A stretch of DNA of 64,000 nt from the NCBI GenBank assembly GCA_951813525.2, contig CATOTJ020000002.1, positions 196,954-260,953 of the forward strand, read 5' to 3'. The DNA is from an uncultured Limibaculum sp. GTDB lineage: Bacteria > Pseudomonadota > Alphaproteobacteria > Rhodobacterales > Rhodobacteraceae. The position numbers and the translations under genes were made by a program. Below the pieces are notes generated by a model. That model was given only the letters and a program-made list of their open reading frames with translations. It did no database searches and had not been told where the DNA came from. Within the stretch, counting starts at the first letter, position 1; every line of letters starts with the position of its first letter. This document shows, one piece after another, positions 1-64,000 of the stretch.

Positions 1-638
1 CGCGAGGAAAAGCTGCAGGTGAAGCGGCGTGGCGGCCGGAATCGTGCGCTCGGGACGCGTAGACCGATGCTGGTACCGGACAGACCCAACGAGCGGTGGA
101 GCCTGGATTTCGTCTCTGATGCCTTCACCGATGGGCGCAGATTTCGGGTTTTGGCCATCGTCGATGACTTCAGTCGCGAATGCCTCGGCCTGGTCGCCGA
201 CACATCGCTGTCCGGCCTGCGCGTCACACGCGAACTGTCCGCAATCATGAGGCGCCGAGGACGTCCCAAGACCATCGTGAGCGATAACGGAACAGAACTG
301 ACCAGCATGGCAGTCCTCCGATGGTGTCAGGATACCGGCGTCGGTTGGCACTACATCGCGCCTGGCAAACCAACGCAGAATGCCTTCGTGGAGCGCTTCA
401 TCGGCAGTCTCCGAGACGAGCTGTTGAACGAGACGCTGTTCACGACCCTCGCCGAGGCGAAAGCACAAATCACCGCTTGGAAGGAGGACTACAACCGAAA
501 CAGACCGCACTCATCCCTGGGCAATCTAACGCCAGACGAATTTGCCGCGAAGATGGCACTGGAAAACCAGGCCGCATGAGGCCAGAAATCAACCCACGGA
601 TTCTCCAAATGGCTGGAGGGAAGTCGGGTCTCAGGACA
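1..638 (+). mobile_element. IS3-family (IS407-like) insertion sequence, 3' part; orfB integrase core 19..579, cut by window start
   Basis: ORF has WSLDF..D / SDNG / ERF DDE motifs; element end ...gtcgggtctcaggaCA at 638. Confidence 0.92.
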
Positions 639-798
639 GCGTGCCTGTCGCGCAGCCGCCATTGGTCGGATCTGATGCGCGAGGAATTGGAGTAGGCGAG
701 TACAAAAGTCCATCTTCCGTTGCTGATGGAAACTGAATGTCAGTCTTTCCAGACGAGCTGCGCATCGCATACCTCCGATACGGTCTAATAAAGAACAG

Positions 799-1221
799 TC
801 ATTCACACCGCGCCAAGCCGCCGAACCGTCCGCCCTCTGTCCACAGAGCTGTAACGAGCGCGAGCGCAAAGACGCCACCGACAAGCGGCAAAACAGTTCC
901 GTCAAACAAATGCCCGATGAACCATCCAAACGGCAAAGACACGAACGTGGAGATCGAGCCGATCACCGTAGCTCCCAAGCCCGCAATGTGTCCCAACGGT
1001 TCCATCGCAAGCGCATTGAGATTTCCAACCAGGATCCCGACGCAAAAGAACGTGGCCAACCGCCAAGCTAAGAACAACGGAATTGATGGCCGTCCATCGA
1101 CCGCGGAGAAGACGATGATAAAGGCACCGCTGATCAGTACGATCGCGGTAAGCACACCGTGGGTCAAAGGACGCATCCCCAACCGCAAAACCAGAAAAGA
1201 GTTCACAGCAGTCCGAAACAC
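799..1221 (-). pseudogene. C-terminal remnant of Bcr/CflA-type MFS efflux transporter
   Basis: Hydrophobic helices with GNLNALAMEPLGHIAG motif; only ~140 aa, in-frame stop just upstream. Confidence 0.7.
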
Positions 1222-1472
1222 GACACTCTTTGCCGCTGGGCAATTCTTCTAAAACTGCCGTAACGCTCACCGCCCGTTCACCGCCCGGATCGCGCCAGAT
1301 CTGGTTATTGATCCGGGCTGAACACCAGGTGCGGTTTGATCCCATTTTCCGCACAGTAACCACTTGATTTACGAAAGGAGGACAGGGGACCCGTCGACGC
1401 GATTGGCCGGTGGTTGTACGCCGGAACATAGGAGGGCCGACGATCGATTGGACCGACTTCTGCCCTGCGACC

Positions 1473-2396
1473 TCAGATTAATGTTTGCGCGATTCCCAAG
1501 GTCGATCCTGCCGCGTTTCTGTAGGCGGTGGGTGCCATGCCGGTCACTCTCGCGAATGACCGGCAAAAGTGCGATTGGCTCGAGAATCCAGTGCGCGCCG
1601 AGATTTCGGTCAAGGAAATGTCACCAGAGGTAAGCAGCGTCTTGGCCGCCTCTACCCGTCTCTTTTTGACGAACTGTCCAGGGCTTTCGCCTGTCGTTGC
1701 CTTGAAAAGCCGCGCGAAGTGATGCGGGCTATAGCAGGCCTCGCTGGCCAATTCCGACAAGGTCATATTCCGATGCAGGTTTGCATCAATGAATTCAAGC
1801 AGCCGATGCATTCGCCTGGCGTCCAGCCCGCCCGGCTGTTCGGTGTTTTGGCAGCGTGATGGGGTCAGATTCGAATAATGTTTCAAAAGATGCGCCGCCA
1901 GAGCCACGCGCATCGTCTCGACAAGCAGCCCGCTGAGGCCCGAGGGCTCGGCCATCTCGTCACGGATACAATGCGCAATCTGCTCGATGAACGGGTCGTG
2001 GAAACCGCCATCATAGCGAAGTTCCACTTTGTCGGGATCAACGCCGAACTCTTCCAGTGCGCTTTGCGAGAACTGCCGGTGCGGCACATAGATATGCAGG
2101 CAGTTCTTGATTTCGGCGAAAATCCGCACCGAGCGCTCGAAAATTCCTGCGGGGCACAGCCAGATCGTTCCAGGCATCGAGCAGGTGTCCTGCACGCGCC
2201 CATCGCCTTGTCGCTTGACCCGCGAATTGCCGGTGAGTTGCACCGCGATTTCGGTGGACGCCGGCTTTAGCGGTCGCAGCCGTCCGGCACCGTGAACCCA
2301 TTCCTCGGCCGATAGGGATCGCCATCCCAATCCGTGGCTCGAACCGAGCCGCATGCTATTGACGTATTTTTGCTCTCCATGGGCGGCGATTGTCAT
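1473..2396 (-). CDS. AraC-family transcriptional regulator, divergent from the Mo-enzyme operon
   Basis: C-terminal double HTH (LSELASEACYSPHHFARLFK ... GFSSQSHFCRSF). Confidence 0.9.
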   Translation of the reverse strand: MTIAAHGEQKYVNSMRLGSSHGLGWRSLSAEEWVHGAGRLRPLKPASTEIAVQLTGNSRVKRQGDGRVQDTCSMPGTIWLCPAGIFERSVRIFAEIKNCLHIYVPHRQFSQSALEEFGVDPDKVELRYDGGFHDPFIEQIAHCIRDEMAEPSGLSGLLVETMRVALAAHLLKHYSNLTPSRCQNTEQPGGLDARRMHRLLEFIDANLHRNMTLSELASEACYSPHHFARLFKATTGESPGQFVKKRRVEAAKTLLTSGDISLTEISARTGFSSQSHFCRSFARVTGMAPTAYRNAAGSTLGIAQTLI

Positions 2397-2636
2397 GTGA
2401 ACTTCACATCTCTGATGGAAATTGCGCAGAGCAACTGTACCGCAAAGTGCCGATTTAGCCAGCGGAACGTGGTCCGAGCCAGGTCGCTATGCGGTCGCGA
2501 TCGCCGGAAATCTTCGTCAATTTGGCGCAAATCGCAAGAATCGACACAAAATTCGCAAGATCATGAAAAACGTGACTGGGGATCCCGCCTACGGTGTTTG
2601 GCAATCAAAAGACAGCCAGCAACAGTGGAGATCACC

Positions 2637-4790
2637 ATGGCCAGCAAGACCGTCTTGGGCGCCTGCCCGCAAGACTGCCCCGATACTTGCTCGATGCTCG
2701 TCAATGTCGAGGATGGAAAGGTCACCAGCGTGCGTGGCAACCCCGATCATCCATATACCCGCGGACGTCTGTGCGTGAAGGTGAACAATTATCAGGACAA
2801 GATTTACAGTCCCGACCGCGTGCTGCACCCGCTGCGCCGCGTGGGGCCGAAGGGGTCGGCTCAGTTCGAACAGATCACCTGGGACGAGGCCCTGGATGAG
2901 ATCGAAACGAAGTGGAAAGCGATTATCGCCGAGCACGGCGCCTCGGCCATCCTGCCGTATTCCTATTTAGGTACCCAGGGGAACTCGCAGGGCCTGCATG
3001 TCGGGGACGCCTTCTTCAACAAGATGGGCGCCTCAGTGTCCGAGCGTACCTTCTGCGATTCCGGGTCCTGCACAGCCTATGCGATCACAATCGGCGACAC
3101 GGCGGGTGTCGATCCCGAGGCGTTGGCACTGTCGAAATACATTGTTCTTTGGGCAACCAATCCGCTGAGCGCGAACTCGCACCTTTGGCCTTTTATCATG
3201 GAGGCTAAGAAGAACGGCGCCAAGATTGTCGTGGTGGACCCATATAAAACCACGACGGCCAAGCAGGCGGACTGGCACATCCCGATCCTGCCTGGCACAG
3301 ATGGTGCGCTCGCGCTCGGGCTGATGAACGTGATCATCAACGAGGGCCTGACCGACACCGACTATGTCGAAAAATACACCTCGGGCATCGAGGAGTTGAC
3401 GGAGCATGTGCAGCAATACGACCCCGAAACCGTCGCGGACCTGACCGGACTCAGTTCCGACGACGTGCGCAAGTTGGCCCGTGAATTCGCCGCCGCTGAA
3501 CCGGCCGTGATCCGCGTCGGCGTCGCCATCGAACGCCATGCGGGCGGCGGCCAAACGGTGCGCGCGCTGGCGTGTCTGCCAGCGCTGACCGGGGCGTGGC
3601 GCAAGCCCGGCGGCGGCATCCTGCAATTGCCGATCTGGGTTTTCCCAATGCGGTGGGACGCGATGTCACGCGCCGATTTCCTGCCCGAAAACCCGCGTGT
3701 TGTGAACCTCTGGAAACTGGGCGAGATCCTGAACGGAGAGAACCTTGAAGGCCCGCCGATCAAATCGATGATGGTCTACAATGCCAACCCGGCGGTCACG
3801 ACGGCCGAGCAGGAGAAGGTCATCCAGGGTCTGATGCGCGAGGATCTTTTCACCGTGGTGAGCGAGCACTTCATCACGGACACGGCGCGTCACGCGGACA
3901 TTGTCCTGCCGGCGACCACGCAGATGGAACAGGAAGAGATCATGTTCTCCTGGGGCCATTTCTATCTCACCTTCAACAACAAGGCCATCGATCCCATGGG
4001 CGATGCGATCCCGAACACCGAGTTGTTCCGGCGTCTGGCCGCACGCATGGGCTTTGACGATCCGCACTTCAGGATGACGGACGAGGAGTTGATGAGGAAC
4101 ACCATCGACTGGGACTCGCCCACCCTCGAAGGCGTCACCTTCGAAGACATCAAAGAACGCGGCTATGTGCGGCTGAACCTGCCCAAGACCGAGGAATACG
4201 CCCCCCATGCCGAAGGAAACTTCCACACGGCCTCCGGCAAATGCGAGTTCGTGTCCTCGGCTGCGGCAGGCGGGAATTTCGTTATCCCGCTCTTCCGGCA
4301 GGGCTATACCGAGCAGCAGATGGGCGACGCCATCACGCCGATACCGGAATACATCCCGCCCAACGAATCCACGGCCACCAACCCGACGCTGGGTGCGAGC
4401 TATCCGCTCAGCATGGTCTCGCCTAAGAGCCACGCCTATCTCAGTTCGTCATTCGGCAACCTCAAGCACCAGCAGGAGCACAACGGCAAACAGTCCGTCA
4501 TCATGCATCCCGACGACGCGAAGGTACGCAGTATTTCGAACGGGGACCTTGTCACGATTAAGAACAACCGGGGGAGCTATGTGGCCGAGGCGAAGGTGAC
4601 CGAGGATGTGCGCCCCGGCGTGGTTTTCTCCCCCGTCGGTCATTGGCGTCACGGGTCCGAGGCGAACGCCACCGTGCAAGCGATCCTGCCGTCGACCTTG
4701 GCCGATCTGGGCGGTGCGCCAACCTTCTCGGACACATTGGTCGAGATCAGCCTGGTCAACACCGCCGGAAAGAGCATCGCCGCGGAATGA
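2637..4790 (+). CDS. Molybdopterin-dependent oxidoreductase (DMSO-reductase superfamily), cytoplasmic, function unknown
   Basis: CPQDCPDTC...C Fe-S motif, RVLHPLRR, ADIVLPAT, C-terminal HPDDA domain; ATG 2637 with GGAG RBS; no Tat signal. Confidence 0.9.
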   Translation: MASKTVLGACPQDCPDTCSMLVNVEDGKVTSVRGNPDHPYTRGRLCVKVNNYQDKIYSPDRVLHPLRRVGPKGSAQFEQITWDEALDEIETKWKAIIAEHGASAILPYSYLGTQGNSQGLHVGDAFFNKMGASVSERTFCDSGSCTAYAITIGDTAGVDPEALALSKYIVLWATNPLSANSHLWPFIMEAKKNGAKIVVVDPYKTTTAKQADWHIPILPGTDGALALGLMNVIINEGLTDTDYVEKYTSGIEELTEHVQQYDPETVADLTGLSSDDVRKLAREFAAAEPAVIRVGVAIERHAGGGQTVRALACLPALTGAWRKPGGGILQLPIWVFPMRWDAMSRADFLPENPRVVNLWKLGEILNGENLEGPPIKSMMVYNANPAVTTAEQEKVIQGLMREDLFTVVSEHFITDTARHADIVLPATTQMEQEEIMFSWGHFYLTFNNKAIDPMGDAIPNTELFRRLAARMGFDDPHFRMTDEELMRNTIDWDSPTLEGVTFEDIKERGYVRLNLPKTEEYAPHAEGNFHTASGKCEFVSSAAAGGNFVIPLFRQGYTEQQMGDAITPIPEYIPPNESTATNPTLGASYPLSMVSPKSHAYLSSSFGNLKHQQEHNGKQSVIMHPDDAKVRSISNGDLVTIKNNRGSYVAEAKVTEDVRPGVVFSPVGHWRHGSEANATVQAILPSTLADLGGAPTFSDTLVEISLVNTAGKSIAAE

Positions 4791-5092
4791 CGCATATCGT
4801 TACGGATAACTGCCGGGCATGCCGGTTCACGCAATGCGTGTCCGTCTGTCCAGTCGAGTGCTTCCATGTTGGCGAAGACATGCTCTACATCGATCCCGAG
4901 CTCTGCATTGACTGCGGCGGATGCATTCCTGTTTGCCCGGTCAACGCCATCTATGACACCGTCGCGATGCCTGAAGAACACGCACCCTGGATTGCGATCA
5001 ACAAGCAGAAGTCAGCCGAGTTACCGGTGATCAGCGCGGCGATGGATCCAATGCCGGGCGCAGAAGATAAGCGCGCGGCGCTCGGGCTATAG
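4787..5092 (+). CDS. Dicluster (FdxA-like) ferredoxin
   Basis: CRAC..TQCVSVCPVEC and CIDCGGCIPVCP; ATGA overlap with upstream stop. Confidence 0.9.
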   Translation: MTHIVTDNCRACRFTQCVSVCPVECFHVGEDMLYIDPELCIDCGGCIPVCPVNAIYDTVAMPEEHAPWIAINKQKSAELPVISAAMDPMPGAEDKRAALGL

Positions 5093-5094
5093 AC

Positions 5095-6474
5095 TTGGAC
5101 GCCGTGCCACAAAAAAGGACCTTCGCCGTCGCTGTCGTCGGCGCAGGTCCAAGTGGGTTCTATGCCGCCGAAGCGTTGCTCAGGGCGTCGGACGACATCT
5201 CGGTCTGGATGTTTGAGAAACTGCCAGTGCCTTATGGCCTGGTGCGTTATGGCGTGGCGCCCGATCATCCCAAACTGAAGGCGGTGACCGCGGTGTTCGA
5301 CCGGATCGCGGGAATGGACGGTTTCCATTTCTGCGGCAATGTCGAGATCGGGCGCGATGTCTCTGTCGCCGCAATACAAGAGCATTTTCACGCGGTAATA
5401 TTCGCACATGGCCCTGCCAGCGGGGCCGAACTGGGCATCCCCGGCGAAGATCTGCCGGGCAGTCACACCGCCCACGCTTTCGTGGCCTGGTATAACGGGC
5501 ATCCCGATTATCGCGATCTGACGGTAGATCTGCGCACCGAGGCCGCAGCGGTAATTGGCAACGGCAACGTGGCTTTGGATGTCGCGCGCATCCTCGCCAA
5601 GCCAATCGACGAGCTGCGCAAGACCGACATCGCAGATCACGCACTGGAGGTTCTGGCCGAGAGCCAGATCCGCGACATTCACGTCATCGGCCGACGCGGT
5701 CCGGCCCAGGTCAATTTCGTCTCCAAAGAGCTGCGCGAATTCAGCGAGACCGAGGGCTTCAGATCCATTGTCGATCCGGCGGACATGGATCTGGGTGTAG
5801 CCTGCAAGGAGGAATTGGAAGACACAGGGGCCGGTGATTTAAGGCTCTGCGCCGAACTGCTCGGTGGCTTCGTTCATTCCAGCCAAAAGGCGCCGCGGAC
5901 CTGTCATTTCCACTTTCACCAAATGCCCGTTGCCATCACCGGCGATGCCCGTGCGCGTGTGCTCAAGCTGCGGCTCAACAAGCTGATCGGTTCAGCCTTT
6001 GCCCAACGGGCGGTGCAAACGAACGAAGCCTTTGATCTTTCCTGCGGCCTCGTGGTCAGCAGTGTTGGGTACAAACCTGCATTACTTGAACCTCTTGCGC
6101 TGGCGCGAGACGGACGCCACCTGGACCATGCGAACGGGCGCCTCGTGGAAAACGGAACCGTTTTAACCGGGCTCTATGTGACCGGGTGGGCCAAACGGGG
6201 TCCGAATGGCACCATCGGTACAAATCGAGGCGATAGCCAGGAAACGGTGGCAACTCTGCTGACGGACAAACCAATGCTGGCAGCGAATTCCAGGCAAAAT
6301 GCCGCCTCGCTGTTGGAAAAGCTACGACCCCAAATGGTCACTTACGATGACTGGCTGGCGATCGACGCTCGCGAGAAAACGAACGGCGCGAAATCCGGCC
6401 GACCCCGGGTAAAGCTCACATCGAGATCAATGATGCTGAGTGTTCACAACATGCTCGTGCAGCCCACATTATGA
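5095..6474 (+). CDS. Ferredoxin-NADP+ reductase (adrenodoxin reductase/FprA type)
   Basis: GAGPSG, PYGLVRYGVAPDHP, GNGNVALD, GRRGP, GWAKRGPNGTIG motifs. Confidence 0.9.
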   Translation: MDAVPQKRTFAVAVVGAGPSGFYAAEALLRASDDISVWMFEKLPVPYGLVRYGVAPDHPKLKAVTAVFDRIAGMDGFHFCGNVEIGRDVSVAAIQEHFHAVIFAHGPASGAELGIPGEDLPGSHTAHAFVAWYNGHPDYRDLTVDLRTEAAAVIGNGNVALDVARILAKPIDELRKTDIADHALEVLAESQIRDIHVIGRRGPAQVNFVSKELREFSETEGFRSIVDPADMDLGVACKEELEDTGAGDLRLCAELLGGFVHSSQKAPRTCHFHFHQMPVAITGDARARVLKLRLNKLIGSAFAQRAVQTNEAFDLSCGLVVSSVGYKPALLEPLALARDGRHLDHANGRLVENGTVLTGLYVTGWAKRGPNGTIGTNRGDSQETVATLLTDKPMLAANSRQNAASLLEKLRPQMVTYDDWLAIDAREKTNGAKSGRPRVKLTSRSMMLSVHNMLVQPTL

Positions 6475-6563
6475 GGATCTGTCCTGCATCGATGGTGCCC
6501 ATGCACGTTAAAAATTTACGCTCACCTTGGCGACCCACCACTCCGACCAGCGATTGACAAATT

Positions 6564-6798
6564 TTGGAGCATCAATCCTCTGCTGAAAGCCTCTTCCTGT
6601 TGCTCAAACGCGAACGCATCAAACGTTTCACCCATCCGGCGCGGAAAGGCGCAAGGCGCGACGTGTTCGGGTGCATTGAGATGTTTTACAACCCTCGACG
6701 AAAACACACGCGCAACGGCATGCTGTCGCCGGTAGATTTCGAAGCAAGACAGCTCAAACTGAACCAGGCAGGTGTTTGGGAAACTAGGGGCAACCCAA
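6564..6798 (+). pseudogene. IS3-family transposase 3' remnant with right end
   Basis: AESLFLLLKRERIK...YNPRRKHTRNGMLSPVDFE; IR-like aaactaggggcaacccCA end. Confidence 0.7.
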
Positions 6799-6851
6799 AC
6801 GCCCAATCAGAGAAGCGGACATTACCGTGCAATTCAGATCCGCACATATAC

Positions 6852-7808
6852 CTAGGAGGTTCCGCGCCGCACGGTTCGAGTTTGCCATTGCGCCTCGATT
6901 TTTGCCTCGTTCGCGAGGTTCACAATCTGAAGAGCGGTTTCCCGGGTCGCTGGGGAGATCGGTCCGTTGGCGGGCAGGGCCCTGAAGAGCCTTCTGCGTA
7001 TGGTGGGGTCCACAATCCGCGAGATCGCAAATTCTCCCCGTGTGGTTTCCCGGTTGATCGCACTGAAGGGGAGGATCGCATAGCCGTCTCCGGCCCTAAC
7101 AAGATCGCGCTGGGCCTCGTTTGAATCCACTTCCAGAGCGATCTGTGGGGACAATCCGGCTGAGGTGAAAGCCGCATCAATCAGGCTACGCACCCCGCCT
7201 CCCAGGGCATACAGCAAAAGCGGCGCGTCGCCGATTTCTGCGAGCTTGATCTCCTCTGCCTGAACCAGTGCCGCCGACTTGTCGCCGACCAGATACAGAG
7301 CCTCATCGGCAAACAACTCGGTGTCCAGCCCATGATGTGGGTGGGTGTCAGTCACCACTGCCACGTCAACATGACCTTTCTGCATCATGTCTGGAACATC
7401 CGCGCTGAAGGCTTCCAGGATCCGAACGGCACAATTTGGATGGCGCTCTCGCATACGCCGAATGAGGGGAAGGAAAAGAATGCGCCCGACGCTTTCAGGC
7501 ATCGCGACCCGGCACTCCCCCCGCAGGTCGCCGCTCATCTCCTGAACCTTGGCGCACAGCACGTCGTGGCGGCGCAGAATGTCTATACTCGCCTCGTGCA
7601 TGAGACGGCCGCTGTCGGTTAACGTCACACCGCGGCCCGAGCGGTTGAACAACTTCGCGCCCAATGTCTGTTCCATCTGCGCGGTAATGCGACTTAGCGC
7701 GGATTGCGTGACCCCAAGCACCACTGCGGCACGTGAAAAGCTTGTCGCCTCTGTGATGGCCAGAAACGTACGCATCTGGTGGAGCGTCAGATCATTGAGC
7801 TCCTGCAC
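6852..7808 (-). CDS. LysR-family regulator
   Basis: SFSRAAVVLGVTQSALSR HTH, LFNRSGRGVTLT, substrate-binding domain. Confidence 0.92.
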   Translation of the reverse strand: MQELNDLTLHQMRTFLAITEATSFSRAAVVLGVTQSALSRITAQMEQTLGAKLFNRSGRGVTLTDSGRLMHEASIDILRRHDVLCAKVQEMSGDLRGECRVAMPESVGRILFLPLIRRMRERHPNCAVRILEAFSADVPDMMQKGHVDVAVVTDTHPHHGLDTELFADEALYLVGDKSAALVQAEEIKLAEIGDAPLLLYALGGGVRSLIDAAFTSAGLSPQIALEVDSNEAQRDLVRAGDGYAILPFSAINRETTRGEFAISRIVDPTIRRRLFRALPANGPISPATRETALQIVNLANEAKIEAQWQTRTVRRGTS

Positions 7809-7857
7809 AATGTTTTCCTCATAGTAGATAGTCCTTTCGTGACAATTCTATCATGAG

Positions 7858-9006
7858 ATGACAGATGTTAAAACGCGTTGTGAGATAGAATGCATTTTAG
7901 TCGATCAGGATGGACTTGATATGGATGGAAACAGTTACGCGAGCCTTCCGGACACCATGGCGAAACGCTACTATCTGGATCCTGCCGTATATGAGGAAGA
8001 AAAAGAACGGATCTTCTTCAAGGAATGGATCTGTGTTGGGCATGTAAGCCAAATCCCGGAAACCGGCAGTTTTCTCACCGCAGAGATCGCCGATGAGCGA
8101 ATTGTAGTGTTCCGGCAAGACGATGGCTCGTCCCGGGCTTTCTACAATGTGTGTCAACACCGCGCGCATCCGCTGGTGGAGGGTTGTGGTCAGCGTGGCA
8201 AGATAACCTGCCCGTACCACGGCTGGACATATTCAGTGAACGGCGACCTGATCGGCGCGCCCGGCTGTCATGGTCTGGCCGGGTTCAAGGACCGAAACAT
8301 CAAACTGAGGCAGGTGCGCTGCGAACTGGTTCTTGGCCTCATCTTCGTCAATCTGGACGAGCACGCTGTGCCGATTGCGCAGAAACTGGGTGTCGTTGTT
8401 GACGAAATCGCAGCCGCGTTCCCCCGCCTCGAGGAAATGGTGCTTGTGGCCGAGCACACCCAGCATCATCACAGCAATTGGAAGGTGACGATCGAAAACT
8501 TCACCGAGTGCTATCATTGCCCGGTGGCCCACAAGTACCTGGTTCAAAACACCTACAGCGGCGAAGCGTACAAGGTCGAATTCGACGGCGCGATCATCCG
8601 CCATTCCTCCAAAGGTCACAGGGACCCGGCGGTCCACGGCGAAGATTTCCTGGTCTGGTTCATGTGGCCCACATTCGCCATTGAACTGTACCCGCTGCAT
8701 CGCTGCGCGTCGCTGCGCTACTGGATCCCACGGGGGCACGAGCGCTGTGACTATGTATTCCGCTGGCACACCTTGCCGGATCTTTCTCCAGAAGCGGTTC
8801 AGGAGGTGATCGACTATGCCAAGGTTCATGACGAGACCACGGGAGACGAAGATACCGCCTTGGTCGATCAAGTCCAGGTTGGCCTGAGGAGCCGCGGCTA
8901 CACGGGCGGGATGCTCGTTGTTAAGCCCGAGCTCAACAACGAATGTGAGAACGCGGTCGCCCATTTGCAAAACTTCTATCTGCAGCAGATGGGACCGGGA
9001 CGCTAA
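7858..9006 (+). CDS. Rieske non-heme iron oxygenase alpha subunit (choline/carnitine monooxygenase-like); start may be 7921
   Basis: CQHRAH..CPYHGW Rieske motif; NWKVTIENFTECYHCPVAH mononuclear Fe motif. Confidence 0.88.
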   Translation: MTDVKTRCEIECILVDQDGLDMDGNSYASLPDTMAKRYYLDPAVYEEEKERIFFKEWICVGHVSQIPETGSFLTAEIADERIVVFRQDDGSSRAFYNVCQHRAHPLVEGCGQRGKITCPYHGWTYSVNGDLIGAPGCHGLAGFKDRNIKLRQVRCELVLGLIFVNLDEHAVPIAQKLGVVVDEIAAAFPRLEEMVLVAEHTQHHHSNWKVTIENFTECYHCPVAHKYLVQNTYSGEAYKVEFDGAIIRHSSKGHRDPAVHGEDFLVWFMWPTFAIELYPLHRCASLRYWIPRGHERCDYVFRWHTLPDLSPEAVQEVIDYAKVHDETTGDEDTALVDQVQVGLRSRGYTGGMLVVKPELNNECENAVAHLQNFYLQQMGPGR

Positions 9007-9016
9007 AGGGCCGCAC

Positions 9017-10069
9017 ATGAAGATTGTCCAAGCCGAGCTTGTCCCCTTCGAGCCCGAATTTTCGAACGGTAAGGCCTATGTCCAGTCAATCACTGTGCAG
9101 TCAAAACTGTATCATAGCCTTTTACAGGTCACGACGGAGGATGGCCTGACAGGCGTGGGCGAGGTCGTGCGCTTTTCTGATGTAAGAGAAGACGAAGCAG
9201 ATCGTGCGGACGCTGCAACGGTAAAAGAACTGATTGGTTCCGAACTCTCAGGCGTCCCGGGCATGCTGACAGACTGGAATGGCCGTGATGTGAGTTTTCG
9301 AAACATCTCGTTTGCCTTGGACTGCGCCTGGCATGATCTGATTTCCCAGAAAACCGGCGTGCCCGTCTCAGCACTTCTGGGCGGACCTGCAGCGGGCGAC
9401 GTGCCGGAGATCCTTTCACTCTCGGCAGGGTCGGCCGCTGATGTCACCGCAGGCATCCGTGCCAACGGCGGACAGGCGCCGGTCATCCAAATCAAGCTGG
9501 GGGTGGATGATTTGGACACGGATATGGCCTGCGTCAGAGAGGTTCTGAGCGGTCTGAGCAAGAAGCAGCTCGTGCTCGCCGATTTCAACGGTGCGTTGCC
9601 TCTGGACGTGGCGCTTGAGGAGATTCCGACACTGAGCCATCCGCAGCTCATCTGGGAAGATCCGTGTAAACGGTACGAAGACAATGTGGAGGTGGCGCGG
9701 AGCTTGCCTTCACCAATGATGATTGATTCCAGCCTGTGGGGTCTGGACATGATCACGCGGGCCATTGCCGACCGTTTTCAGATGGTTTGCATCAAACCCG
9801 TAAAGTTTGGTGGGTTGGGTGCTGCCCGAACCGCCCGGGATATGTGCGTGGCTGCTGGCATGAAGATCCGAATTGACGGGCCTTGGGCCGGCCAGCACTA
9901 CGCCCATGCCGCACTGGCGCTTGCCGTCGGTGCGCCGACCGATCAGATGATCGGATCCATTGACCTGACAGAACCATTGGATACGGATCACGAGATGATC
10001 GCCCGTCCTGCCCCGGGACGCGTTGGCCCGGCAGACCAATCCACAAGTAGCCAGACGAGACGCCAATGA
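9017..10069 (+). CDS. Enolase-superfamily (mandelate racemase/MLE subgroup) protein, HpbD-like, divergent
   Basis: TTEDGLTGVGE capping domain, QIKLG, DFNG, WEDP, KPVKFGG. Confidence 0.75.
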   Translation: MKIVQAELVPFEPEFSNGKAYVQSITVQSKLYHSLLQVTTEDGLTGVGEVVRFSDVREDEADRADAATVKELIGSELSGVPGMLTDWNGRDVSFRNISFALDCAWHDLISQKTGVPVSALLGGPAAGDVPEILSLSAGSAADVTAGIRANGGQAPVIQIKLGVDDLDTDMACVREVLSGLSKKQLVLADFNGALPLDVALEEIPTLSHPQLIWEDPCKRYEDNVEVARSLPSPMMIDSSLWGLDMITRAIADRFQMVCIKPVKFGGLGAARTARDMCVAAGMKIRIDGPWAGQHYAHAALALAVGAPTDQMIGSIDLTEPLDTDHEMIARPAPGRVGPADQSTSSQTRRQ

Positions 10070-11172
10070 AAATCAAATCGATCCGCGTTTATGCCGTGCC
10101 TCTGCCGTACAAAACACTGGGACACGTCCGTGTCGCAACGCCAGAGATAACCTTGCAGGACACTGTAGTAGGCATCGAGACGGATGATGGCGTTGTGGGC
10201 TATGGCGAAAGCTGCCCACTCAATCCCACCTATCTGAACGCGACCACCGGCGGACTGCGGGCCGCGCTTGAATTCCTGTGCCCCGTTCTGATCGGCCGCG
10301 AACCCAGGGAAACGGGCGTCATCAACACCCTGATGGATCTGACGGTTCGTGGGCACGAAGCCGCCAAATCGGCAATCGATCTGGCCTGCTGGGATTTGCT
10401 CGGAAAATCGGCCGGATTACCAGTGAGAACACTTTTGGGCGGGGCCGAAGTTGATGGCGCACGACTCTATGACAGCATCCCCATGGACACACCGGCCGCG
10501 ATGCTCAGCACCATTGAAGACAAGCGGAAACAGGGCATCACTGTGTTTCAAGTCAAGCTTGGGCAGGGCGCCGAGCCGGACATCGAACGAATGCGGGCCA
10601 TCGCAGATGTGCTGAAGCCGGGAGAACGCATGATCTGTGATGCCAACCGCGGGTGGACCATGGAGGATGCCCGTCGGGTGGTGGCGGCCGCAGCGCAGTT
10701 GCCGGCTGAGCTGGGCCTGTTGATTGAGCAACCCTGCGCCACATACGACGAGTGCGTCACAATCCGCAAAGTGTGCAACCGGCCGTTCGTTCTGGACGAA
10801 GTCATCGATGACAGTCGTGACCTGGTGCGGGCGAGTGCGGATGATGCGCTCGATGCGGTGGTGATCAAACTCTCCCATGTGGGCGGCCTTACCAAAGCAC
10901 ACGAGATGGCCCGCCTTGCCATGCGTTTAGGCTTGCGTATGCGCATTGAGGACACGGTTGGCGCCGAAATTGTGCGGGCTGCGGTGGCCCATCTGGCGGT
11001 AACGATCCCCGAGAGGTCACTGCTCGCAGCCTACCCCCATCCTGCCGCCGTGTCGCTGGGTAAAGTAGGATCGGTGGCTTCAGAAGGAAAGCTCACGTGC
11101 AGGGACGAGCCAGGACTTGGCTTTGAGCCAGACATAAAAATATTGGGCGAGCCCATACAGCTGTACAGTTGA
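10066..11172 (+). CDS. Enolase-superfamily racemase/epimerase, hydroxyproline-betaine epimerase (HpbD)-like
   Basis: GYGESCPL, AKSAIDLACWDLLGK, QVKLG, DANRGW, EQPC, LDE, EDTVG, PGLG motifs. Confidence 0.8.
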   Translation: MKIKSIRVYAVPLPYKTLGHVRVATPEITLQDTVVGIETDDGVVGYGESCPLNPTYLNATTGGLRAALEFLCPVLIGREPRETGVINTLMDLTVRGHEAAKSAIDLACWDLLGKSAGLPVRTLLGGAEVDGARLYDSIPMDTPAAMLSTIEDKRKQGITVFQVKLGQGAEPDIERMRAIADVLKPGERMICDANRGWTMEDARRVVAAAAQLPAELGLLIEQPCATYDECVTIRKVCNRPFVLDEVIDDSRDLVRASADDALDAVVIKLSHVGGLTKAHEMARLAMRLGLRMRIEDTVGAEIVRAAVAHLAVTIPERSLLAAYPHPAAVSLGKVGSVASEGKLTCRDEPGLGFEPDIKILGEPIQLYS

Positions 11173-11287
11173 CCTTTACGCGCAGAGGTCTCGCGCCTCT
11201 GAACGTCCGAAATTGGCGCACACCGGCTGGCCATCGTCGATCACATCTACATCCATTGTGGGGGCAACAGCGGGCGGGCCATTACGG

Positions 11288-11545
11288 AGCGGGTGGACGG
11301 CCTCTGCTCCACCGGCGTCGAAATGCAGGTGTCATCATCTGTGAAAGAGGCGCCACCCGATGCAAGTCGCCACAATCGGCCTCGACCTGGCAAAAGATGT
11401 TTTCCACGTTCACGGAATTTCTGAGTCTGTAAAGATCGGATTCAATCGGAAGATTAAACGCAAGGACTTGCCGAAGTTCTTTAATCGACTGCCGAAGTGC
11501 ACCGTTGGCATGGAAGCCTTCTTATCAGCACATCACCGGGGCCGA
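11288..11545 (+). pseudogene. IS110/IS1111 5' remnant (left end plus ~60 codons of transposase)
   Basis: MQVATIGLDLAKDVF, paralogous to 38603..39622; left-end IR gtggacggcctctgc. Confidence 0.85.
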
Positions 11546-11610
11546 CCCGCGAGATCACCGGCGCTAACTGGTCCGGCCCAAGATTCTTCGGTCTGAGCGG
11601 CAAGCGATGA
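11546..11610 (+). pseudogene. 3' tail of DUF2924 gene of sibling island A
   Basis: Encodes EITGANWSGPRFFGLSGKR*, matching the end of 34142..34579. Confidence 0.8.
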
Positions 11611-13337
11611 GCCGGGCGCAAAAGATCCGCTGCGCGATCTACACCCGCAAATCCACCGAAGAGGGCTTGGACCAGGAGTTCAATTCACTGGATGCCCAGG
11701 CCGAGGCCTGGGCGGCCTACATCGCCAGCCAGAAGCACGAGGGTTGGATCGCGCTTCCGAACAGCTACGATGACGGTGGGATTTCTGGGGGATCGCTGGA
11801 ACGGCCTGCGCTGCAGCGCCTGCTGGCCGACATCGACGCCAGCAAGATCGATCGGGTGGTGGTCTACAAGGTTGATCGGCTGACACGATCTCTGACCGAC
11901 TTCTCGAAGCTGGTCGAGCGCTTCGATGCGGCCAACTGCTCCTTCGTCTCGGTGACGCAATCGTTCAACACCGCAACCAGCATGGGGCGGTTGACGCTCA
12001 ACATGCTGCTGTCGTTCGCGCAATTCGAGCGCGAAGTCACAGCAGAGCGCATCCGCAACAAGATCGCTGCCTGTCAATCGGCATCCAAACGTGACCCCAG
12101 ATCGGCGTTCAAAAGTGACCCCCCTGGTGCTGAGCAGGCCGGGTCGCGTGGAGACCTCATTTATCAGAGCGCGGCCCGGCCTGCGCGGTTGAATTAGGCG
12201 CGGTTCTTGAAGCGCCAGCTTTCGTTACCGGTCTCAACGATCTCGCAATGATGTGTGAGGCGATCGAGGAGTGCGGTGGTCATCTTCGCGTCGCCGAAGA
12301 CGGTTGGCCATTCTCCGAATGCCAGGTTCGTTGTGACAATGACTGATGTGCACTCATAGAGTTTGCTGATCAGGTGGAACAGCAGCTGACCACCGGTCTG
12401 AGCGAATGGCAGATAGCCAAGCTCGTCCAGAATTAGGAAGTCGAGGCGTGATATCAACTCAGCTGTCCGTCCCTGGCGCTCGGCCCGCGCTTCGGCATCG
12501 AGTTTGTTCACCAGATCGACGACATTGAAGAAGCGCCCGCGGCGGCCCTGGCGGATGCAGGCTCGAGCGATACTGACGGAGAGATGGGTTTTGCCTGTGC
12601 CGGTTCCGCCGATGAGCACGAGATTGCGCTGATGGTCGAGGAAGTCGCCGGTGGCGAGGTCACGGATCAAGGTTTCGTTGACCTCGGCCGCTTCGAAGTC
12701 GAATTCCTCCAGCTCCTTGGCCAGTGGCAGTTTCGCGATGGTCATCTGGTATTTGATTGAGCGCGCCAGCTTCTCGGAGATCTCGAATGCAGATGTCGCG
12801 GAGATCGCATCGGCGCGGCAGTCATTCACACAGATCGAGATGGGTCTGGTGTCACCGGACGCCAACACTCTGCTGACGACCCTGATCTCCGACGGCAAAG
12901 TTGCGCCTGAAAGCCTAAGCGTTGGTCTGGCCGCATCTGCCTTGGCATCCCGTCTCCAGATACCGGTCGCACGGATCAATCGGGACGCCTTGATCCTGAA
13001 CGACAGCTTCGTGCTGCGCAAACGCGGTGTCGAAGCCAGGATGATCCTGAGCGATCAGGCGCCAGTCATCGACAAGCTGCTGGTACACAACCTGGCCCTT
13101 GGCCATGCCTGGCTGGACGATCTCAAGCAAGGCACCACGATTAAGCAGATCGCCGAGCGGCAAAACACTTCTCGACAGCGCGTAGTTGCGATCATCGGTC
13201 TGGCATTCCTCGCACCTGACATCGTTCGGGATATCATCAACGGTCACCAAAGCCCTGCGCTTACCAGTGATGCGTTGATCAAATCTAGTCTACCGCCACT
13301 CTGGGATCAGCAGCGCGCGGCAATCTCCAGACTCTGA
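11607..13337 (+). pseudogene. Large serine recombinase of island A, disrupted by IS21 with internal deletion
   Basis: 11607..12071 matches N-terminus of 34576..36234; ~12788..13337 matches its C-terminus; middle missing. Confidence 0.9.
12072..12787 (-). mobile_element. istB: IS21-family remnant: one end plus 5'-truncated istB ATPase (12194..~12787)
   Basis: TGTCAATCGGCATCCAAA end with repeated GTGACCCC; GGTGTGKTH Walker A, ILDELGY Walker [10 protein letters not shown]. Confidence 0.9.
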
Positions 13338-13517
13338 ACATCGCCAAACCGGCAAAGGGACTCGTGGAAATCGGGTTCTGAGATATCGGCGAGGATACTG
13401 GCAGTTTAGAGATCTAGAGGCGTCTCAAACGTTACCGCGCATCCCTTAACCCATGGAATACACGGCGCTTTTCGTGCTGGAGGGGTGAGACCGACGTACG
13501 GAGAGAAAGCGTGGCGG
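13338..13517 (+). repeat. Right-end sequence of island A ending in att core TGGCGG (13512..13517); homologous to 36235..36414
   Basis: Both start ACATCGCCAAACCGG.AAAGGGACTCGTGGAAA and end GGAGAGAAAGCGTGGCGG. Confidence 0.85.
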
Positions 13518-13797
13518 TGGGCGCAGTCTGCTGCGAACCGGTCTCTGAATTCCCTGGTTGCAGGGAAATTGCAGGGAAAATCTCGGGAATCCGGGATTTG
13601 GCCACTAATTCGCTCGGCGCAGATTGAACGAAATCAATGACTTGCGCAGCGAATTCCCTAAACATCGGAGCAGGGAATTTTTTCTCGATTGCAGGGAACA
13701 TAGAACACTCGAAGTCGCTCAAACTGGATCTTTGGCGCCTTTGGCGCTAATAATCGGCGATGCGTCATCAGCTTGAAAGCACTTCGGAGTTACGATT

Positions 13798-14601
13798 ATG
13801 GGCAGCATGCTTCCAAAGGAGTTTTCCTTCAGAGAACCGTATTTGCAGGCAGCGGAGACTATCCGTCGTCACAAAGTGGCTCGTCGTCGCCAACTTGCGG
13901 CCGGCACAGAGACGAAGCGGACGCCAAGTTCGAGTCCAATCGACCGAGAGATCCAAAAGTTCAAAGATCCACAGAAACAGATCCCGCTGACCCTGGAGCT
14001 GCGTGTCAAAGGAACTCAGGCTTGGAGCGGTGACTTCTACATGACAGTCTACTCCCACATCGAGGCTGCCTTCACCGCCGCGGGCCTCATACTCGGTGGA
14101 GGTCGAGGTGAGTTTCGCCGTGAGCTGCAAGACATCCGCGATTGCCTTCAATCACGATTGATACGGTCAAACAGCGAGTTGATCGACTTACCGCTGAGTT
14201 GGTCGACCAAGCTCAATCGAGCCTTCCGCGAAGGGATCCTCCCAAACAGGCGACGGGAGCGGAGTCATTTCCTCATGCTCAAAGGAGGACGATCTGGTGA
14301 GCCGATCCGATTCGAGTTTTTCCGAGAAGAGGTTCAAGAGCTGATCAACCTGATTGAAAACGATCTCGCAGCGCTGCGCGGGATGGGCCAGGGGCGGAGC
14401 ACCGATCTTCGAAAGATCATCTTTGTGCGCAGGCTCGCAGCGTTTTGGATTGAGTTGACGGGGTGCCAACCGAGTTTCAAACTGCTCTCGCGCTTCGACG
14501 CCTTTCTAACGGCCGCCTGGCAGACGGGCTTCGAAAATGACAATGAACTGAGAGATGTTTGCTTCGAACGAGCGATGGCACATGTGAAGCAGGAAGAGTA
14601 G
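13798..14601 (+). CDS. Hypothetical protein (267 aa) at island left end
   Basis: Long ORF with protein-like composition; no family recognised. Confidence 0.55.
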   Translation: MGSMLPKEFSFREPYLQAAETIRRHKVARRRQLAAGTETKRTPSSSPIDREIQKFKDPQKQIPLTLELRVKGTQAWSGDFYMTVYSHIEAAFTAAGLILGGGRGEFRRELQDIRDCLQSRLIRSNSELIDLPLSWSTKLNRAFREGILPNRRRERSHFLMLKGGRSGEPIRFEFFREEVQELINLIENDLAALRGMGQGRSTDLRKIIFVRRLAAFWIELTGCQPSFKLLSRFDAFLTAAWQTGFENDNELRDVCFERAMAHVKQEE

Positions 14602-14831
14602 GCCTGCATCGGGAAATTTCCATTTCGCCCCCCCTGCCTAAACGCACAAACAAATAGACCCTCAGGCGCCACCTATTGTGGGTGAGCGGCTTTGCCAGGC
14701 CCGTCTGGCATCTGAGGGAAACCAATGTTCAAACGCCAAGACCGAATGTACGCGTTGCCCTGACCCCACGTTTCTTGTGAAGTCGATATCTGCGAGTCCC
14801 TGCGCTTTGTAGTTTTGCAGGGAGTTTCTCC

Positions 14832-15221
14832 ATGGAGCGCCTAACGGAGTTTCTCACAGACATCGGGTCGATAGTTGGGCCCCGTGGTCAGCGGCAATGG
14901 CCGGACGAGTTGAAGGCCCGGATTGTGGCTGAGACGCTTGAACCTGGGGTGACTGTAAACGAGGTCGCCCGTCGCTACGACATGCGGCCCAATCATCTGT
15001 CGTCTTGGCGACGGCTGGCGAAAGAGGGCAAGCTTGTGCTGCCCGCCGTGCCCGTGTCGGAACCAACGTTCGCACCGTTGATTATTGAAGAGCAACTGGA
15101 CCGTTCGGCGGAACCCGTGTGCACCAAGCTTGAGATCGTCTGCGGTGAAGTAGTGCTTCGGCTGGACGCCGAGACGCCCGCGGCGCGGGTCGCGGAGATC
15201 GTGCGGGCGTTGCGCGTATGA
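14832..15221 (+). CDS. tnpA: IS66 TnpA (HTH accessory protein)
   Basis: [29 protein letters not shown]. Confidence 0.9.
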
Positions 15222-15571
15222 TCTTCCCATCGAACCGGGTCCGGATTGTGGTGGCGACCAAACCCGTGGACTTCCGGAAAGGTCATGACGGTCTTGCTGC
15301 GCTGGTGAAGAATGAACTCAGGAAAGAGCCGTTCACCGGGACGGTGTTTGTGTTCCGTGCCAAGCGGGCCGATAGGCTGAAGCTCCTTTACTGGGACGGC
15401 ACAGGTCTTGTGATGACGTACAAACGGTTGGAGGAAACAACCTTCACCTGGCCCGCCATCCGCGATGGGTTGATGTCGCTGAACCATGCCCAGTTCGAGG
15501 CGTTGTTTGCCGGGCTCGACTGGCGGAAAGTGAAGGCTCTGGCGGCACGTCCGCCGACCGCGGCAGAGTGA
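15218..15571 (+). CDS. tnpB: IS66 TnpB accessory protein
   Basis: [27 protein letters not shown] motifs. Confidence 0.92.
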
Positions 15572-15625
15572 CTCGGGCATCCGATTGAACGGGTGGCAAA
15601 GCGCTGATTTTGATAGACCCCGGCC

Positions 15626-17200
15626 ATGTTGAGCGCAGCCGATCTCCCGAATGACATCGATGCTCTGAAGGCGATGGTTCTGGCTGCCGGCGGGCGCGAG
15701 GAACGCCATGTTATGCGCATCGCGCAGTTGGAAAAGCTGCTGACCGATGTCAAGCGCGCCCTCTTCGGGCACAAATCCGAGAAGGTCTGTCCGGACCAGC
15801 TTGAGTTGGCGCTCGAAGACATCGAGACAGCGGTCGAGACCCTCAAGGCAGCCGAAGAGGCCGACGAACTGGAGGTCATGGGTAAGCCGCGCTCGCGTAA
15901 GGCCAACCGGGGATCATTGCCCCGGCACTTGCCGCGCATCGAGGAAGTGATCGAGCCAGAAAGCACGACCTGCGACTGCGGCCACGAGCGGCATGTTATT
16001 GGCGAGGATGTCAGCGCACGACTGGATGTCGTTCCGGCGCAGTTCCGGGTAATCGTCACGCGTCGTCCGAGATATGCCTGCCGGTCCTGCGAGAGCGGGA
16101 TCGTGCAAGCCCCGGCACCGGCGCATCTGATCCCCGGCGGCATGCCGACCGAGGCAACAGTGGCCCATGTGATCGTCAGCAAGTACGCCGATCATCTCCC
16201 TTTGTATCGACAAGCGCAGATCTACAGCCGCCAGGGCATCGATCTTGATCGCTCCACCCTGGCGGCCTGGGTTGGGCGGGCAGCGTTCGAAATCCAACCG
16301 GTCTATGATGCCCTACTGGCAAACCTGAAGCGTTCTTCCAAGCTCTTCATGGACGAGACCACAGCACCGGTGCTCGACCCCGGCAGGCGCAAAACCAAGA
16401 CGGGGTTCTTCTGGGCGCTTGCCCGCGATGATCGACCATGGGGCGGGGACGATCCACCCGGCGTGGCCTTCACCTATGCGCCGGGACGGTCAGGGCAATA
16501 TGCCGAGAACATCCTCAAGGGCTTTGGCGGCACCCTGCAGGTCGATGGCTATTCAGGTTACAACAGGCTGCTCAAACGGCCCGGAGAGGATATCCAGCTG
16601 GCCTATTGCTGGGCCCACGCCCGGCGCAAGCTGCACGAGGTATCCCAGACCGGCACCACGCCCATTGCAGATGAAGGGCTGAAACAGATCGCCCGGCTAT
16701 ACCGGATCGAGAAGGACATCCGCGGTCACTCGCCCGAGGTGCGGTTGGCTGCTCGGCAGGAGCGGTCAAAGCCGATCATTGATGGTTTTGAACACTGGCT
16801 CACCGCCAACCGCGCCCGCGTCTCCGCCAAATCCCCGCTCGGCGAGGCCCTGAAGTATATCGCCAAATATTGGGACGGGCTAAACCTGTTCCAGACCGAC
16901 GGTCGGATCGAGATCGATTCAAATGCCATTGAACGCACCATTCGCCCCATCGCGCTGAACCGCAAGAATGCGCTCTTCGCCGGGCACGACAAAGGTGCAC
17001 AGAACTGGGCGATGATCGCTTCTCTAATCGAGACCTGCAAACTGAACGCCATCGATCCTCACACCTGGCTGACCGAGACATTGGCCGCTATCGTGCAGGG
17101 GCACAAACAATCCGATATCGACGCGCTCCTGCCATGGAACTACAATGGGACCGAGAAGGGGCACGGTCATGAGCATCATCGAATTGAAGGTCACGCTTGA
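15626..17200 (+). CDS. tnpC: IS66 TnpC DDE transposase
   Basis: Coiled coil, CDC/CRSC zinc ribbon, KYADHLPLYRQ, DET, CWAHARRK, ERTIR. Confidence 0.93.
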   Translation: MLSAADLPNDIDALKAMVLAAGGREERHVMRIAQLEKLLTDVKRALFGHKSEKVCPDQLELALEDIETAVETLKAAEEADELEVMGKPRSRKANRGSLPRHLPRIEEVIEPESTTCDCGHERHVIGEDVSARLDVVPAQFRVIVTRRPRYACRSCESGIVQAPAPAHLIPGGMPTEATVAHVIVSKYADHLPLYRQAQIYSRQGIDLDRSTLAAWVGRAAFEIQPVYDALLANLKRSSKLFMDETTAPVLDPGRRKTKTGFFWALARDDRPWGGDDPPGVAFTYAPGRSGQYAENILKGFGGTLQVDGYSGYNRLLKRPGEDIQLAYCWAHARRKLHEVSQTGTTPIADEGLKQIARLYRIEKDIRGHSPEVRLAARQERSKPIIDGFEHWLTANRARVSAKSPLGEALKYIAKYWDGLNLFQTDGRIEIDSNAIERTIRPIALNRKNALFAGHDKGAQNWAMIASLIETCKLNAIDPHTWLTETLAAIVQGHKQSDIDALLPWNYNGTEKGHGHEHHRIEGHA

Positions 17201-17747
17201 GTACATCGAGCCCGCCGTGAAGCGTACCCTGCTGGTGCCAGCCGATATCCGCCTCGACCGCCTGCATCTGACACTCCAGGCCGCAATGGGCTGGGCCAAC
17301 TCCCACCTCTACATGTTCGAGGCCGGCGGGGCGACCTGGGGGCTGCCCGATCCGGACTTCGGCGGCGATGATCTGCCTGACAACAATACCACCCTGGCCG
17401 AGTTGATCGAGGACACCGGCGCACGCACGGTCAATTATCTCTACGACTTCGGTGACAGCTGGGACCACCAGATCAAGATCGGCAAGATCAGCGATCCTGT
17501 CCCCGGCGAGCTCTACCCCCGCTTGACGGATATCGCTGGCCGGTGCCCGCCAGAAGATGTCGGCGGCTTCCCTGGATACGAAGAGTTCCTGGAAGCCATT
17601 GCAGATCCAAAGCACCCTGAACATGAGGATCTCAGAAGGTGGTACGGTGGCGACTTCGAGCCCAACACGCCAGATAGCGACGAACTTCGCCTTGAAGTTC
17701 TCAAGCTCGCAAAACGTTGGAAGCCAAAAATGAAGGCGCTTAACTGA
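17169..17747 (+). CDS. pRiA4b ORF-3 family (MM3350-like) passenger protein inside IS66
   Basis: LHLTLQAAMGWANSHLY, YLYDFGDSWDH, CPPEDVGGFPGY motifs; stop 2 bp before right IR. Confidence 0.85.
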   Translation: MSIIELKVTLEYIEPAVKRTLLVPADIRLDRLHLTLQAAMGWANSHLYMFEAGGATWGLPDPDFGGDDLPDNNTTLAELIEDTGARTVNYLYDFGDSWDHQIKIGKISDPVPGELYPRLTDIAGRCPPEDVGGFPGYEEFLEAIADPKHPEHEDLRRWYGGDFEPNTPDSDELRLEVLKLAKRWKPKMKALN

Positions 17748-17786
17748 CCAACGTGGGGTCAGGGCACCGCTTACGACCGAATACCA

Positions 17787-19229
17787 TTGCCATCGGAAAC
17801 ATCGGATACCAGCTGTAGCCCGGGGATTTCGCCCAAAGCCACCGTTCAACCGGTCGACAGCCTAAAACCCAACCCGCGCAACGCGCGCACGCATTCCAGG
17901 GCGCAGATCGCGCAGATCGCTGAGAGCATCTCGCAGTTCGGATTCACAAACCCGATCCTGATCGATGAGAACGGCGTGGTCCTTGCCGGGCATGGCCGTC
18001 TTGCTGCCGCGAAGACGTTGGGGATCGAAAAGGTTCCGGTCATTCAACTCGCCCATCTCAGTGACGTAGAGAAGCGGGCCTTTGTGCTGGCCGACAACAA
18101 GATCGCGCTGAACGCTGGCTGGGACGGTGAGATGCTCGCCGCGGAGCTTGGTGATCTGGCGGACTTGCTGCCGGATCTTGATGTCTCGTTTGATCTTGAG
18201 ATCACCGGCTTTCCGACTGGCGAGTCTGATCAGCTGCTCCTGGATCACGAGGCCGACGGGGAATCGCCCCCCGAGGAGGTGGATCTCAGCGTCTCATCAA
18301 TCTCCGTGAGCCAACAAGGCGACCTTTGGCAGCTTGGAAAGCACCGCCTTCTTTGCGGTGATGCACAGGATGGATCAGCGGTCACCCGTTTGCTTGGTGA
18401 CGCCAAGGCGGACATGGTCTTCACCGACCCGCCCTACAATGTCCCGGTGCAGGGCCATGTTGGCGGTCGCGGTGCGCGACGCCACAAGGAATTCGCCTTC
18501 GCATCAGGCGAGATGAGCCCGAAGGACTTTCGGGGTTTTCTCAAGACGTGCCTTGGGAATCTTCTGACGATCTCAAGCGCAAACGCACTCCATTACGTCT
18601 TCATGGATTGGCGCCATATCGAAGACCTGTTGCGCGTTGGCCGCAAGCTTGGCCTGGACCTCAAGAACATTTGTGTCTGGAACAAGACCACACCAGGCCA
18701 GGGATCGTTCTACCGCTCCGCTCATGAGCTCGTTGCGGTGTTTGCAAAACCCGGTGCCAGAGCGGCGAACAATATTGCTCTCGGCAAGCATGGCCGCAAC
18801 CGCACGAATGTCTGGACCTATGCCGGCGTGAACACCTTCCAGAAGGGGCCAGGCGCCGACCTCTCGGTGCATCCCACGGTCAAACCGATCTCCTTGGTCG
18901 CCGACGCAATCAAGGATGGATCGAAACGGGGGGCTATTGTGCTGGATCCGTTCCTCGGGTCCGGGACAACCCTGTTGGCAGCGGAGAAGGTTGGGCGGCG
19001 TGCCAGCGCCATCGAGTATGAGCCTGCATATGTCGACATCGCAGTTCGGCGTTGGCAGGCAATGACCGGCCGGGATGCCGTCCTGGTGGCCACCGGTGAC
19101 GCAGCCAAGTGCAGGGAACTGCCAAACGGTGGAGACCAGGGTCGCGCTATCGGATCGACTTTCAATGCTCTTGAGGTCCAGGCCACGGCCGCAGCCTTCA
19201 AGACCAAGGAGCGGGGCGATCATGACTGA
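17787..19229 (+). CDS. ParB-domain + N6A/N4C DNA methyltransferase; native start (ATG 14725) cut off by IS66
   Basis: PNPRNARTH/GFTNPILID/AGHGR ParB domain; DPPYN; DPFLGSGTT. Confidence 0.9.
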   Translation: MPSETSDTSCSPGISPKATVQPVDSLKPNPRNARTHSRAQIAQIAESISQFGFTNPILIDENGVVLAGHGRLAAAKTLGIEKVPVIQLAHLSDVEKRAFVLADNKIALNAGWDGEMLAAELGDLADLLPDLDVSFDLEITGFPTGESDQLLLDHEADGESPPEEVDLSVSSISVSQQGDLWQLGKHRLLCGDAQDGSAVTRLLGDAKADMVFTDPPYNVPVQGHVGGRGARRHKEFAFASGEMSPKDFRGFLKTCLGNLLTISSANALHYVFMDWRHIEDLLRVGRKLGLDLKNICVWNKTTPGQGSFYRSAHELVAVFAKPGARAANNIALGKHGRNRTNVWTYAGVNTFQKGPGADLSVHPTVKPISLVADAIKDGSKRGAIVLDPFLGSGTTLLAAEKVGRRASAIEYEPAYVDIAVRRWQAMTGRDAVLVATGDAAKCRELPNGGDQGRAIGSTFNALEVQATAAAFKTKERGDHD

Positions 19230-19695
19230 CCAATCAAAAAAGAGCGACCCCGAGACTGGTACCGAGGACGACGAGGTCGGCTACTGCAAGCCGCCCAAGG
19301 CAACCCGTTTCAAGCCAGGCCAAAGCGGCAATCCGGCAGGGCGCCGCAAACGTCCCAAAACGGTCTCCGATCAGCTCGAAGATATCCTGAAACGCAAGGT
19401 CCCGGTGACGCAGAGTGGCCGGGCGAAACGGATCCCGCTTCAGGAATTGATGCTGACCACGCTGGTCAACAATGCGGTGAAGGGAGATCTCGCGGCTTTG
19501 AAGGTCGTTATGGATCTCAAGTCCAGTCATGAGGGTGCCAATCGCGAAACGATCGACCTCAGCCTGCTCGCCTCGGAAAGCCAAGGCATCATCGAGAACT
19601 TTCTCTCAAACGCGACCGGGCCAGAAGACCGTGTGGACCGCACCAACGTCGATGAACCGATTGAAACAGGAGACCAAGATGACCATCAATCATAG
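19222..19695 (+). CDS. DUF5681 protein (candidate small terminase-like subunit)
   Basis: VGYCKPPKATRFKPGQSGNPAGR; overlaps MTase stop and terL start. Confidence 0.78.
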   Translation: MTDQSKKSDPETGTEDDEVGYCKPPKATRFKPGQSGNPAGRRKRPKTVSDQLEDILKRKVPVTQSGRAKRIPLQELMLTTLVNNAVKGDLAALKVVMDLKSSHEGANRETIDLSLLASESQGIIENFLSNATGPEDRVDRTNVDEPIETGDQDDHQS

Positions 19696-21142
19696 CCAGG
19701 ACACACTGCTTGCGGCCGCATTGATCCGTGAGGACTTCTCAAGCTTTCTTCAGATGTGTTTCGCAACACTGAACCCTGGAGCCTCCTACCTCGACAACTG
19801 GCACATCCGAGCGATTGCCTATCACCTCGAACAGGTCCGCTTGGGCCATCTCAAACGGTTGATCATCTGCATGCCACCGCGCAGCCTGAAGTCGCTTTCG
19901 GCGTCGGTTGCGTTCCCAGCCTTTGTCCATGGGCATGATCCTGGTCAGCACATCATCGCGGTATCGTACGGCCAGGACCTAGCGGCGAAGTTCCAGAATG
20001 ACTATCGGGCAATCCTGGAGACGGGTTGGTATCACCAGATCTATCCAAATACCCGGGTCAGCCGGCGCAAGGACAGCGAGACGGATGTTTTGTTGACCGG
20101 CCGCGGCAGTCGGCTGGCCACCTCGGTCGGGGGCACGCTGACCGGCCGTGGTGCTGATCTCATCATCATCGATGACCCGCTGAAACCCTCAGATGCGTTC
20201 TCGGAGGCCAAGCGTTCGGCCGTCAACGACTGGTTCGGATCGACGTTGATGTCCCGCCTCAACGACAAGGCGGACGGCGCGATCGTGATCGTCACCCAGC
20301 GCGTTCACGCCCATGACCTGGTCGGCCACGTTCTTGAGACGTCGGGTGGCGACTGGACTGTTCTGGAACTTCCGGCGATCGCGGAAGAGCATCAGCGCAT
20401 CCAGATCGGTGACAACCGATGGCACCAAAGATCACCCGGAGGTCTCCTTCACCCTGCACGGGAGTCGCAGAAGGTCCTTGATCAGATGCGCCGGGATATC
20501 GGATCCGACGCTTTTGAAGCACAATACCAACAGCGGCCCGTCCCACCGGGTGGCGCGATGTTCAAGCGAAATTGGCTGCAATACTACACCATCCTGCCCG
20601 AGCTATCGGACGAAGACACCGTCATCCAGAGTTGGGATACCGCGTCGAAAACTGGGCCCGCCAATGACTGGAGCGTATGCACGACGTGGCGGTACTCGAA
20701 TGGCCGCTACTATCTGATCGATCTCGTCCGCAAGAAGGTCGATTACCCCGGGCTGCGCGACCTGGCGATTGAGCAGGCGCAGCTTCACAAGCCGAGGATC
20801 GTTTTGGTCGAGGATAGCAATGTCGGCACGGGGCTGATTGCGGAGCTCAAAGCAAAAGGGATCGATGCCGTTGGTGTCACACCAGAGCAGTCCAAGGAGG
20901 CCCGCGCTTCCGTGCAATCGGCCAAGTTCGAAAGCGGTCGGGTGTACTTTCCCAAACAGGCGCCGTGGCTCTCTGAGCTCGAGGCCGAGCTCCTTGCCTT
21001 CCCCGGAGGACGTCACGACGATCAGGTAGATTCAATTACCCAGGCGCTGGCCTATGACATCCCCGAAACCGGCGGCGTCGATTACATTTATCTCACGCCG
21101 AGGAGATTCGATTACCCATCAAGTTTTGATCCATGGCGGTAA
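19679..21142 (+). CDS. Phage terminase large subunit
   Basis: MPPRSLKS Walker A, LIIIDDP Walker B, YQQRP, SWDTASK and HDDQVDS nuclease motifs. Confidence 0.9.
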   Translation: MTINHSQDTLLAAALIREDFSSFLQMCFATLNPGASYLDNWHIRAIAYHLEQVRLGHLKRLIICMPPRSLKSLSASVAFPAFVHGHDPGQHIIAVSYGQDLAAKFQNDYRAILETGWYHQIYPNTRVSRRKDSETDVLLTGRGSRLATSVGGTLTGRGADLIIIDDPLKPSDAFSEAKRSAVNDWFGSTLMSRLNDKADGAIVIVTQRVHAHDLVGHVLETSGGDWTVLELPAIAEEHQRIQIGDNRWHQRSPGGLLHPARESQKVLDQMRRDIGSDAFEAQYQQRPVPPGGAMFKRNWLQYYTILPELSDEDTVIQSWDTASKTGPANDWSVCTTWRYSNGRYYLIDLVRKKVDYPGLRDLAIEQAQLHKPRIVLVEDSNVGTGLIAELKAKGIDAVGVTPEQSKEARASVQSAKFESGRVYFPKQAPWLSELEAELLAFPGGRHDDQVDSITQALAYDIPETGGVDYIYLTPRRFDYPSSFDPWR

Positions 21143-21436
21143 GTAGATGCTGCGAAAAAGACGGGGGCGAGGGTGACCGCCGTGTTTCAAAGGCGTCGGA
21201 ATCGTCCTGCCCCGGAACGACGTCGCCTCTGCACCCGATCTTGGATGTCGAACCAGACAACGGGGAGAGGCGATATGCGCCAACAATGACGTTCGTTCAT
21301 ACCGCAGCGAAAGACCACTTCGAGTCCAAACCACCGGCGACCGCATTGGAGTGGACTCAACATCTCGAAGGTAGAGCGGGCATTCGTTTGCGGTGCGCTA
21401 CTGGGACCTCCGCACGATACCTGCTGTAGTTCGTGT

Positions 21437-21575
21437 TGAGCGTCCCCCTTTGAACTGGTCCGGATCTATGTTTAGGAAAACGGAGGATCAGGAGTGGCGA
21501 ACAAGCGACCCAAGCCCGAAGAGATTGCCTCAAAGTTGCGGCAGGTTGAGGTGTTGATGGGGCAAGGCATGCCGA
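21437..21575 (+). pseudogene. IS3-family left end and orfA fragment
   Basis: GTG 21494 gives ANKRPKPEEIASKLRQVEVLMGQGMP. Confidence 0.7.
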
Positions 21576-21770
21576 TCCACATGTAACGGTTACTGCAGCG
21601 CAAGGGATTGTCACCTCTTCCAACGTGTACGGGAAGCACAGCACCATCATTGGGGTATTTATCATTTTTACATTTATTTTGAAGTTTTATTTTGATACAA
21701 AGCCCCGGCGGTTGAGCGCAAACAGCGCCAATTTGCACGCCGAAGATGATGCATTGGTTGGGAAGAGCGT

Positions 21771-24700
21771 ATGGCTTTAGGTGAAGTTGGGTCCCTCAGG
21801 CGTGGGGGCTTTGGTGATGGTGAAATCGTTCGAATCGACTTTGCCGAGCCCGTCGAAAATGCCGTCATTCATCTTTCAAGCACAAACAACGGTGGCAATG
21901 AATTCTCTCTTCGTATTGTTGCTTCTGACCCTACGGGATTCTCCTTTAGTCTCGAAGAGTGGGAAGACGAAGATGGACCGCATCCGGCGACGGAGACGAT
22001 TACCTGGATTGCTGTGTCAGCTGGCGTACACCGACTCGCCGACGGAAGAATCGTCGAGGCAGGAATAACGACAGCATCGACAACGACGTCATCAGTTGCA
22101 TTGCAAGGCGACTTTGACTCTGCGCCCGTTGTGCTCACGAATGTCATGAGTCGGAACGAACCCGATGTTGTTGACAGCGATCCATCGAACGTGACCGCTT
22201 CGGGTTTCGATGTACAACTTCAAGAAGGATCGCTTGTTGACGGAATGAATAGCGGTGAAAGCGTTGGCTACATCGCAATCGAGACGGGCGGCGATGGTAG
22301 CGCCGGCTACGCAAGCATCCAGGACGGGCTAAACGACTCCAATGTGAGCTTCTCAATCGGTGGGTCGCTGTCGAATGGCGTCGTTTTCGGTGAAACGCAG
22401 ACCTTACGCGAAGCTGATGCTGGAAATGTCACCATTGATCGTAGGGATATCACAGGGACGGGAAGCAATGCGCGCATGCGCTTTGACGAAGAAACTGGTG
22501 ATGGTGAAAGCAATCACGGTAATGAAATTGTCGGCATTGTTGGATTTGAGAATGGCTTCATCCCTTTCCTACCAACAGCCAACGAAGACGCAATATCGGC
22601 GATAGAAGATGGTCCTACCGTTTCGACCGACCTAACTTCTAATGATCAAGCGACCAACTCGTCAGTTGATCTCGAAATCCTGACGCTGGATACCATCGGC
22701 ACCGCCGGAACAGTGACGCTCAATCCGGACGGCGACGAAGTCAGCTATAACCCGGACGGCCAGTTCGAGAGCCTGGCCGTTGGCGAAACGGCAACCGACA
22801 CTTTCAACTACACGGTCACAGATGGCAACGGCGGCACCGATACCGCGACCGTGGTGATCACGATCAACGGCACCAACGATGCGCCGATCATCGACAGCCC
22901 GGCCCAGGCCGGCACGATCACCGAGACCGCGGACGTGGCGCCGGCGGCGGATGCCGATCCGGCCGATGCGACCGGAACGATCACCTTCGACGATGCCGAC
23001 CTGTCGGACGTGCCGCAGGCGAGCATCACCGCCTCGGGTGTCAGCGCCGGGGCGGCGCTGCTCGACGCGGCGCAGACGGCGGCGCTCCTGGGCAACCTGA
23101 CGCTGGGCACGCTGGTCGACAACCCGGACGGCTCGGGCTCGGTCGGCTGGACCTACAGCGCATCGAACGGCGAGATCGATTTTCTCGGCGCCGGCGACAG
23201 TGTCGAGCTGACCTTCACGGTCACGGTCGACGACCAGATGGGCGGCACCGCCGACCAGGACGTGGTGATCACGATCAACGGCACCAACGATGCGCCGATC
23301 ATCGACAGCCCGGCCCAGGCCGGCACGATCACCGAGACCGCGGACGTGGCGCCGGCGGCGGATGCCGATCCGGCCGATGCGACCGGAACGATCACCTTCG
23401 ACGATGCCGACCTGTCGGACGTGCCGCAGGCGAGCATCACCGCCTCGGGTGTCAGCGCCGGGGCGGCGCTGCTCGACGCGGCGCAGACGGCGGCGCTCCT
23501 GGGCAACCTGACGCTGGGCACGCTGGTCGACAACCCGGACGGCTCGGGCTCGGTCGGCTGGACCTACAGCGCATCGAACGGCGAGATCGATTTTCTCGGC
23601 GCCGGCGACAGTGTCGAGCTGACCTTCACGGTCACGGTCGACGACCAGATGGGCGGCACCGCCGACCAGGACGTGGTGATCACGATCAACGGCACCAACG
23701 ATGCGCCGATCGCGGCAGCTGACGCGGCAATGGTGGCCGAAGATGAACAGGCGGCAACGACGATCGACCTGACGGCCAACGACACAGATCCAGACGGCTC
23801 GGACGACCTGTCGATCCTGACGCTGGATACCACTGGGACTACTGGAACTGTGACGCTCAACCTGGACGGCGATAGCGTCGGCTACAGCCCGAACGGCCAG
23901 TTCGATAGCCTCGCGGTTGGCGAGGCCGCAACCGACACGTTCAGCTACGCCGTGACCGACGGCAACGGCAGCACCGATACCGCGACGGTGACTGTCACAG
24001 TGATGGGCATCAACGACGCCCCAACCGCGGTTGGGGACCGAACGCTGGGCTTCCAAGACCAAACGGTGACGATCGACGTACTTGCCAATGATAGCGACCC
24101 GAACAACGATCCGTTGGTCCTGACCGGTGCGGTGCTGAACGACCCGAACGACGGTAGCGTGGTCGTTAATCCGGACGAGACGGTTACGTTTACGCCGGAT
24201 CCGTCGTTCGCCGGGGTAACCCAGATCGTCTACTCTATCTCGGATGGGCTCGGAGGCAGCGACACGGCGACGCTGACGATCAACGTAATCCCAAACTCGG
24301 CGCCGCTCATCCAAGAGCCGGTGTCGTTCCAGATCGACGAAAACCACACGCAAGCGGCAAGTCTGCAGGCAACTGATGCCGAGAACGACACGCTGACCTG
24401 GTCGATCGTCGGAGGGCCAGACGCGACGTTGTTTAGTGTTAATCCCTCGACCGGGCAACTTAGCTTCTTGACCGCAGCCGACTTCGAGGAACCGCTGGAT
24501 GCCAACGGAGACAATGCCTACGAACTGAACGTCCAAGTCGAGGACAACTTCGGGTCGGACACGCATGCGGTGCTAGTGACGGTGCTGAACGTCGACGACA
24601 ATCCTAATCAGCCGCCTGTGTTCACCAACCCGCCGCACCCTCCGGGGCTTCCGGCACTGTTTATCCTAACAGGGGTATCCCAGGGTGTAGTCGGCATTGT

Positions 24701-24944
24701 CGCAGCGGACGACCCCAATGCCAACGACACGCTCCAGTTCTCACTGTTCGGCGAAGACAACGACATCTTCCAGATTGACAGCTCGACCGGTGAAATCAGC
24801 TTCATCGAAAACGAGTTGACGGGCAGCACGATGCCGCACAGCCTGGACGGCGACCGAGTCTATGAACTGCAGGTTCTGGTCACTGACGGCAACGGCGGAT
24901 CGGATGTGCTGGATCTCGAAATGCCGCTGTTCCTGGGCGGTTGA
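21771..24944 (+). CDS. Large repeat surface protein/adhesin (lectin-like N-terminus, VCBS/Ig/cadherin repeats), 1057 aa
   Basis: Repeated TITINGTNDAP, YNPDGQFESL, DGDNAYELNVQV motifs; acidic, Thr/Asp-rich. Confidence 0.88.
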   Translation: MALGEVGSLRRGGFGDGEIVRIDFAEPVENAVIHLSSTNNGGNEFSLRIVASDPTGFSFSLEEWEDEDGPHPATETITWIAVSAGVHRLADGRIVEAGITTASTTTSSVALQGDFDSAPVVLTNVMSRNEPDVVDSDPSNVTASGFDVQLQEGSLVDGMNSGESVGYIAIETGGDGSAGYASIQDGLNDSNVSFSIGGSLSNGVVFGETQTLREADAGNVTIDRRDITGTGSNARMRFDEETGDGESNHGNEIVGIVGFENGFIPFLPTANEDAISAIEDGPTVSTDLTSNDQATNSSVDLEILTLDTIGTAGTVTLNPDGDEVSYNPDGQFESLAVGETATDTFNYTVTDGNGGTDTATVVITINGTNDAPIIDSPAQAGTITETADVAPAADADPADATGTITFDDADLSDVPQASITASGVSAGAALLDAAQTAALLGNLTLGTLVDNPDGSGSVGWTYSASNGEIDFLGAGDSVELTFTVTVDDQMGGTADQDVVITINGTNDAPIIDSPAQAGTITETADVAPAADADPADATGTITFDDADLSDVPQASITASGVSAGAALLDAAQTAALLGNLTLGTLVDNPDGSGSVGWTYSASNGEIDFLGAGDSVELTFTVTVDDQMGGTADQDVVITINGTNDAPIAAADAAMVAEDEQAATTIDLTANDTDPDGSDDLSILTLDTTGTTGTVTLNLDGDSVGYSPNGQFDSLAVGEAATDTFSYAVTDGNGSTDTATVTVTVMGINDAPTAVGDRTLGFQDQTVTIDVLANDSDPNNDPLVLTGAVLNDPNDGSVVVNPDETVTFTPDPSFAGVTQIVYSISDGLGGSDTATLTINVIPNSAPLIQEPVSFQIDENHTQAASLQATDAENDTLTWSIVGGPDATLFSVNPSTGQLSFLTAADFEEPLDANGDNAYELNVQVEDNFGSDTHAVLVTVLNVDDNPNQPPVFTNPPHPPGLPALFILTGVSQGVVGIVAADDPNANDTLQFSLFGEDNDIFQIDSSTGEISFIENELTGSTMPHSLDGDRVYELQVLVTDGNGGSDVLDLEMPLFLGG
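22851..23711 (+). repeat. In-frame 411-bp tandem duplication (two full units plus 39 bp)
   Basis: GTGGTGATCACGATCAACGGCACCAACGATGCGCCGATC at 22851, 23262, 23673; alternate-frame ORFs identical at offset 411. Confidence 0.95.
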
Positions 24945-24972
24945 GCAGGCACTGTCACGTTAAGGCGCCTAG

Positions 24973-25626
24973 GGTCGAAACTCAATCAAACCATTGAAAC
25001 TGTGTGTCCGTTCTGATTCTGTTGATGAAAATCAGCAGGGGAAGAGCAATGGCAAGCGAGTTTTGGCTTTCAGACAGGGCGTGGGCGGCGATCAAGCCCT
25101 TGCTGGCACAAAACCAACCTGGCGCCCGTCGGGTTGACGACCGTCGCGTAATCAGCGGGATCGTTCATGTCCTGAAATCCGGGTGCCGCTGGAAGGATTG
25201 CCCCTCTGTTTATGGCCCGCGAACGACCGTCTACAACCGGTTCAACCGGTGGAGCTGGAAAGGGCTGTGGGGCCGCATCTTTGCCGAACTGGTTGCGCAA
25301 GCCGAAATCCCCGAGGAGCTGAGCATCGACAGTTCGGCTGTGCGAGCGCATCGCTCGGCTCATGGCGGAAAAGGGGGGCGAAGGCTCAGGCCATCGGGCG
25401 CTCGCGTGGCGGCCCGACCACGAAAATCCATGCCCTGACAGATGCCTGCGGAAGGAACGCGGCCTTCTCGCTGACGCCGGGTAATGTCGCCGATATATCC
25501 GCCGCGCCCGCGCTTCTGGCGGTGATGCCTGCACCGCGCCGCCTAATCGCGGACAAGGGATACGATGCCAACAGCCTGCGCAGGAAGCTCGCCGCGGGCA
25601 GGACTGAAGCCGTCACTCCTTCCACA
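24973..25626 (+). pseudogene. IS5-family (IS427-like) element, 3'-truncated by IS6
   Basis: Follows CTAG; orfA from 25049 (WLSDRAW, DDRRVISGI), A4G6 slip site, orfB breaks at IS6 IR. Confidence 0.85.
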
Positions 25627-26425
25627 GGCACTGTCACGGCAACGCCTTTTGACCGGCGAAGTCGTGAAATTGTAATCTTACGCGGCGACGACCTGGTGCC
25701 AATCGGCCAAGGCCTCGGCACGAAGGATCTTGAGTGCGCGGCGGGAGATCAAATGGCGTTGGACGTTGAAGTGGTTGGCGATGGCGGCATGGGATGCGAG
25801 GAAGCGCTGTGCCGATCCGGGCGACTTGGAACGCAGTTGCTGTCGCTCTCGGCGTCGCGTCGGCTGATGGGAGACCTCCGCCCGGTTGTTCGAGCGCCCG
25901 CCGGTCACGTGACGATTGGTGAGGGCGAGATCGCGTAGGGCGGCGCCATAGGACCGAAGTCCGTCCGTCACGATGTTCTTCGGCACGAAACATTGTCGTT
26001 TCAGCAGTTTCCGCAATAGTTTCAACGCTGCCATTCTGTCCCGCTTCGACTGAACCAGGACGTCGAGCACCTCACCCTAGTTATCGACGGCGTGCCAAAG
26101 ATACACGGTCTTACCACTGATCTTGAGAAAGACTTCGTCCAGGTGCCATCGATCCGATGATTGCGGTCTGCGCCGACGAATCCGGTCGGCGTAGAACCGA
26201 CCGAACTTGAGCACCCAACGCCGGACGGTCTCATCGGAAACATCGATGCCGAGCTCGGCGAGTATGTCCTCGACATCGCGATAACTCAGCGTGAAGCGGA
26301 ATTAGAGCCAGACAGCATGTTGGATGATCGCAGGCGGAAAGCGATGACGGGCGTAGGACAAGCTGTTCATGGGACCTGCTACCGTGCCAAATCTTCCGGC
26401 GCTACGGGGTTAATGTGACAGTGCC
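25627..26425 (-). mobile_element. IS6-family element with inactivated transposase (25678..26370, two nonsense codons)
   Basis: GGCACTGTCAC IRs at both ends; HRFPPAIIQHAVWL*, YLWHAVDN*GEVLD, NNRAEVSHQPTRRRE. Confidence 0.88.
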
Positions 26426-26668
26426 CTCTGGCGGTCAATGAAATACGAATGCGTCTATCTGCACGCCTGGGAGGCCGGATCAGAGGCCAAGGCCGGGATC
26501 GGAAAGTGGATGGCGTTTTACAACCGTAAGCGCCCCCATTCCGCCCTTGGTGGTAGACCGCCAGCCGTGGTCTATTGCGAGAGAAACGAAACCAGCCACC
26601 CCGATCAGCAGGAGCAAAGAGTAGCTTAAACTACGCCAAATTTTGTCCTGCGATCGGGGAGTAGCTCA
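26426..26668 (+). pseudogene. IS3-family orfB 3' remnant with right end
   Basis: KYECVYLHAWE...YNRKRPHSALGGRPP; ends ggggagtagctCA. Confidence 0.8.
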
Positions 26669-26751
26669 AACTTCACAGTGCCGAAGATGGAAGGAAACTT
26701 GCCGAAATGATACTCTGCCCTCGTTGGCATTGCGTCGAGGAGGGTATAACA

Positions 26752-27096
26752 ATGCAGCGTTTGTCACGTTTCTTGTGCTGTGCATTCGTTACAGCTTCCC
26801 CTGCTTTTGCGGATGGTGACTACAACCGAGGAAAGGTGCTCGCCAAGCAATGGGAATGCACAAACTGTCACGGGTTGACCGGAAATGAGCGCTGGCCAGA
26901 CACTCCAGGCCTAGCCGCCGTGCCAATGCTTGCGGGTCAACCGGCCAAATATTTGGTTAAGTCGTTGCGGGAGTTCGGAGCTGGTGATCGGATCGACGAC
27001 AGCGAGCTCAAAAAGATGTCCCTAATAAGCCAGAGTTTGAACGATCAAGATATGGAAGACATAGCTGCATACTTCTCTGCTCAAAAGCGATACTGA
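26752..27096 (+). CDS. Periplasmic monoheme class I cytochrome c (c553/c4-like)
   Basis: Signal peptide, CTNCH, P.LAGQ, distal M, DMEDIAAYF; GAGGAGG RBS. Confidence 0.85.
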   Translation: MQRLSRFLCCAFVTASPAFADGDYNRGKVLAKQWECTNCHGLTGNERWPDTPGLAAVPMLAGQPAKYLVKSLREFGAGDRIDDSELKKMSLISQSLNDQDMEDIAAYFSAQKRY

Positions 27097-27180
27097 AGCT
27101 TAAATTGGGTTCACAGCTGCCATCTGAGGGTTTGTGTTGGGTTTTTCCAACGTGATCAGCACTTAATGGCAAGTGTCGGG

Positions 27181-27717
27181 AGATGCTGTTGAAAAACTCG
27201 TCATTGAAGTAGTGACTGATCGTTGATCCAATCCCCGTGGATTGGAAGAGGCGGGTACGATGTTGGTGCCGAGGCAAGAGGCGCAAGGCGCGCTGTTCTA
27301 CGAGTTTTCGATCGAGGGCGCCGTTCCCGTCGACCATATTCTGAGAAGGATCGACCGTTTCGTTGATCTGTCAGACATTCGCGGTTTCCTCGCTCCCTTT
27401 TATAGTTTGACTGGTCGCCCCTCGATTGATCTAGAGTTGATGGTCAGGATGCTGATCTTGGAGTACTGTATGGGCATCCGGTCAGAGCGGCGTCTTTGCG
27501 AAGACGTTCATCTCAACCTTGCGTACCGGTGGTTCTGTCGTCTCGACCTGGCAGATCCGGTTCCGGATCATTCGACATTCTCGAAGAACCGCCATGGTAG
27601 GTTCCGCGACAGCGACCTCTTCCGCCACCTTTTCGAGCAAGTGCTAGAGCGCTGCATCGCGGAGGGTTTGATAGGCGGCGATCAGTTTGGGGTCAACGCC
27701 TCGCTGATCAAGGCTGA
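27181..27717 (+). pseudogene. IS1182-family element, truncated by IS3
   Basis: gctgttgaaaaactc end; DHILRRID, GRPSIDLE, SERRLCE, PDHSTFSKNR; stops at IS3 IR. Confidence 0.85.
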
Positions 27718-28937
27718 TGACCTGAGCCCCAAGTTTCCTCCGGCGTTCGGAGAGTCCTTGGTTTGGGTTTGATGGTGCTACGCTGCGATCCTGTCCACTT
27801 TTATCTTCTCTGCAAATTCCATGGGTGTCAAATTTCCCAGTGCCGAATGTGGTCTGTGCCGGTTGTAGTCAGTCCGCCATTCTTGCAGGCCGTCTCGGGC
27901 GTCGCTGAGCGACGTGAACAGGGTCTCGTTCAGAAACTCGTCCCGCAGCCTTCCATTGAAGCTTTCGATGAAGGCGTTCTGGGTCGGCTTGCCGGGCGCT
28001 ATGTAGTGCCATCCGACGCCGGTCTCCTGGCACCAACGCAGCACTGCCATGCTGGTCATCTCGGTTCCGTTGTCTGAGACGATGGTGTTGGGCAGACCGC
28101 GGCTTGCAGTGATCCTGCTCAACTCCCGCGTCATCCGAAGCCCCGACAGGGACGTGTCCGCGACCAAGGCAAGGTTTTCACGGGTGAAATCGTCCACGAC
28201 GGCCAGGATCCGAAACCGCCGTCCGTCTGTGAATCGATCAGACACGAAGTCCAGGCTCCAGCGTTGGTTCGGGCCATCGGGCATAACCATTGGCCGTCGT
28301 GTCCCCAAGGCGCGCTTCCTGCCGCCTCTGCGGCGCACCTGCAGCCGTTCTTCGGCATAGATCCGTCGGACTTTCTTGATGTTCACTTCGAAACCCTCCC
28401 GGCACAGCATGACGTGGATACGGCGGTATCCGAACCGGCGACGGTCACCGGCGATCCGTCGGATGGCCTCGCGCAGATCGACGTCTTCAACGCGGCGTGA
28501 CCGGTACCGCACCGTCGATCGGTCAATGTTCAGAGTGGCGCACGCCCGGCGCTCGCTGACACCGTGGGCATCCCGCAGATGCGCCACAGCCAGCCTCTTG
28601 GCACCAGGCGTCACCACTTTTTTGAGTTCACATCCCGAAGCATCGTGATGTCCAGCATCTGCTCGGCGACCAGCTTCTTCAGGCGGGAATTCTCGTCCTC
28701 GAGATGCCGCAGCCGTTTGGCGTCCGAAGGCTCCATCCCGCCGAACTTGGATTTGTACTTGTAGAACGTACCCTGGCTGATCCCATAACGGCGGCAAATG
28801 TCAGGGGCCCTCTCACCAGCTTCGTGCTCTTTAAGCATCTGGATGATCTGTTCGTCGCTGAATCTCGGCTTCATGTTTGGTCCTCTCTCAATGGAGAACT
28901 CTACCATTCCGTGGAGGAGATTCAGGGGCTCAGGTCA
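27718..28937 (-). mobile_element. Complete IS3-family (IS407-like) element; orfA 28611..28874, orfB ~27778..28614
   Basis: TGACCTGAGCCCC terminal IRs; A6G frameshift motif; DDE core; no target duplication visible. Confidence 0.93.
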
Positions 28938-29484
28938 CCGGCTGTTCGTTCCGCGTGCAGCGAAGGTCCGATTGCGGTCCGCCAGCACCTGTAAGATGAA
29001 AGTCTTCAATCGCGCAGAGATCCCAGTAGTCCACGACGGGCGAAGGTCCGGTTCTCCCTTGAGACTTCCAATCTTCCGCGATGCAGCATTCGTCAACAAG
29101 GGCTCCAACCAGACATCTCTTGCAGCGCAAGATCGCCGATTCCGCACGCTGCTTCCGTCGTCAGTTACGGCCCGCACCGGCCATTTGCCGGTGTCGTTGA
29201 TGCTGCGGTCGCGTCCCCGTTTCCCGCCATTCGCCGCGGCAGCGAAATCTTACTTGGTGACTTCGGCAGGTGTCGGGGACAAAGCGGAAATAGCGGGTTT
29301 AATAACCACGATTCCGCAAGTCGGGGATGATGTAAAAAAAGTCATTCCAGAACTGAATCAGTATTGGTTGAACACGTCACCAAAGACAATTTGTTCCAGT
29401 AAGGGCACTAAGGATGATATAATCCCCTCCAGAGACGGTTAAATAAACAGAAAATGTTCACCAATTTTTTATCGGAGACATAAT

Positions 29485-31119
29485 ATGGCGCACCATTTAC
29501 ACGTATGGTCCGACATTCCGGGGCATCGTTCCATATCTACCGAGGGTCCAGCCAAGGCGCACGCTGACAACGATCCAGATGGCGTGGCTATCGAAGTCCG
29601 TAGTTTCAAGGATTTCGAGAAGGCTTTGGGTGAATTGGCCTACGACGGATATCTGTTCGACCGCGCCGACATCCATTGCCACGGCAGCCCAGGAAAGATT
29701 TATCTTGGCCGTGACAAGGTCGGCTATGAAGACGTGGACGCGCTGCGCGCCAGCGGACACCAGAATGGCTACGGATCATTGTTCAAGGCCGACAGCATCT
29801 TCAAACTAGGGTCTGTGGACATTCATCTTGACGCGATGAGCGCAGCAGCGAGGTTCCAGCAGGCGGCGTAGCTGCAATCAGTTTTGTCGTACCGCGTGGC
29901 TATGCCTCTGAATTCCTTTATCTTTGCGAAGTAGTTTTCGACGAGATGCCGCCATTTGTAGACCTCAATGTCGTAGGCGCGCTTTATCTTTCGATTGCCC
30001 TTAGGCGGGATCACGGCGGTTGCGCCGCGCGCATCGAGTTCTTTCAGCAGCCAATTCGCGTCAAATGCCCTGTCCGCGAGCAGGGCATCGAACGAAACAT
30101 CTTTGATCAGCGGCGCGACACCCTTCATATCGTGCGCCTGTCCCGGCAGAAGCAGGAACCGCACCAGGTTCCCAAGCGCATCGACCAGCGCTACGATCTT
30201 GGTCGTCAGCCCGCCACGCGAGCGTCCGATGGCCTGAGCCTGAGCCCCCCTTTTGCGCCGGTGGCTTTCTGGTGAACCTGAACAATGGTGCCATCGATAA
30301 GCGCATATTCAAGGTCGGGGTCATCACTCACCGCCTTGAAAAGACTCTCGAAAACACCTGCTTTGGCCCATCGCCGGAAGCGCCGGAACTGGCTGTTCCA
30401 ATTTCCAAAAGCGGGCGGCAGGTCACGCCACGGTGACCCCGTGCGCACACGCCAGAACACAGCCTCCACAAACAGCCGGTTATTCTTCGCGGTCACGCCG
30501 CTGTCGCTGGCTTTGCCTGGAAGGTGGGGTTCAAGCCGCTGCCACAAAACATCTGTCACCACAAACCGCTGCTCGTTCATTCAAACCTCCGTTTCGAAAG
30601 TTTGAATCAGAAATCAGATCAAATGGGAATCCTGATTGTCCACGGACCCTAGTTGGATGCAATGTTGGCCAATATGCCGCAGGCGAATACTTCCTGACCA
30701 TTTTCGCTGAGGTCTTCGTTGGCCGGAACGGCGGCTGGGTCGGGGGCAACACTGGGCTGGGACTGAACACCGAGAACGCCCCTCATCCGTTCGGGAACTG
30801 GGTCTGGGCCCATGCGGCGGGTGGGGCGACAACAGGGATGTCCGGGCACAGCTGGCTGACCGATGCGTCGATCAAGAAGCGGTGCGAGGATGCCAGCAAC
30901 CTGCTGAAGCATCTGAAAAACCGATGGGGCAAACCTGTCACATTCGAGGTTGAAACCTTCATACTGGAGCGGATCAAAGTGGCGCGTCAACACCTAGCGC
31001 TGGCCTCGAGGGACCGGTTCAGCTTGCTTTATATCGCCTGCGAGCATCTGGACCATGCCGAAGCCCGGTTGAAGAGGATCGTATGGGAACAAAGTCACCT
31101 GTATTCCGATCGGCATTGA
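29485..31119 (+). pseudogene. DUF4347/caspase-like-fold hypothetical protein (~263 aa) split by IS5
   Basis: Removing IS plus one CTAG restores ...IHCHGSPG...IFKLVGCNVG... in frame. Confidence 0.7.
29810..30648 (-). mobile_element. IS5-family (IS427-like) element, intact
   Basis: IRs GGTC(T/C)GTGGACA; CTAG at 29806..29809 and 30649..30652; orfA 30206..30580, orfB to 29823, A4G6 slip. Confidence 0.93.
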
Positions 31120-31260
31120 ATTCTGAGCCCACCTCGATGCGGCCTCGGGTTGAATGGGCTCTAACCCGTCATCCATTGCACCGCCGGGATCTGATGTAAT
31201 GTCTCCTTGCCAACGTCTGGTTGGCAGGGTGGATGGGAGCTTCAACTCGGAAGATCCATC

Positions 31261-31893
31261 ATGCAAACACCAAACTTACCCGCCATTCGCCCTCAGCGCC
31301 CAGCCTGGAATAAGGGACGGCTGGTTGGTCAGAAACGCCCGTTGATGCCGAAACATGTCTGGGCCATCCGTGTTCGGCTTGAGATCGCAGAAAACCACCG
31401 TGACCTTGCCTTGTTCAACACCGCGATCGACAGCAAGTTGCGCGGACGCGATCTCGTGCGGCTCCAGGTGGCTGACGTCTTTGCAGCAGGACAAGTCAAG
31501 GAACGAACCTCGGTGCTGCAGAGTAAAACGCAGAAACCGGTCAAGTTCGAGCTGACCGAAGGCACGCGCAAATCGATTGCGCAGTGGCTGAAGGACCCTC
31601 GGATGACCGGGCAGGAGTTCCTATGGCCGGGCCGGTTCCACGAACCCGTGCATATCTCGACGCGCCAATACGCTCGTCTTGTCCGAGATTGGGTCCAGTC
31701 GATCGGCTTGGAGCCAAGCGCATTCGGCACGCATTCAATGCGCCGTACAAAGGTCGCGCAGATCTATCGTAAGACTGGGAATTTGCGAGCGGTGCAACTT
31801 CTGCTCGGACACACAAAGATGGACAGCACTGTTCGTTACCTGGGTGTCGAGCTCGAAGATGCACTGGCAATTTCCGAAGCCGTCGAGCTCTGA
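31261..31893 (+). CDS. Minimal tyrosine recombinase (210 aa, catalytic domain only)
   Basis: SKLRG (R), HSMRR (HxxR), LLGH, TVRY; N-terminal WNKGRLVGQK motif. Confidence 0.9.
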   Translation: MQTPNLPAIRPQRPAWNKGRLVGQKRPLMPKHVWAIRVRLEIAENHRDLALFNTAIDSKLRGRDLVRLQVADVFAAGQVKERTSVLQSKTQKPVKFELTEGTRKSIAQWLKDPRMTGQEFLWPGRFHEPVHISTRQYARLVRDWVQSIGLEPSAFGTHSMRRTKVAQIYRKTGNLRAVQLLLGHTKMDSTVRYLGVELEDALAISEAVEL

Positions 31894-31900
31894 AGAGGAT

Positions 31901-31923
31901 GGGCCGCTCGTTGTGGGCGGCCC
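31901..31923 (+). terminator. GC hairpin after recombinase
   Basis: GGGCCGC-N9-GCGGCCC; weak U tail. Confidence 0.45.
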
Positions 31924-32437
31924 TTAGCAGACCATGGCGCTTCGCTCAACGAATGACAGGAGTCAGCCCAGACTTAAATCCCCCTTCTGACGGATGGGCT
32001 GCGAAACGCCCATTCGCTGGCTGCACATGGTGTTCCCGGACTTATCTCAAAAGCGGTCATACAAGCGCCATAGGCCCGACTGAAACCGTCAGATGTCGGC
32101 TTCGAGCCCATATTGACTGAGGCTGCATCTGGGCTGGCCGGCATTAAGGGTGCCAGACCGGACATTCTACTGGCCTGGGTTACAAGAAGACCTGAACCAC
32201 TGCAGACATCATGGATCGAGTAGACAACTGGACGGATCAGCAACACCTTAGGGCACATCTTCGTTTCCAGCTCCATGTCAACGGTGCAATGCAATTGGAA
32301 AAGACGAATTCGGGCATCGCGGTCTATCTGAATTGAGACGTTGAGCGCACATCAAGAAGATGAGAAACGCAAAATCCGTCGACAATTGATGTCGTAGGCC
32401 ACAAGCTCGGGAGCACTTTTAAAAAGGGGTTGAATCT

Positions 32438-33019
32438 ATGAAGGCCATTCTCAAAATCAGCGCCTTTGTGGCTGTCTTTTTTGCATCGTCTGCAGCTTGG
32501 GCCGCTTGCACAACAGATGTCAGAAAAGACGATTTGACAGATGAGCAGGTTCAAAGCCTGTACGACTGCGTGAAAAGCGAGCTGCGAGATGGTTATGCAT
32601 CAAGAGGCGAACCTTTGACGAAAGAATACCAAGGATGGAGAGCAGCTACAAAGCTTCCTGGTATTTCACGCGTTCACGGCAAGCGCTTCCTGATGATCTT
32701 TGCTAACAATGTTGCGTTCGACGAATATGTCAAATTCTCTCAATATCGCGGGGCTATGCCTGTCGGATCAATTCTCGCAATGGAAAGCTTCAACGTGACC
32801 AAAAGGGGCAAGGTTAAGCGCGGCCCACTGTTCCTGATGACAAAAGTTGAAACCGGCGGTGAGCAAGCAACATTTGGCAACTGGCTTTACATGGCTTTCA
32901 GGCCAAGTGGCAAAACCATGAAAGTCAAGCAAAGCCTTTGCCATCGTTGCCACGGCAATTTTGTCGAACAGGATTCACTGGGTTATCCATGGGAAGAAAA
33001 CCGGGTTTCAACTAACTAA
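32438..33019 (+). CDS. Cytochrome P460 / c'-beta family protein
   Basis: Signal peptide, YQGWR, P.GSILAMES, GNWLY, C-terminal CHRCH. Confidence 0.8.
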   Translation: MKAILKISAFVAVFFASSAAWAACTTDVRKDDLTDEQVQSLYDCVKSELRDGYASRGEPLTKEYQGWRAATKLPGISRVHGKRFLMIFANNVAFDEYVKFSQYRGAMPVGSILAMESFNVTKRGKVKRGPLFLMTKVETGGEQATFGNWLYMAFRPSGKTMKVKQSLCHRCHGNFVEQDSLGYPWEENRVSTN

Positions 33020-33788
33020 GACCATTCGCCTTTTGATGGAGCATTCAAAGGGTTACGCACCTACGCTTACGACGCATGACGGTTCATGGTACTTCCCGCC
33101 AGTAGGCCGGACGGCAGCTTTCGGGGGAGGATCGTGAATCCGAGTTTCATGCTCGACGGCGGCTTTGTCCCGATTGTGTGAATTCGCTTCGCCCTGACCT
33201 TCGCACTCGCCGCGAATGTCGGCAAACGAGAACGCGACCGCAACGATCAGAGGAGTTGGCAAACCGCAGTAACGAACCGTCCACGCTTTTCGACCATGTC
33301 CGCTTCCTGCGCGTTGCTGACGTTTAACGCGTGCTCGTCGAACTTCTGCTCGCCAGAAATGTCGGAGATAAATCTGAGCGTCAACACTCACGCTGTCGGA
33401 TGTCTGCTCTAGCAGTTCTACCAAGATCGGTGTTGCGGAGCAGCGAACGGCTCCTTCCCGCCAAACTCCCATAATGCGCCACGGTTTTGCGAACATTTCG
33501 CACACAATTTTACCCAGTTTCGGCTCATTCCCGATCATACTTGTGAAGGTCTGGTTAGCCGTTCGGTCGATCGCGCCGCTCGAACAGTGCTCGCGCCACC
33601 AAAAGCACATCGGTATGCTCAAAATCCTCGAGTTCTTCCCTGAATGGACTGGACTTCAGCGTCACGTGAAGCGTGAGTGTTCTTGCGCTGAGGGGCGGGC
33701 ATTCCCCCGACCTGGCACAGGCCCGGAAAACCCGGGCTCGTCTCAGTAGGAGCAGCGGGATTGGCCCGCGGCCGACACGGAGACGAAC

Positions 33789-34145
33789 ATGACCACGCAA
33801 ACCAAGCCCGCCACGAACCGGTCCCGCAGCAAGCCTGCGTCGCAGCCAGCAATACGAACGGCAGTGAAGGCGCGGCGTTCGCCGAAGGCAGACTCGGACG
33901 CCAAGGTTGAGAACGCCGCGAAGCCCCAGACCAAACGGGCGCAGTTGATCGCGCTTTTAGGCGCAAAGACGGGTGCTGACATCGAAGCCCTGAGCAAGAC
34001 GCTCGGCTGGCAGCAGCATTCGATCCGCGCCGCGCTTACTGGCTTGCGCAAGGCGGGCTTCGAGATCGCCCGCGAAACACCCGCCAGCGGCGGCGCGGCG
34101 CGCTACCGGATCACGGCCAGGCCGGAACCGGTCGCCGCACAATGA
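33789..34145 (+). CDS. DUF3489 winged-helix protein
   Basis: TKRAQLIALL...LGWQQHSIRAALTGLRK...YRI. Confidence 0.8.
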   Translation: MTTQTKPATNRSRSKPASQPAIRTAVKARRSPKADSDAKVENAAKPQTKRAQLIALLGAKTGADIEALSKTLGWQQHSIRAALTGLRKAGFEIARETPASGGAARYRITARPEPVAAQ

Positions 34146-34579
34146 CGACCTTGGAGGACAAGCAAGAGGGGGTGGCCCGCAAGATTGCGGGCCTCGCCGA
34201 TCTCGAGCGCGATGAACTGGCCGCACGCTGGGAAAAGGTCTTCGGGCGCCGTGCCCCGTTCAAGCTGTCGCGAACGATAATCGAGAAGGCATTGGCCCAT
34301 GAGATCCAGTGCAAGGCCTTTGGCGGGCTCTCGCGATCGACGCGTAAGGCCCTGCGCTTGGCTCTTGGCGCCGATCCCAACCCGGCTATCACTCGAACTG
34401 CCACACCGGGCGCCCGCCTGATCCGGGAATGGAACGGGCGGACCTATGAGGTCGATGTCGTCGAAGGCGGTTTTGAATGGGAGGGGCAGACCTGGCGCTC
34501 GCTCAGCCGCATCGCCCGCGAGATAACCGGAGCGAACTGGTCTGGCCCTAGGTTCTTCGGCCTGACCGGCAAGTCATGA
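34142..34579 (+). CDS. DUF2924 protein
   Basis: PGARLIREWNG, SLSRIAREITGANWSGPRFFGL. Confidence 0.85.
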   Translation: MTTLEDKQEGVARKIAGLADLERDELAARWEKVFGRRAPFKLSRTIIEKALAHEIQCKAFGGLSRSTRKALRLALGADPNPAITRTATPGARLIREWNGRTYEVDVVEGGFEWEGQTWRSLSRIAREITGANWSGPRFFGLTGKS

Positions 34580-36234
34580 GCCGGGCGCAAAAGATCCGCT
34601 GCGCGATCTACACCCGCAAATCCACCGAAGAGGGCTTGGACCAGGAGTTCAATTCACTGGATGCCCAGGCCGAGGCCTGGGCGGCCTACATCGCCAGCCA
34701 GAAGCACGAGGGTTGGATCGCGCTTCCGAACAGCTACGATGACGGTGGGATTTCTGGGGGATCGCTGGAACGGCCTGCGCTGCAGCGCCTGCTGGCCGAC
34801 ATCGACGCCAGCAAGATCGATCGGGTGGTGGTCTACAAGGTTGATCGGCTGACACGATCTCTGACCGACTTCTCGAAGCTGGTCGAGCGCTTCGATGCGG
34901 CCAACTGCTCCTTCGTCTCGGTGACGCAATCGTTCAACACCGCAACCAGCATGGGGCGGTTGACGCTCAACATGCTGCTGTCGTTCGCGCAATTCGAGCG
35001 CGAAGTCACAGCAGAGCGCATCCGCGACAAGATCGCTGCGTCGAAGCGCAAGGGCATTTGGATGGGTGGGAGTGTCCCCTTAGGATACGATGCCAAGGAC
35101 AGAACACTGGTGACGAACGAGGGCGAAGCCCAGACGGTTCGGCAGCTGTTTGCGCTCTATGACCAACACGGCTCGGTGCGGGCAGTGGCCGCGGAAGCCG
35201 ATCGCTTACGTCTCACAACGAAACAGCGGGTCGGGAGCAATGGCGAGATCACCGGCGGCACATCGTTCAGCCGCGGCCACATCTACCACCTGCTGTCGAA
35301 CCCGATCTATATCGGGCGCATCCGGCATCGTCAGGAAACCTATGACGGACTGCATTCGGGAATCATCGCGCAGGATCTCTGGGACCGGGTTCAAGCAAAG
35401 CTTGCCGCCAACGCGGCCCGTTCCAAACGCCGCGAAACCGCAGCATCACCTTCTCCCCTGGTTGGAAAGTTCTTCGATGAGATCGGTGATGCTCTGACGC
35501 CATCGCACGCCGTCAAGAATGGGCGGCGTTATCGCTACTACATCTCGCACCGTCTGATCGCACGGAGCGGCGAGGACCAAATCGATGGATGGCGCCTGCC
35601 AGCCAAAACGCTGGAAGAGGCAGTTGCGGGATTGATCACAACGTTCCTGAAAGATCCGAAGACACCATCAAAAGTGATTAGGGATGCAGATGTCGCGGAG
35701 ATCGCCAGCGCACGACGCATCTTCGAACAGATCGAGAAGGCCCTTGGATCGCCCGACGCCGATACCATTCTGACCACGCTGATCTGCAAAGGCAAAGTTG
35801 CAGCTAGCGACCTGAGCATTGTTCTGGATACATCGAACTTAGCATCCCACCTCCAGTTATCCGTCGCCCGGCTCAACCCAGATGCCGTGATCCTGAACAG
35901 CTGCTTCGTGCTTCGCAAACGCGGTGTCGAAGCCAGGATGATCCTGAACGATCAGGCACCAGTCGTTGACAAACTGCTGTTGCACACCACGGCCCTTGGC
36001 CATGCGTGGCTTGACGATCTCAAGCAGGGCATCACGATCAAACAGATCGCCGAGCGGGAAAACATCACCCGCCAGCGCGTTGCAGCTATTATCGAACTGG
36101 CATTCCTCGCACCTGACATCGTTCAAGACATCGTGGAAGGTCGCCAGGACCCTGCTCTCACGACTGACGCCCTGCTTAAATCCCAGCGCCCAATGCACTG
36201 GGATCAGCAGCGCGCGCGAGTCTCCAGACTCTGA
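34576..36234 (+). CDS. Large serine recombinase (island integrase), 552 aa
   Basis: YTRKS catalytic Ser, VYKVDRLTRS, FAQFERE, recombinase domain, PLGY. Confidence 0.93.
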   Translation: MSRAQKIRCAIYTRKSTEEGLDQEFNSLDAQAEAWAAYIASQKHEGWIALPNSYDDGGISGGSLERPALQRLLADIDASKIDRVVVYKVDRLTRSLTDFSKLVERFDAANCSFVSVTQSFNTATSMGRLTLNMLLSFAQFEREVTAERIRDKIAASKRKGIWMGGSVPLGYDAKDRTLVTNEGEAQTVRQLFALYDQHGSVRAVAAEADRLRLTTKQRVGSNGEITGGTSFSRGHIYHLLSNPIYIGRIRHRQETYDGLHSGIIAQDLWDRVQAKLAANAARSKRRETAASPSPLVGKFFDEIGDALTPSHAVKNGRRYRYYISHRLIARSGEDQIDGWRLPAKTLEEAVAGLITTFLKDPKTPSKVIRDADVAEIASARRIFEQIEKALGSPDADTILTTLICKGKVAASDLSIVLDTSNLASHLQLSVARLNPDAVILNSCFVLRKRGVEARMILNDQAPVVDKLLLHTTALGHAWLDDLKQGITIKQIAERENITRQRVAAIIELAFLAPDIVQDIVEGRQDPALTTDALLKSQRPMHWDQQRARVSRL

Positions 36235-36408
36235 ACATCGCCAAACCGGGAAAGGGACTCGTGGAAACCGGGTTCTGAGATTGCGTCGAGAACATTGGCA
36301 GATCTGAGACCCAGACGAGTCTCAAACCTCACCGCCGACCCCCTAAGCCACGGAATACACGGTACTATTCGTGTTGAGGGGGTGAGATCGGCGTGCGGAG
36401 AGAAAGCG

Positions 36409-36499
36409 TGGCGGGCAGGATGGGATTCGAACCCACGAGACCCTTTTGGGGCCTACTCCCTTAGCAGGGGAGCGCCTTCGACCACTCGGCCACCTGCCC
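36409..36499 (-). tRNA. tRNA-Ser(GCT)
   Basis: GGGCAGG/CCTGCCC acceptor stem, CT-GCT-AA loop, long variable arm, GGTTCGAATCC, encoded CCA. Confidence 0.96.
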
Positions 36500-36842
36500 A
36501 CCGGGGCTATGCCTGAGATTTAAATGGCATGTCAATGGTTCGCGGTTTCTCATCTGCAACATTCCCGCGCAGAAACGAGCACGAACGCGCACGACAGAGC
36601 GGCAAGATTTGGATAACGCGGTTCTGGCGATGTTCCGAAGACGGCCCGGTGACCACGACGCAGAGATCACAGATGGCGGTCGATTGTGCCCCGCACCGTT
36701 TCAAGAGCGGTGGTCCCATAGATGCGGACCGTCTACGTTGATCAGATCGGCCCGAACGCCTGAAACGAAGGCTCCCCATCCCCGGTCTACATAAGCGGAT
36801 CCGGGTGCGTCTGAGGGCCGGCAAGTGCCTCGCGCACGTTTC

Positions 36843-37200
36843 TCAGACGATCAACCACCTCCGAGATTTTGAGATTCCGGTATCATTCGATGGCAGCCCG
36901 AACCTCATCGGACAAGCGATCTGAAAGGGTAGCACGCAGGCCTTCGAGATCCGCTTTGAGTGCCGAAGTTTCTGCCTCTCGGCATTCGCATGCGTCTTTG
37001 GTGCAGGACAGGGAGACTCGGTGCCCCTACGATGCGGTCGGTACTTTGGCAGGTACCGCAGTACCGCGTGGGCAATGAACTCCGTTCCATTGCCTGAACG
37101 GATGTGGGCGGGCAGGCCGCGTAGGATGAACAGCTCCGAATACGCGTCGACAGCATCGAGTGAGTTCAGCATTCGATTGACCCGGATCGCTAAACAGCTC
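36843..37200 (-). pseudogene. IS3-family orfB fragment
   Basis: SCLAIRVNRMLNS...LFILRGLPAHIRSGNGTEF (degenerate SDNG). Confidence 0.7.
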
Positions 37201-38361
37201 CGGCTGCGTTCCTCCAGATTGTTCAGCGCCTTTAACGCCTTGCCGTCATCCCTCGACCGACGGGCGACGCGAAGCATCGATGAGAGGTGGTTCGGCAGTC
37301 GACGAAGCCGTAAGACCCCTTGCCCGGCAGTCGTTTGCGAAGCATAGTGGCGAGAGGGGCCCTACCGGAGTCGGCCTCTCTTTGGTTGTTTCATCGGCAC
37401 TTTTAACCCCACCCGCTGCCACAGGCGCAATGCCGCCGATTTTGTGAGCAGCATCGATTGCTGTCGGCCCATATGGCCGTGAGTGTGGCAATTCAGCTTA
37501 GGCGTAGATTGCTGGAACTTATTCGGGCATTTTACTACCCTCGGATTAATGTGATTTCGATTCCAAGCCCGAAGCTGGATATTATAAACAAAATCATCGT
37601 AACGGGCAGCTTGGGCCAGTTGCTCTTAAGTAAATAAATATCGTATATAATAAACACTATTTTTGGGAGAAAAATTAGAATAAAAATATGTATAGCTACT
37701 GGTAGTTTTTAAAGCGCGCAGAAATAGATCTTCGAATTCTAAGCCAAGAATCATTATAACGCTATTATATAGTTGGATGATATGGTCATTAAAGTAGAAA
37801 GACAAATATCAAATACGTTAAGTGCAAAAACAGTAAGAATTGTCGATAACAGATCAATTTTTGGTAGCCTCTATATCGGCCATTCTTAGCTTAATAATCC
37901 AAGTTCAGCGAGGAGAAATTCTTGGTATTAATGCGAACCCACTATTTTCAAGCGTCGGGGCGCCTAAATTGGGCGCATCCTCGAATATCGGTAGATGATC
38001 GATATTGACCCAACCAGCTTTCTTTGTCCCAGGACGTAGTGCGACAAAACAGGAAACGATCCTTGTAGAATTGTCGTGGCCCATACGATCGTCAATTCGC
38101 CCAACAATACGCATCAACGGTCGTGCTGAATCTTTCGCGCTTCCGACCCAAATATGACCTGTTTCAATTTTTGTCAGGCCTCGCGAATTAGCAGTTTCGC
38201 CCAGTCTATAAAATGCCAGTTCAATCTGCCGAGCATATTTGGTCGAACGTCAAACAAAGTCCCGGTTGCCGACAAATTCCAAGCCAAGGATTTCGCGGTT
38301 GAAGCGATTGGCGGCAAACCGGCGCGCAGGCGCAACAATCTGGGCATTGCTGTACGTCGTG

Positions 38362-39704
38362 TGTGGATGGCTCCTGCATTGCAAGGACGAATTTGTCTAT
38401 CGCGCGTCGTGTCAGTACAGTCGTGTGTCCGGCCTGTTCGCGCGGTGACATGTAGTCTCCGCTGGCCTTGATGATTTCCGCAGGCAAGGCTCCATTCGGC
38501 AAAGCGAACTCGGAGGTCCGCGGACATTCCCGGAGTGTCCTGGCCTTTGGCTGACTATGCGTGCATCAGTTCATTCGTCTTGCATCTCGTGGGCGGCGCG
38601 TATCAGAACGCAGGCGCCCGGTATTCAGTTCCTTTCGCAAGCAGCGCCCAGATCACCCTGGCTGTCTTGTTGGCCATGGCGACGGTGGCGAGCCTGAATG
38701 GCTTCTCGGCGATGATGTTTGCGGTCCAAACGTCCGTGCGTTCGGGATGTGTTCGGGCGAGCAGCCCGCGGGAGGTCATGCCAGCGACCAGTAGCCTTCT
38801 GATGTATTGATCGCCTTTCTTCGTGATTTTACCTAGCCTCTCTTTACCACCGCTTGATCGGTTCAGTGGTGTGAGTCCCAACCAAGCAGCGAGGTCCCGG
38901 CCTGTTTTGAATTGCTTCGCGTCGCCGATCGTCGTGACGATCGCTGACGCTGTGATTGGGCCAACACCAGGGATTCTCTGAAGTCGGCGACAGCGTTCGT
39001 CGAGAAAGGCATGCTGCTCGATTAGTCGAGTGTAAACTTCGGCGCGTTGGTTCACGGCGAGGATATGGTCGCACAGGCTCCAGATCGTTGGCAGGCTTAC
39101 CTCAGGCAGACCAGCGTGTTCTCCGTCAATGAACTCCTGCGCGAACTTCAGCGTCGCTTCAATTCCCGTCGGCAACACGTGGCCGAACTCCCGAAGAACG
39201 CTTCGCACCATATTCGCGAGCTGGGTGCGTTGGCGAATGACTAAGTCCCGTGAGCGGTGAACCGCCAGGAAAGCCTGCTGATCTACCGTCTTTATCTTCA
39301 CAAACCTCATCGTGGGGCGGCGAACCGCTTCGCAGATGGCCTCCGCATCGACTGCGTCCGTCTTTCCCCGTTTGACATATGGCTTCACATAGAACGCGGG
39401 CATCAACCGGACATCATGTCCAAACTTACTGATCTCTCGGCCCCAGTGGTGTGCTGAGCCGCAAGCTTCCATGCCGACAACACATCTTGGCAGCCGGTCA
39501 AAGAACTTCAGCAAGTCCTTGCGTTTGATCGTCCGATTGAATGCAACCTCACCGGACTCAGAAATTCCGTGAACTTGGAAAACATCCTTGGCCAGGTCGA
39601 GGCCGATTGTGGCAACTTGCATGGGGTGGCTCCTCTCTTGCAGATGATGACATCTGCACTATGGCGCATTGCGACGCCGTTGGAGCAGGAGCCATCCACC
39701 CCAT
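38362..39704 (-). mobile_element. IS110-family, IS1111-subgroup element (ends approximate)
   Basis: Perfect 15-bp sub-terminal IR GTGGATGGCTCCTGC at 38363..38377 and 39685..39699; long 3' non-coding end. Confidence 0.88.
38603..39622 (-). CDS. IS110/IS1111 DEDD transposase/recombinase
   Basis: GLDLAK, MEACG, KTDAVDAEAI, PGVG, GLTP..SSGG motifs. Confidence 0.95.
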   Translation of the reverse strand: MQVATIGLDLAKDVFQVHGISESGEVAFNRTIKRKDLLKFFDRLPRCVVGMEACGSAHHWGREISKFGHDVRLMPAFYVKPYVKRGKTDAVDAEAICEAVRRPTMRFVKIKTVDQQAFLAVHRSRDLVIRQRTQLANMVRSVLREFGHVLPTGIEATLKFAQEFIDGEHAGLPEVSLPTIWSLCDHILAVNQRAEVYTRLIEQHAFLDERCRRLQRIPGVGPITASAIVTTIGDAKQFKTGRDLAAWLGLTPLNRSSGGKERLGKITKKGDQYIRRLLVAGMTSRGLLARTHPERTDVWTANIIAEKPFRLATVAMANKTARVIWALLAKGTEYRAPAF

Positions 39705-39765
39705 CCGCAGAGGGCCGTTCACTTCGGCTTTCATGTCAGACCTTGGCAATCTGCGGACGGCGAAA

Positions 39766-41412
39766 TCATTCCTCGATGGGAACGATGATCGGTTCCGGCG
39801 CTGGTTTGCCGAGGATGAGATCGGAAGCCTTTTCTGCAATCATCATAGTGCCGGCTGCCAGGTTGGCAGACATCATCCTTGGCATGATCGATGCATCGAC
39901 CACACGCAGCGCATGGACACCGTGGACCCGCAGCTGATCGTCGACCACCGCGACCGGATCAGTTATGGGTGACATGCGGCAGGTCCCCATCAGGTGGAAA
40001 GTGCTGGTCCCGGTTTGGCGGGCCATATCCAGCAATTCGTCGTCAGTCTGAACGTCGTCACCTGGCTGTTCCTCACGGTCAATGAATGGGGCCATTGCTC
40101 GGGTGTGGATCAGGCTGCGCCCCAGGCGCATCGCGGCCACGACTGCGCGCCGATCGGCCTCATGCGCCAGGTAGTTTGGCTGAATGGCCGGTTTCTGAAA
40201 CGGGTCATCTGATCTTGAGCGGACGAAACCGCTGCTCTCGGGCCTGTGCTGCCAGGCCGCGAGCGTGCACCCCGGTGCTTCAGCCAGCACGCCGTGGCGG
40301 GTGGGATCGAAGCTTGCGGGTGTGAAGATGAACTGCAGGTCATTGCTTTTCGCCGCAGGATCCGAGTGCCAGAAGCCATAGACCATTGACGGATTCAGAT
40401 CGACGATGCTTTTTGCGCCGAAGACGTATTTCAGAATCTCCCAACCAAGGCGTGGGCCGCGCGAGATCTCGTTGAGTGTCTGGATCCCCTTTACTCGCGC
40501 CACGACGCGCGGCGCGATGTGGTCGCGCAAGTTTTCGCCGACGCCGGGCAGGTGGTGAACGGTCTCTATCCCCAGATCGTTCAACAGGTCGGTCGGCCCG
40601 ACGCCCGAAAGCTGCAGCAGTTGCGGTGAGTTCACCGCTCCGCTTGACAGGATCACTTCGCGATTGGCGCGCACGTGCTTTGGTGTGCCGCCGCGGCCGC
40701 CTTGGGAGTAAGCGACGCCGACGGCCTTTTTACCCTCGAAAAGCACCTTCGTCGCGAAAGCCCCGGTCACGACCGTCAGATTTCGCCGCGACCGCGCCGG
40801 TCGTAGAAAAGCACGCGCAGTGCTGACCCGGCGCCCGCCGCGCGCAGTCCGCTGGACATAGTTGATGCCCTCTTGCCGCGCGCCATTGTAGTCGGGATTG
40901 CGCGGGATCCCGAGTTCCGCAGCGCCGGCGATAAACGCGTCGGCGAGCGGATGCGTATAGAGCAAGGCCTCGACGGTCATCGGACCTTCGCGGCCCCGGA
41001 ACACATCGTCGCCCTGGCCAACCCAGCGTTCGCATCGCTTGAAATAAGGCAGAACGTCCGCGTATCCCCAGCCATGATTGCCCAACTGCGCCCACAGGTC
41101 ATAATCCAGGCGCTGGCCACGGTTGTAAATCATGCCGTTGATTGAACTGGATCCGCCCAACGTCTTGCCGCGAGGCACGGGGATCCGCCGCCCGTTAGTA
41201 TTTGCGCCTGGGTCCGCTTCGTACATCCAGTCGATTCGAGGGTTGCCAAGGTTCTTCACAAATCCCGACGGCAGATGGATATAGATGCTTCGATCACGAG
41301 GCCCCGCCTCGAGTAGGCAGACAGTATGCTTTCCACCCGCAGAAAGCCGGTTGGCGAGAATGCATCCGGCCGAGCCGGCACCGACGACAATATAGTCGAA
41401 CGTGTCTGCCAT
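39766..41412 (-). CDS. GMC oxidoreductase (choline dehydrogenase-like)
   Basis: GAGSAG, PRGKTLGGSSSING, GENLRDH, FHLMGTCRM, LRVVDAS. Confidence 0.9.
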   Translation of the reverse strand: MADTFDYIVVGAGSAGCILANRLSAGGKHTVCLLEAGPRDRSIYIHLPSGFVKNLGNPRIDWMYEADPGANTNGRRIPVPRGKTLGGSSSINGMIYNRGQRLDYDLWAQLGNHGWGYADVLPYFKRCERWVGQGDDVFRGREGPMTVEALLYTHPLADAFIAGAAELGIPRNPDYNGARQEGINYVQRTARGGRRVSTARAFLRPARSRRNLTVVTGAFATKVLFEGKKAVGVAYSQGGRGGTPKHVRANREVILSSGAVNSPQLLQLSGVGPTDLLNDLGIETVHHLPGVGENLRDHIAPRVVARVKGIQTLNEISRGPRLGWEILKYVFGAKSIVDLNPSMVYGFWHSDPAAKSNDLQFIFTPASFDPTRHGVLAEAPGCTLAAWQHRPESSGFVRSRSDDPFQKPAIQPNYLAHEADRRAVVAAMRLGRSLIHTRAMAPFIDREEQPGDDVQTDDELLDMARQTGTSTFHLMGTCRMSPITDPVAVVDDQLRVHGVHALRVVDASIMPRMMSANLAAGTMMIAEKASDLILGKPAPEPIIVPIEE

Positions 41413-42109
41413 GCGTTTGCTACATATGTCCCCTGCAAAGCGCCATGATAACGACTTTAGCTCTATTCATCTCGCGACACAGAGATCAATCGGTACCCGT
41501 TTCGCGCAAACTCGCCATTTGAAACCTCGCTATCTAAGTCACTATGGTCTCAGTTTTCAACGTTGAATGGCGGCAAACCGAACGCTGCAGTGCAGCATTC
41601 AGGGCGCATGCCACAGTCCGCCGAGGGCCGTCCGCTTTGTCGTCAACTCCGGACTTAGCTTACCGCGGATCGGTCAACCAGCATCCGCCAAAAAATCGGA
41701 CATTTGAAGAGGTTTGATGGTTGCGCGCCAGTGGGAGTTTTGTGCCTGCATCCATTTTAGGACGAGAGCCCTTGTACCGCCTTGAACCCAGTGCGACCAG
41801 TCGGCGGCGGTGAGCGGGTGCGGCCAAAGATTGGATCGCAATTCGTGACAAGGGAACGGGTGGTCACGAAGTAACAAGAGATGAAGTAGAAAGCATGGGC
41901 CTCCGGTTCGGTTGAATTGGCCAAGGTAACGGCCGCACCGCTCCGGCCCGGTATCGGGCGGCTCATTGGATCGAGACTTCAATTCCGGATTGATCGTAAG
42001 ACTGATAAGTGCCCGGATGCGGGGGAGCCCCGGAAAATTCGACTTGAGCCGACCCGATCATGTCCGGCACATTTCCAATGTTCTTAGAACCTGAACCTGG
42101 GAGGTACGA

Positions 42110-43345
42110 ATGATACGGCGCTTTGTTACTATGGCCTCGACGGCTGGATTGCTGGCGGTACTGTCAGCGGGACCGGTCTCGGCGGATATCGCTGTCGTCG
42201 ATCCGGCAAGTATCGGTCTGGATCCGGCAAAGCTGGAAGACGTGCGAACGGCGTTGCGCCAGGATATCGCGGACGGGCGTGTGCCCGGAGCGGTCATGTT
42301 GATCGCACGCAAGGGCAAGGTTGGTTTTTTCGAAGCCGTCGGTCAGCAAGGTCCCGATGACACCACGCCGATGAGTTCGGACACGATCTTCCGGATTTAT
42401 TCAATGACCAAGCCGATCGTTTCGGTTGCGGCGATGAAATTGGTCGAACAGGGGCGCCTCGGTCTGGATGAACCGATCTCGACCTATATTCCGTTGTTTG
42501 CCGAGATGACCGTATTCCAGCAAGCGGGTGACACCTTTCTCATCAAGGAGGACGGCAGCCGCCCCGCCAACACGCAGATCACGGTTCGCGATTTGCTGCG
42601 GCACACGTCCGGGCTGATCTATGGGATATTCGACAAGGGAAGTCTGGGGCAGCTTTATACCGAGGCGGGTATTGCCGGATCGGATTTCGATCTGGACGAG
42701 CTGTCGTTCCGGATCTCGAAGATTCCGCTGCGCTTCGATCCGGGCACGTCCTGGCATTATTCCAGATCGACCGATGTGCTGGGTCATGTGATCGAACGCG
42801 CGACCGGGCTGACGCTGGATGTTGCGCTGAAGCAGCTGATCTTTGATCCGCTGGGGATGAAGGACACCGCCTTCTACCACGACAAGTCCCAGGCGGCGCG
42901 GATCGCTCAGCCGGTCGAACCGCTGTTTGATGTGACGGACCCCCAGCCGATGCTGTCCGGCGGCGGTGGACTGACCTCGACCATGGAGGATTATCTTCGG
43001 TTTGCGATGATGTTGCGCAATCGCGGCAGCCTGGACGGAGTTCAGATCATTCGGCCCGAAACCCTGGCTTTGATGACCACGAACCAGATCGAAGGCATGG
43101 ATCTGAAATATTTCTATCCAGGTGCGGCCTATGGTTTTGGCCTGGGCTTTGCCGTTCGCCTGACGGACGATGGCCCCTATCCGGGGACTGTCGGCGATTT
43201 CTGGTGGCGCGGGCTGGCGGGTACATATTTCTGGGTTGACCCGCAAAAAGATCTGTTTGCGATCTTCATGATCCAGGACCCGGCCAACCGGGTTCACTAT
43301 ACGGGCACGACGCGTAACTGGGTGTACAGCACGCTGAAGGACTGA
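42110..43345 (+). CDS. Exported serine hydrolase, beta-lactamase/EstB family
   Basis: Signal peptide, SMTK (SxxK), LLRHTSG, Y-S, GGGGL, WxGxAGT. Confidence 0.88.
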   Translation: MIRRFVTMASTAGLLAVLSAGPVSADIAVVDPASIGLDPAKLEDVRTALRQDIADGRVPGAVMLIARKGKVGFFEAVGQQGPDDTTPMSSDTIFRIYSMTKPIVSVAAMKLVEQGRLGLDEPISTYIPLFAEMTVFQQAGDTFLIKEDGSRPANTQITVRDLLRHTSGLIYGIFDKGSLGQLYTEAGIAGSDFDLDELSFRISKIPLRFDPGTSWHYSRSTDVLGHVIERATGLTLDVALKQLIFDPLGMKDTAFYHDKSQAARIAQPVEPLFDVTDPQPMLSGGGGLTSTMEDYLRFAMMLRNRGSLDGVQIIRPETLALMTTNQIEGMDLKYFYPGAAYGFGLGFAVRLTDDGPYPGTVGDFWWRGLAGTYFWVDPQKDLFAIFMIQDPANRVHYTGTTRNWVYSTLKD

Positions 43346-43393
43346 TCCGTGCAAACAGAAAGGGTGGGGCTTTGTGCCCCATCCTGACGCAGA

Positions 43394-44323
43394 TCACGCC
43401 ACGGCGTGTTCTTGAGAGTTGTTCAGAGCCACTTCCAAAACCCCAGCGACAACAATCAATGCGGCACCGGCAGCGTGAGCCCAACCAAAAGGCTCGTCGG
43501 TCAACAAAGCTGCACTTATGACGCCGACGACAAGCTCGCTGAGTATCAAGATACTGAAGACGCCGGTGCCAATCTTGGGCGGCGACCAAAATAGGAACGC
43601 CGTCGTCGGCAGAACGAACAGCAAAGAAATTCCAAGTAAGAACGTAAGGCTTGATGCCGCAATATCAAACGTCGGGATTTCGCCAATCACGTTGGAGAGC
43701 AACGGGTACTGATAGATAGTTGCTATCAAGCCAAAAGTAATCACCATGAAAAGAAGTGGAAATACTCCGTCAGGCTGCTCAACCTCGGTCCTCGCTGCGC
43801 CTGCGGCGATCAAGACCCCGGCCAGCAACCCGAACCAATCGCCTAAGTAGATCGGAACTGGAACACCGACATCCGTTCCAATAGCGATCCAAACCCCCAC
43901 CAACGCCAATACGACGGTTCCAACGCGGGACCATCTGAAACGCCGCTTCAAGAAAACAGTCTCGATGAGCGTTGCCCACAACGGGGTCAGATAGAAAAAA
44001 ACCAGCGCCCTGATGACTTCCGTCACCAGAAGAGAGTTGGCATAGAACACGGCGCCGCTACCAAGTAGCAATCCGCAGATCCAATGCCGCGTGCCGATCT
44101 CTTTACCCTTCCACAAACGCCAAACTGCAATCGGCAACAGCACAGCAAGTGAAATAACGTACTGCGCGACAGTTCCCCAACCACCGGTCATGCCCGCGTC
44201 CAGCAGCATCCTTTGCGGCAGCCAATAAAGCCCCCACACACCGGCAAAGAAGAAAACGGCAAAACAGATCAGGATGTGGTGCGGGTGACCCATGCGTTTC
44301 CATAAGGGCACGGCATGCGCCAC
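43394..44323 (-). CDS. DMT/EamA-family transporter
   Basis: About ten hydrophobic segments; FFYLTPLWATL. Confidence 0.85.
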   Translation of the reverse strand: MAHAVPLWKRMGHPHHILICFAVFFFAGVWGLYWLPQRMLLDAGMTGGWGTVAQYVISLAVLLPIAVWRLWKGKEIGTRHWICGLLLGSGAVFYANSLLVTEVIRALVFFYLTPLWATLIETVFLKRRFRWSRVGTVVLALVGVWIAIGTDVGVPVPIYLGDWFGLLAGVLIAAGAARTEVEQPDGVFPLLFMVITFGLIATIYQYPLLSNVIGEIPTFDIAASSLTFLLGISLLFVLPTTAFLFWSPPKIGTGVFSILILSELVVGVISAALLTDEPFGWAHAAGAALIVVAGVLEVALNNSQEHAVA

Positions 44324-44618
44324 TCGCGCGGACCATATAACGCCATGCTGCCAAACGGAAGGTGATCGGCCGTCAAAGGGGGTCGATGTGCTGATCCACC
44401 GAATGCCGAGCGAGCCCCCGACGACAACGCCTTCCCGGTGGCCATCATTGCGGTCGGCGAGCAGTTTTTAGGGGGCGCCGACGCAACAGAGATGATGCGA
44501 GGGGCGCAAACGCACGCTCAAGCCCACCGATGGATTGCAAACACGGGTATCGTCTGAGCCGCCAGAAGGCTGAAGGGAAGCTGCACGGTCCTTACGCCGC
44601 AGTGGAAGTCCCGCTTTA

Positions 44619-45460
44619 GGCGGCGTCTTCATTTAGGGGGTTCCCAAACTGGTTGGGATTTGATTCAAGGTCGAAAACGGAGGTGATCTTGAGCAGACGA
44701 ACCCTGACGGACGCGCAATGGGCGCAGATTGAACCGCTTGTCCCCGGCAAAAAAGGCGACCGAGGGCGCACGGCGACAGACAACAGGCTTTTCCTTGATG
44801 CAATCCTGTGGTTGGCTCGTACAGCCTCGCCCTGGCGTGATCTTCCGCCTGAACTGGGCAACTGGCGGACCGCACATTGCCGGTTCCGGCGGTGGACACA
44901 TGCGGGCATTTGGGAGAGTCTTTTCAAAGCGTTAAGCGCTGATCCGGATTTCGAATACGTCCTTATCGATGCGACCATTTGCAAGGCCCATGCAGACGCC
45001 AGCGGCGCAAAAGGGGGGCTGAAACTCACGCAATCGGACGCTCCAAAGGCGGCCTGACCACGAAAATCCACGCCGCAGTCGACGCGCTTGGCCTGCCGAT
45101 CCGCTTCACGATTACGCCCGGTCAGTGGGGTGATTGCCCTCAGGCGTGCGGCTTGATCGAGGGGTTTTCGGGCGTCGGGCACGTCATGGCAGATGCGGCT
45201 TATGATGCTGATTACCTGCGGGCCTTCATCGTTGATGAACTTGATGCAAAGGCGCAGATCAAGCAAAATCCGACGCGAACAGCACAAAAGGCAATCGATT
45301 GGTCGCTCTACAAAGAACGCCACCTTGTCGAATGTTTCTTCAATAGGATCAAACGCTTCCGCCGCATAGCCCTACGGTGCGAAAAGACTATATCGTCCTT
45401 CCGAGCCTTCGTATCCCTCGCATGCACAATGGCCTGGCTCGCTTAAATGAAGACGCCGCC
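44619..45460 (+). mobile_element. IS5-family (IS427-like) element, intact
   Basis: Perfect 17-bp IR GGCGGCGTCTTCATTTA; TA flanks; orfA from 44689, A4G6 slip, orfB to 45446. Confidence 0.93.
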
Positions 45461-45951
45461 TAGACCAAAATACGTCTGATCTCTTGCAATCAGGCTTCAG
45501 CAATGACGTCGCAACAGCAATGATATCGCAACGCTGACCCTGGATGACGGTAAAACCTGGAGTGGATTTGGAGTTCCCGCGGTTTCGTGGACAGTTATTC
45601 GCTCGGCATCCGTAGCCCATAGGCAGCCTACAGTCCGAATTCGATCTATAAGAGAAATCCGAGGGCCGAGTGCCGGCGTCCGGGGTTGTTCGGAAGAGCG
45701 ACCCAAGCCGCGCGCTTCTGGCTGGCGATGTCGGCGGCGCAGGCCTCGGATTGGGCATCCAGCCAATTGAACTCTTGATCCAGACCGTGTTCCAGATGAC
45801 CGCTGCCCATTAACTCAGAGCTAATGTCCTCTTCTCGGAGCCAACATCATCGCCATCGGGTGTGGACCGATCGGGCTTGCTGGACTAACGTCCGTGCTCT
45901 GCGAGCCTGAAACGGCTGCTATTGAATGAACGCATAAGACAGGGAGTAACT

Positions 45952-47517
45952 ATGAAACATGCTAGATTTCTCGCTGCGTCCGTCGCAACGCTTTTCTTGG
46001 CGGGCGCTGCTGCGCAAGCAGAGAACGTATTGCGTTGGACCAGCCAGGGCGATGCCCTGACGCTTGATCCGCACTCTCAGAACGAAGGCCCGACGAACGC
46101 GATGAACGGCACCATCTACGAGGCGCTGGTCACCCGCGATGCCTCGTTGGCTTTGCGTCCGGAATTGGCTGAAAGCTGGACCGCGGCAGACGATGGCTGG
46201 ACTTTCAAGCTGCGCAAAGGCGTGAAATTCCACGGCGGCGAGGCATTCACTGCAGAAGATGTGGTGTTCTCGTTTGCGCGCGCCAATCTTGAATCGTCCG
46301 ATTTCAAAGAGCAGGCCAAAAATGTCGTCCGCGTCGAAGTGATCGACGATTATACGGTCAAGCTGATAACCGATGGGGCGAACCCGATCCTGCCCAACCA
46401 GTTGACCGGTATCCTGATCATGGACTCCGGCTGGGCCAAGGCCAACAATGTCGAGGTGCCGCAGGACTTCAAGGCGAAGGAAGAAACCTTCGCTGTGCGC
46501 AACACCAACGGGACCGGTCCCTTCATGCTGGTCAGCCGCGCGCCCGATGAAGAGACCGTCCTGGTACGCAACGCGGAATGGTGGGGTAACGGCGAATTCC
46601 CGGGCAATGTCGATAAGATCGTCTATCGCCCGATCGGCAATGCCGCGACCCGTGTTGCAGCACTGCTGTCCGGTGAGGTCGATTTCGTCCTCGACCCGCC
46701 GCTGCAGGATCTGAAGCGCATCGAAGGCGCCGATGGCCTCAAAATCTCCACCGTTGCCCAGATCCGGTCGATCTTCTTCGGCATGGACCAGGGTGTGGAA
46801 GAGCTGCGCTCATCAGACGTCAAAGGCAAGAACCCGTTCAAGGACGCGCGCGTGCGTGAAGCCTTCAACCTTGCCATCGACAAGGAAGCCATCAAGCGTG
46901 TCGTGATGGAGGGTCTTTCCTTCCCGACCGGCATGATCACGCCTCCGGGTGTGTTGGGCAACACATCAGATAACGATGCGCCCTATGGCTTCGATGTCGC
47001 CAAGGCCAAGGCTCTGTTGGCGGAAGCGGGCTATGGCGAAGGTTTCTCGATCCAGCTTGATTGCCCGAACAACCGCTACAACAATGACGAAAAGATCTGT
47101 CAGGCTGCGGTTGCGATGCTGGCCAAAATCGGCGTCAAGGTCAGCCTGGATGCGATTCCGAAGGCTCAGCACTTCCCCAAGATCCAGAACCGGACCTCGG
47201 ACTTTTACATGCTGGGTTGGGGCGTGCCGACATTGGACAGCCACTATGTGTTCTCCTACCTGCTGGAAGGCGAAGGATCGTGGAATGCGACCGGCTATTC
47301 CAATGCACGCGTCAACGAGATCACCAAGGTGATCGCCGCCGAGACCGACATCGAGAAGCGTACCGCGCTGATCGGCGAGGCCTGGGGGATCATCAAGGAT
47401 GACATGCCTTATGTGCCGATCCATCACCAGGTGATCGCGTGGGGCATGGCCGACAATTTGGATATCCCGATTGCAGCTGATGACGCGATGCGTCCCCGGT
47501 TTGCGGTAATGAAGTAA
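45952..47517 (+). CDS. ABC transporter solute-binding protein, family 5 (Dpp/Opp type)
   Basis: Signal peptide, TLDPH, IYEALV, LRKGVKFH, GTGPF. Confidence 0.92.
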   Translation: MKHARFLAASVATLFLAGAAAQAENVLRWTSQGDALTLDPHSQNEGPTNAMNGTIYEALVTRDASLALRPELAESWTAADDGWTFKLRKGVKFHGGEAFTAEDVVFSFARANLESSDFKEQAKNVVRVEVIDDYTVKLITDGANPILPNQLTGILIMDSGWAKANNVEVPQDFKAKEETFAVRNTNGTGPFMLVSRAPDEETVLVRNAEWWGNGEFPGNVDKIVYRPIGNAATRVAALLSGEVDFVLDPPLQDLKRIEGADGLKISTVAQIRSIFFGMDQGVEELRSSDVKGKNPFKDARVREAFNLAIDKEAIKRVVMEGLSFPTGMITPPGVLGNTSDNDAPYGFDVAKAKALLAEAGYGEGFSIQLDCPNNRYNNDEKICQAAVAMLAKIGVKVSLDAIPKAQHFPKIQNRTSDFYMLGWGVPTLDSHYVFSYLLEGEGSWNATGYSNARVNEITKVIAAETDIEKRTALIGEAWGIIKDDMPYVPIHHQVIAWGMADNLDIPIAADDAMRPRFAVMK

Positions 47518-47526
47518 GCAAAAAAC

Positions 47527-47552
47527 TGCCGCGCCGGTTTGCTGGCGCGGCA
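47527..47552 (+). terminator. Hairpin after SBP gene (stabiliser/attenuator)
   Basis: TGCCGCGCC-N8-GGCGCGGCA. Confidence 0.45.
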
Positions 47553-47635
47553 TCTGCAACTTGCATCTGGCAGCTCGCCCACGGGCGGTTCGAATAGCGA
47601 GCTAGGCCCAGTCCGAGCACAAGGCAAAGCCACTC

Positions 47636-48601
47636 ATGTTAGCCTTCATCCTCAGACGGCTCGGCCAATCGGTCTTGGTCATGGCCGTTGTGTCGGCGAT
47701 TTCTTTTTCGCTGTTCAACTTCGTGGGCGACCCGGTCAACAATATGGTTGGCCAGGATGCCACCCGCGAACAGCGGGTACAAATACGCGAAGATCTGGGC
47801 CTGAACGATCCGGTCTTTACCCAGTACGCCCGTTTCATGGGCAATGTTCTGCAAGGCGATTTCGGGCTGAGTTATCGCATTAAGCGCCCTGTCGATCAGC
47901 TGATCATGGAGCGCCTTCCCGCAACGCTGGAACTGGTTTTTGTATCTGCAATCATCGCTTTGGTCGCGGGCATCGGTCTGGGGGTTTACACCGGCATTCG
48001 GCGAAAATCCTGGATTTCGCGGCTAATCCTGTCCAGTTCGCTGGTGGGCGTTTCGTTGCCGACCTTCATCATCGGTATATCCCTGATTTATGTCTTTGCG
48101 GTCTGGCTGCGATGGCTTCCATCGTCGGGCCGGGCAGGTGCCATTGAAATCGGCTGGTGGAAAACGTCCTTCCTGACCGTTGACGGCTGGCGTGCGATCA
48201 TACTGCCCGCGATCACGTTATCGCTGTTCCAGTTGACGCTAATTCTGCGCCTGGTTCGGACCGAGATGCTGGAGGTCATGCGGACGGACTATGTCAAGTT
48301 CGCCCGCGCGCGCGGGCTGTCCGAACGCGCAATCAACTTTACCCACGCGCTGCGAAACACTCTGGTCCCCGTGATCACTGTCATCGGGTTGAACATCGGC
48401 GGTCTGATCGCTTTCTCGGTCATTACCGAAACCGTGTTTCAATGGCCGGGAACAGGTCTGATGTTTATCCAGGCCGTCGATTTCGTCGACGTGCCGATCA
48501 TGGCGGCCTATCTGGTGTTCGTCGCGCTGCTGTTCGTCGTTATCAATCTGGTGGTCGACTTGCTTTACGTCTTCGTCGACCCGCGCATCAGGCTGTCCTA
48601 A
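47636..48601 (+). CDS. ABC permease (DppB-like)
   Basis: GDFGLSY, ARARGLSE EAA loop, ETVFQWPG, VDPRI. Confidence 0.92.
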   Translation: MLAFILRRLGQSVLVMAVVSAISFSLFNFVGDPVNNMVGQDATREQRVQIREDLGLNDPVFTQYARFMGNVLQGDFGLSYRIKRPVDQLIMERLPATLELVFVSAIIALVAGIGLGVYTGIRRKSWISRLILSSSLVGVSLPTFIIGISLIYVFAVWLRWLPSSGRAGAIEIGWWKTSFLTVDGWRAIILPAITLSLFQLTLILRLVRTEMLEVMRTDYVKFARARGLSERAINFTHALRNTLVPVITVIGLNIGGLIAFSVITETVFQWPGTGLMFIQAVDFVDVPIMAAYLVFVALLFVVINLVVDLLYVFVDPRIRLS

Positions 48602-48602
48602 A

Positions 48603-49528
48603 ATGAGCGAGAAGCCCCCCACCCGCTGGCAACGTCTGAAGGACAACGACATCGTCTGGTCGTTCTTGCATTCGCCCGGCGCAATGATCGCCGCTGCAAT
48701 AACCGTCCTGGCGATCGCAGCCTGTTTCATGGCGCCGCTGATCGCACCGTTCGATCCGTTCAACCCGGCGGACATTTCTCTTTGGGATGGCAAGCTGCCA
48801 CCCGTTTGGGTGGAAGGCAGCAATCCCAAGTTCCTGTTGGGCACGGACAACCAGGGCCGGGATATGCTGTCGACCATCCTTTACGGAGGGCGATTGTCGA
48901 TCATTGTCGGGCTGGCGGCAGTCTTTCTGGGCATGTTGTTGGGTGTCTCGCTTGGGGTTATCTCGGGCTATGTGGGCGGCGCCACAGACTCGATAATCAT
49001 GCGAATTGCTGACGTTCAATTGACGATCCCCGGTATTCTGCTTGCCATTCTGATCAACGGGATCGGGCGGGCAGTGTTACCGTTGGAGATGCGCGAGGAT
49101 TTTGCGATTTACGTGGTTATTCTGGCCATCGGCCTGAGCGACTGGCCGCAATTTGCCCGAGTTGCACGGGGTGCAACGCTTGTCGAGGCCAACAAGGAAT
49201 ACGTTCAGGCGGCGCGCGTCATCGACCTGCCGGGCTGGCTGATCATGACCCGCCACATTGTGCCCAATGTGATGCGCCCGGTTCTGGTGCTGGCGACCAT
49301 CGGGTTGGCTCTTGCGATCATCGCTGAGGCGACGCTCAGCTTTCTCGGTCAGGGCATCCCACCGACGACGCCATCGCTGGGCACACTGATCCGGGTCGGC
49401 AACGAATACCTGTTCTCCGGTCTCTGGTGGATCACTTTCTTCCCGGCCATCGCACTCGTTGTGCTCGTCTTTGCGGTCAATCTGCTGGGTGACTGGATGC
49501 GCGACGCCCTGAACCCGAAGCTGCGCTG

Positions 49529-49529
<1 letters not shown>
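48603..49529 (+). CDS. ABC permease (DppC-like)
   Basis: LLGTDNQGRD, RHIVPN, AEATLSFLG, DALNPK. Confidence 0.92.
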
Positions 49530-51235
<1,706 letters not shown>

Positions 51236-51422
51236 CCATGCGCCCGGCTCATTGCGAACACCCGCGATCTTTGTAAGCGATGAAAGTCATCGGACGAAAG
51301 GTCGACCGGTGGCGCCGCAATCCCGGCCGATGGGTGCCGATGTCTGGAATATGCACGGCTCTTCGTTTATCGTCATTGGCCACGTAGCTGTCGTTTTTCG
51401 CCAAGATGATGCCCCCAAGATA

Positions 51423-52475
51423 ATGTCCACAAACTCAATTCTGATCATAGTTACTCCAGACTTCAATCTGGCGACGACGACGGCCTTTATCGATCCTTGC
51501 CGGGCTGCGAACTACCTGGAAGGCCGGGCTCTCTTTGAATGGCAACTGGTCTCTTCGAAGGGCGGGGTTCTGTTTGCCAGCAATGGAATGGGGATCGAAA
51601 CCGCACCGCTTGCAGAGGCGAACGTGCCCGCGGACATCGTCGTTGTGTCTTCGAGTTGGGCACCCGAGAGCCATTCGTCACCCGCGCTGCGCGCCGTCCT
51701 CAGACGGACGGCCAGGCAGGTCAGCGTCATCGCGGGTTTGGACACCGGTGCCTTCATCCTGGCCGACGCGGGGCTGCTATCGGGACGGCGGGCGACGGTA
51801 CATTACGAGCATATCGATGCGCTCATCGAACTTTACGCGGATATCGACGTGACCGAAGATTTGTTCGTCGCGGAGGAGGGGCGGATGACCTGTTGCGGCG
51901 GGGAGGCTTCAGCGGACCTGGCGCTTCAGATCCTGCGCGAGAGTTATGGCGAAACGGTCGCGAACTCGGCAGCGCGGTATGTGTTTCACCAGTCCATGCG
52001 GACCTATGGCATGTCGCAACTGCCGAGCCTCACCGAACCATTGGGTCATAGCGTTCCCGGCACGGTCCGCGCGGCGATCCGGCTGATGGAGGCGCATCTG
52101 GAAGATCCGTTGACGATCCCCGAGATCAGCACAGGCACCGGTATTTCGCAGCGGCAGCTTAACCGCCTGTTCGCCCGGCATCTGGGCAAGACCACAGCTC
52201 TTTACTATCGGGACATTCGGTTGGACCGGGCGCGCGGGCTGGTGACCCAGACCGAAATGCCGTTGACGGAAGTTGCCGTCGCCTCGGGTTTTCGCAGTCA
52301 GGTCACATTCAGCCGGGCCTATCGCGAACGGTTTGGCATGCCGCCCAGTCAGGACCGCACCGAGGGCCGGGTCCCGTTCGAGTTTCGGGCCTGGCCGATG
52401 CATCGCCGACCGTCTGCCCGCCCGTCCGCCCGCCCGTCCGCCCGCCCGTCCGCCCGAATGTCCGATTTCGACTGA
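51423..52475 (+). CDS. GlxA-family (DJ-1 domain + AraC) regulator
   Basis: DTGAFILADAGLL, ATVH, TCCGG, C-terminal AraC HTH. Confidence 0.9.
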   Translation: MSTNSILIIVTPDFNLATTTAFIDPCRAANYLEGRALFEWQLVSSKGGVLFASNGMGIETAPLAEANVPADIVVVSSSWAPESHSSPALRAVLRRTARQVSVIAGLDTGAFILADAGLLSGRRATVHYEHIDALIELYADIDVTEDLFVAEEGRMTCCGGEASADLALQILRESYGETVANSAARYVFHQSMRTYGMSQLPSLTEPLGHSVPGTVRAAIRLMEAHLEDPLTIPEISTGTGISQRQLNRLFARHLGKTTALYYRDIRLDRARGLVTQTEMPLTEVAVASGFRSQVTFSRAYRERFGMPPSQDRTEGRVPFEFRAWPMHRRPSARPSARPSARPSARMSDFD

Positions 52476-52488
52476 TTTCTGTCCGATT
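52459..52488 (+). promoter_or_regulatory. Candidate AraC/GlxA operator: TGTCCGATT direct repeat, 21-bp period, upstream of Rieske gene
   Basis: TGTCCGATT at 52459 and 52480. Confidence 0.5.
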
Positions 52489-52560
52489 ATGCATAGCCGA
52501 ACCTGCCGATCGGCGGAAATCTAACGAGGTTCATATCGCCCAGCATTCGCGGAGTGTGCC

Positions 52561-53700
52561 ATGACCCTACCGATTTCGCCTGAGGAATTGACCCGCATCC
52601 GGCGTGGCTATGACCCGGACCCGGCAAAGTCCCTGTCGCTGGCTGCCGAAGCCTATACCGAGCAACGTTGGTATCAGCAGGATCTGGATGCTGTCTTCGC
52701 ACGGTCATGGCAGTGGGTGTGTCACGTCGAGAAACTGCGAACGCCAGGTTCGTATCTGGCGACCGAGGTTGCCGGACGGCCAATCGCCATCCTGCGCGAT
52801 CGCGACGGTGTTTTGCGGGCGTTCTACAATGTCTGCAAGCACCGCGCGCACCATCTGTTGCAGGGCGAGGGCGAGACGACACGGATTATGTGCCCTTATC
52901 ACGCCTGGGTTTATGATCTGACCGGGCAACTGCGCCGCGCGCCGGAAACCGAAAATCTGGTCGGGTTCGACCCTGGCGAAATCTGCCTGGATGCCGTGCA
53001 GGTCGGGGAATTTTGCGGCTTCATCTATGTCAATCTCGACCCTGATGCCGCACCGCTGGCCGAACAGTCCGGGGATCTGGCGGCCGAGATCCTGCATTGG
53101 GCGCCCGATGTGGGCGATCTGACCTTTGGCCACCGGTTGACCTATGACATTCGGACCAACTGGAAGAATGTTGTCGACAATTTTTTGGAGTGTTACCACT
53201 GCCCGACCGCGCACAAGGATTTCTGCACCCTGGTCGATATGGACACCTACAAGGTGACCACGCACGGGATCTATTCCAGCCATATGGCCGAGGCGGGCAA
53301 GGGCAACAACGCGGCCTATGACGTGTCGAACGCCACGGTGCGGACCCACGCGGTGTGGTGGTTGTGGCCGACAACCTGCCTGATGCGGTATCCGGGCCGG
53401 TCCAGCATGATCGTCCTGAACATCATTCCGGCCGGGCCCGACCGCACGCTGGAGACGTATGATTTCTTTCTTCAGACGCCGGAACCCGACGAGATGGAGC
53501 GCGAGGCCATCCGTTATCTGGACGAAGTTCTGCAAGTCGAAGACATCGGCTTGGTTGAAAGCATTCAGCGCGGAATGGCGACACCGGCGTTCCAGCAGGG
53601 CCGGATCGTGCATGACCCGGACGGGTCCGGCAAATCCGAGCATGCGTTGCACCACTTCCATGGCCTGGTGCTGGACGCCTATGCAGGGGCGGCGTCATGA
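52561..53700 (+). CDS. Rieske oxygenase alpha subunit (quaternary-amine type)
   Basis: CKHRAH..CPYHAW; NWKNVVDNFLECYHCPTAH. Confidence 0.9.
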   Translation: MTLPISPEELTRIRRGYDPDPAKSLSLAAEAYTEQRWYQQDLDAVFARSWQWVCHVEKLRTPGSYLATEVAGRPIAILRDRDGVLRAFYNVCKHRAHHLLQGEGETTRIMCPYHAWVYDLTGQLRRAPETENLVGFDPGEICLDAVQVGEFCGFIYVNLDPDAAPLAEQSGDLAAEILHWAPDVGDLTFGHRLTYDIRTNWKNVVDNFLECYHCPTAHKDFCTLVDMDTYKVTTHGIYSSHMAEAGKGNNAAYDVSNATVRTHAVWWLWPTTCLMRYPGRSSMIVLNIIPAGPDRTLETYDFFLQTPEPDEMEREAIRYLDEVLQVEDIGLVESIQRGMATPAFQQGRIVHDPDGSGKSEHALHHFHGLVLDAYAGAAS

Positions 53701-54488
53701 CCGGGCGGCTGGACGGCAAAACCGCCTTTGTCACCGGCGGCTGCGGTGGGATCGGCCGGGCCATCTGTGCGCGCTTTGCGGCAGAAGGCGCGCGGGTGAT
53801 GGCGGGTGACGTTGCAGACTGGCCCGACGCCCCCGACGGCGTGCGGGTCGTGAAATATGACGTGACATCGGAAGAGGCCGCTAAAGACGGCATGGCCCGG
53901 ATTGCCCGGCACTGGGGACATCTCGATGTGCTGGTTAATGCGGCTGGGATCGAGATCGAGAAGACGATCGAGGACACCACGCTGGAGGAATGGCGCCGGT
54001 CCTTTGCGATCAACGTCGATGGCATGTTCTTGACATCGAAATACGCACTGCCGGTTCTGCGCGAAGCCGCGTCCAGGAACCCCACAGGGGCCAGCGTGAT
54101 CAACTTTGGGTCCTATGACGGGTTCATCGCCGATCCGGGGCTGGCCGCTTACTGCGCCACCAAGGGCGCGGTCCATGCGCTGACCAAAGCCATGGCATGC
54201 GACCATGGGCCGGAAGGCATCCGCGTGAATGCGATCTGCCCGGGTTATGTGGACACCCCCATGCTGCAATCGTTCTTTACGGGCGATGGCTCTGGCGGCG
54301 GCGGGCAGAACATCGATCAGCTGCAGCAGGCCGTGCGCGATGTGCATCCGATGCGGACCTATGGCACGCCGGAGGACATCGCGAACCTCGTGACGTGGCT
54401 CGCCTCGGACGAAGCGCGTTATGCTGCCGGGCAATTGTGGGTTCTGGACGGCGGGCTTTCCGCCCAGGTTCAGCAGATGAAGTTGTAG
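53697..54488 (+). CDS. Short-chain dehydrogenase/reductase
   Basis: TGGCGGIG, NAAG, YCATK, NAICPG. Confidence 0.9.
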   Translation: MTGRLDGKTAFVTGGCGGIGRAICARFAAEGARVMAGDVADWPDAPDGVRVVKYDVTSEEAAKDGMARIARHWGHLDVLVNAAGIEIEKTIEDTTLEEWRRSFAINVDGMFLTSKYALPVLREAASRNPTGASVINFGSYDGFIADPGLAAYCATKGAVHALTKAMACDHGPEGIRVNAICPGYVDTPMLQSFFTGDGSGGGGQNIDQLQQAVRDVHPMRTYGTPEDIANLVTWLASDEARYAAGQLWVLDGGLSAQVQQMKL

Positions 54489-54508
54489 GGTGCGTGCACG
54501 CACCCTAC
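54485..54508. repeat. Perfect 24-bp GTAG-type (REP-like) palindrome
   Basis: GTAGGGTGCGTGCACGCACCCTAC. Confidence 0.7.
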
Positions 54509-54526
54509 GCCCAGAAGGAACGTAAG

Positions 54527-55456
54527 ATGCCCAAACCTGTGATCATCACCTGCGCGCCAACCGGCGGAATTCACACCCCGACCATGTCGCCCCACCTGCC
54601 GATCATGCCTGATCAGATCGTTGCGGCGAGTGTCGAGGCCGCCGAGGCCGGTGCATCTGTCATCCATTTGCACGCCCGCGACCCGGAGACCGGCAAGCCC
54701 GATCCGCGCGCCGAGACGTTCATGCAGTTCTTGCCGCGCATCCGCCAGCAGACCGATGCGGTGGTCAACGTCTCGACAGGCGGCGGGCTGGGCATGACCC
54801 GGGAGGAACGCTTGCGTGCCGCCTTGACCGCCAGCCCTGAAATGGCGTCGCTGAACGTTGGATCGCTGAATTTCGGTATCTTTCCGATGCTGGAGAAGTA
54901 CGAGAACTGGCAGCACGAGTGGGAACCTGCATTCCTGGAAATGACCCGCGACTTCATTTTCCGCAACACGTTCGCCGATATCGAGTTCATCCTGAAAGAG
55001 TTGGGCGAGGGCCATGGCACCCGGTTTGAATTTGAATGCTACGACCTCGGCCATCTCTATAATCTGGCGTATTTCGTCGACCAGGGCATGGTGAAGCCGC
55101 CGTTCTTTGTGCAGATGGTCTTCGGCGTTCTGGGCGGGGTCGGCGCGGATCTGGACAACCTGATGCACCTGCACACCATCGCCAACAAGCTGTTCGGCGG
55201 GGAGTACGAATGGTCGGTGCTGGCCGCAGGCCGCCATCAGATGCCGTTCGCGACCCAGGCCGCCATGCTGGGCGGCAACCTGCGAGTCGGGTTGGAGGAC
55301 AGCCTTTTCATCGGCAAGGGCGAACTTGCAACCTCGAACGCACAGCAAGTCACGCGCATTCGAACCATCATCGAAAATCTGGGCCTGAAGGTCGCCACCC
55401 CGGCGGAGGCGCGTAGGCGGCTGGCGCTGAAGGGCGGCGATCAGGTGGCGTTCTAG
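54527..55456 (+). CDS. BKACE beta-keto acid cleavage enzyme (DUF849)
   Basis: IITCAPTG, HLHARD, STGG, EMASLN, EFECYD, RVGLED. Confidence 0.92.
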   Translation: MPKPVIITCAPTGGIHTPTMSPHLPIMPDQIVAASVEAAEAGASVIHLHARDPETGKPDPRAETFMQFLPRIRQQTDAVVNVSTGGGLGMTREERLRAALTASPEMASLNVGSLNFGIFPMLEKYENWQHEWEPAFLEMTRDFIFRNTFADIEFILKELGEGHGTRFEFECYDLGHLYNLAYFVDQGMVKPPFFVQMVFGVLGGVGADLDNLMHLHTIANKLFGGEYEWSVLAAGRHQMPFATQAAMLGGNLRVGLEDSLFIGKGELATSNAQQVTRIRTIIENLGLKVATPAEARRRLALKGGDQVAF

Positions 55457-55466
55457 GGAGGGAGCC

Positions 55467-56240
55467 ATGCAAACTAAACTATCGGTCAGTGGCGATGGTG
55501 GCCCACGGATGGGACTGCAGGGCAAACATACGGTTGTCACCGGCGGGCGCCAGGGGATCGGCCGCGCCATCGTCGAGGCCTTTCTGCGCGAAGGTGCGTC
55601 GGTTGTGACCTGCGGGCGGGGCGAAGCCGAGGTGCCCGGCGCGCTCTGGGTCACGGCAGATGTCTCGGAAACCGCCCAGGCAGCCGCGTTGATCGAAGCC
55701 GCGGGAGAGATCGACATTCTGGTGAACAACGCGGGCGTGCAGGTTGAAAAAACGGTCGCAGACTCGAAGGATGAGGACTGGGATCTGGTCATCGGTGCGA
55801 ACTGCCGGGGCGTATTCAACTGCTGCCGCGCCGCAATTCCCAGAATGCGCGCCGGTGCATCGATCATCAATATCGGCTCGATCTCCGGCACCGTCGCCGA
55901 CCCGTCCATGGCCCTTTACAATGCCTCCAAGGCGTTCGTGCACGGATTGACCCGATCGATCGCCGTCGATCACGGGCCGGAGATAAGGTGCAATGCCATC
56001 TGTCCGGGATGGATCGAAACAGGGATGCTGGACGCAGGGTTCGACCTGGCGGGTGACCCCGATGCCGCGCGTAAGGATGCGATCGCACGGCACGCTGTGC
56101 GCCGCTTCGGCAATCCCGAAGACATCGCCTCGATGGCGATCTGGCTCGCCTCGGACGAGGCCGGGTTCGCGTCCGGCCAGATGTTCACCGTCGATGGCGG
56201 CATGACCGCTGCGTCACCGCTTAATCCGGGATTATTCTGA
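55467..56240 (+). CDS. Short-chain dehydrogenase/reductase
   Basis: TGGRQGIG, NNAG, YNASK, CNAICPG. Confidence 0.9.
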   Translation: MQTKLSVSGDGGPRMGLQGKHTVVTGGRQGIGRAIVEAFLREGASVVTCGRGEAEVPGALWVTADVSETAQAAALIEAAGEIDILVNNAGVQVEKTVADSKDEDWDLVIGANCRGVFNCCRAAIPRMRAGASIINIGSISGTVADPSMALYNASKAFVHGLTRSIAVDHGPEIRCNAICPGWIETGMLDAGFDLAGDPDAARKDAIARHAVRRFGNPEDIASMAIWLASDEAGFASGQMFTVDGGMTAASPLNPGLF

Positions 56241-57166
56241 TGAAAGAGACATATGCCTCGCTGGGCACGGGTGTAATCGGCGCCTCCTGGACCGCGCTGT
56301 TCCTGGCACATGGCCATCCTGTACGCGCCTGCGATCCCGCAGACGGCGCCGAAGAGCGATTGCAGGCCTATATCGATACCGCCTGGCCGGTGATGGAGGA
56401 GCTGGGCCTGACCGGGAACGGCACGCGCGATGCGGTGACGTTTTGCGCATCAGCGGCCGAGGCTGTCGATGGCGCCGCCTTCATTCAGGAAAGCGTTCCC
56501 GAGCGCGTGGCGATCAAACACGCGATTTATGCCGAGATCGAAGAGGCGATGGCGCCGGACGCCATTCTTTCCTCCTCGGCTTCCGGATTGACGCTGTCAC
56601 AGATGCAAACCGGGTGGCGCGATCCGTCGCGCATCGTCCTCGGGCACCCTTTCAACCCGCCGCACCTGATCCCGTTGGTCGAGATCATGGGAAACGAACG
56701 CACCGCCCCTGGCGTGCTGGAACGGGCCGAGGCGATCTATGCCGCACTGGGCAAGGTTACCATCCGCATGATGAAGGAAGTGCCGGGCCATGTTGCCAAC
56801 CGGCTGCAGGCTGCGCTGTGGCGCGAGGCGATCAGTCTGGTGACCGAAGGCGTGACCACGGTCGAAGACGTCGACAAGGCCATCTGGGCCGGGCCGGGCG
56901 TGCGTTGGGCAGCGATGGGGCCGAATATGATTTGGCACCTTGCCGCGGGTCCAGGCGGCCTGAAGGCCTATATGGACCACTTCGCCGAAAGCTTTCACGG
57001 CTGGTGGGACGGGATGGGCGACCCCCGGCTGGACGAAGAAACCCAGAGGGTTCTGTCCGAAGGGGTTCTGGCCTCGGCCAACGGGCGTAGCCAGCAGGAT
57101 TTGGGCACTGAACGCGACGCATTGGTCAGCGCAATCCTAAAGGCGACCAACGGGGTGCGGGCTTGA
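56240..57166 (+). CDS. 3-hydroxyacyl-CoA dehydrogenase family (carnitine/gulonate 3-dehydrogenase-like)
   Basis: GTGVIGASW, QESVPE, SSSASG, HPFNPPHLIPLVE, GHVANRLQ. Confidence 0.88.
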   Translation: MKETYASLGTGVIGASWTALFLAHGHPVRACDPADGAEERLQAYIDTAWPVMEELGLTGNGTRDAVTFCASAAEAVDGAAFIQESVPERVAIKHAIYAEIEEAMAPDAILSSSASGLTLSQMQTGWRDPSRIVLGHPFNPPHLIPLVEIMGNERTAPGVLERAEAIYAALGKVTIRMMKEVPGHVANRLQAALWREAISLVTEGVTTVEDVDKAIWAGPGVRWAAMGPNMIWHLAAGPGGLKAYMDHFAESFHGWWDGMGDPRLDEETQRVLSEGVLASANGRSQQDLGTERDALVSAILKATNGVRA

Positions 57167-57298
57167 GCGGACTTGGGGCTGGAGGTGGGTAAGGTCCGAT
57201 GTCTGCTTGGCCGCCGCTTTGAAAGCGTCGTTCGCCGGCACCCAGAAACCGCGCAGGATCGGTCCGTAGCCATAAGGCTTTGAAACTTTAGGGCTTCT

Positions 57299-57374
<76 letters not shown>

Positions 57375-57421
57375 GCCGAAGGGATGTGCATCTAGCGTAG
57401 AGTTCGGGGGGTTTCAAGGGG

Positions 57422-57952
57422 TCAGGGGTCTTTCTCTTCGTGGAAGATTGCCGAGGTCATGCTTTGAACGTGGCGTTGGAAGGCTGCAAGGTCGCCTTCT
57501 TCGATTTCGGTCACTTCCAGGAAGGCGTGTGCTTTCCATTCGCGGCCTTTGCAGATCACGAAGTGCATGGAAAAACCTTTTTCCGGCAAGGCGTTAGTTC
57601 GGGTTTCGCGTGTGAAGCCGCAATCACGCGAGGCGTTGGGCGGGCCCTGGGGGTTGAAGTGCAGGACGATGCGCCAGGGCTGTTCCGCGCCGCCGGTCGG
57701 CGTCAGATAGAAGGTGATTTCCTGGGGCGCCTCGGGCGGGACCTTCAGCGCCGCGGTCAGGTCGGCATCGGTGATCCGGCGAAACGGCGTGCCATGGATT
57801 TCGACCGGGATGCCGCGGTCGTCCTGGAGCCGCCAGAGATCCTTGAGAACCAAGTCCGGGCGGCGGTCGACCTTGCTGATCACGGCCGGTTCGTCGCAAG
57901 CGGAGAGGCCGAAAAGGAGCGCTATAGCAATGAGTTGTCTTGGAAACATCAT
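57422..57952 (-). CDS. Hypothetical lipoprotein
   Basis: MMFPRQLIAIALLFGLSAC lipobox; start overlaps upstream DMT stop. Confidence 0.7.
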   Translation of the reverse strand: MMFPRQLIAIALLFGLSACDEPAVISKVDRRPDLVLKDLWRLQDDRGIPVEIHGTPFRRITDADLTAALKVPPEAPQEITFYLTPTGGAEQPWRIVLHFNPQGPPNASRDCGFTRETRTNALPEKGFSMHFVICKGREWKAHAFLEVTEIEEGDLAAFQRHVQSMTSAIFHEEKDP

Positions 57953-58842
57953 GTCGGATTCTGGCTGTATTGCCGCTCGCGGTGGAAGACGTAAAGACCA
58001 GACGCAATGATGATCGCAGCACCGGTCCAGGTCAACAGGTCGGGAAAGTCCGAGAAGACCCACCAGCCGAACAGCGTGGCCGAGACGATTTCGAGGTATT
58101 GCAGCGGGGCGGCCATCGAGGCGTCGGCGCGGGCCAGCGCGTGGACCAGCATCTGATGGGTCATAACGGCGAGCGCCCCCATGCCAAGATAGAGCCACAG
58201 ATCACCCGCCGCAGGTATCGACAGTTTGGCAACCGAAAGCTGGTTTAGATGCCCCAAGACGCTGAAAACGCATAGAAAAACCAGGGCGGCGATTCCGGTC
58301 CAGAGTTGCAGCGCCAGCTTGTTGGGTCCTGTCGCCAAGGTCTTGGTGACCAGCATATAGCAGGCGAAGAATGCGGCTGCGCCCAGTGGCAGGATCGCGG
58401 TTGGGCCGTATTCATCCCAGTTCGGGCGGATCACGATCAGCGCGCCAACCAATCCGACCACGACGGCGGCCATCCGGCGCCAGCCGATTTTCTCGCCCAG
58501 GATCAGAACGGAAAGGACCGTTAGAACAAGAGGTTCGACGAAGAATATGGCAATTGCGTTGACGATCGGCATGACCGCAAAGGCTGCGTTGATGCAGACC
58601 AGCGCGAGCGCCAGGAAAAGACCCGCCAGCCAATGTGCCCGGCGCGGACCGGACCATTGCCCCATGACCATGACGATGGGCAGCAAAAGGGCGGTCTGCA
58701 CCAAAAAGCGCCCCAGCGTGACCTGCGCAGGCGATGCGTTGGCGGTCAGCAGCTTGGCAAAGACATCCATGCCCGGCGCGATGAACATCGCCAGTGTCAT
58801 GATCATCAGACCGGTTTGCGGTGTTTCGGGCAGCGCGCGCAT
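57949..58842 (-). CDS. DMT/EamA-family transporter
   Basis: Ten hydrophobic segments; IFFVEPL, APLQYLEI. Confidence 0.88.
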   Translation of the reverse strand: MRALPETPQTGLMIMTLAMFIAPGMDVFAKLLTANASPAQVTLGRFLVQTALLLPIVMVMGQWSGPRRAHWLAGLFLALALVCINAAFAVMPIVNAIAIFFVEPLVLTVLSVLILGEKIGWRRMAAVVVGLVGALIVIRPNWDEYGPTAILPLGAAAFFACYMLVTKTLATGPNKLALQLWTGIAALVFLCVFSVLGHLNQLSVAKLSIPAAGDLWLYLGMGALAVMTHQMLVHALARADASMAAPLQYLEIVSATLFGWWVFSDFPDLLTWTGAAIIIASGLYVFHRERQYSQNPT

Positions 58843-59157
58843 CGGGGCGTGATGGCATGGTTTCGAAGGGCGGGAAAGCGCGAAGTCAAATGGTTCGCGG
58901 TGAGGTGATTTCGGGGAGATTCTGTTCGTGAAGCTGTTACAGGATTTACCGGGGATATCTTTCGGTGATCTGTTCGGGACAGATGGTTCGCTAACTTATC
59001 GTTAAAGATATCCCGGGTGATCTTGCGTGGATGTCCGGCGGTTCGTGGGTGCGGAGAAAATTCGGCGGCGCCCGGGTTCCCCGGCCGGGTCCGCTGCCGT
59101 GAAGACGTGCTTCGTCGCCTTGCGGCGCCTGAGCGGTCGGGCTGGCGGTAGGTTGCC

Positions 59158-61137
59158 CTAGACGTCCAGATCCTCGGCGAAGCGGGCGTTTTCCTGGATG
59201 TACTGGAACCGCATTTCGGGTTTCTTGCCCATCAGGCGTTCGACCAGATTTCCGGTATCGCCTTCATCGTCGGCGATCGAGACGCGGATGAGCTGGCGCG
59301 TGGCCGGGTCCATCGTCGTCTCCTTCAGGTCCTTGGCGTCCATTTCGCCGAGGCCTTTGAAGCGGGAGACGTCGATCTTGCCCTTACCGCCCAGGCCCTT
59401 TTCCAGCAGCCGGTCCTTTTCGGCGTCGTCCTTGGCATAGACGCGGCGCGCGCCCTGGGTCAGGCGGAAGAGGGGCGGCATGGCGAGGTAGAGGTGACCG
59501 GCAGCGATCAGGGGCCGCATCTGCGTGTAGAAAAACGTCATCAGCAGCGCGGCGATATGGGCGCCGTCGACATCGGCGTCGGTCATGATGATGACCTTGT
59601 CATAGCGCAGGTCGTCGTTCGAATATTTCGCGCCGAGACCGACGCCGAGCGCCTGGCAAAGATCGGAAAGTTCCTGGTTTTGATTCAGTTTCGACGAAGC
59701 AGCGCCGAGCACGTTCAGGATCTTGCCGCGCAGGGGCAAAAGCGCCTGGATCTCGCGCAGGCGTGCCATTTTGGCGGAACCGCCGGCGCTGTCGCCCTCG
59801 ACCAGAAAAATTTCAGTTCCCTCGCGCGATTTTGCTGAGCAATCGACCAGCTTGCCGGGGAGCCGCAGTTTCTTTGTGGCGGACTTGCGCTGGGTTTCCT
59901 TTTCCTGGCGGCGGCGCAGGCGCTCGTCCGCGCGCTCGACCAGGTATTCGAGGATCGCGCCTGCGGTTTTCGGATCGCCCGCCAGCCAAGTGTCGATGCG
60001 GTCGCGGACCGAGCCTTCGACCAGTTTCGATGCCTCGACCGTTGCCAGCCGGTCCTTGGTCTGTCCGACGAATTCCGGGTCGCGGATAAAGGCGGAGATC
60101 ATGGCGGCGGCGGTGCCCTGCACGTCATCGCGGGTGATTTGCGCGGCTTTTTTCAGGCCAACCAGTTCGCCATGGGCGCGCAGGCCCTTGGTCACGGCGG
60201 CCCAAAAGCCTGCCTCGTGCGTTCCCCCCTCCGGTGTCGGGATGGTGTTGCAATAACTGGCGACGGCGCCGTCGCGGGCCGGGGTCCAGGCCAGCGCCCA
60301 TTCGACCGAGCCGACAGCGCCGTTCTGAAACCGTTCCTTGAAGTCGACTTTGCCTGAAAAAGGCGCGTCGCCGAAAAAGACGGTGTCTTCGAGGGTGTGC
60401 GTCAGATAATCGGCCAGCCCGCCCGGGAAGCGGAACGTATCCTCGACCGGGGTTTCGTCCTTGTCGCCGATCAGTTCGGGGGCGCAGCGCCAGCGGATTT
60501 CGACGCCGCGGAAGAGATAGGCTTTGGACCGGGCCATGCGGTGCAGCCGCGCCGGTTTGAGCGCGGCGCGTTCACCGAAGATTTCGGGGTCGGGATGGAA
60601 CCGGACCATGGTGCCGCGTCGGTTCGGCATCGGTCCAAGGTTCTCAATCGGACCGAGCGGTTTGCCGCGCGAAAATTCCTGGGCGTAGAGCTGTTTGCCG
60701 CGCGCAACCTCGACCCGCAGGCTGTCCGAGAGCGCGTTGCAGACCGACGCGCCAACGCCGTGCAGACCGCCGGAGGTTTCGTAGTTTTTGCCGGAAAACT
60801 TGCCGCCCGCGTGCAGCTTGGTGAACACGACCTCGAGCGCGGATTTTTCGGGGTGCTTGGGGTGCGCTTCGACCGGAATGCCGCGGCCATTGTCGGTAAC
60901 GGCGCAGGAGCCGTCGGCAAGCAGTTCAATTTCGATCCGGCTGGCATGTCCGGCAACCGCTTCGTCCATCGAATTGTCGAGAATCTCGGCAACCAAGTGA
61001 TGCAGCGCCCGGTCATCTGTGCCGCCGATATACATGCCCGGGCGCAGGCGGACGGCCTCCATCTCCTCCAGCGATTCGATGGAAGCGGCGGTGTAACTCT
61101 TGTCCTGGTCGCTGTCGAAAAGGTCGATGGCCCCCAT
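59158..61137 (-). CDS. parE: DNA topoisomerase IV subunit B
   Basis: VRLRPGMYIG, LHAGGKF, EGDSAGG, PLRGKILN, TDADVDG; short ParE-type C-terminus. Confidence 0.95.
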   Translation of the reverse strand: MGAIDLFDSDQDKSYTAASIESLEEMEAVRLRPGMYIGGTDDRALHHLVAEILDNSMDEAVAGHASRIEIELLADGSCAVTDNGRGIPVEAHPKHPEKSALEVVFTKLHAGGKFSGKNYETSGGLHGVGASVCNALSDSLRVEVARGKQLYAQEFSRGKPLGPIENLGPMPNRRGTMVRFHPDPEIFGERAALKPARLHRMARSKAYLFRGVEIRWRCAPELIGDKDETPVEDTFRFPGGLADYLTHTLEDTVFFGDAPFSGKVDFKERFQNGAVGSVEWALAWTPARDGAVASYCNTIPTPEGGTHEAGFWAAVTKGLRAHGELVGLKKAAQITRDDVQGTAAAMISAFIRDPEFVGQTKDRLATVEASKLVEGSVRDRIDTWLAGDPKTAGAILEYLVERADERLRRRQEKETQRKSATKKLRLPGKLVDCSAKSREGTEIFLVEGDSAGGSAKMARLREIQALLPLRGKILNVLGAASSKLNQNQELSDLCQALGVGLGAKYSNDDLRYDKVIIMTDADVDGAHIAALLMTFFYTQMRPLIAAGHLYLAMPPLFRLTQGARRVYAKDDAEKDRLLEKGLGGKGKIDVSRFKGLGEMDAKDLKETTMDPATRQLIRVSIADDEGDTGNLVERLMGKKPEMRFQYIQENARFAEDLDV

Positions 61138-61260
61138 TTTCGGGATGCTCCTTCGGTGCGATTGCCTGAGTTTATCACTATGGCAGGTTCGGGATGGTTA
61201 ACGCAAGATATGGTGTGCGAGAATGTTGCAGACGCTGTTTGTGGGAAGAAAACTGGTGCG

Positions 61261-62565
61261 TCAGTTAAAATGGTCCTGCACCTGCTGGCGGGCGATCGCC
61301 ATGCGGACCCAGAGCGGGCGCAGGCCCGGCAGCGGGACTTTGGGCGGCAGACCGCGCAGCGGCGCGGGCAGGACGGACTGATCGCCGGTCGCGATCACGT
61401 CGGCCAGCAGGCGCCCGGCGGTCTGGGCCGAATTGATGCCCGAGCCGTGCCAGGCGAAGGCGTGAAAGACGCTGGGGTCATCCGGCAGGGCGCCAACCGA
61501 CGGTTTCAGATCGCGGGTCGCGCAGATCGGGCCGTTCCAGTGATAATCGACCTCGATATCCTGCAGGCCCGAGAATGCGGCGGCGATGTTGCCCCGGATC
61601 GAGGCGCGTCCTTTGGCGCGGTTTGCGGGCGATCCGGTGGCCGCATCGCGTTGACCGAACAGCAATCGCCCCTCGGGCAGCAGGCGCAGATAGTAGAGCA
61701 GGTTCTTGGTGGTCGCGACCGGGTTGTCGCCCAGCCAGGGATTGGCGTCGCGTTCGGCGTTGGTCAGGCGCCGGGTGACGCCGATCTGCGAGATGACAGG
61801 GACCGCGCGCGCGGCGAGCGCGGGGTGCAGATTGTCAGGGGTAAATCCATTTGCGGCCAGGATGGCTTTGTCCGCGGTGACCGATCCCTGCGCGGTTTCC
61901 ATCCGGTGTTTGCCGCCTTCGCGGTGCCAGCGCCGAACCTCGGACTGCGGGTAGACCTTGACGCCGAGGGAGATCGCGTGGTCGGCCAGCGCCCGCACAT
62001 ATTGCAGCGGCTGGATGCCGAAGCAGGGGCCGATATAGATGCCGCCAAGGCGCGCCATGGGGGCGTTTGGGTCTGGCGCGAAAGGGGTCTTGGTCTCGCT
62101 GGCGCGGATGCGGCCCGACCGGAGCGATGCGAGGGCCTTATCGGAATGGGCGAGGATCAGCTCGGCCTCGCCCTGAACGGGGACATTGTTTTGGGTCGCA
62201 AAAGCGCGGGTTAGGGCGATGCCGTCGCGCAGGTGGCCGTGATAGCGGTCCATCTCGGCCTGGCCGAATGCGCTGATCATTGCGTCCTCGGTCCGCTTGT
62301 ACGAGCCGTAACCGACGATGCCGCCATTGCGCCCGGACGCGCCCCAGCCGATTTCGGCGGCGTCGAGCACGGCGGCCTGGATGCCGCGTTCCGCCAGGCC
62401 GATGGCGGTCGAGAGACCCGCAAAGCCGCCGCCGATGATGACGACCTCGGCGGTGTCGTCAGTGTTCAGTGGCGGCGGGCCGGTCCAGTCGGGGGCCGAG
62501 ACATACCACCAGCGGTTTTGCCAGTCGGACGTGTCGTAGAGAGACGGATGGAGTGGGCCACGCAT
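61261..62565 (-). CDS. FAD-dependent oxidoreductase (PuuB/DadA-like amine oxidase)
   Basis: GGGFAG, GASGRNGG, IQPL.Y, HGSG. Confidence 0.8.
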   Translation of the reverse strand: MRGPLHPSLYDTSDWQNRWWYVSAPDWTGPPPLNTDDTAEVVIIGGGFAGLSTAIGLAERGIQAAVLDAAEIGWGASGRNGGIVGYGSYKRTEDAMISAFGQAEMDRYHGHLRDGIALTRAFATQNNVPVQGEAELILAHSDKALASLRSGRIRASETKTPFAPDPNAPMARLGGIYIGPCFGIQPLQYVRALADHAISLGVKVYPQSEVRRWHREGGKHRMETAQGSVTADKAILAANGFTPDNLHPALAARAVPVISQIGVTRRLTNAERDANPWLGDNPVATTKNLLYYLRLLPEGRLLFGQRDAATGSPANRAKGRASIRGNIAAAFSGLQDIEVDYHWNGPICATRDLKPSVGALPDDPSVFHAFAWHGSGINSAQTAGRLLADVIATGDQSVLPAPLRGLPPKVPLPGLRPLWVRMAIARQQVQDHFN

Positions 62566-62689
62566 TCTGGATTGATGCCTGTTGGCGGTTTGGCGTGCAA
62601 GGGTGGACGCGCTGCTATCTGCTCTGCGGCGCCGGATGGCAGGCGCCGCGGCGTTGTGACGGGCCCGTTGCCTGTGGGTTGCCGGTTCG

Positions 62690-64000
62690 TTAGCGCAGGA
62701 ACTGTTCGTCGAACGGGAACTTGGTCAGGTTTTCGACGCCCGTTTCGGTGATCAGCACCTGATCTTCCAGCTTGATCGAGAAGTCGCCGCCTTCATGGGC
62801 GATCAGCGCCTCGACGCACAGCGTCATGCCTGGGACCAGGACGTGATCAAAATCGCCGGCGCGCCAGTCCTGCGGGTATTTGATCGACGGCCATTCGTCG
62901 CAAAGGCCGACGCCGTGGATCTTGACGCCGTACCGGCTTTTGACGAACTCGTCGGCAAGCTGGTGTCCGCCGAAGGTGATTTCCTTGAAGCTTTTGCCGG
63001 GGGCCAGGATTTCCGTGTTTTCGACAATATGGTCGTGGGCGACCCGGTAGAGGCGCTTCATTTCCGCCGTTGGCTCGCCATCGCCGACCCAGACGGTGCG
63101 GGAGATGTCGGCGCAGATGCCGTAGGGCCCCACCAGGTCGGTGTCGTAGGCCAGTATTTCACCGTTCTGGAGCACGCGGGGTCCGCATTCCTGGAACCAG
63201 GGGTTGGTGCGCGGGCCCGACGACAGCAGCCGGCATTCGATCCATTCCCCGCCGCGGCGAATGTTTTCGGCGTGCAGGACCGACCAGACATCGTCTTCGG
63301 TTTTGCCCGGCGCGGCGGCATCTTGCATCAGTTGGCAGGCGATTTCGGTTGAATGCATGGCGCAGCGCATGGCCAGGATCTCGTCCGCGCCTTTGACCGC
63401 GCGCACGCGCTCGGTCAGTTCCTCGCCTGCTTCGATGATGAAGCCGCGATCCATGAAGGCGCGGTAGCCGGGGATGGCGATCTTGTCGATTGCCAGGCGC
63501 CGGTTCGGGGCATGGGCGTCCATCAGCTTGCCGATGACACCGGCAAAGTCCTTGGCGTCGTCATCTTCCATGTCGCCATTGATGAAGTAGAACATCGACG
63601 CGCCGCCGCGCACTTCGTCGACCAGCGGATTGAAATCGGACAGCACCTTGTCCGGCCCGCCCTTGAAGTCGAACAGCACCATATAGCCGTCGGCGCCGAC
63701 GAAACAGGCGCGGAACGGGTTGTGGGAGTTCCAGACCTGCATATTCGTTGAATCGGTGGCAAACCGGATGTTGAGCGGGTCAAAGAGCAGTGCGCCGCCA
63801 TAGCCGCGTTCATTGATCCCCTGGACCAGCCGGGCGTGGCGGTCGGCGCGCATCTGGGCGAGGTTCGGAGGGGTCAGACCTGCTTCGGCCCATTCGGCGA
63901 AGGCCAGCGGCGTTGGCCCGATTTCGGCCCGGTCGTTATCATCGGGGCTGCCGTCCGGGCGCGTGCGGGTCGGGTCGATCTTGCGGGTAGGGCTGTGGTC
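62690..64000 (-). CDS. dddP: DMSP lyase DddP (M24 metallopeptidase fold); start just beyond window
   Basis: TRKIDP, EIGPT.LAF.EW, FDPLNIRFATDSTNMQ, RGGEWIE.RLL, GPRTNPWFQECG, HGVGLCDEWP, KLEDQVLITE. Confidence 0.9.
   Translation of the reverse strand, partial: DHSPTRKIDPTRTRPDGSPDDNDRAEIGPTPLAFAEWAEAGLTPPNLAQMRADRHARLVQGINERGYGGALLFDPLNIRFATDSTNMQVWNSHNPFRACFVGADGYMVLFDFKGGPDKVLSDFNPLVDEVRGGASMFYFINGDMEDDDAKDFAGVIGKLMDAHAPNRRLAIDKIAIPGYRAFMDRGFIIEAGEELTERVRAVKGADEILAMRCAMHSTEIACQLMQDAAAPGKTEDDVWSVLHAENIRRGGEWIECRLLSSGPRTNPWFQECGPRVLQNGEILAYDTDLVGPYGICADISRTVWVGDGEPTAEMKRLYRVAHDHIVENTEILAPGKSFKEITFGGHQLADEFVKSRYGVKIHGVGLCDEWPSIKYPQDWRAGDFDHVLVPGMTLCVEALIAHEGGDFSIKLEDQVLITETGVENLTKFPFDEQFLR

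Follow-up and report, generated by a model that had tools for sequence, protein, structure and literature searches.

A probable two-loop guide RNA at the 3′ end of an IS1111-group insertion sequence from an uncultured Limibaculum, and its apparent preference for a repeated ~95-nt element

Introduction

An insertion sequence of the IS1111 group carries a long non-coding stretch downstream of its transposase gene in the window analyzed here, the whole 64,000-nt stretch of contig CATOTJ020000002.1 (positions 196,954 to 260,953) from an uncultured Limibaculum sp. This locus raises two questions: does the non-coding end encode a guide RNA, and if so, which DNA would that RNA select? Recombination guided by RNA was established for IS110/IS1111 elements in 2024 and is not new as a principle. 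The bridge RNA of IS621 was described by Durrant et al. 2024 (PMC11208160) and Hiraizumi et al. 2024 (PMC11208158), and ISEc11, ISKpn4, ISPst6 and ISPa11 are IS1111-family seekRNA elements (Siddiquee et al. 2024, PMC11187229). We compared the window copy with the other copies in its genome and with related loci from genomes and metagenomes, and find strong support for a bridge or seek RNA of the published IS1111 kind, as judged from sequence comparison.

Boundaries of the element and its empty site

The insertion sequence occupies positions 38360-39706 on the minus strand (1347 bp) and reads GGATGGG...CCACACA in the orientation of its transposase gene. The genome contains four copies that are 100% identical and have different, unrelated flanks. 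Alignment of the four junctions delimits a constant stretch from CGGATGGGG to CCATCCACACA, with no target duplication except one shared G. Terminal extensions of 7 nt (left) and 3 nt (right) lie outside the 15-nt sub-terminal inverted repeats (Table 1); the IS1111 convention for element ends is likewise a 7-nt left and a 3-nt right extension (PMC11187229), and the repeats fall within the 7-17 bp that, together with short extensions, characterize the group.

The initial annotation had measured the non-coding stretch between the transposase stop and the sub-terminal repeat exactly (225 nt, 38378-38602), as compared with 85 nt upstream of the gene. The empty site it proposed was two bases off on each side and took in the IS bases GG and CA, as comparison of the four copies reveals; its ends lay two bases too far in because the repeat had been taken as 13 nt and not 15. 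After correction, the empty site for the window copy reads ...GGCCCTCTGC^CGACGTAC, where the caret marks the insertion point (shorter form AACGGCCCTCTGC^CGACGTAC; longer form ...GAACGGCCCTCTGC^CGACGTACAG...). The base 3′ of the right end varies (C, G, T, A) across copies and relatives and therefore belongs to the target. The left-end GG moves together with the element, both in the local copies and in relatives.

The 8/12 match counted earlier between this site and the flank of a decayed copy (11285) is correct as a number, and its last two positions (GG) are IS bases rather than target. The GGCC-N5/6-C likeness between the two is nonetheless genuine, and flanks of relatives show it again. No empty site was found in 40 related genomes; these relatives are too divergent (flanking genes at 65-70% identity).

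The only long open reading frame of the element encodes a transposase whose length lies inside the IS1111 range of 330-350 aa. It contains an N-terminal DEDD, RuvC-like domain (PF01548, E 1.9e-14) and a C-terminal domain (PF02371, E 8.3e-26). Residues D9, E52, D89, D92 and S256-S257-G258 are invariant in an alignment with 13-14 relatives at 66-88% identity. The C-terminal GL-P----S(T)G motif is present as LGLTP...SSGG and aligns with the transposases of ISCro4 and IS621, to which the protein has a weak match in the C-terminal domain (IS621, E 3e-7).

Additional relatives in the same genome are one 65% paralogue and one decayed 5′ fragment. In copy B (G000 C1:1038544-1039708) the transposase gene is broken by a 1160-bp element, itself present as 29 identical copies in the genome.

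Table 1. Positions of the element, its RNA and its target sequences in the window
Feature	Position	Strand	Remark
Decayed 5′ fragment of related IS, preceded by GGGCCATTAC	11285-11545	+	80% identity
Intact member of ~95-nt element	29165-29253	+	nhmmer E 3.5e-21; profile seed; inverted-repeat pair I1
Intact member of ~95-nt element	33186-33282	-	profile seed
Right part of split target element (CGACGTACA ... GTTTGCCGCCAATCGC-N7-GCGAAAT)	38279-38359	-	
Right sub-terminal inverted repeat GCAGGAGCCATCCAC	38363-38377	-	15 nt
Predicted bridge/seek RNA module, target-binding loop then donor-binding loop	38411-38565	-	covariance model R1, 124 bits, E 1e-26
Putative donor loop, 3′ side, ACACACGAC: last 5 IS nt + core + first 2 flank nt	38420-38428	-	
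Putative donor loop, 5′ side, AAAUCAUCAA; CAUC can pair with left-end GATG	38468-38477	-	model position and CAUC conservation
Putative guide identical to target top strand, CUUUGC + CG, then AAUGGAG	38490-38504	-	
Hairpin separating the two target guides (GCGGAC / GUUCGC), 18 nt	38504-38521	-	helix 3: 3/5 pairs compensatory
Putative guide pairing with target top strand, GGAAUGUCC; reverse complement GGACATTCC = core + 7 nt right flank	38522-38530	-	
Transposase gene, 339 aa	38603-39622	-	stop codon 38603-38605
Left sub-terminal inverted repeat GTGGATGGCTCCTGC	39685-39699	-	15 nt
Left part of split target element (GAACGGCCCTCTGC)	39707-39722	-	junction = profile position 16
Weak member of ~95-nt element, upstream of 548-aa gene	41565-41632	-	nhmmer E 0.069

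A conserved paired scaffold downstream of the transposase gene

We compared 80 related loci from genomes and 80 from metagenomes. Alignment of their downstream non-coding regions revealed a conserved scaffold with short variable blocks between its conserved parts. Six proposed helices place 93.6% of cells in standard pairs across 20 sequences, while a control in which the 3′ partners were slid by one to three columns leaves at most 45% paired. Thirteen pairs have compensatory changes, with both sides changed, and the covariation score of 0.364 (0.200 in shuffles) was reached in 0/500 shuffles.

A covariance model built from this alignment places the RNA downstream of the transposase gene, matching 82 times across the 80 loci from genomes and in 72 of those from metagenomes, which gives about 150 relatives with the same RNA behind the transposase. 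In the Limibaculum genome the model matches all four copies and the 65% paralogue, and finds no stand-alone copies of the RNA. A scan of 37800-40000 against Rfam 15 (E up to 1) matched no family and returned one chance snoRNA-like match.

Folding the single sequence, the check proposed earlier, was uninformative: its minimum free energy is no better than that of shuffles (z -0.61), so the evidence for structure is comparative and not thermodynamic. The reading of the non-coding end as a guide RNA is strongly supported instead by two kinds of covariation across relatives, that of the paired scaffold and that of guides with flanks described below.

Two arrangements depart from the single downstream module: one distant relative has three tandem RNA modules downstream of its transposase gene (L053:2606-3443), and in another an additional module precedes the gene (L073:1196-1351).

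Variable segments follow the flanks and ends of their own element

The variable blocks contain the candidate guides (Table 1). We scored them in 41 non-redundant elements, with blocks placed by covariance-model alignment, against the flanks of their own element and those of the others. The first target guide matches its own core plus 7 nt of right flank at 7.34/9 positions and the flanks of others at 4.76/9 (0/20,000 permutations). The second matches its own 7 nt of left flank plus core at 6.27/9 and those of others at 4.73/9 (0/20,000 permutations). Both results hold inside each of two subgroups. Several relatives are naturally retargeted, among them those with GGTCATTCG (L027), GGACAAAGC (L028) and GGACTTTCC (L038), each 9/9 with its own flank.

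The donor side behaves similarly. In 28 non-redundant relatives, the 3′ segment of the donor loop (the nine bases after GGCCGG) matches the right junction of its own element at 7.93/9 compared with 6.23/9 for others (0/20,000), and its five IS-end bases alone give 4.93/5 compared with 3.96 (0/20,000 permutations). In the window copy this segment is 9/9 identical to the right junction. Covariation and pairing of the donor-loop CAUC with the left end were judged by eye only. The AAUGGAG that follows CUUUGC + CG in the second target guide resembles the left IS end, ATGGGG.

Along the RNA from 5′ to 3′, the match to the top strand comes before the match to the bottom strand, and both include the core; IS1111 seekRNAs are described with this order and with such an overlap in the target. 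The fit of the window copy is imperfect: its site reads CTCTGC against the guide CUUUGC (5/6), and beyond the core it agrees with the right-hand guide at only 4 to 5 of 7 positions. The core itself is mismatched at its first base. Both donor-side RNA segments read CG (38497-38498 and 38421-38422), while the left junction is GG in every local copy and in nearly all relatives with a CG-type RNA. Relatives with AG or TG in the RNA carry A or T at the left junction.

The window copy splits a member of a repeated ~95-nt element

The initial annotation proposed that the element targets a family of dispersed palindromes. A profile built from five genome copies of a repeated element of ~95 nt, with the IS site left out, identifies about 20 members in the genome. 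In a genome-wide nhmmer search the 74 bases directly to the right of the IS (38279-38352; C2:235232-235305) are a member at E 8e-7. When the two flanks of the window copy are rejoined, they match ~90 positions of the profile at E 7.9e-12 and meet at its position 16. The profile also matches seven metagenomic relatives, whose junctions all fall at position 16, in the same orientation. From the score of the rejoined flanks and the shared junction position we conclude that the window copy splits a true member of the element.

The palindrome claim is supported in kind for the window copy. The other three local copies (B, C and D) are inserted in unique sequence where no member is recognizable and only a short motif is shared. 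Since these three lie outside recognizable members, the ~95-nt element appears to be a preferred and not an obligatory target.

The flanks of metagenomic relatives point the same way. About 30 of 42 independent metagenomic sites share a 60-nt flank consensus comprising the same arm and the downstream hairpin: ...acGGCCC-N3-GC^xG-(A/C)C-(A/G)TTC, ~12 bases, then GATGCTGCGGTGCAGCCC. The two intact members in the window continue from this arm into a second similar arm and then ATTCGC-N7-GCGAA. In the member at 33186-33282, the second arm (33200-33242, minus strand) reads GTTTGC-CG-ACATTCG and matches the guides at 13/15, better than any occupied site; this near-perfect site, at 33223, is empty.

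Absence of a target family had been suggested by blastn of the four rejoined flanks (no repeats >19 nt), a suggestion that the profiles overturned. Searches with the regular expression GGCCC-N4-C-xG-AC and with a full palindrome around GGCC gave no enrichment over shuffles. A literature search on the ~95-nt family returned nothing specific.

The strongest competing account accepts the seek or bridge RNA and takes the target to be a short degenerate motif (~TGC-xG-AC-N-T), so that the window copy would lie in the repeated element by coincidence. In favor of this account, no element is detectable around copies B, C and D, and these copies match the guide-predicted 15-mer at 9 to 11 of 15 positions. 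The four local sites share little besides tGC-GG-AC.T, and in a genome scan near-ideal 15-mers occur at only ~2x the expectation from composition, the best of them being unoccupied. Against it stand the ~90-nt fit of the window site to an independently derived element profile, the occurrence of relatives from other samples at the identical profile position and orientation, and a metagenomic flank consensus that extends far past the guide footprint. We therefore regard an incidental element as unlikely, though with a real share of the probability, and favor the ~95-nt element as the preferred target.

A proposed mechanism

The anatomy, the paired scaffold that relatives conserve, the way in which guides co-vary with flanks and element ends, and the nature of the sequence that was split are observed here; on them we build a model in which transcription, RNA binding and chemistry are taken over from published IS1111 and IS621 work. 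Very probably, the 3′ end encodes a two-loop guide RNA with which the transposase inserts the element, preferentially into an arm of the ~95-nt element.

The bridge (seek) RNA would be ~155 nt long, transcribed from the minus strand from ~38565 to 38411, and would contain two internal loops. In the first loop, GGAAUGUCC would pair with the top strand of the target over the core and the seven bases to its right, and CUUUGC, beyond a small hairpin, would bind the bottom strand on the left side of the core. The second loop would match the two element ends through ACACACGAC and the CAUC-containing stretch. Once it carries this RNA, the DEDD transposase would join the circularized element to the target. 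Strand exchange at the dinucleotide would yield insertion in one orientation with no target duplication. The preferred target would be one arm (GGCCC-N4/5-C^xG-AC-ATTC) of the ~95-nt element, of which the window copy occupies a split example.

It is quite improbable that the window copy is an inactive relic whose likeness to its site is historical only. Such decay is visible elsewhere, in the broken copy B and the fragment at 11285-11545, and the window site fits the guides imperfectly; however, the three copies that no other element interrupts show 100% identity along their 1.35 kb, keep the reading frame open and retain every conserved residue. Identical uninterrupted copies with an intact frame point to recent movement, and the element is apparently an ordinary, active one.

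That the conserved end works as DNA, through transposase-binding sites or a folded single-stranded end, is less probable still: the sub-terminal repeats and end-like motifs in the region and the unexceptional single-sequence fold would suit it, but compensatory changes maintain the six helices, with G-U pairs on only one strand among them, the variable segments follow the target that flanks each element, a behavior not expected of a donor-DNA binding site, and the homologous region of ISEc11, ISKpn4 and ISPa11 gives an RNA that purifies together with the transposase and is required in trans (PMC11187229).

Relation to known guide-RNA elements

By its described features, the element resembles the IS1111 seekRNA elements (PMC11187229) in its DEDD transposase, sub-terminal repeats, 7-nt left extension and downstream non-coding region, and also in orientation-specific insertion, with no duplication, into a repeated structured target. 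Known targets in that group are attC for ISKpn4 and REP for ISPa11 (PMC11187229). It differs from them in its guide sequences and in its target, a ~95-nt element of marine Rhodobacterales that is absent from those papers; guides and target are read here from sequence alone.

Like the IS621 bridge RNA (PMC11208160, PMC11208158), the predicted RNA would have one loop for the target and one for the donor, and in each of them both strands about a dinucleotide core would be read; its segments equal to junction products resemble the handshake guides of IS621. Unlike in IS621, the RNA lies at the right end rather than the left, the element has long inverted repeats, a multi-branch context surrounds the donor loop, and the first core base is unmatched between RNA and junctions; the protein match is weak and confined to the C-terminal domain (E 3e-7). 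Two loops at the right end, with donor-matching bases in a multi-branch context, have been described for IS1111 members (Durrant et al. 2024, PMC11208160).

As reported (PMC12288879), ISPpu9 and ISPpu10 of Pseudomonas putida are IS110-family elements that lie in repeated extragenic palindromes and carry a small RNA gene downstream of the transposase, much as here. ISPpu9 is reported to have extra stand-alone copies of its RNA gene, unlike the present genome, where the covariance model detects none.

The comparison adds a natural series of ~150 elements from Rhodobacterales and other Alphaproteobacteria, built on one scaffold, whose guides can be read against their own flanks. This series amounts to a worked guide-to-target code for one IS1111 lineage, including several naturally retargeted members. 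It also identifies the preferred landing site of the lineage, a repeated structured ~95-nt element that is otherwise undescribed.

IS4321 and IS5075 are IS1111 members that insert into the 38-bp terminal repeat of Tn21-family transposons. They take one position and one orientation inside the repeated sequence of another mobile system, as the present element may do in the ~95-nt element, although the target differs.

A possible cassette system and neighboring elements

We consider it possible, though on balance doubtful, that the ~95-nt element is the recombination site of an undescribed gene-cassette system with a minimal tyrosine recombinase (31120-31923). The presence of two element copies around a 548-aa gene fits this idea. 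If the cassette reading is true, the IS1111 lineage would correspond to those IS1111 elements that seek out attC sites in integrons; jointly with an IS5-family element inserting at a GGCC six bases off, it would single these sites out as a common landing pad, and its guide RNAs would offer a handle for locating and studying such sites across Rhodobacterales.

The 548-aa gene (39766-41412, minus strand) has element copies in the same orientation on both sides, the weak member at 41565-41632 and the IS-split copy just past its stop codon. The arm motif CCCGCCATTCG occurs at 31279-31289, where it falls within the opening codons of the small recombinase gene, and also in a second copy of this gene, on contig 3.

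The IS5-family element is 1506 bp long and encodes a 453-aa transposase with DUF772 and DDE_Tnp_1 domains. It has 19 copies in the genome, none of them in the window (G000 C1:110524-112030 and 18 other places), and is also found at L106:1104-2465. Its insertions mostly have a GGCC duplication, and the consensus of its 37 distinct flanks is GGCCnAnAGCnGACnTTnG on either side. The first arm of the ~95-nt element houses several of these copies, 6-7 bases upstream of the IS1111 insertion point.

The 65% paralogue (G000 C1:112026-114079) lies ~600 bp from a copy of the ~95-nt element that the IS5-family element abuts. Its own flanks match its own guides poorly, and just upstream of it is an unoccupied target-like sequence, GGCCCCATTC-GG-AC.

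Follow-up and report, generated by a model that had tools for sequence, protein, structure and literature searches.

The carnitine operon of Pseudomonas aeruginosa consists of caiX-cdhCAB together with cdhR, and cntA of Acinetobacter is reportedly found in the context of a malic-semialdehyde dehydrogenase set. The phloroglucinol route proceeds through 3,5-dioxohexanoate. Rieske oxygenases acting on quaternary amines share an onium signature composed of an aromatic residue at position 203, a bridging Glu and a Cys pair (PMC7948474 and PMC10952381, both in excerpt), and the excerpted text of PMC7948474 gives as clade criterion Tyr or Phe at CntA position 203, with Asn in the demethylase clade Vb. 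[quoted passage not shown]

Here we describe ten genes located at 45952-57166 of the window, by which we mean the whole 64-kb stretch of DNA that was analysed; according to ORF reading and domain searches, all of them lie on the + strand. We consider it probable that this span is made up of two separate modules, a quaternary-amine catabolic operon and an adjacent, independent importer.

Gene content and layout

Module A (45952-51235) is the importer, and module B (51423-57166) comprises six catabolic and regulatory genes. The features are:

44617..45462, no strand assigned: insertion sequence in multiple copies, immediately upstream of the ABC operon (blastn copy count)
44979..45446, no strand given: DDE_Tnp_1 ORF within the insertion sequence (domain match)
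45952..47517, + strand: family-5 (Dpp/Opp-type) substrate-binding protein, SBP (SBP_bac_5, PF00496, 297.5 bits)
47636..48601 and 48603..49529, + strand: two ABC permeases, DppB-like and DppC-like (BPD_transp_1 with BPD_transp_1_N and OppC_N)
49529..51235, + strand: fused double ATPase, DppD/F-like (two ABC_tran stretches and oligo_HPY)
51423..52475, + strand: GlxA-family (GbdR/CdhR-like) AraC regulator (DJ-1_PfpI and HTH_18)
52460..52496, + strand: candidate operator where the GlxA and Rieske genes meet, with the direct repeat GTCCGATT… present twice at a spacing of 21 nt (sequence reading)
52561..53700, + strand: group Va Rieske oxygenase, CntA-like, of a separate lineage (PDB 6y8j, 240 bits, full length)
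53697..54488, + strand: classical SDR, SDR1 (adh_short_C2, 190.8 bits)
54524..55456, + strand: BKACE of the neutral-substrate type (PF05853, 348.6 bits)
55467..56240, + strand: classical SDR, SDR2 (41-42% identical to SDR1)
56240..57166, + strand: 3-hydroxyacid dehydrogenase (HCDH), like carnitine dehydrogenase/lambda-crystallin (3HCDH_N and 3HCDH)

Domain and NCBIfam profile searches bore out the original prediction in that ten genes of these families lie on one strand. They had also been called mostly overlapping, but only three of the nine junctions overlap; one is a 1-nt gap and the rest measure 118, 187, 85, 35 and 10 nt, the 187-nt gap being the one between the ATPase and GlxA genes, which shrinks to 16 nt if a TTG start is used. 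The term 'complete' was likewise too strong, since the cluster is devoid of a reductase and of the sulfatase and aldehyde dehydrogenase (ALDH) of most relatives, and the importer is not conserved. On the other hand, the reported absence of a Rieske reductase and a thioesterase from the window was confirmed by tblastn: the VanB-type reductase and the thioesterase of a Pseudomonas plasmid found no match there and matched only at C3 and C2:113030, outside the window.

Conservation in relatives

Of 551 related stretches the best 80 were compared, and the order GlxA-Rieske-SDR-(BKACE)-SDR-HCDH recurs among them. These 80 loci are mostly labelled Rhodobacterales or Hyphomicrobiales, and the cluster is also present on a Pseudomonas plasmid. 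When the window is added (81 loci), the Rieske family is represented in 81, SDR in 79, GlxA in 68, HCDH in 67, sulfatase in 59, BKACE in 58 and ALDH in 41 loci, and the GlxA gene adjoins the Rieske gene in 68 of the 81. The linked sulfatase (59/80 loci) exceeds the choline-sulfatase equivalog cutoff (695 vs 433) and the linked ALDH (41/80 loci) the aminobutyraldehyde dehydrogenase subfamily cutoff (662 vs 615); 12-16 of the 80 loci have an OpuAC-type ABC system close to the cluster. On the Pseudomonas plasmid, the cluster further includes a VanB-type reductase, a choline-subfamily SBP (440 vs 379) and a thioesterase whose match to fused carnitine dehydrogenases is confined to their C-terminal domain. 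In two genomes of the same genus, the cluster sulfatase is the only BetC homologue at E<=1e-80; the genome of the window has a BetC homologue (65% identity) on contig C1 and none in the cluster. Judged by gene content, the window copy is thus best read as a reduced variant of a conserved cluster.

The importer and its neighbourhood

Module A has the make-up of a Dpp/Opp-type importer, in that it combines an SBP_bac_5 protein with a pair of BPD_transp_1 permeases and an ATPase that carries oligo_HPY. The SBP, which starts with an ATG preceded by a GGGAG ribosome site on sequence reading, remains below every NCBIfam equivalog cutoff, the top model being GsiB (167 vs 594), and the ATPase reaches 544.6 against the GsiA cutoff of 1077. 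The insertion sequence upstream is present in at least 14 copies at >=99.9% identity in the genome, among the first 25 of 35 blastn matches, and its contig has a depth of ~1390 compared to ~80 in the flanks; it marks a rearranged neighbourhood.

An alternative to two modules, namely a single ten-gene uptake-regulation-catabolism unit in which the onium substrate would also be what the family-5 transporter brings in, appears unlikely to us. It would account for the adjacency and common orientation of the genes, contigs from two runs span the ATPase-GlxA junction, and in one relative, L002, which represents the same DNA as L112, a distant family-5 ABC system (33-44% identity) lies 3.4 kb upstream of the cluster. 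However, none of the 80 related loci has an SBP match of >=50% identity, or the orthologous ABC, beside the cluster. G020 and G005, two genomes of the same genus, have orthologous ABC operons at 82-85% identity, but there the cluster does not follow them and is located on a different contig, in G020 divergently from an OpuAC SBP. The transporters linked in relatives are of the OpuAC and choline types, the closest solved structure to the SBP is the glutathione-binding protein YliB/GsiB (143.7 bits), and the insertion sequence upstream of the SBP and the 187 nt before the GlxA gene also speak against a single unit. An operator-like half-site at 45633, which precedes the SBP by ~300 nt, would favour it, but the repeat pattern was defined post hoc, after the sites had been seen, and its 12 matches compare with 6.7 expected and were reached in 5 of 100 shuffles.

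In this comparison, the ABC operon is not a conserved part of the cluster and adjoins it in this genome only, and the original suggestion that a transporter of family 5 hints at the substrate was not sustained. Under the two-module reading, module A would be an independent Dpp/Opp-type importer with a probably peptide- or opine-like ligand, placed beside module B by a rearrangement in an IS-rich region, although it could conceivably have been recruited locally as uptake system of module B. For practical purposes, the adjoining transporter should not steer guesses at the substrate.

Regulator and candidate operator

The regulator ORF extends over 51252-52475, with ATG 51423 as probable start on sequence reading, and a 12-nt in-frame tandem repeat lies close to the 3' end of the gene. 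The protein shows the DJ-1/PfpI plus AraC HTH architecture and scores 214.9 bits with the GbdR model (NF052371, equivalog cutoff 480), which suggests a member of the GlxA family rather than GbdR itself. The two direct repeats are a candidate operator; relatives possess similar repeats (GGCGA-N5-GYNNAR) at the same position, some of them also spaced by 21 nt; the pattern was drawn up from sites already seen.

The Rieske oxygenase

The Rieske protein contains the ligands CKH…CPYH, corresponding to the CxH…CxxH pattern, and its residues H213, H218 and D328 (2-His-1-carboxylate iron site) and E210 (bridging Glu) align with CntA H208, H213, D323 and E205. CntA residues E205, C206/C209, H208, H213, D323, Y225 and Y295 are all kept, and Phe occupies the position of the aromatic CntA Y203 in 81 of 81 orthologues. 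Four of seven pocket residues differ from CntA (F258T, N270M, Y315L and F319L). Over the 81 orthologues, the compared residues are invariant or nearly so and the changed pocket residues are fixed; identity is 73-89% to orthologues and 33-38% to CntA/YeaW. By these residues, the enzyme carries the group Va quaternary-amine signature. Some orthologues are labelled choline monooxygenase by JGI, and the public annotation is 'ring-hydroxylating'. As an alternative to the route proposed below, the enzyme could hydroxylate its substrate like plant choline monooxygenase. CntA proper was considered and rejected on account of T, M, L and L in the pocket, the lack of a reductase in the window and an identity of at most 38%.

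The BKACE and the dehydrogenases

The BKACE, whose start is M110 of ORF 54197, obtains 505.9 bits with the 3,5-dioxohexanoate family NF053538 (cutoff 430), and its structure matches are PDB 3e02 (425 bits) and 8rio (377.6 bits). The presumed zinc ligands, an HLH motif and the Glu of GLED, are retained. The catalytic residues E171 and R254 of BKACE15 are conserved as well, and the 8rio homologue acts on neutral beta-keto acids (both from excerpts of PMC11961710). The family score favours assignment to the neutral-substrate family and not to the charged-substrate (dehydrocarnitine) group G5, but this is not proof, because BKACEs are promiscuous in vitro and the homologue is only ~60% identical. 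The carnitine logic originally proposed, with cleavage of a charged beta-keto acid, is accordingly hard to reconcile with a BKACE above the cutoff of a neutral family.

For SDR1, the PDB holds no closely related protein that has been characterised. The top NCBIfam models of the HCDH are carnitine dehydrogenases, with lambda-crystallin at 143 bits, but its 267.7 bits with L-carnitine dehydrogenase NF005471 stay below the curated cutoff of 414. This bears on an ordinary pathway from carnitine to glycine betaine, in which the HCDH would be carnitine dehydrogenase, the BKACE would cleave dehydrocarnitine, an SDR would handle D-carnitine and the Rieske protein would be a betaine demethylase or gamma-butyrobetaine hydroxylase. 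Such a pathway, with which the GbdR/CdhR-like regulator and the match of the relatives' thioesterase to a carnitine dehydrogenase fusion domain would agree, is improbable: besides the HCDH score (268 vs 414) and the neutral BKACE family, the Rieske protein has Phe and not the Asn of demethylase clade Vb (PMC7948474, in excerpt), four of the seven CntA pocket residues are changed and fixed in orthologues, the choline-sulfatase linkage would be unexplained, and the genome has two other loci with BKACE/HCDH, one of them with a BCCT transporter and a thioesterase.

Degradation of a neutral aromatic or polyketide-like compound via 3,5-dioxohexanoate is very improbable, since the BKACE score above the 3,5-dioxohexanoate equivalog cutoff, the aromatic degradation suggested by the context of BKACE15 (PMC11961710, in excerpt), the use of a BKACE in the phloroglucinol route (to judge by the title of PMC10470551) and the 'ring-hydroxylating' label are opposed by the group V hallmarks of the Rieske protein, by the lack of a beta-subunit gene and of a cyclohydrolase gene in the window cluster and two annotated plasmid copies, and by the regulator and the relatives' choline-sulfatase, choline SBP, OpuAC ABC and carnitine-type thioesterase, all of which point to an onium compound.

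Proposed route

The sulfatase, ALDH, thioesterase and choline/betaine-type SBP of the relatives indicate a trimethylammonium substrate. The proposal that module B degrades a choline- or carnitine-related trimethylammonium compound by an undescribed route is supported by the group Va Rieske signature, the GbdR-like regulator and these choline/carnitine-type genes, and literature searches found no published assignment of a substrate or pathway to the cluster. In the proposed route, a sulfate ester would be a usual entry substrate, because most relatives add a choline-sulfatase. The GlxA regulator, as predicted activator of the operon, would sense the onium compound and bind the two direct repeats before the Rieske gene. 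The Rieske oxygenase, drawing electrons from a reductase encoded elsewhere, would hold the N+ on Phe208 by a cation-pi contact and oxidise the adjacent carbon; as with CntA, the products released would most likely be trimethylamine and an aldehyde. Oxidation or epimerisation of hydroxyls by both SDRs and the carnitine-dehydrogenase-like enzyme would then yield a 3-keto acid, and the BKACE would move its acyl part to acetyl-CoA, giving acetoacetate and an acyl-CoA.

Removal of trimethylamine before the BKACE step is favoured because the BKACE falls into a neutral-substrate family, and this order also fits with the genome encoding a TMAO demethylase that exceeds its cutoff and has an FMO-like gene in its vicinity. 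Against it, the carnitine-type thioesterase and amino-aldehyde-type ALDH of relatives would fit N+-bearing intermediates. We only tentatively suggest that the cluster represents a new aerobic route of marine Rhodobacterales and rhizobia, in which a hydroxy-onium compound, either carnitine-like or derived from choline-O-sulfate, loses its trimethylamine and the carbon skeleton passes through a neutral BKACE to acetoacetate.

Significance

Through trimethylamine and its precursors, the turnover of marine osmolytes is connected to methane and to climate-active gases. Open-ocean metagenomes are reported to contain CntA-like genes (PMC5537630, in excerpt), and a later study, as far as excerpted, could not find good homologues of cntA and cntB together in marine organisms (PMC9321204). 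The present Rieske family is 73-89% conserved, has no reductase as a constant partner and shares no more than 38% identity with CntA, so that it may be counted as cntA by mistake or stay annotated as 'ring-hydroxylating dioxygenase'. If trimethylamine is indeed stripped, the route would supply marine trimethylamine from a new, oxygen-dependent source and could explain part of the 'CntA-like' genes from ocean metagenomes. Identification of the substrate would fill a gap in the catabolism of choline-sulfate and carnitine-type osmolytes, and with it a physiological role could be assigned to the neutral-type BKACE clade.

Comparison with known systems

Module A has the same domain set as the Dpp/Opp/Gsi peptide-type importers but reaches none of their equivalog cutoffs. 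The Rieske protein resembles CntA/YeaW (6y8j) in the Rieske/Fe ligands, the bridging Glu, the Cys pair, the aromatic residue at 203, Y225 and Y295; unlike CntA, it is encoded without an adjoining cntB-type reductase and is surrounded by SDRs, BKACE and HCDH. The BKACE belongs by score to the same NCBIfam as BKACE15 of Paracoccus denitrificans (8rio/8rip/9hnf) and has the catalytic residues in common with it, at an identity of ~60% estimated by eye from the alignment. In the betICBA pathway for choline-O-sulfate and choline of S. meliloti and Ruegeria pomeroyi (PMC4744692, in excerpt), the parallel is the BetC-family sulfatase which relatives carry beside the Rieske gene; the cluster differs from that system, as excerpted, by lacking the BetA/BetB/BetI set, by having the Rieske protein in the place of BetA and, in the window copy, by the missing sulfatase. 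With the carnitine operon of P. aeruginosa, the locus shares the GlxA-family regulator, the HCDH-family dehydrogenase and the BKACE, to which the relatives' clusters add an OpuAC-type SBP and the thioesterase, whereas the Rieske protein and two SDRs are additional here, the BKACE belongs to a different subgroup (NF053538), the HCDH lies under the carnitine dehydrogenase cutoff and a choline-sulfatase is often linked.

Gene content and layout

The region holds a family-5 ABC importer (module A, 45952-51235) and a six-gene Rieske/BKACE cluster (module B, 51423-57166), which the original prediction had read as one complete ten-gene unit for uptake, regulation and catabolism of a quaternary amine. 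ORF listing and family scans bear out ten co-oriented genes of the named families:

45952-47517, +, substrate-binding protein (SBP), family 5 (ORF listing, family scans)
47636-49529, +, two permeases (ORF listing, family scans)
49529-51235, +, fused double ATPase (ORF listing, family scans)
ORF from 51252, probable start ATG 51423, +, GlxA-type regulator (sequence, start of the GbdR alignment)
52561-53700, +, Rieske oxygenase (ORF listing, family scans)
53697-54488, +, first SDR, SDR1 (ORF listing, family scans)
54524-55456, +, BKACE (start at M110 of a longer ORF)
55467-56240, +, second SDR, SDR2 (ORF listing, family scans)
56240-57166, +, 3-hydroxyacyl-CoA-dehydrogenase-family enzyme, HCDH (ORF listing, family scans)

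The genes had also been described as mostly overlapping, which holds at only three of the nine junctions; gaps of 187 and 85 nt lie 5' of the GlxA and Rieske genes, respectively. Both the assembly and the ATPase-GlxA junction were confirmed by contigs of two DNA-type public runs. A 12-nt unit repeated in tandem and in frame (about 52411-52456), close to where the GlxA gene ends, gives its product a repetitive Pro/Ser/Ala/Arg tail, and the public-run contigs break at this repeat.

Conservation of the Rieske/BKACE cluster

A scan of species-representative genomes yielded 551 stretches encoding a Rieske relative, and across the best 80 of these the gene order GlxA-Rieske-SDR-(BKACE)-SDR-HCDH is recurrent. 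ORFs were clustered for these 80 loci together with the window (81 in total): Rieske proteins were encoded in 81, SDRs in 79, GlxA regulators in 68, HCDH in 67, a sulfatase in 59, BKACE in 58 and an aldehyde dehydrogenase (ALDH) in 41. Gene families, conservation and linkage of the cluster are established. The window copy lacks the sulfatase and the ALDH of its relatives, and the completeness that had been proposed for it is not supported. The sulfatase gene adjoins the Rieske gene, either immediately 3' or immediately 5' of it, and its product has a choline-sulfatase C-terminal domain, matches Sinorhizobium meliloti BetC with 496 bits and scores above the choline-sulfatase equivalog cutoff (695 versus 433). 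The ALDH gene is located between the BKACE and SDR2 genes, and its product passes the aminobutyraldehyde dehydrogenase subfamily. Among the 67 loci that extend as far as HCDH, the final gene, the arrangement Rieske-sulfatase-SDR-BKACE-ALDH-SDR-HCDH is found 22 times and Rieske-SDR-BKACE-SDR-HCDH, that of the window, eight times; 11 loci contain only Rieske (with or without sulfatase), two SDRs and HCDH, both BKACE and ALDH being absent, and one further locus has ALDH without BKACE.

The fullest cluster (locus L081) is carried by a conjugative plasmid of an Antarctic Pseudomonas, beside an IS6 transposase, and comprises GlxA, Rieske, SDR, BKACE, ALDH, SDR and HCDH genes, a VanB-type reductase, a thioesterase and a choline ABC binding protein. 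Of fused carnitine dehydrogenases, the thioesterase matches the C-terminal domain alone; the binding protein passes the choline SBP subfamily. The Rieske protein of this plasmid is 73% identical to alphaproteobacterial ones, a level that suggests horizontal transfer. At six loci a ferredoxin reductase gene, followed by a 2Fe-2S ferredoxin gene in both of the two loci checked, takes the place of the VanB-type reductase 3' of the cluster, and 12-16 of the 80 loci have an OpuAC-type ABC transporter nearby. The reductase and thioesterase that had been reported as missing, which holds for the window copy, therefore exist in relatives, and the additional parts all point to a trimethylammonium substrate. 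One record labelled Oceanobacillus (L020) also has the cluster, with a Rieske protein 78% identical to that of the window, which reflects either acquisition by a Firmicute or a contaminated or mislabelled assembly.

The adjacent ABC importer

No SBP match of at least 50% identity was found beside the cluster at any of the 80 loci; the sole family-5 ABC transporter near one of them (L002) is distant (33-44% identity), divergently oriented and 3.4 kb away. True SBP orthologues (82-84%) were present in two of 41 related genomes, both of the same genus (G020 and G005). In both, the cluster is not downstream of the four-gene ABC operon and lies on a different contig: in G020 the operon follows an ornithine-cyclodeaminase-family gene and the Rieske cluster is divergent from an OpuAC-type SBP gene, and the G005 cluster is the L002 locus. 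In the window, the SBP promoter region is immediately preceded by an 846-bp insertion sequence (IS), of which the genome has at least 14 near-identical copies, and the 30 kb before module A are dense with mobile-element genes. The nearest solved relative of the SBP is the glutathione-binding protein GsiB/YliB, which gives no substrate clue. The absence of the SBP beside relatives' clusters, the separation in G020 and G005, the upstream IS and the GsiB/YliB relationship lead to the conclusion that the ABC operon forms a module of its own, brought here by rearrangement; the use of transporter type as a clue to the substrate is therefore unsupported. Mobile-element genes at 11000-39700 include IS21 IstB, IS66, an rve integrase, DDE transposases, IS110, a serine recombinase, a ParB-methylase and a terminase fragment. 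A composite transposon was rejected, as the left flank alone is an IS and the right flank shares only a 50-80-nt repeat with other sites.

Local recruitment of the operon to serve the cluster is possible, because one operator-like half-site is located upstream of the SBP gene, but the half-site pattern was picked post hoc. A loose operator pattern, GKCSRNNNNNGYNNAR, shows no enrichment over the whole window (31 matches versus 26.3 expected). A tighter pattern, chosen once the sites had been seen, marks two sites 5' of the Rieske gene and, 5' of the SBP gene, a single look-alike at 45633; this is too weak to claim co-regulation of importer and cluster. Promoter-like (1 versus 3.7 expected) and terminator-like sites (9 versus 10.7 expected) in 45300-58000 were uninformative.

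Other onium-type genes in the same genome

Two further BKACE/HCDH loci are present:

contig C2 (that of the window), 634000-651000 (L097), GlxA regulator, BADH-like ALDH, GbcA-like Rieske, GcvT-like gene
contig C3, 326000-339000 (L098), BCCT transporter, thioesterase

The organism therefore has three paralogous onium-type modules, of which the window cluster is neither the sole nor the canonical carnitine-type system. On contig C1 lies a gene for a BetC homologue (65% identity), and other parts of the genome encode VanB-type reductases (36-37%) and a ferredoxin reductase (54%). In two same-genus genomes no BetC homologue other than the cluster-linked sulfatase was found at E<=1e-80, so that this enzyme may simply be the choline sulfatase of the organism.

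Several further genes of the window are recorded here. At 6852-11172, a LysR regulator gene (- strand) is followed by a second group-V-like Rieske gene (7858-9006), whose product is 32% identical to the cluster Rieske protein and scores 147 bits, below cutoff, with the GbcA model, and by two enolase-superfamily genes, the second matching cis-3-hydroxy-L-proline dehydratase with 369 bits, also below cutoff; this gene set presumably resembles proline-betaine/hydroxyproline-betaine catabolic clusters. An ORF at 62690-63853 (- strand), which may extend to the window end, reaches 606 bits with the DMSP lyase DddP equivalog (cutoff 600), and a 56% identical paralogue is located just outside the window (C2, 264741-265895). 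A GMC oxidoreductase gene (39766-41412, - strand), near choline dehydrogenase with 573.5 bits versus a subfamily cutoff of 605, is followed by genes for a beta-lactamase-fold hydrolase (42110-43345) and an EamA transporter; relatives showed no link between this locus and the cluster.

Proposed pathway

The GlxA-type regulator would bind direct repeats at 52460-52496, spaced by 21 nt, 5' of the Rieske gene. The Rieske enzyme would oxidise a carbon close to N+, the dehydrogenases would then yield a 3-keto acid, and BKACE would convert this to acetoacetate and an acyl-CoA. The BKACE scores 505.9 bits on NF053538 (3,5-dioxohexanoate:acetyl-CoA acetone transferase; cutoff 430) and conserves the catalytic Glu171 and Arg254 of BKACE15 from Paracoccus denitrificans (PDB 8rio), a solved homologue that accepts neutral beta-keto acids and whose physiological role is described as not known (PMC11961710). 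BKACE groups G1 and G5 act on neutral and positively charged substrates, respectively, with some promiscuity (PMC4922564). The neutral type of the window BKACE favours a putative release of trimethylamine ahead of its step, and the carnitine-type thioesterase and amino-aldehyde dehydrogenase of relatives favour putative intermediates that retain N+; both may be true, at different steps. Released trimethylamine could be used, as the genome encodes a TMAO demethylase above cutoff, with an FMO-like gene nearby. Leading candidates for the substrate are choline-O-sulfate or choline derivatives and carnitine-like hydroxy acids. The solved structures nearest to SDR1 and SDR2 belong to generic dehydrogenases (R-alcohol, glucose and hydroxybutyrate) and give no substrate clue.

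Comparison with known systems

HCDH resembles carnitine dehydrogenase with a score below cutoff (268 versus 414). The Rieske protein aligns over its full length with the carnitine monooxygenase CntA (PDB 6y8j; 240 bits) and retains the Rieske and iron ligands, the bridging Glu, the Cys-x-x-Cys pair and Tyr225/Tyr295. CntA Tyr203 is replaced by Phe; this cation-pi position, occupied by Asn in the demethylase clade Vb, sets that clade apart from clade Va (CntA, choline monooxygenase, OxyBAC) (PMC7948474, PMC10952381). Four further pocket residues differ from CntA (F258T, N270M, Y315L, F319L), and all of the positions named are invariant or nearly so among the 81 Rieske orthologues. The family is tight, with 78-89% identity among the 120 best database matches; relatives at 73-77% are found on plasmids of Rhizobium, Roseovarius, Shinella, Ruegeria, Mesorhizobium and one Pseudomonas, from where identity falls abruptly to at most 38% for CntA/YeaW. 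The prediction of an undescribed route agrees with a full-text literature search, in which no paper assigning the cluster was found; a NetSyn preprint, whose supplement may cover it, states of one G1 BKACE context that it "remains to be discovered". Module B is a genuine, as yet uncharacterised gene cluster and probably a variant of known catabolic systems for quaternary amines.
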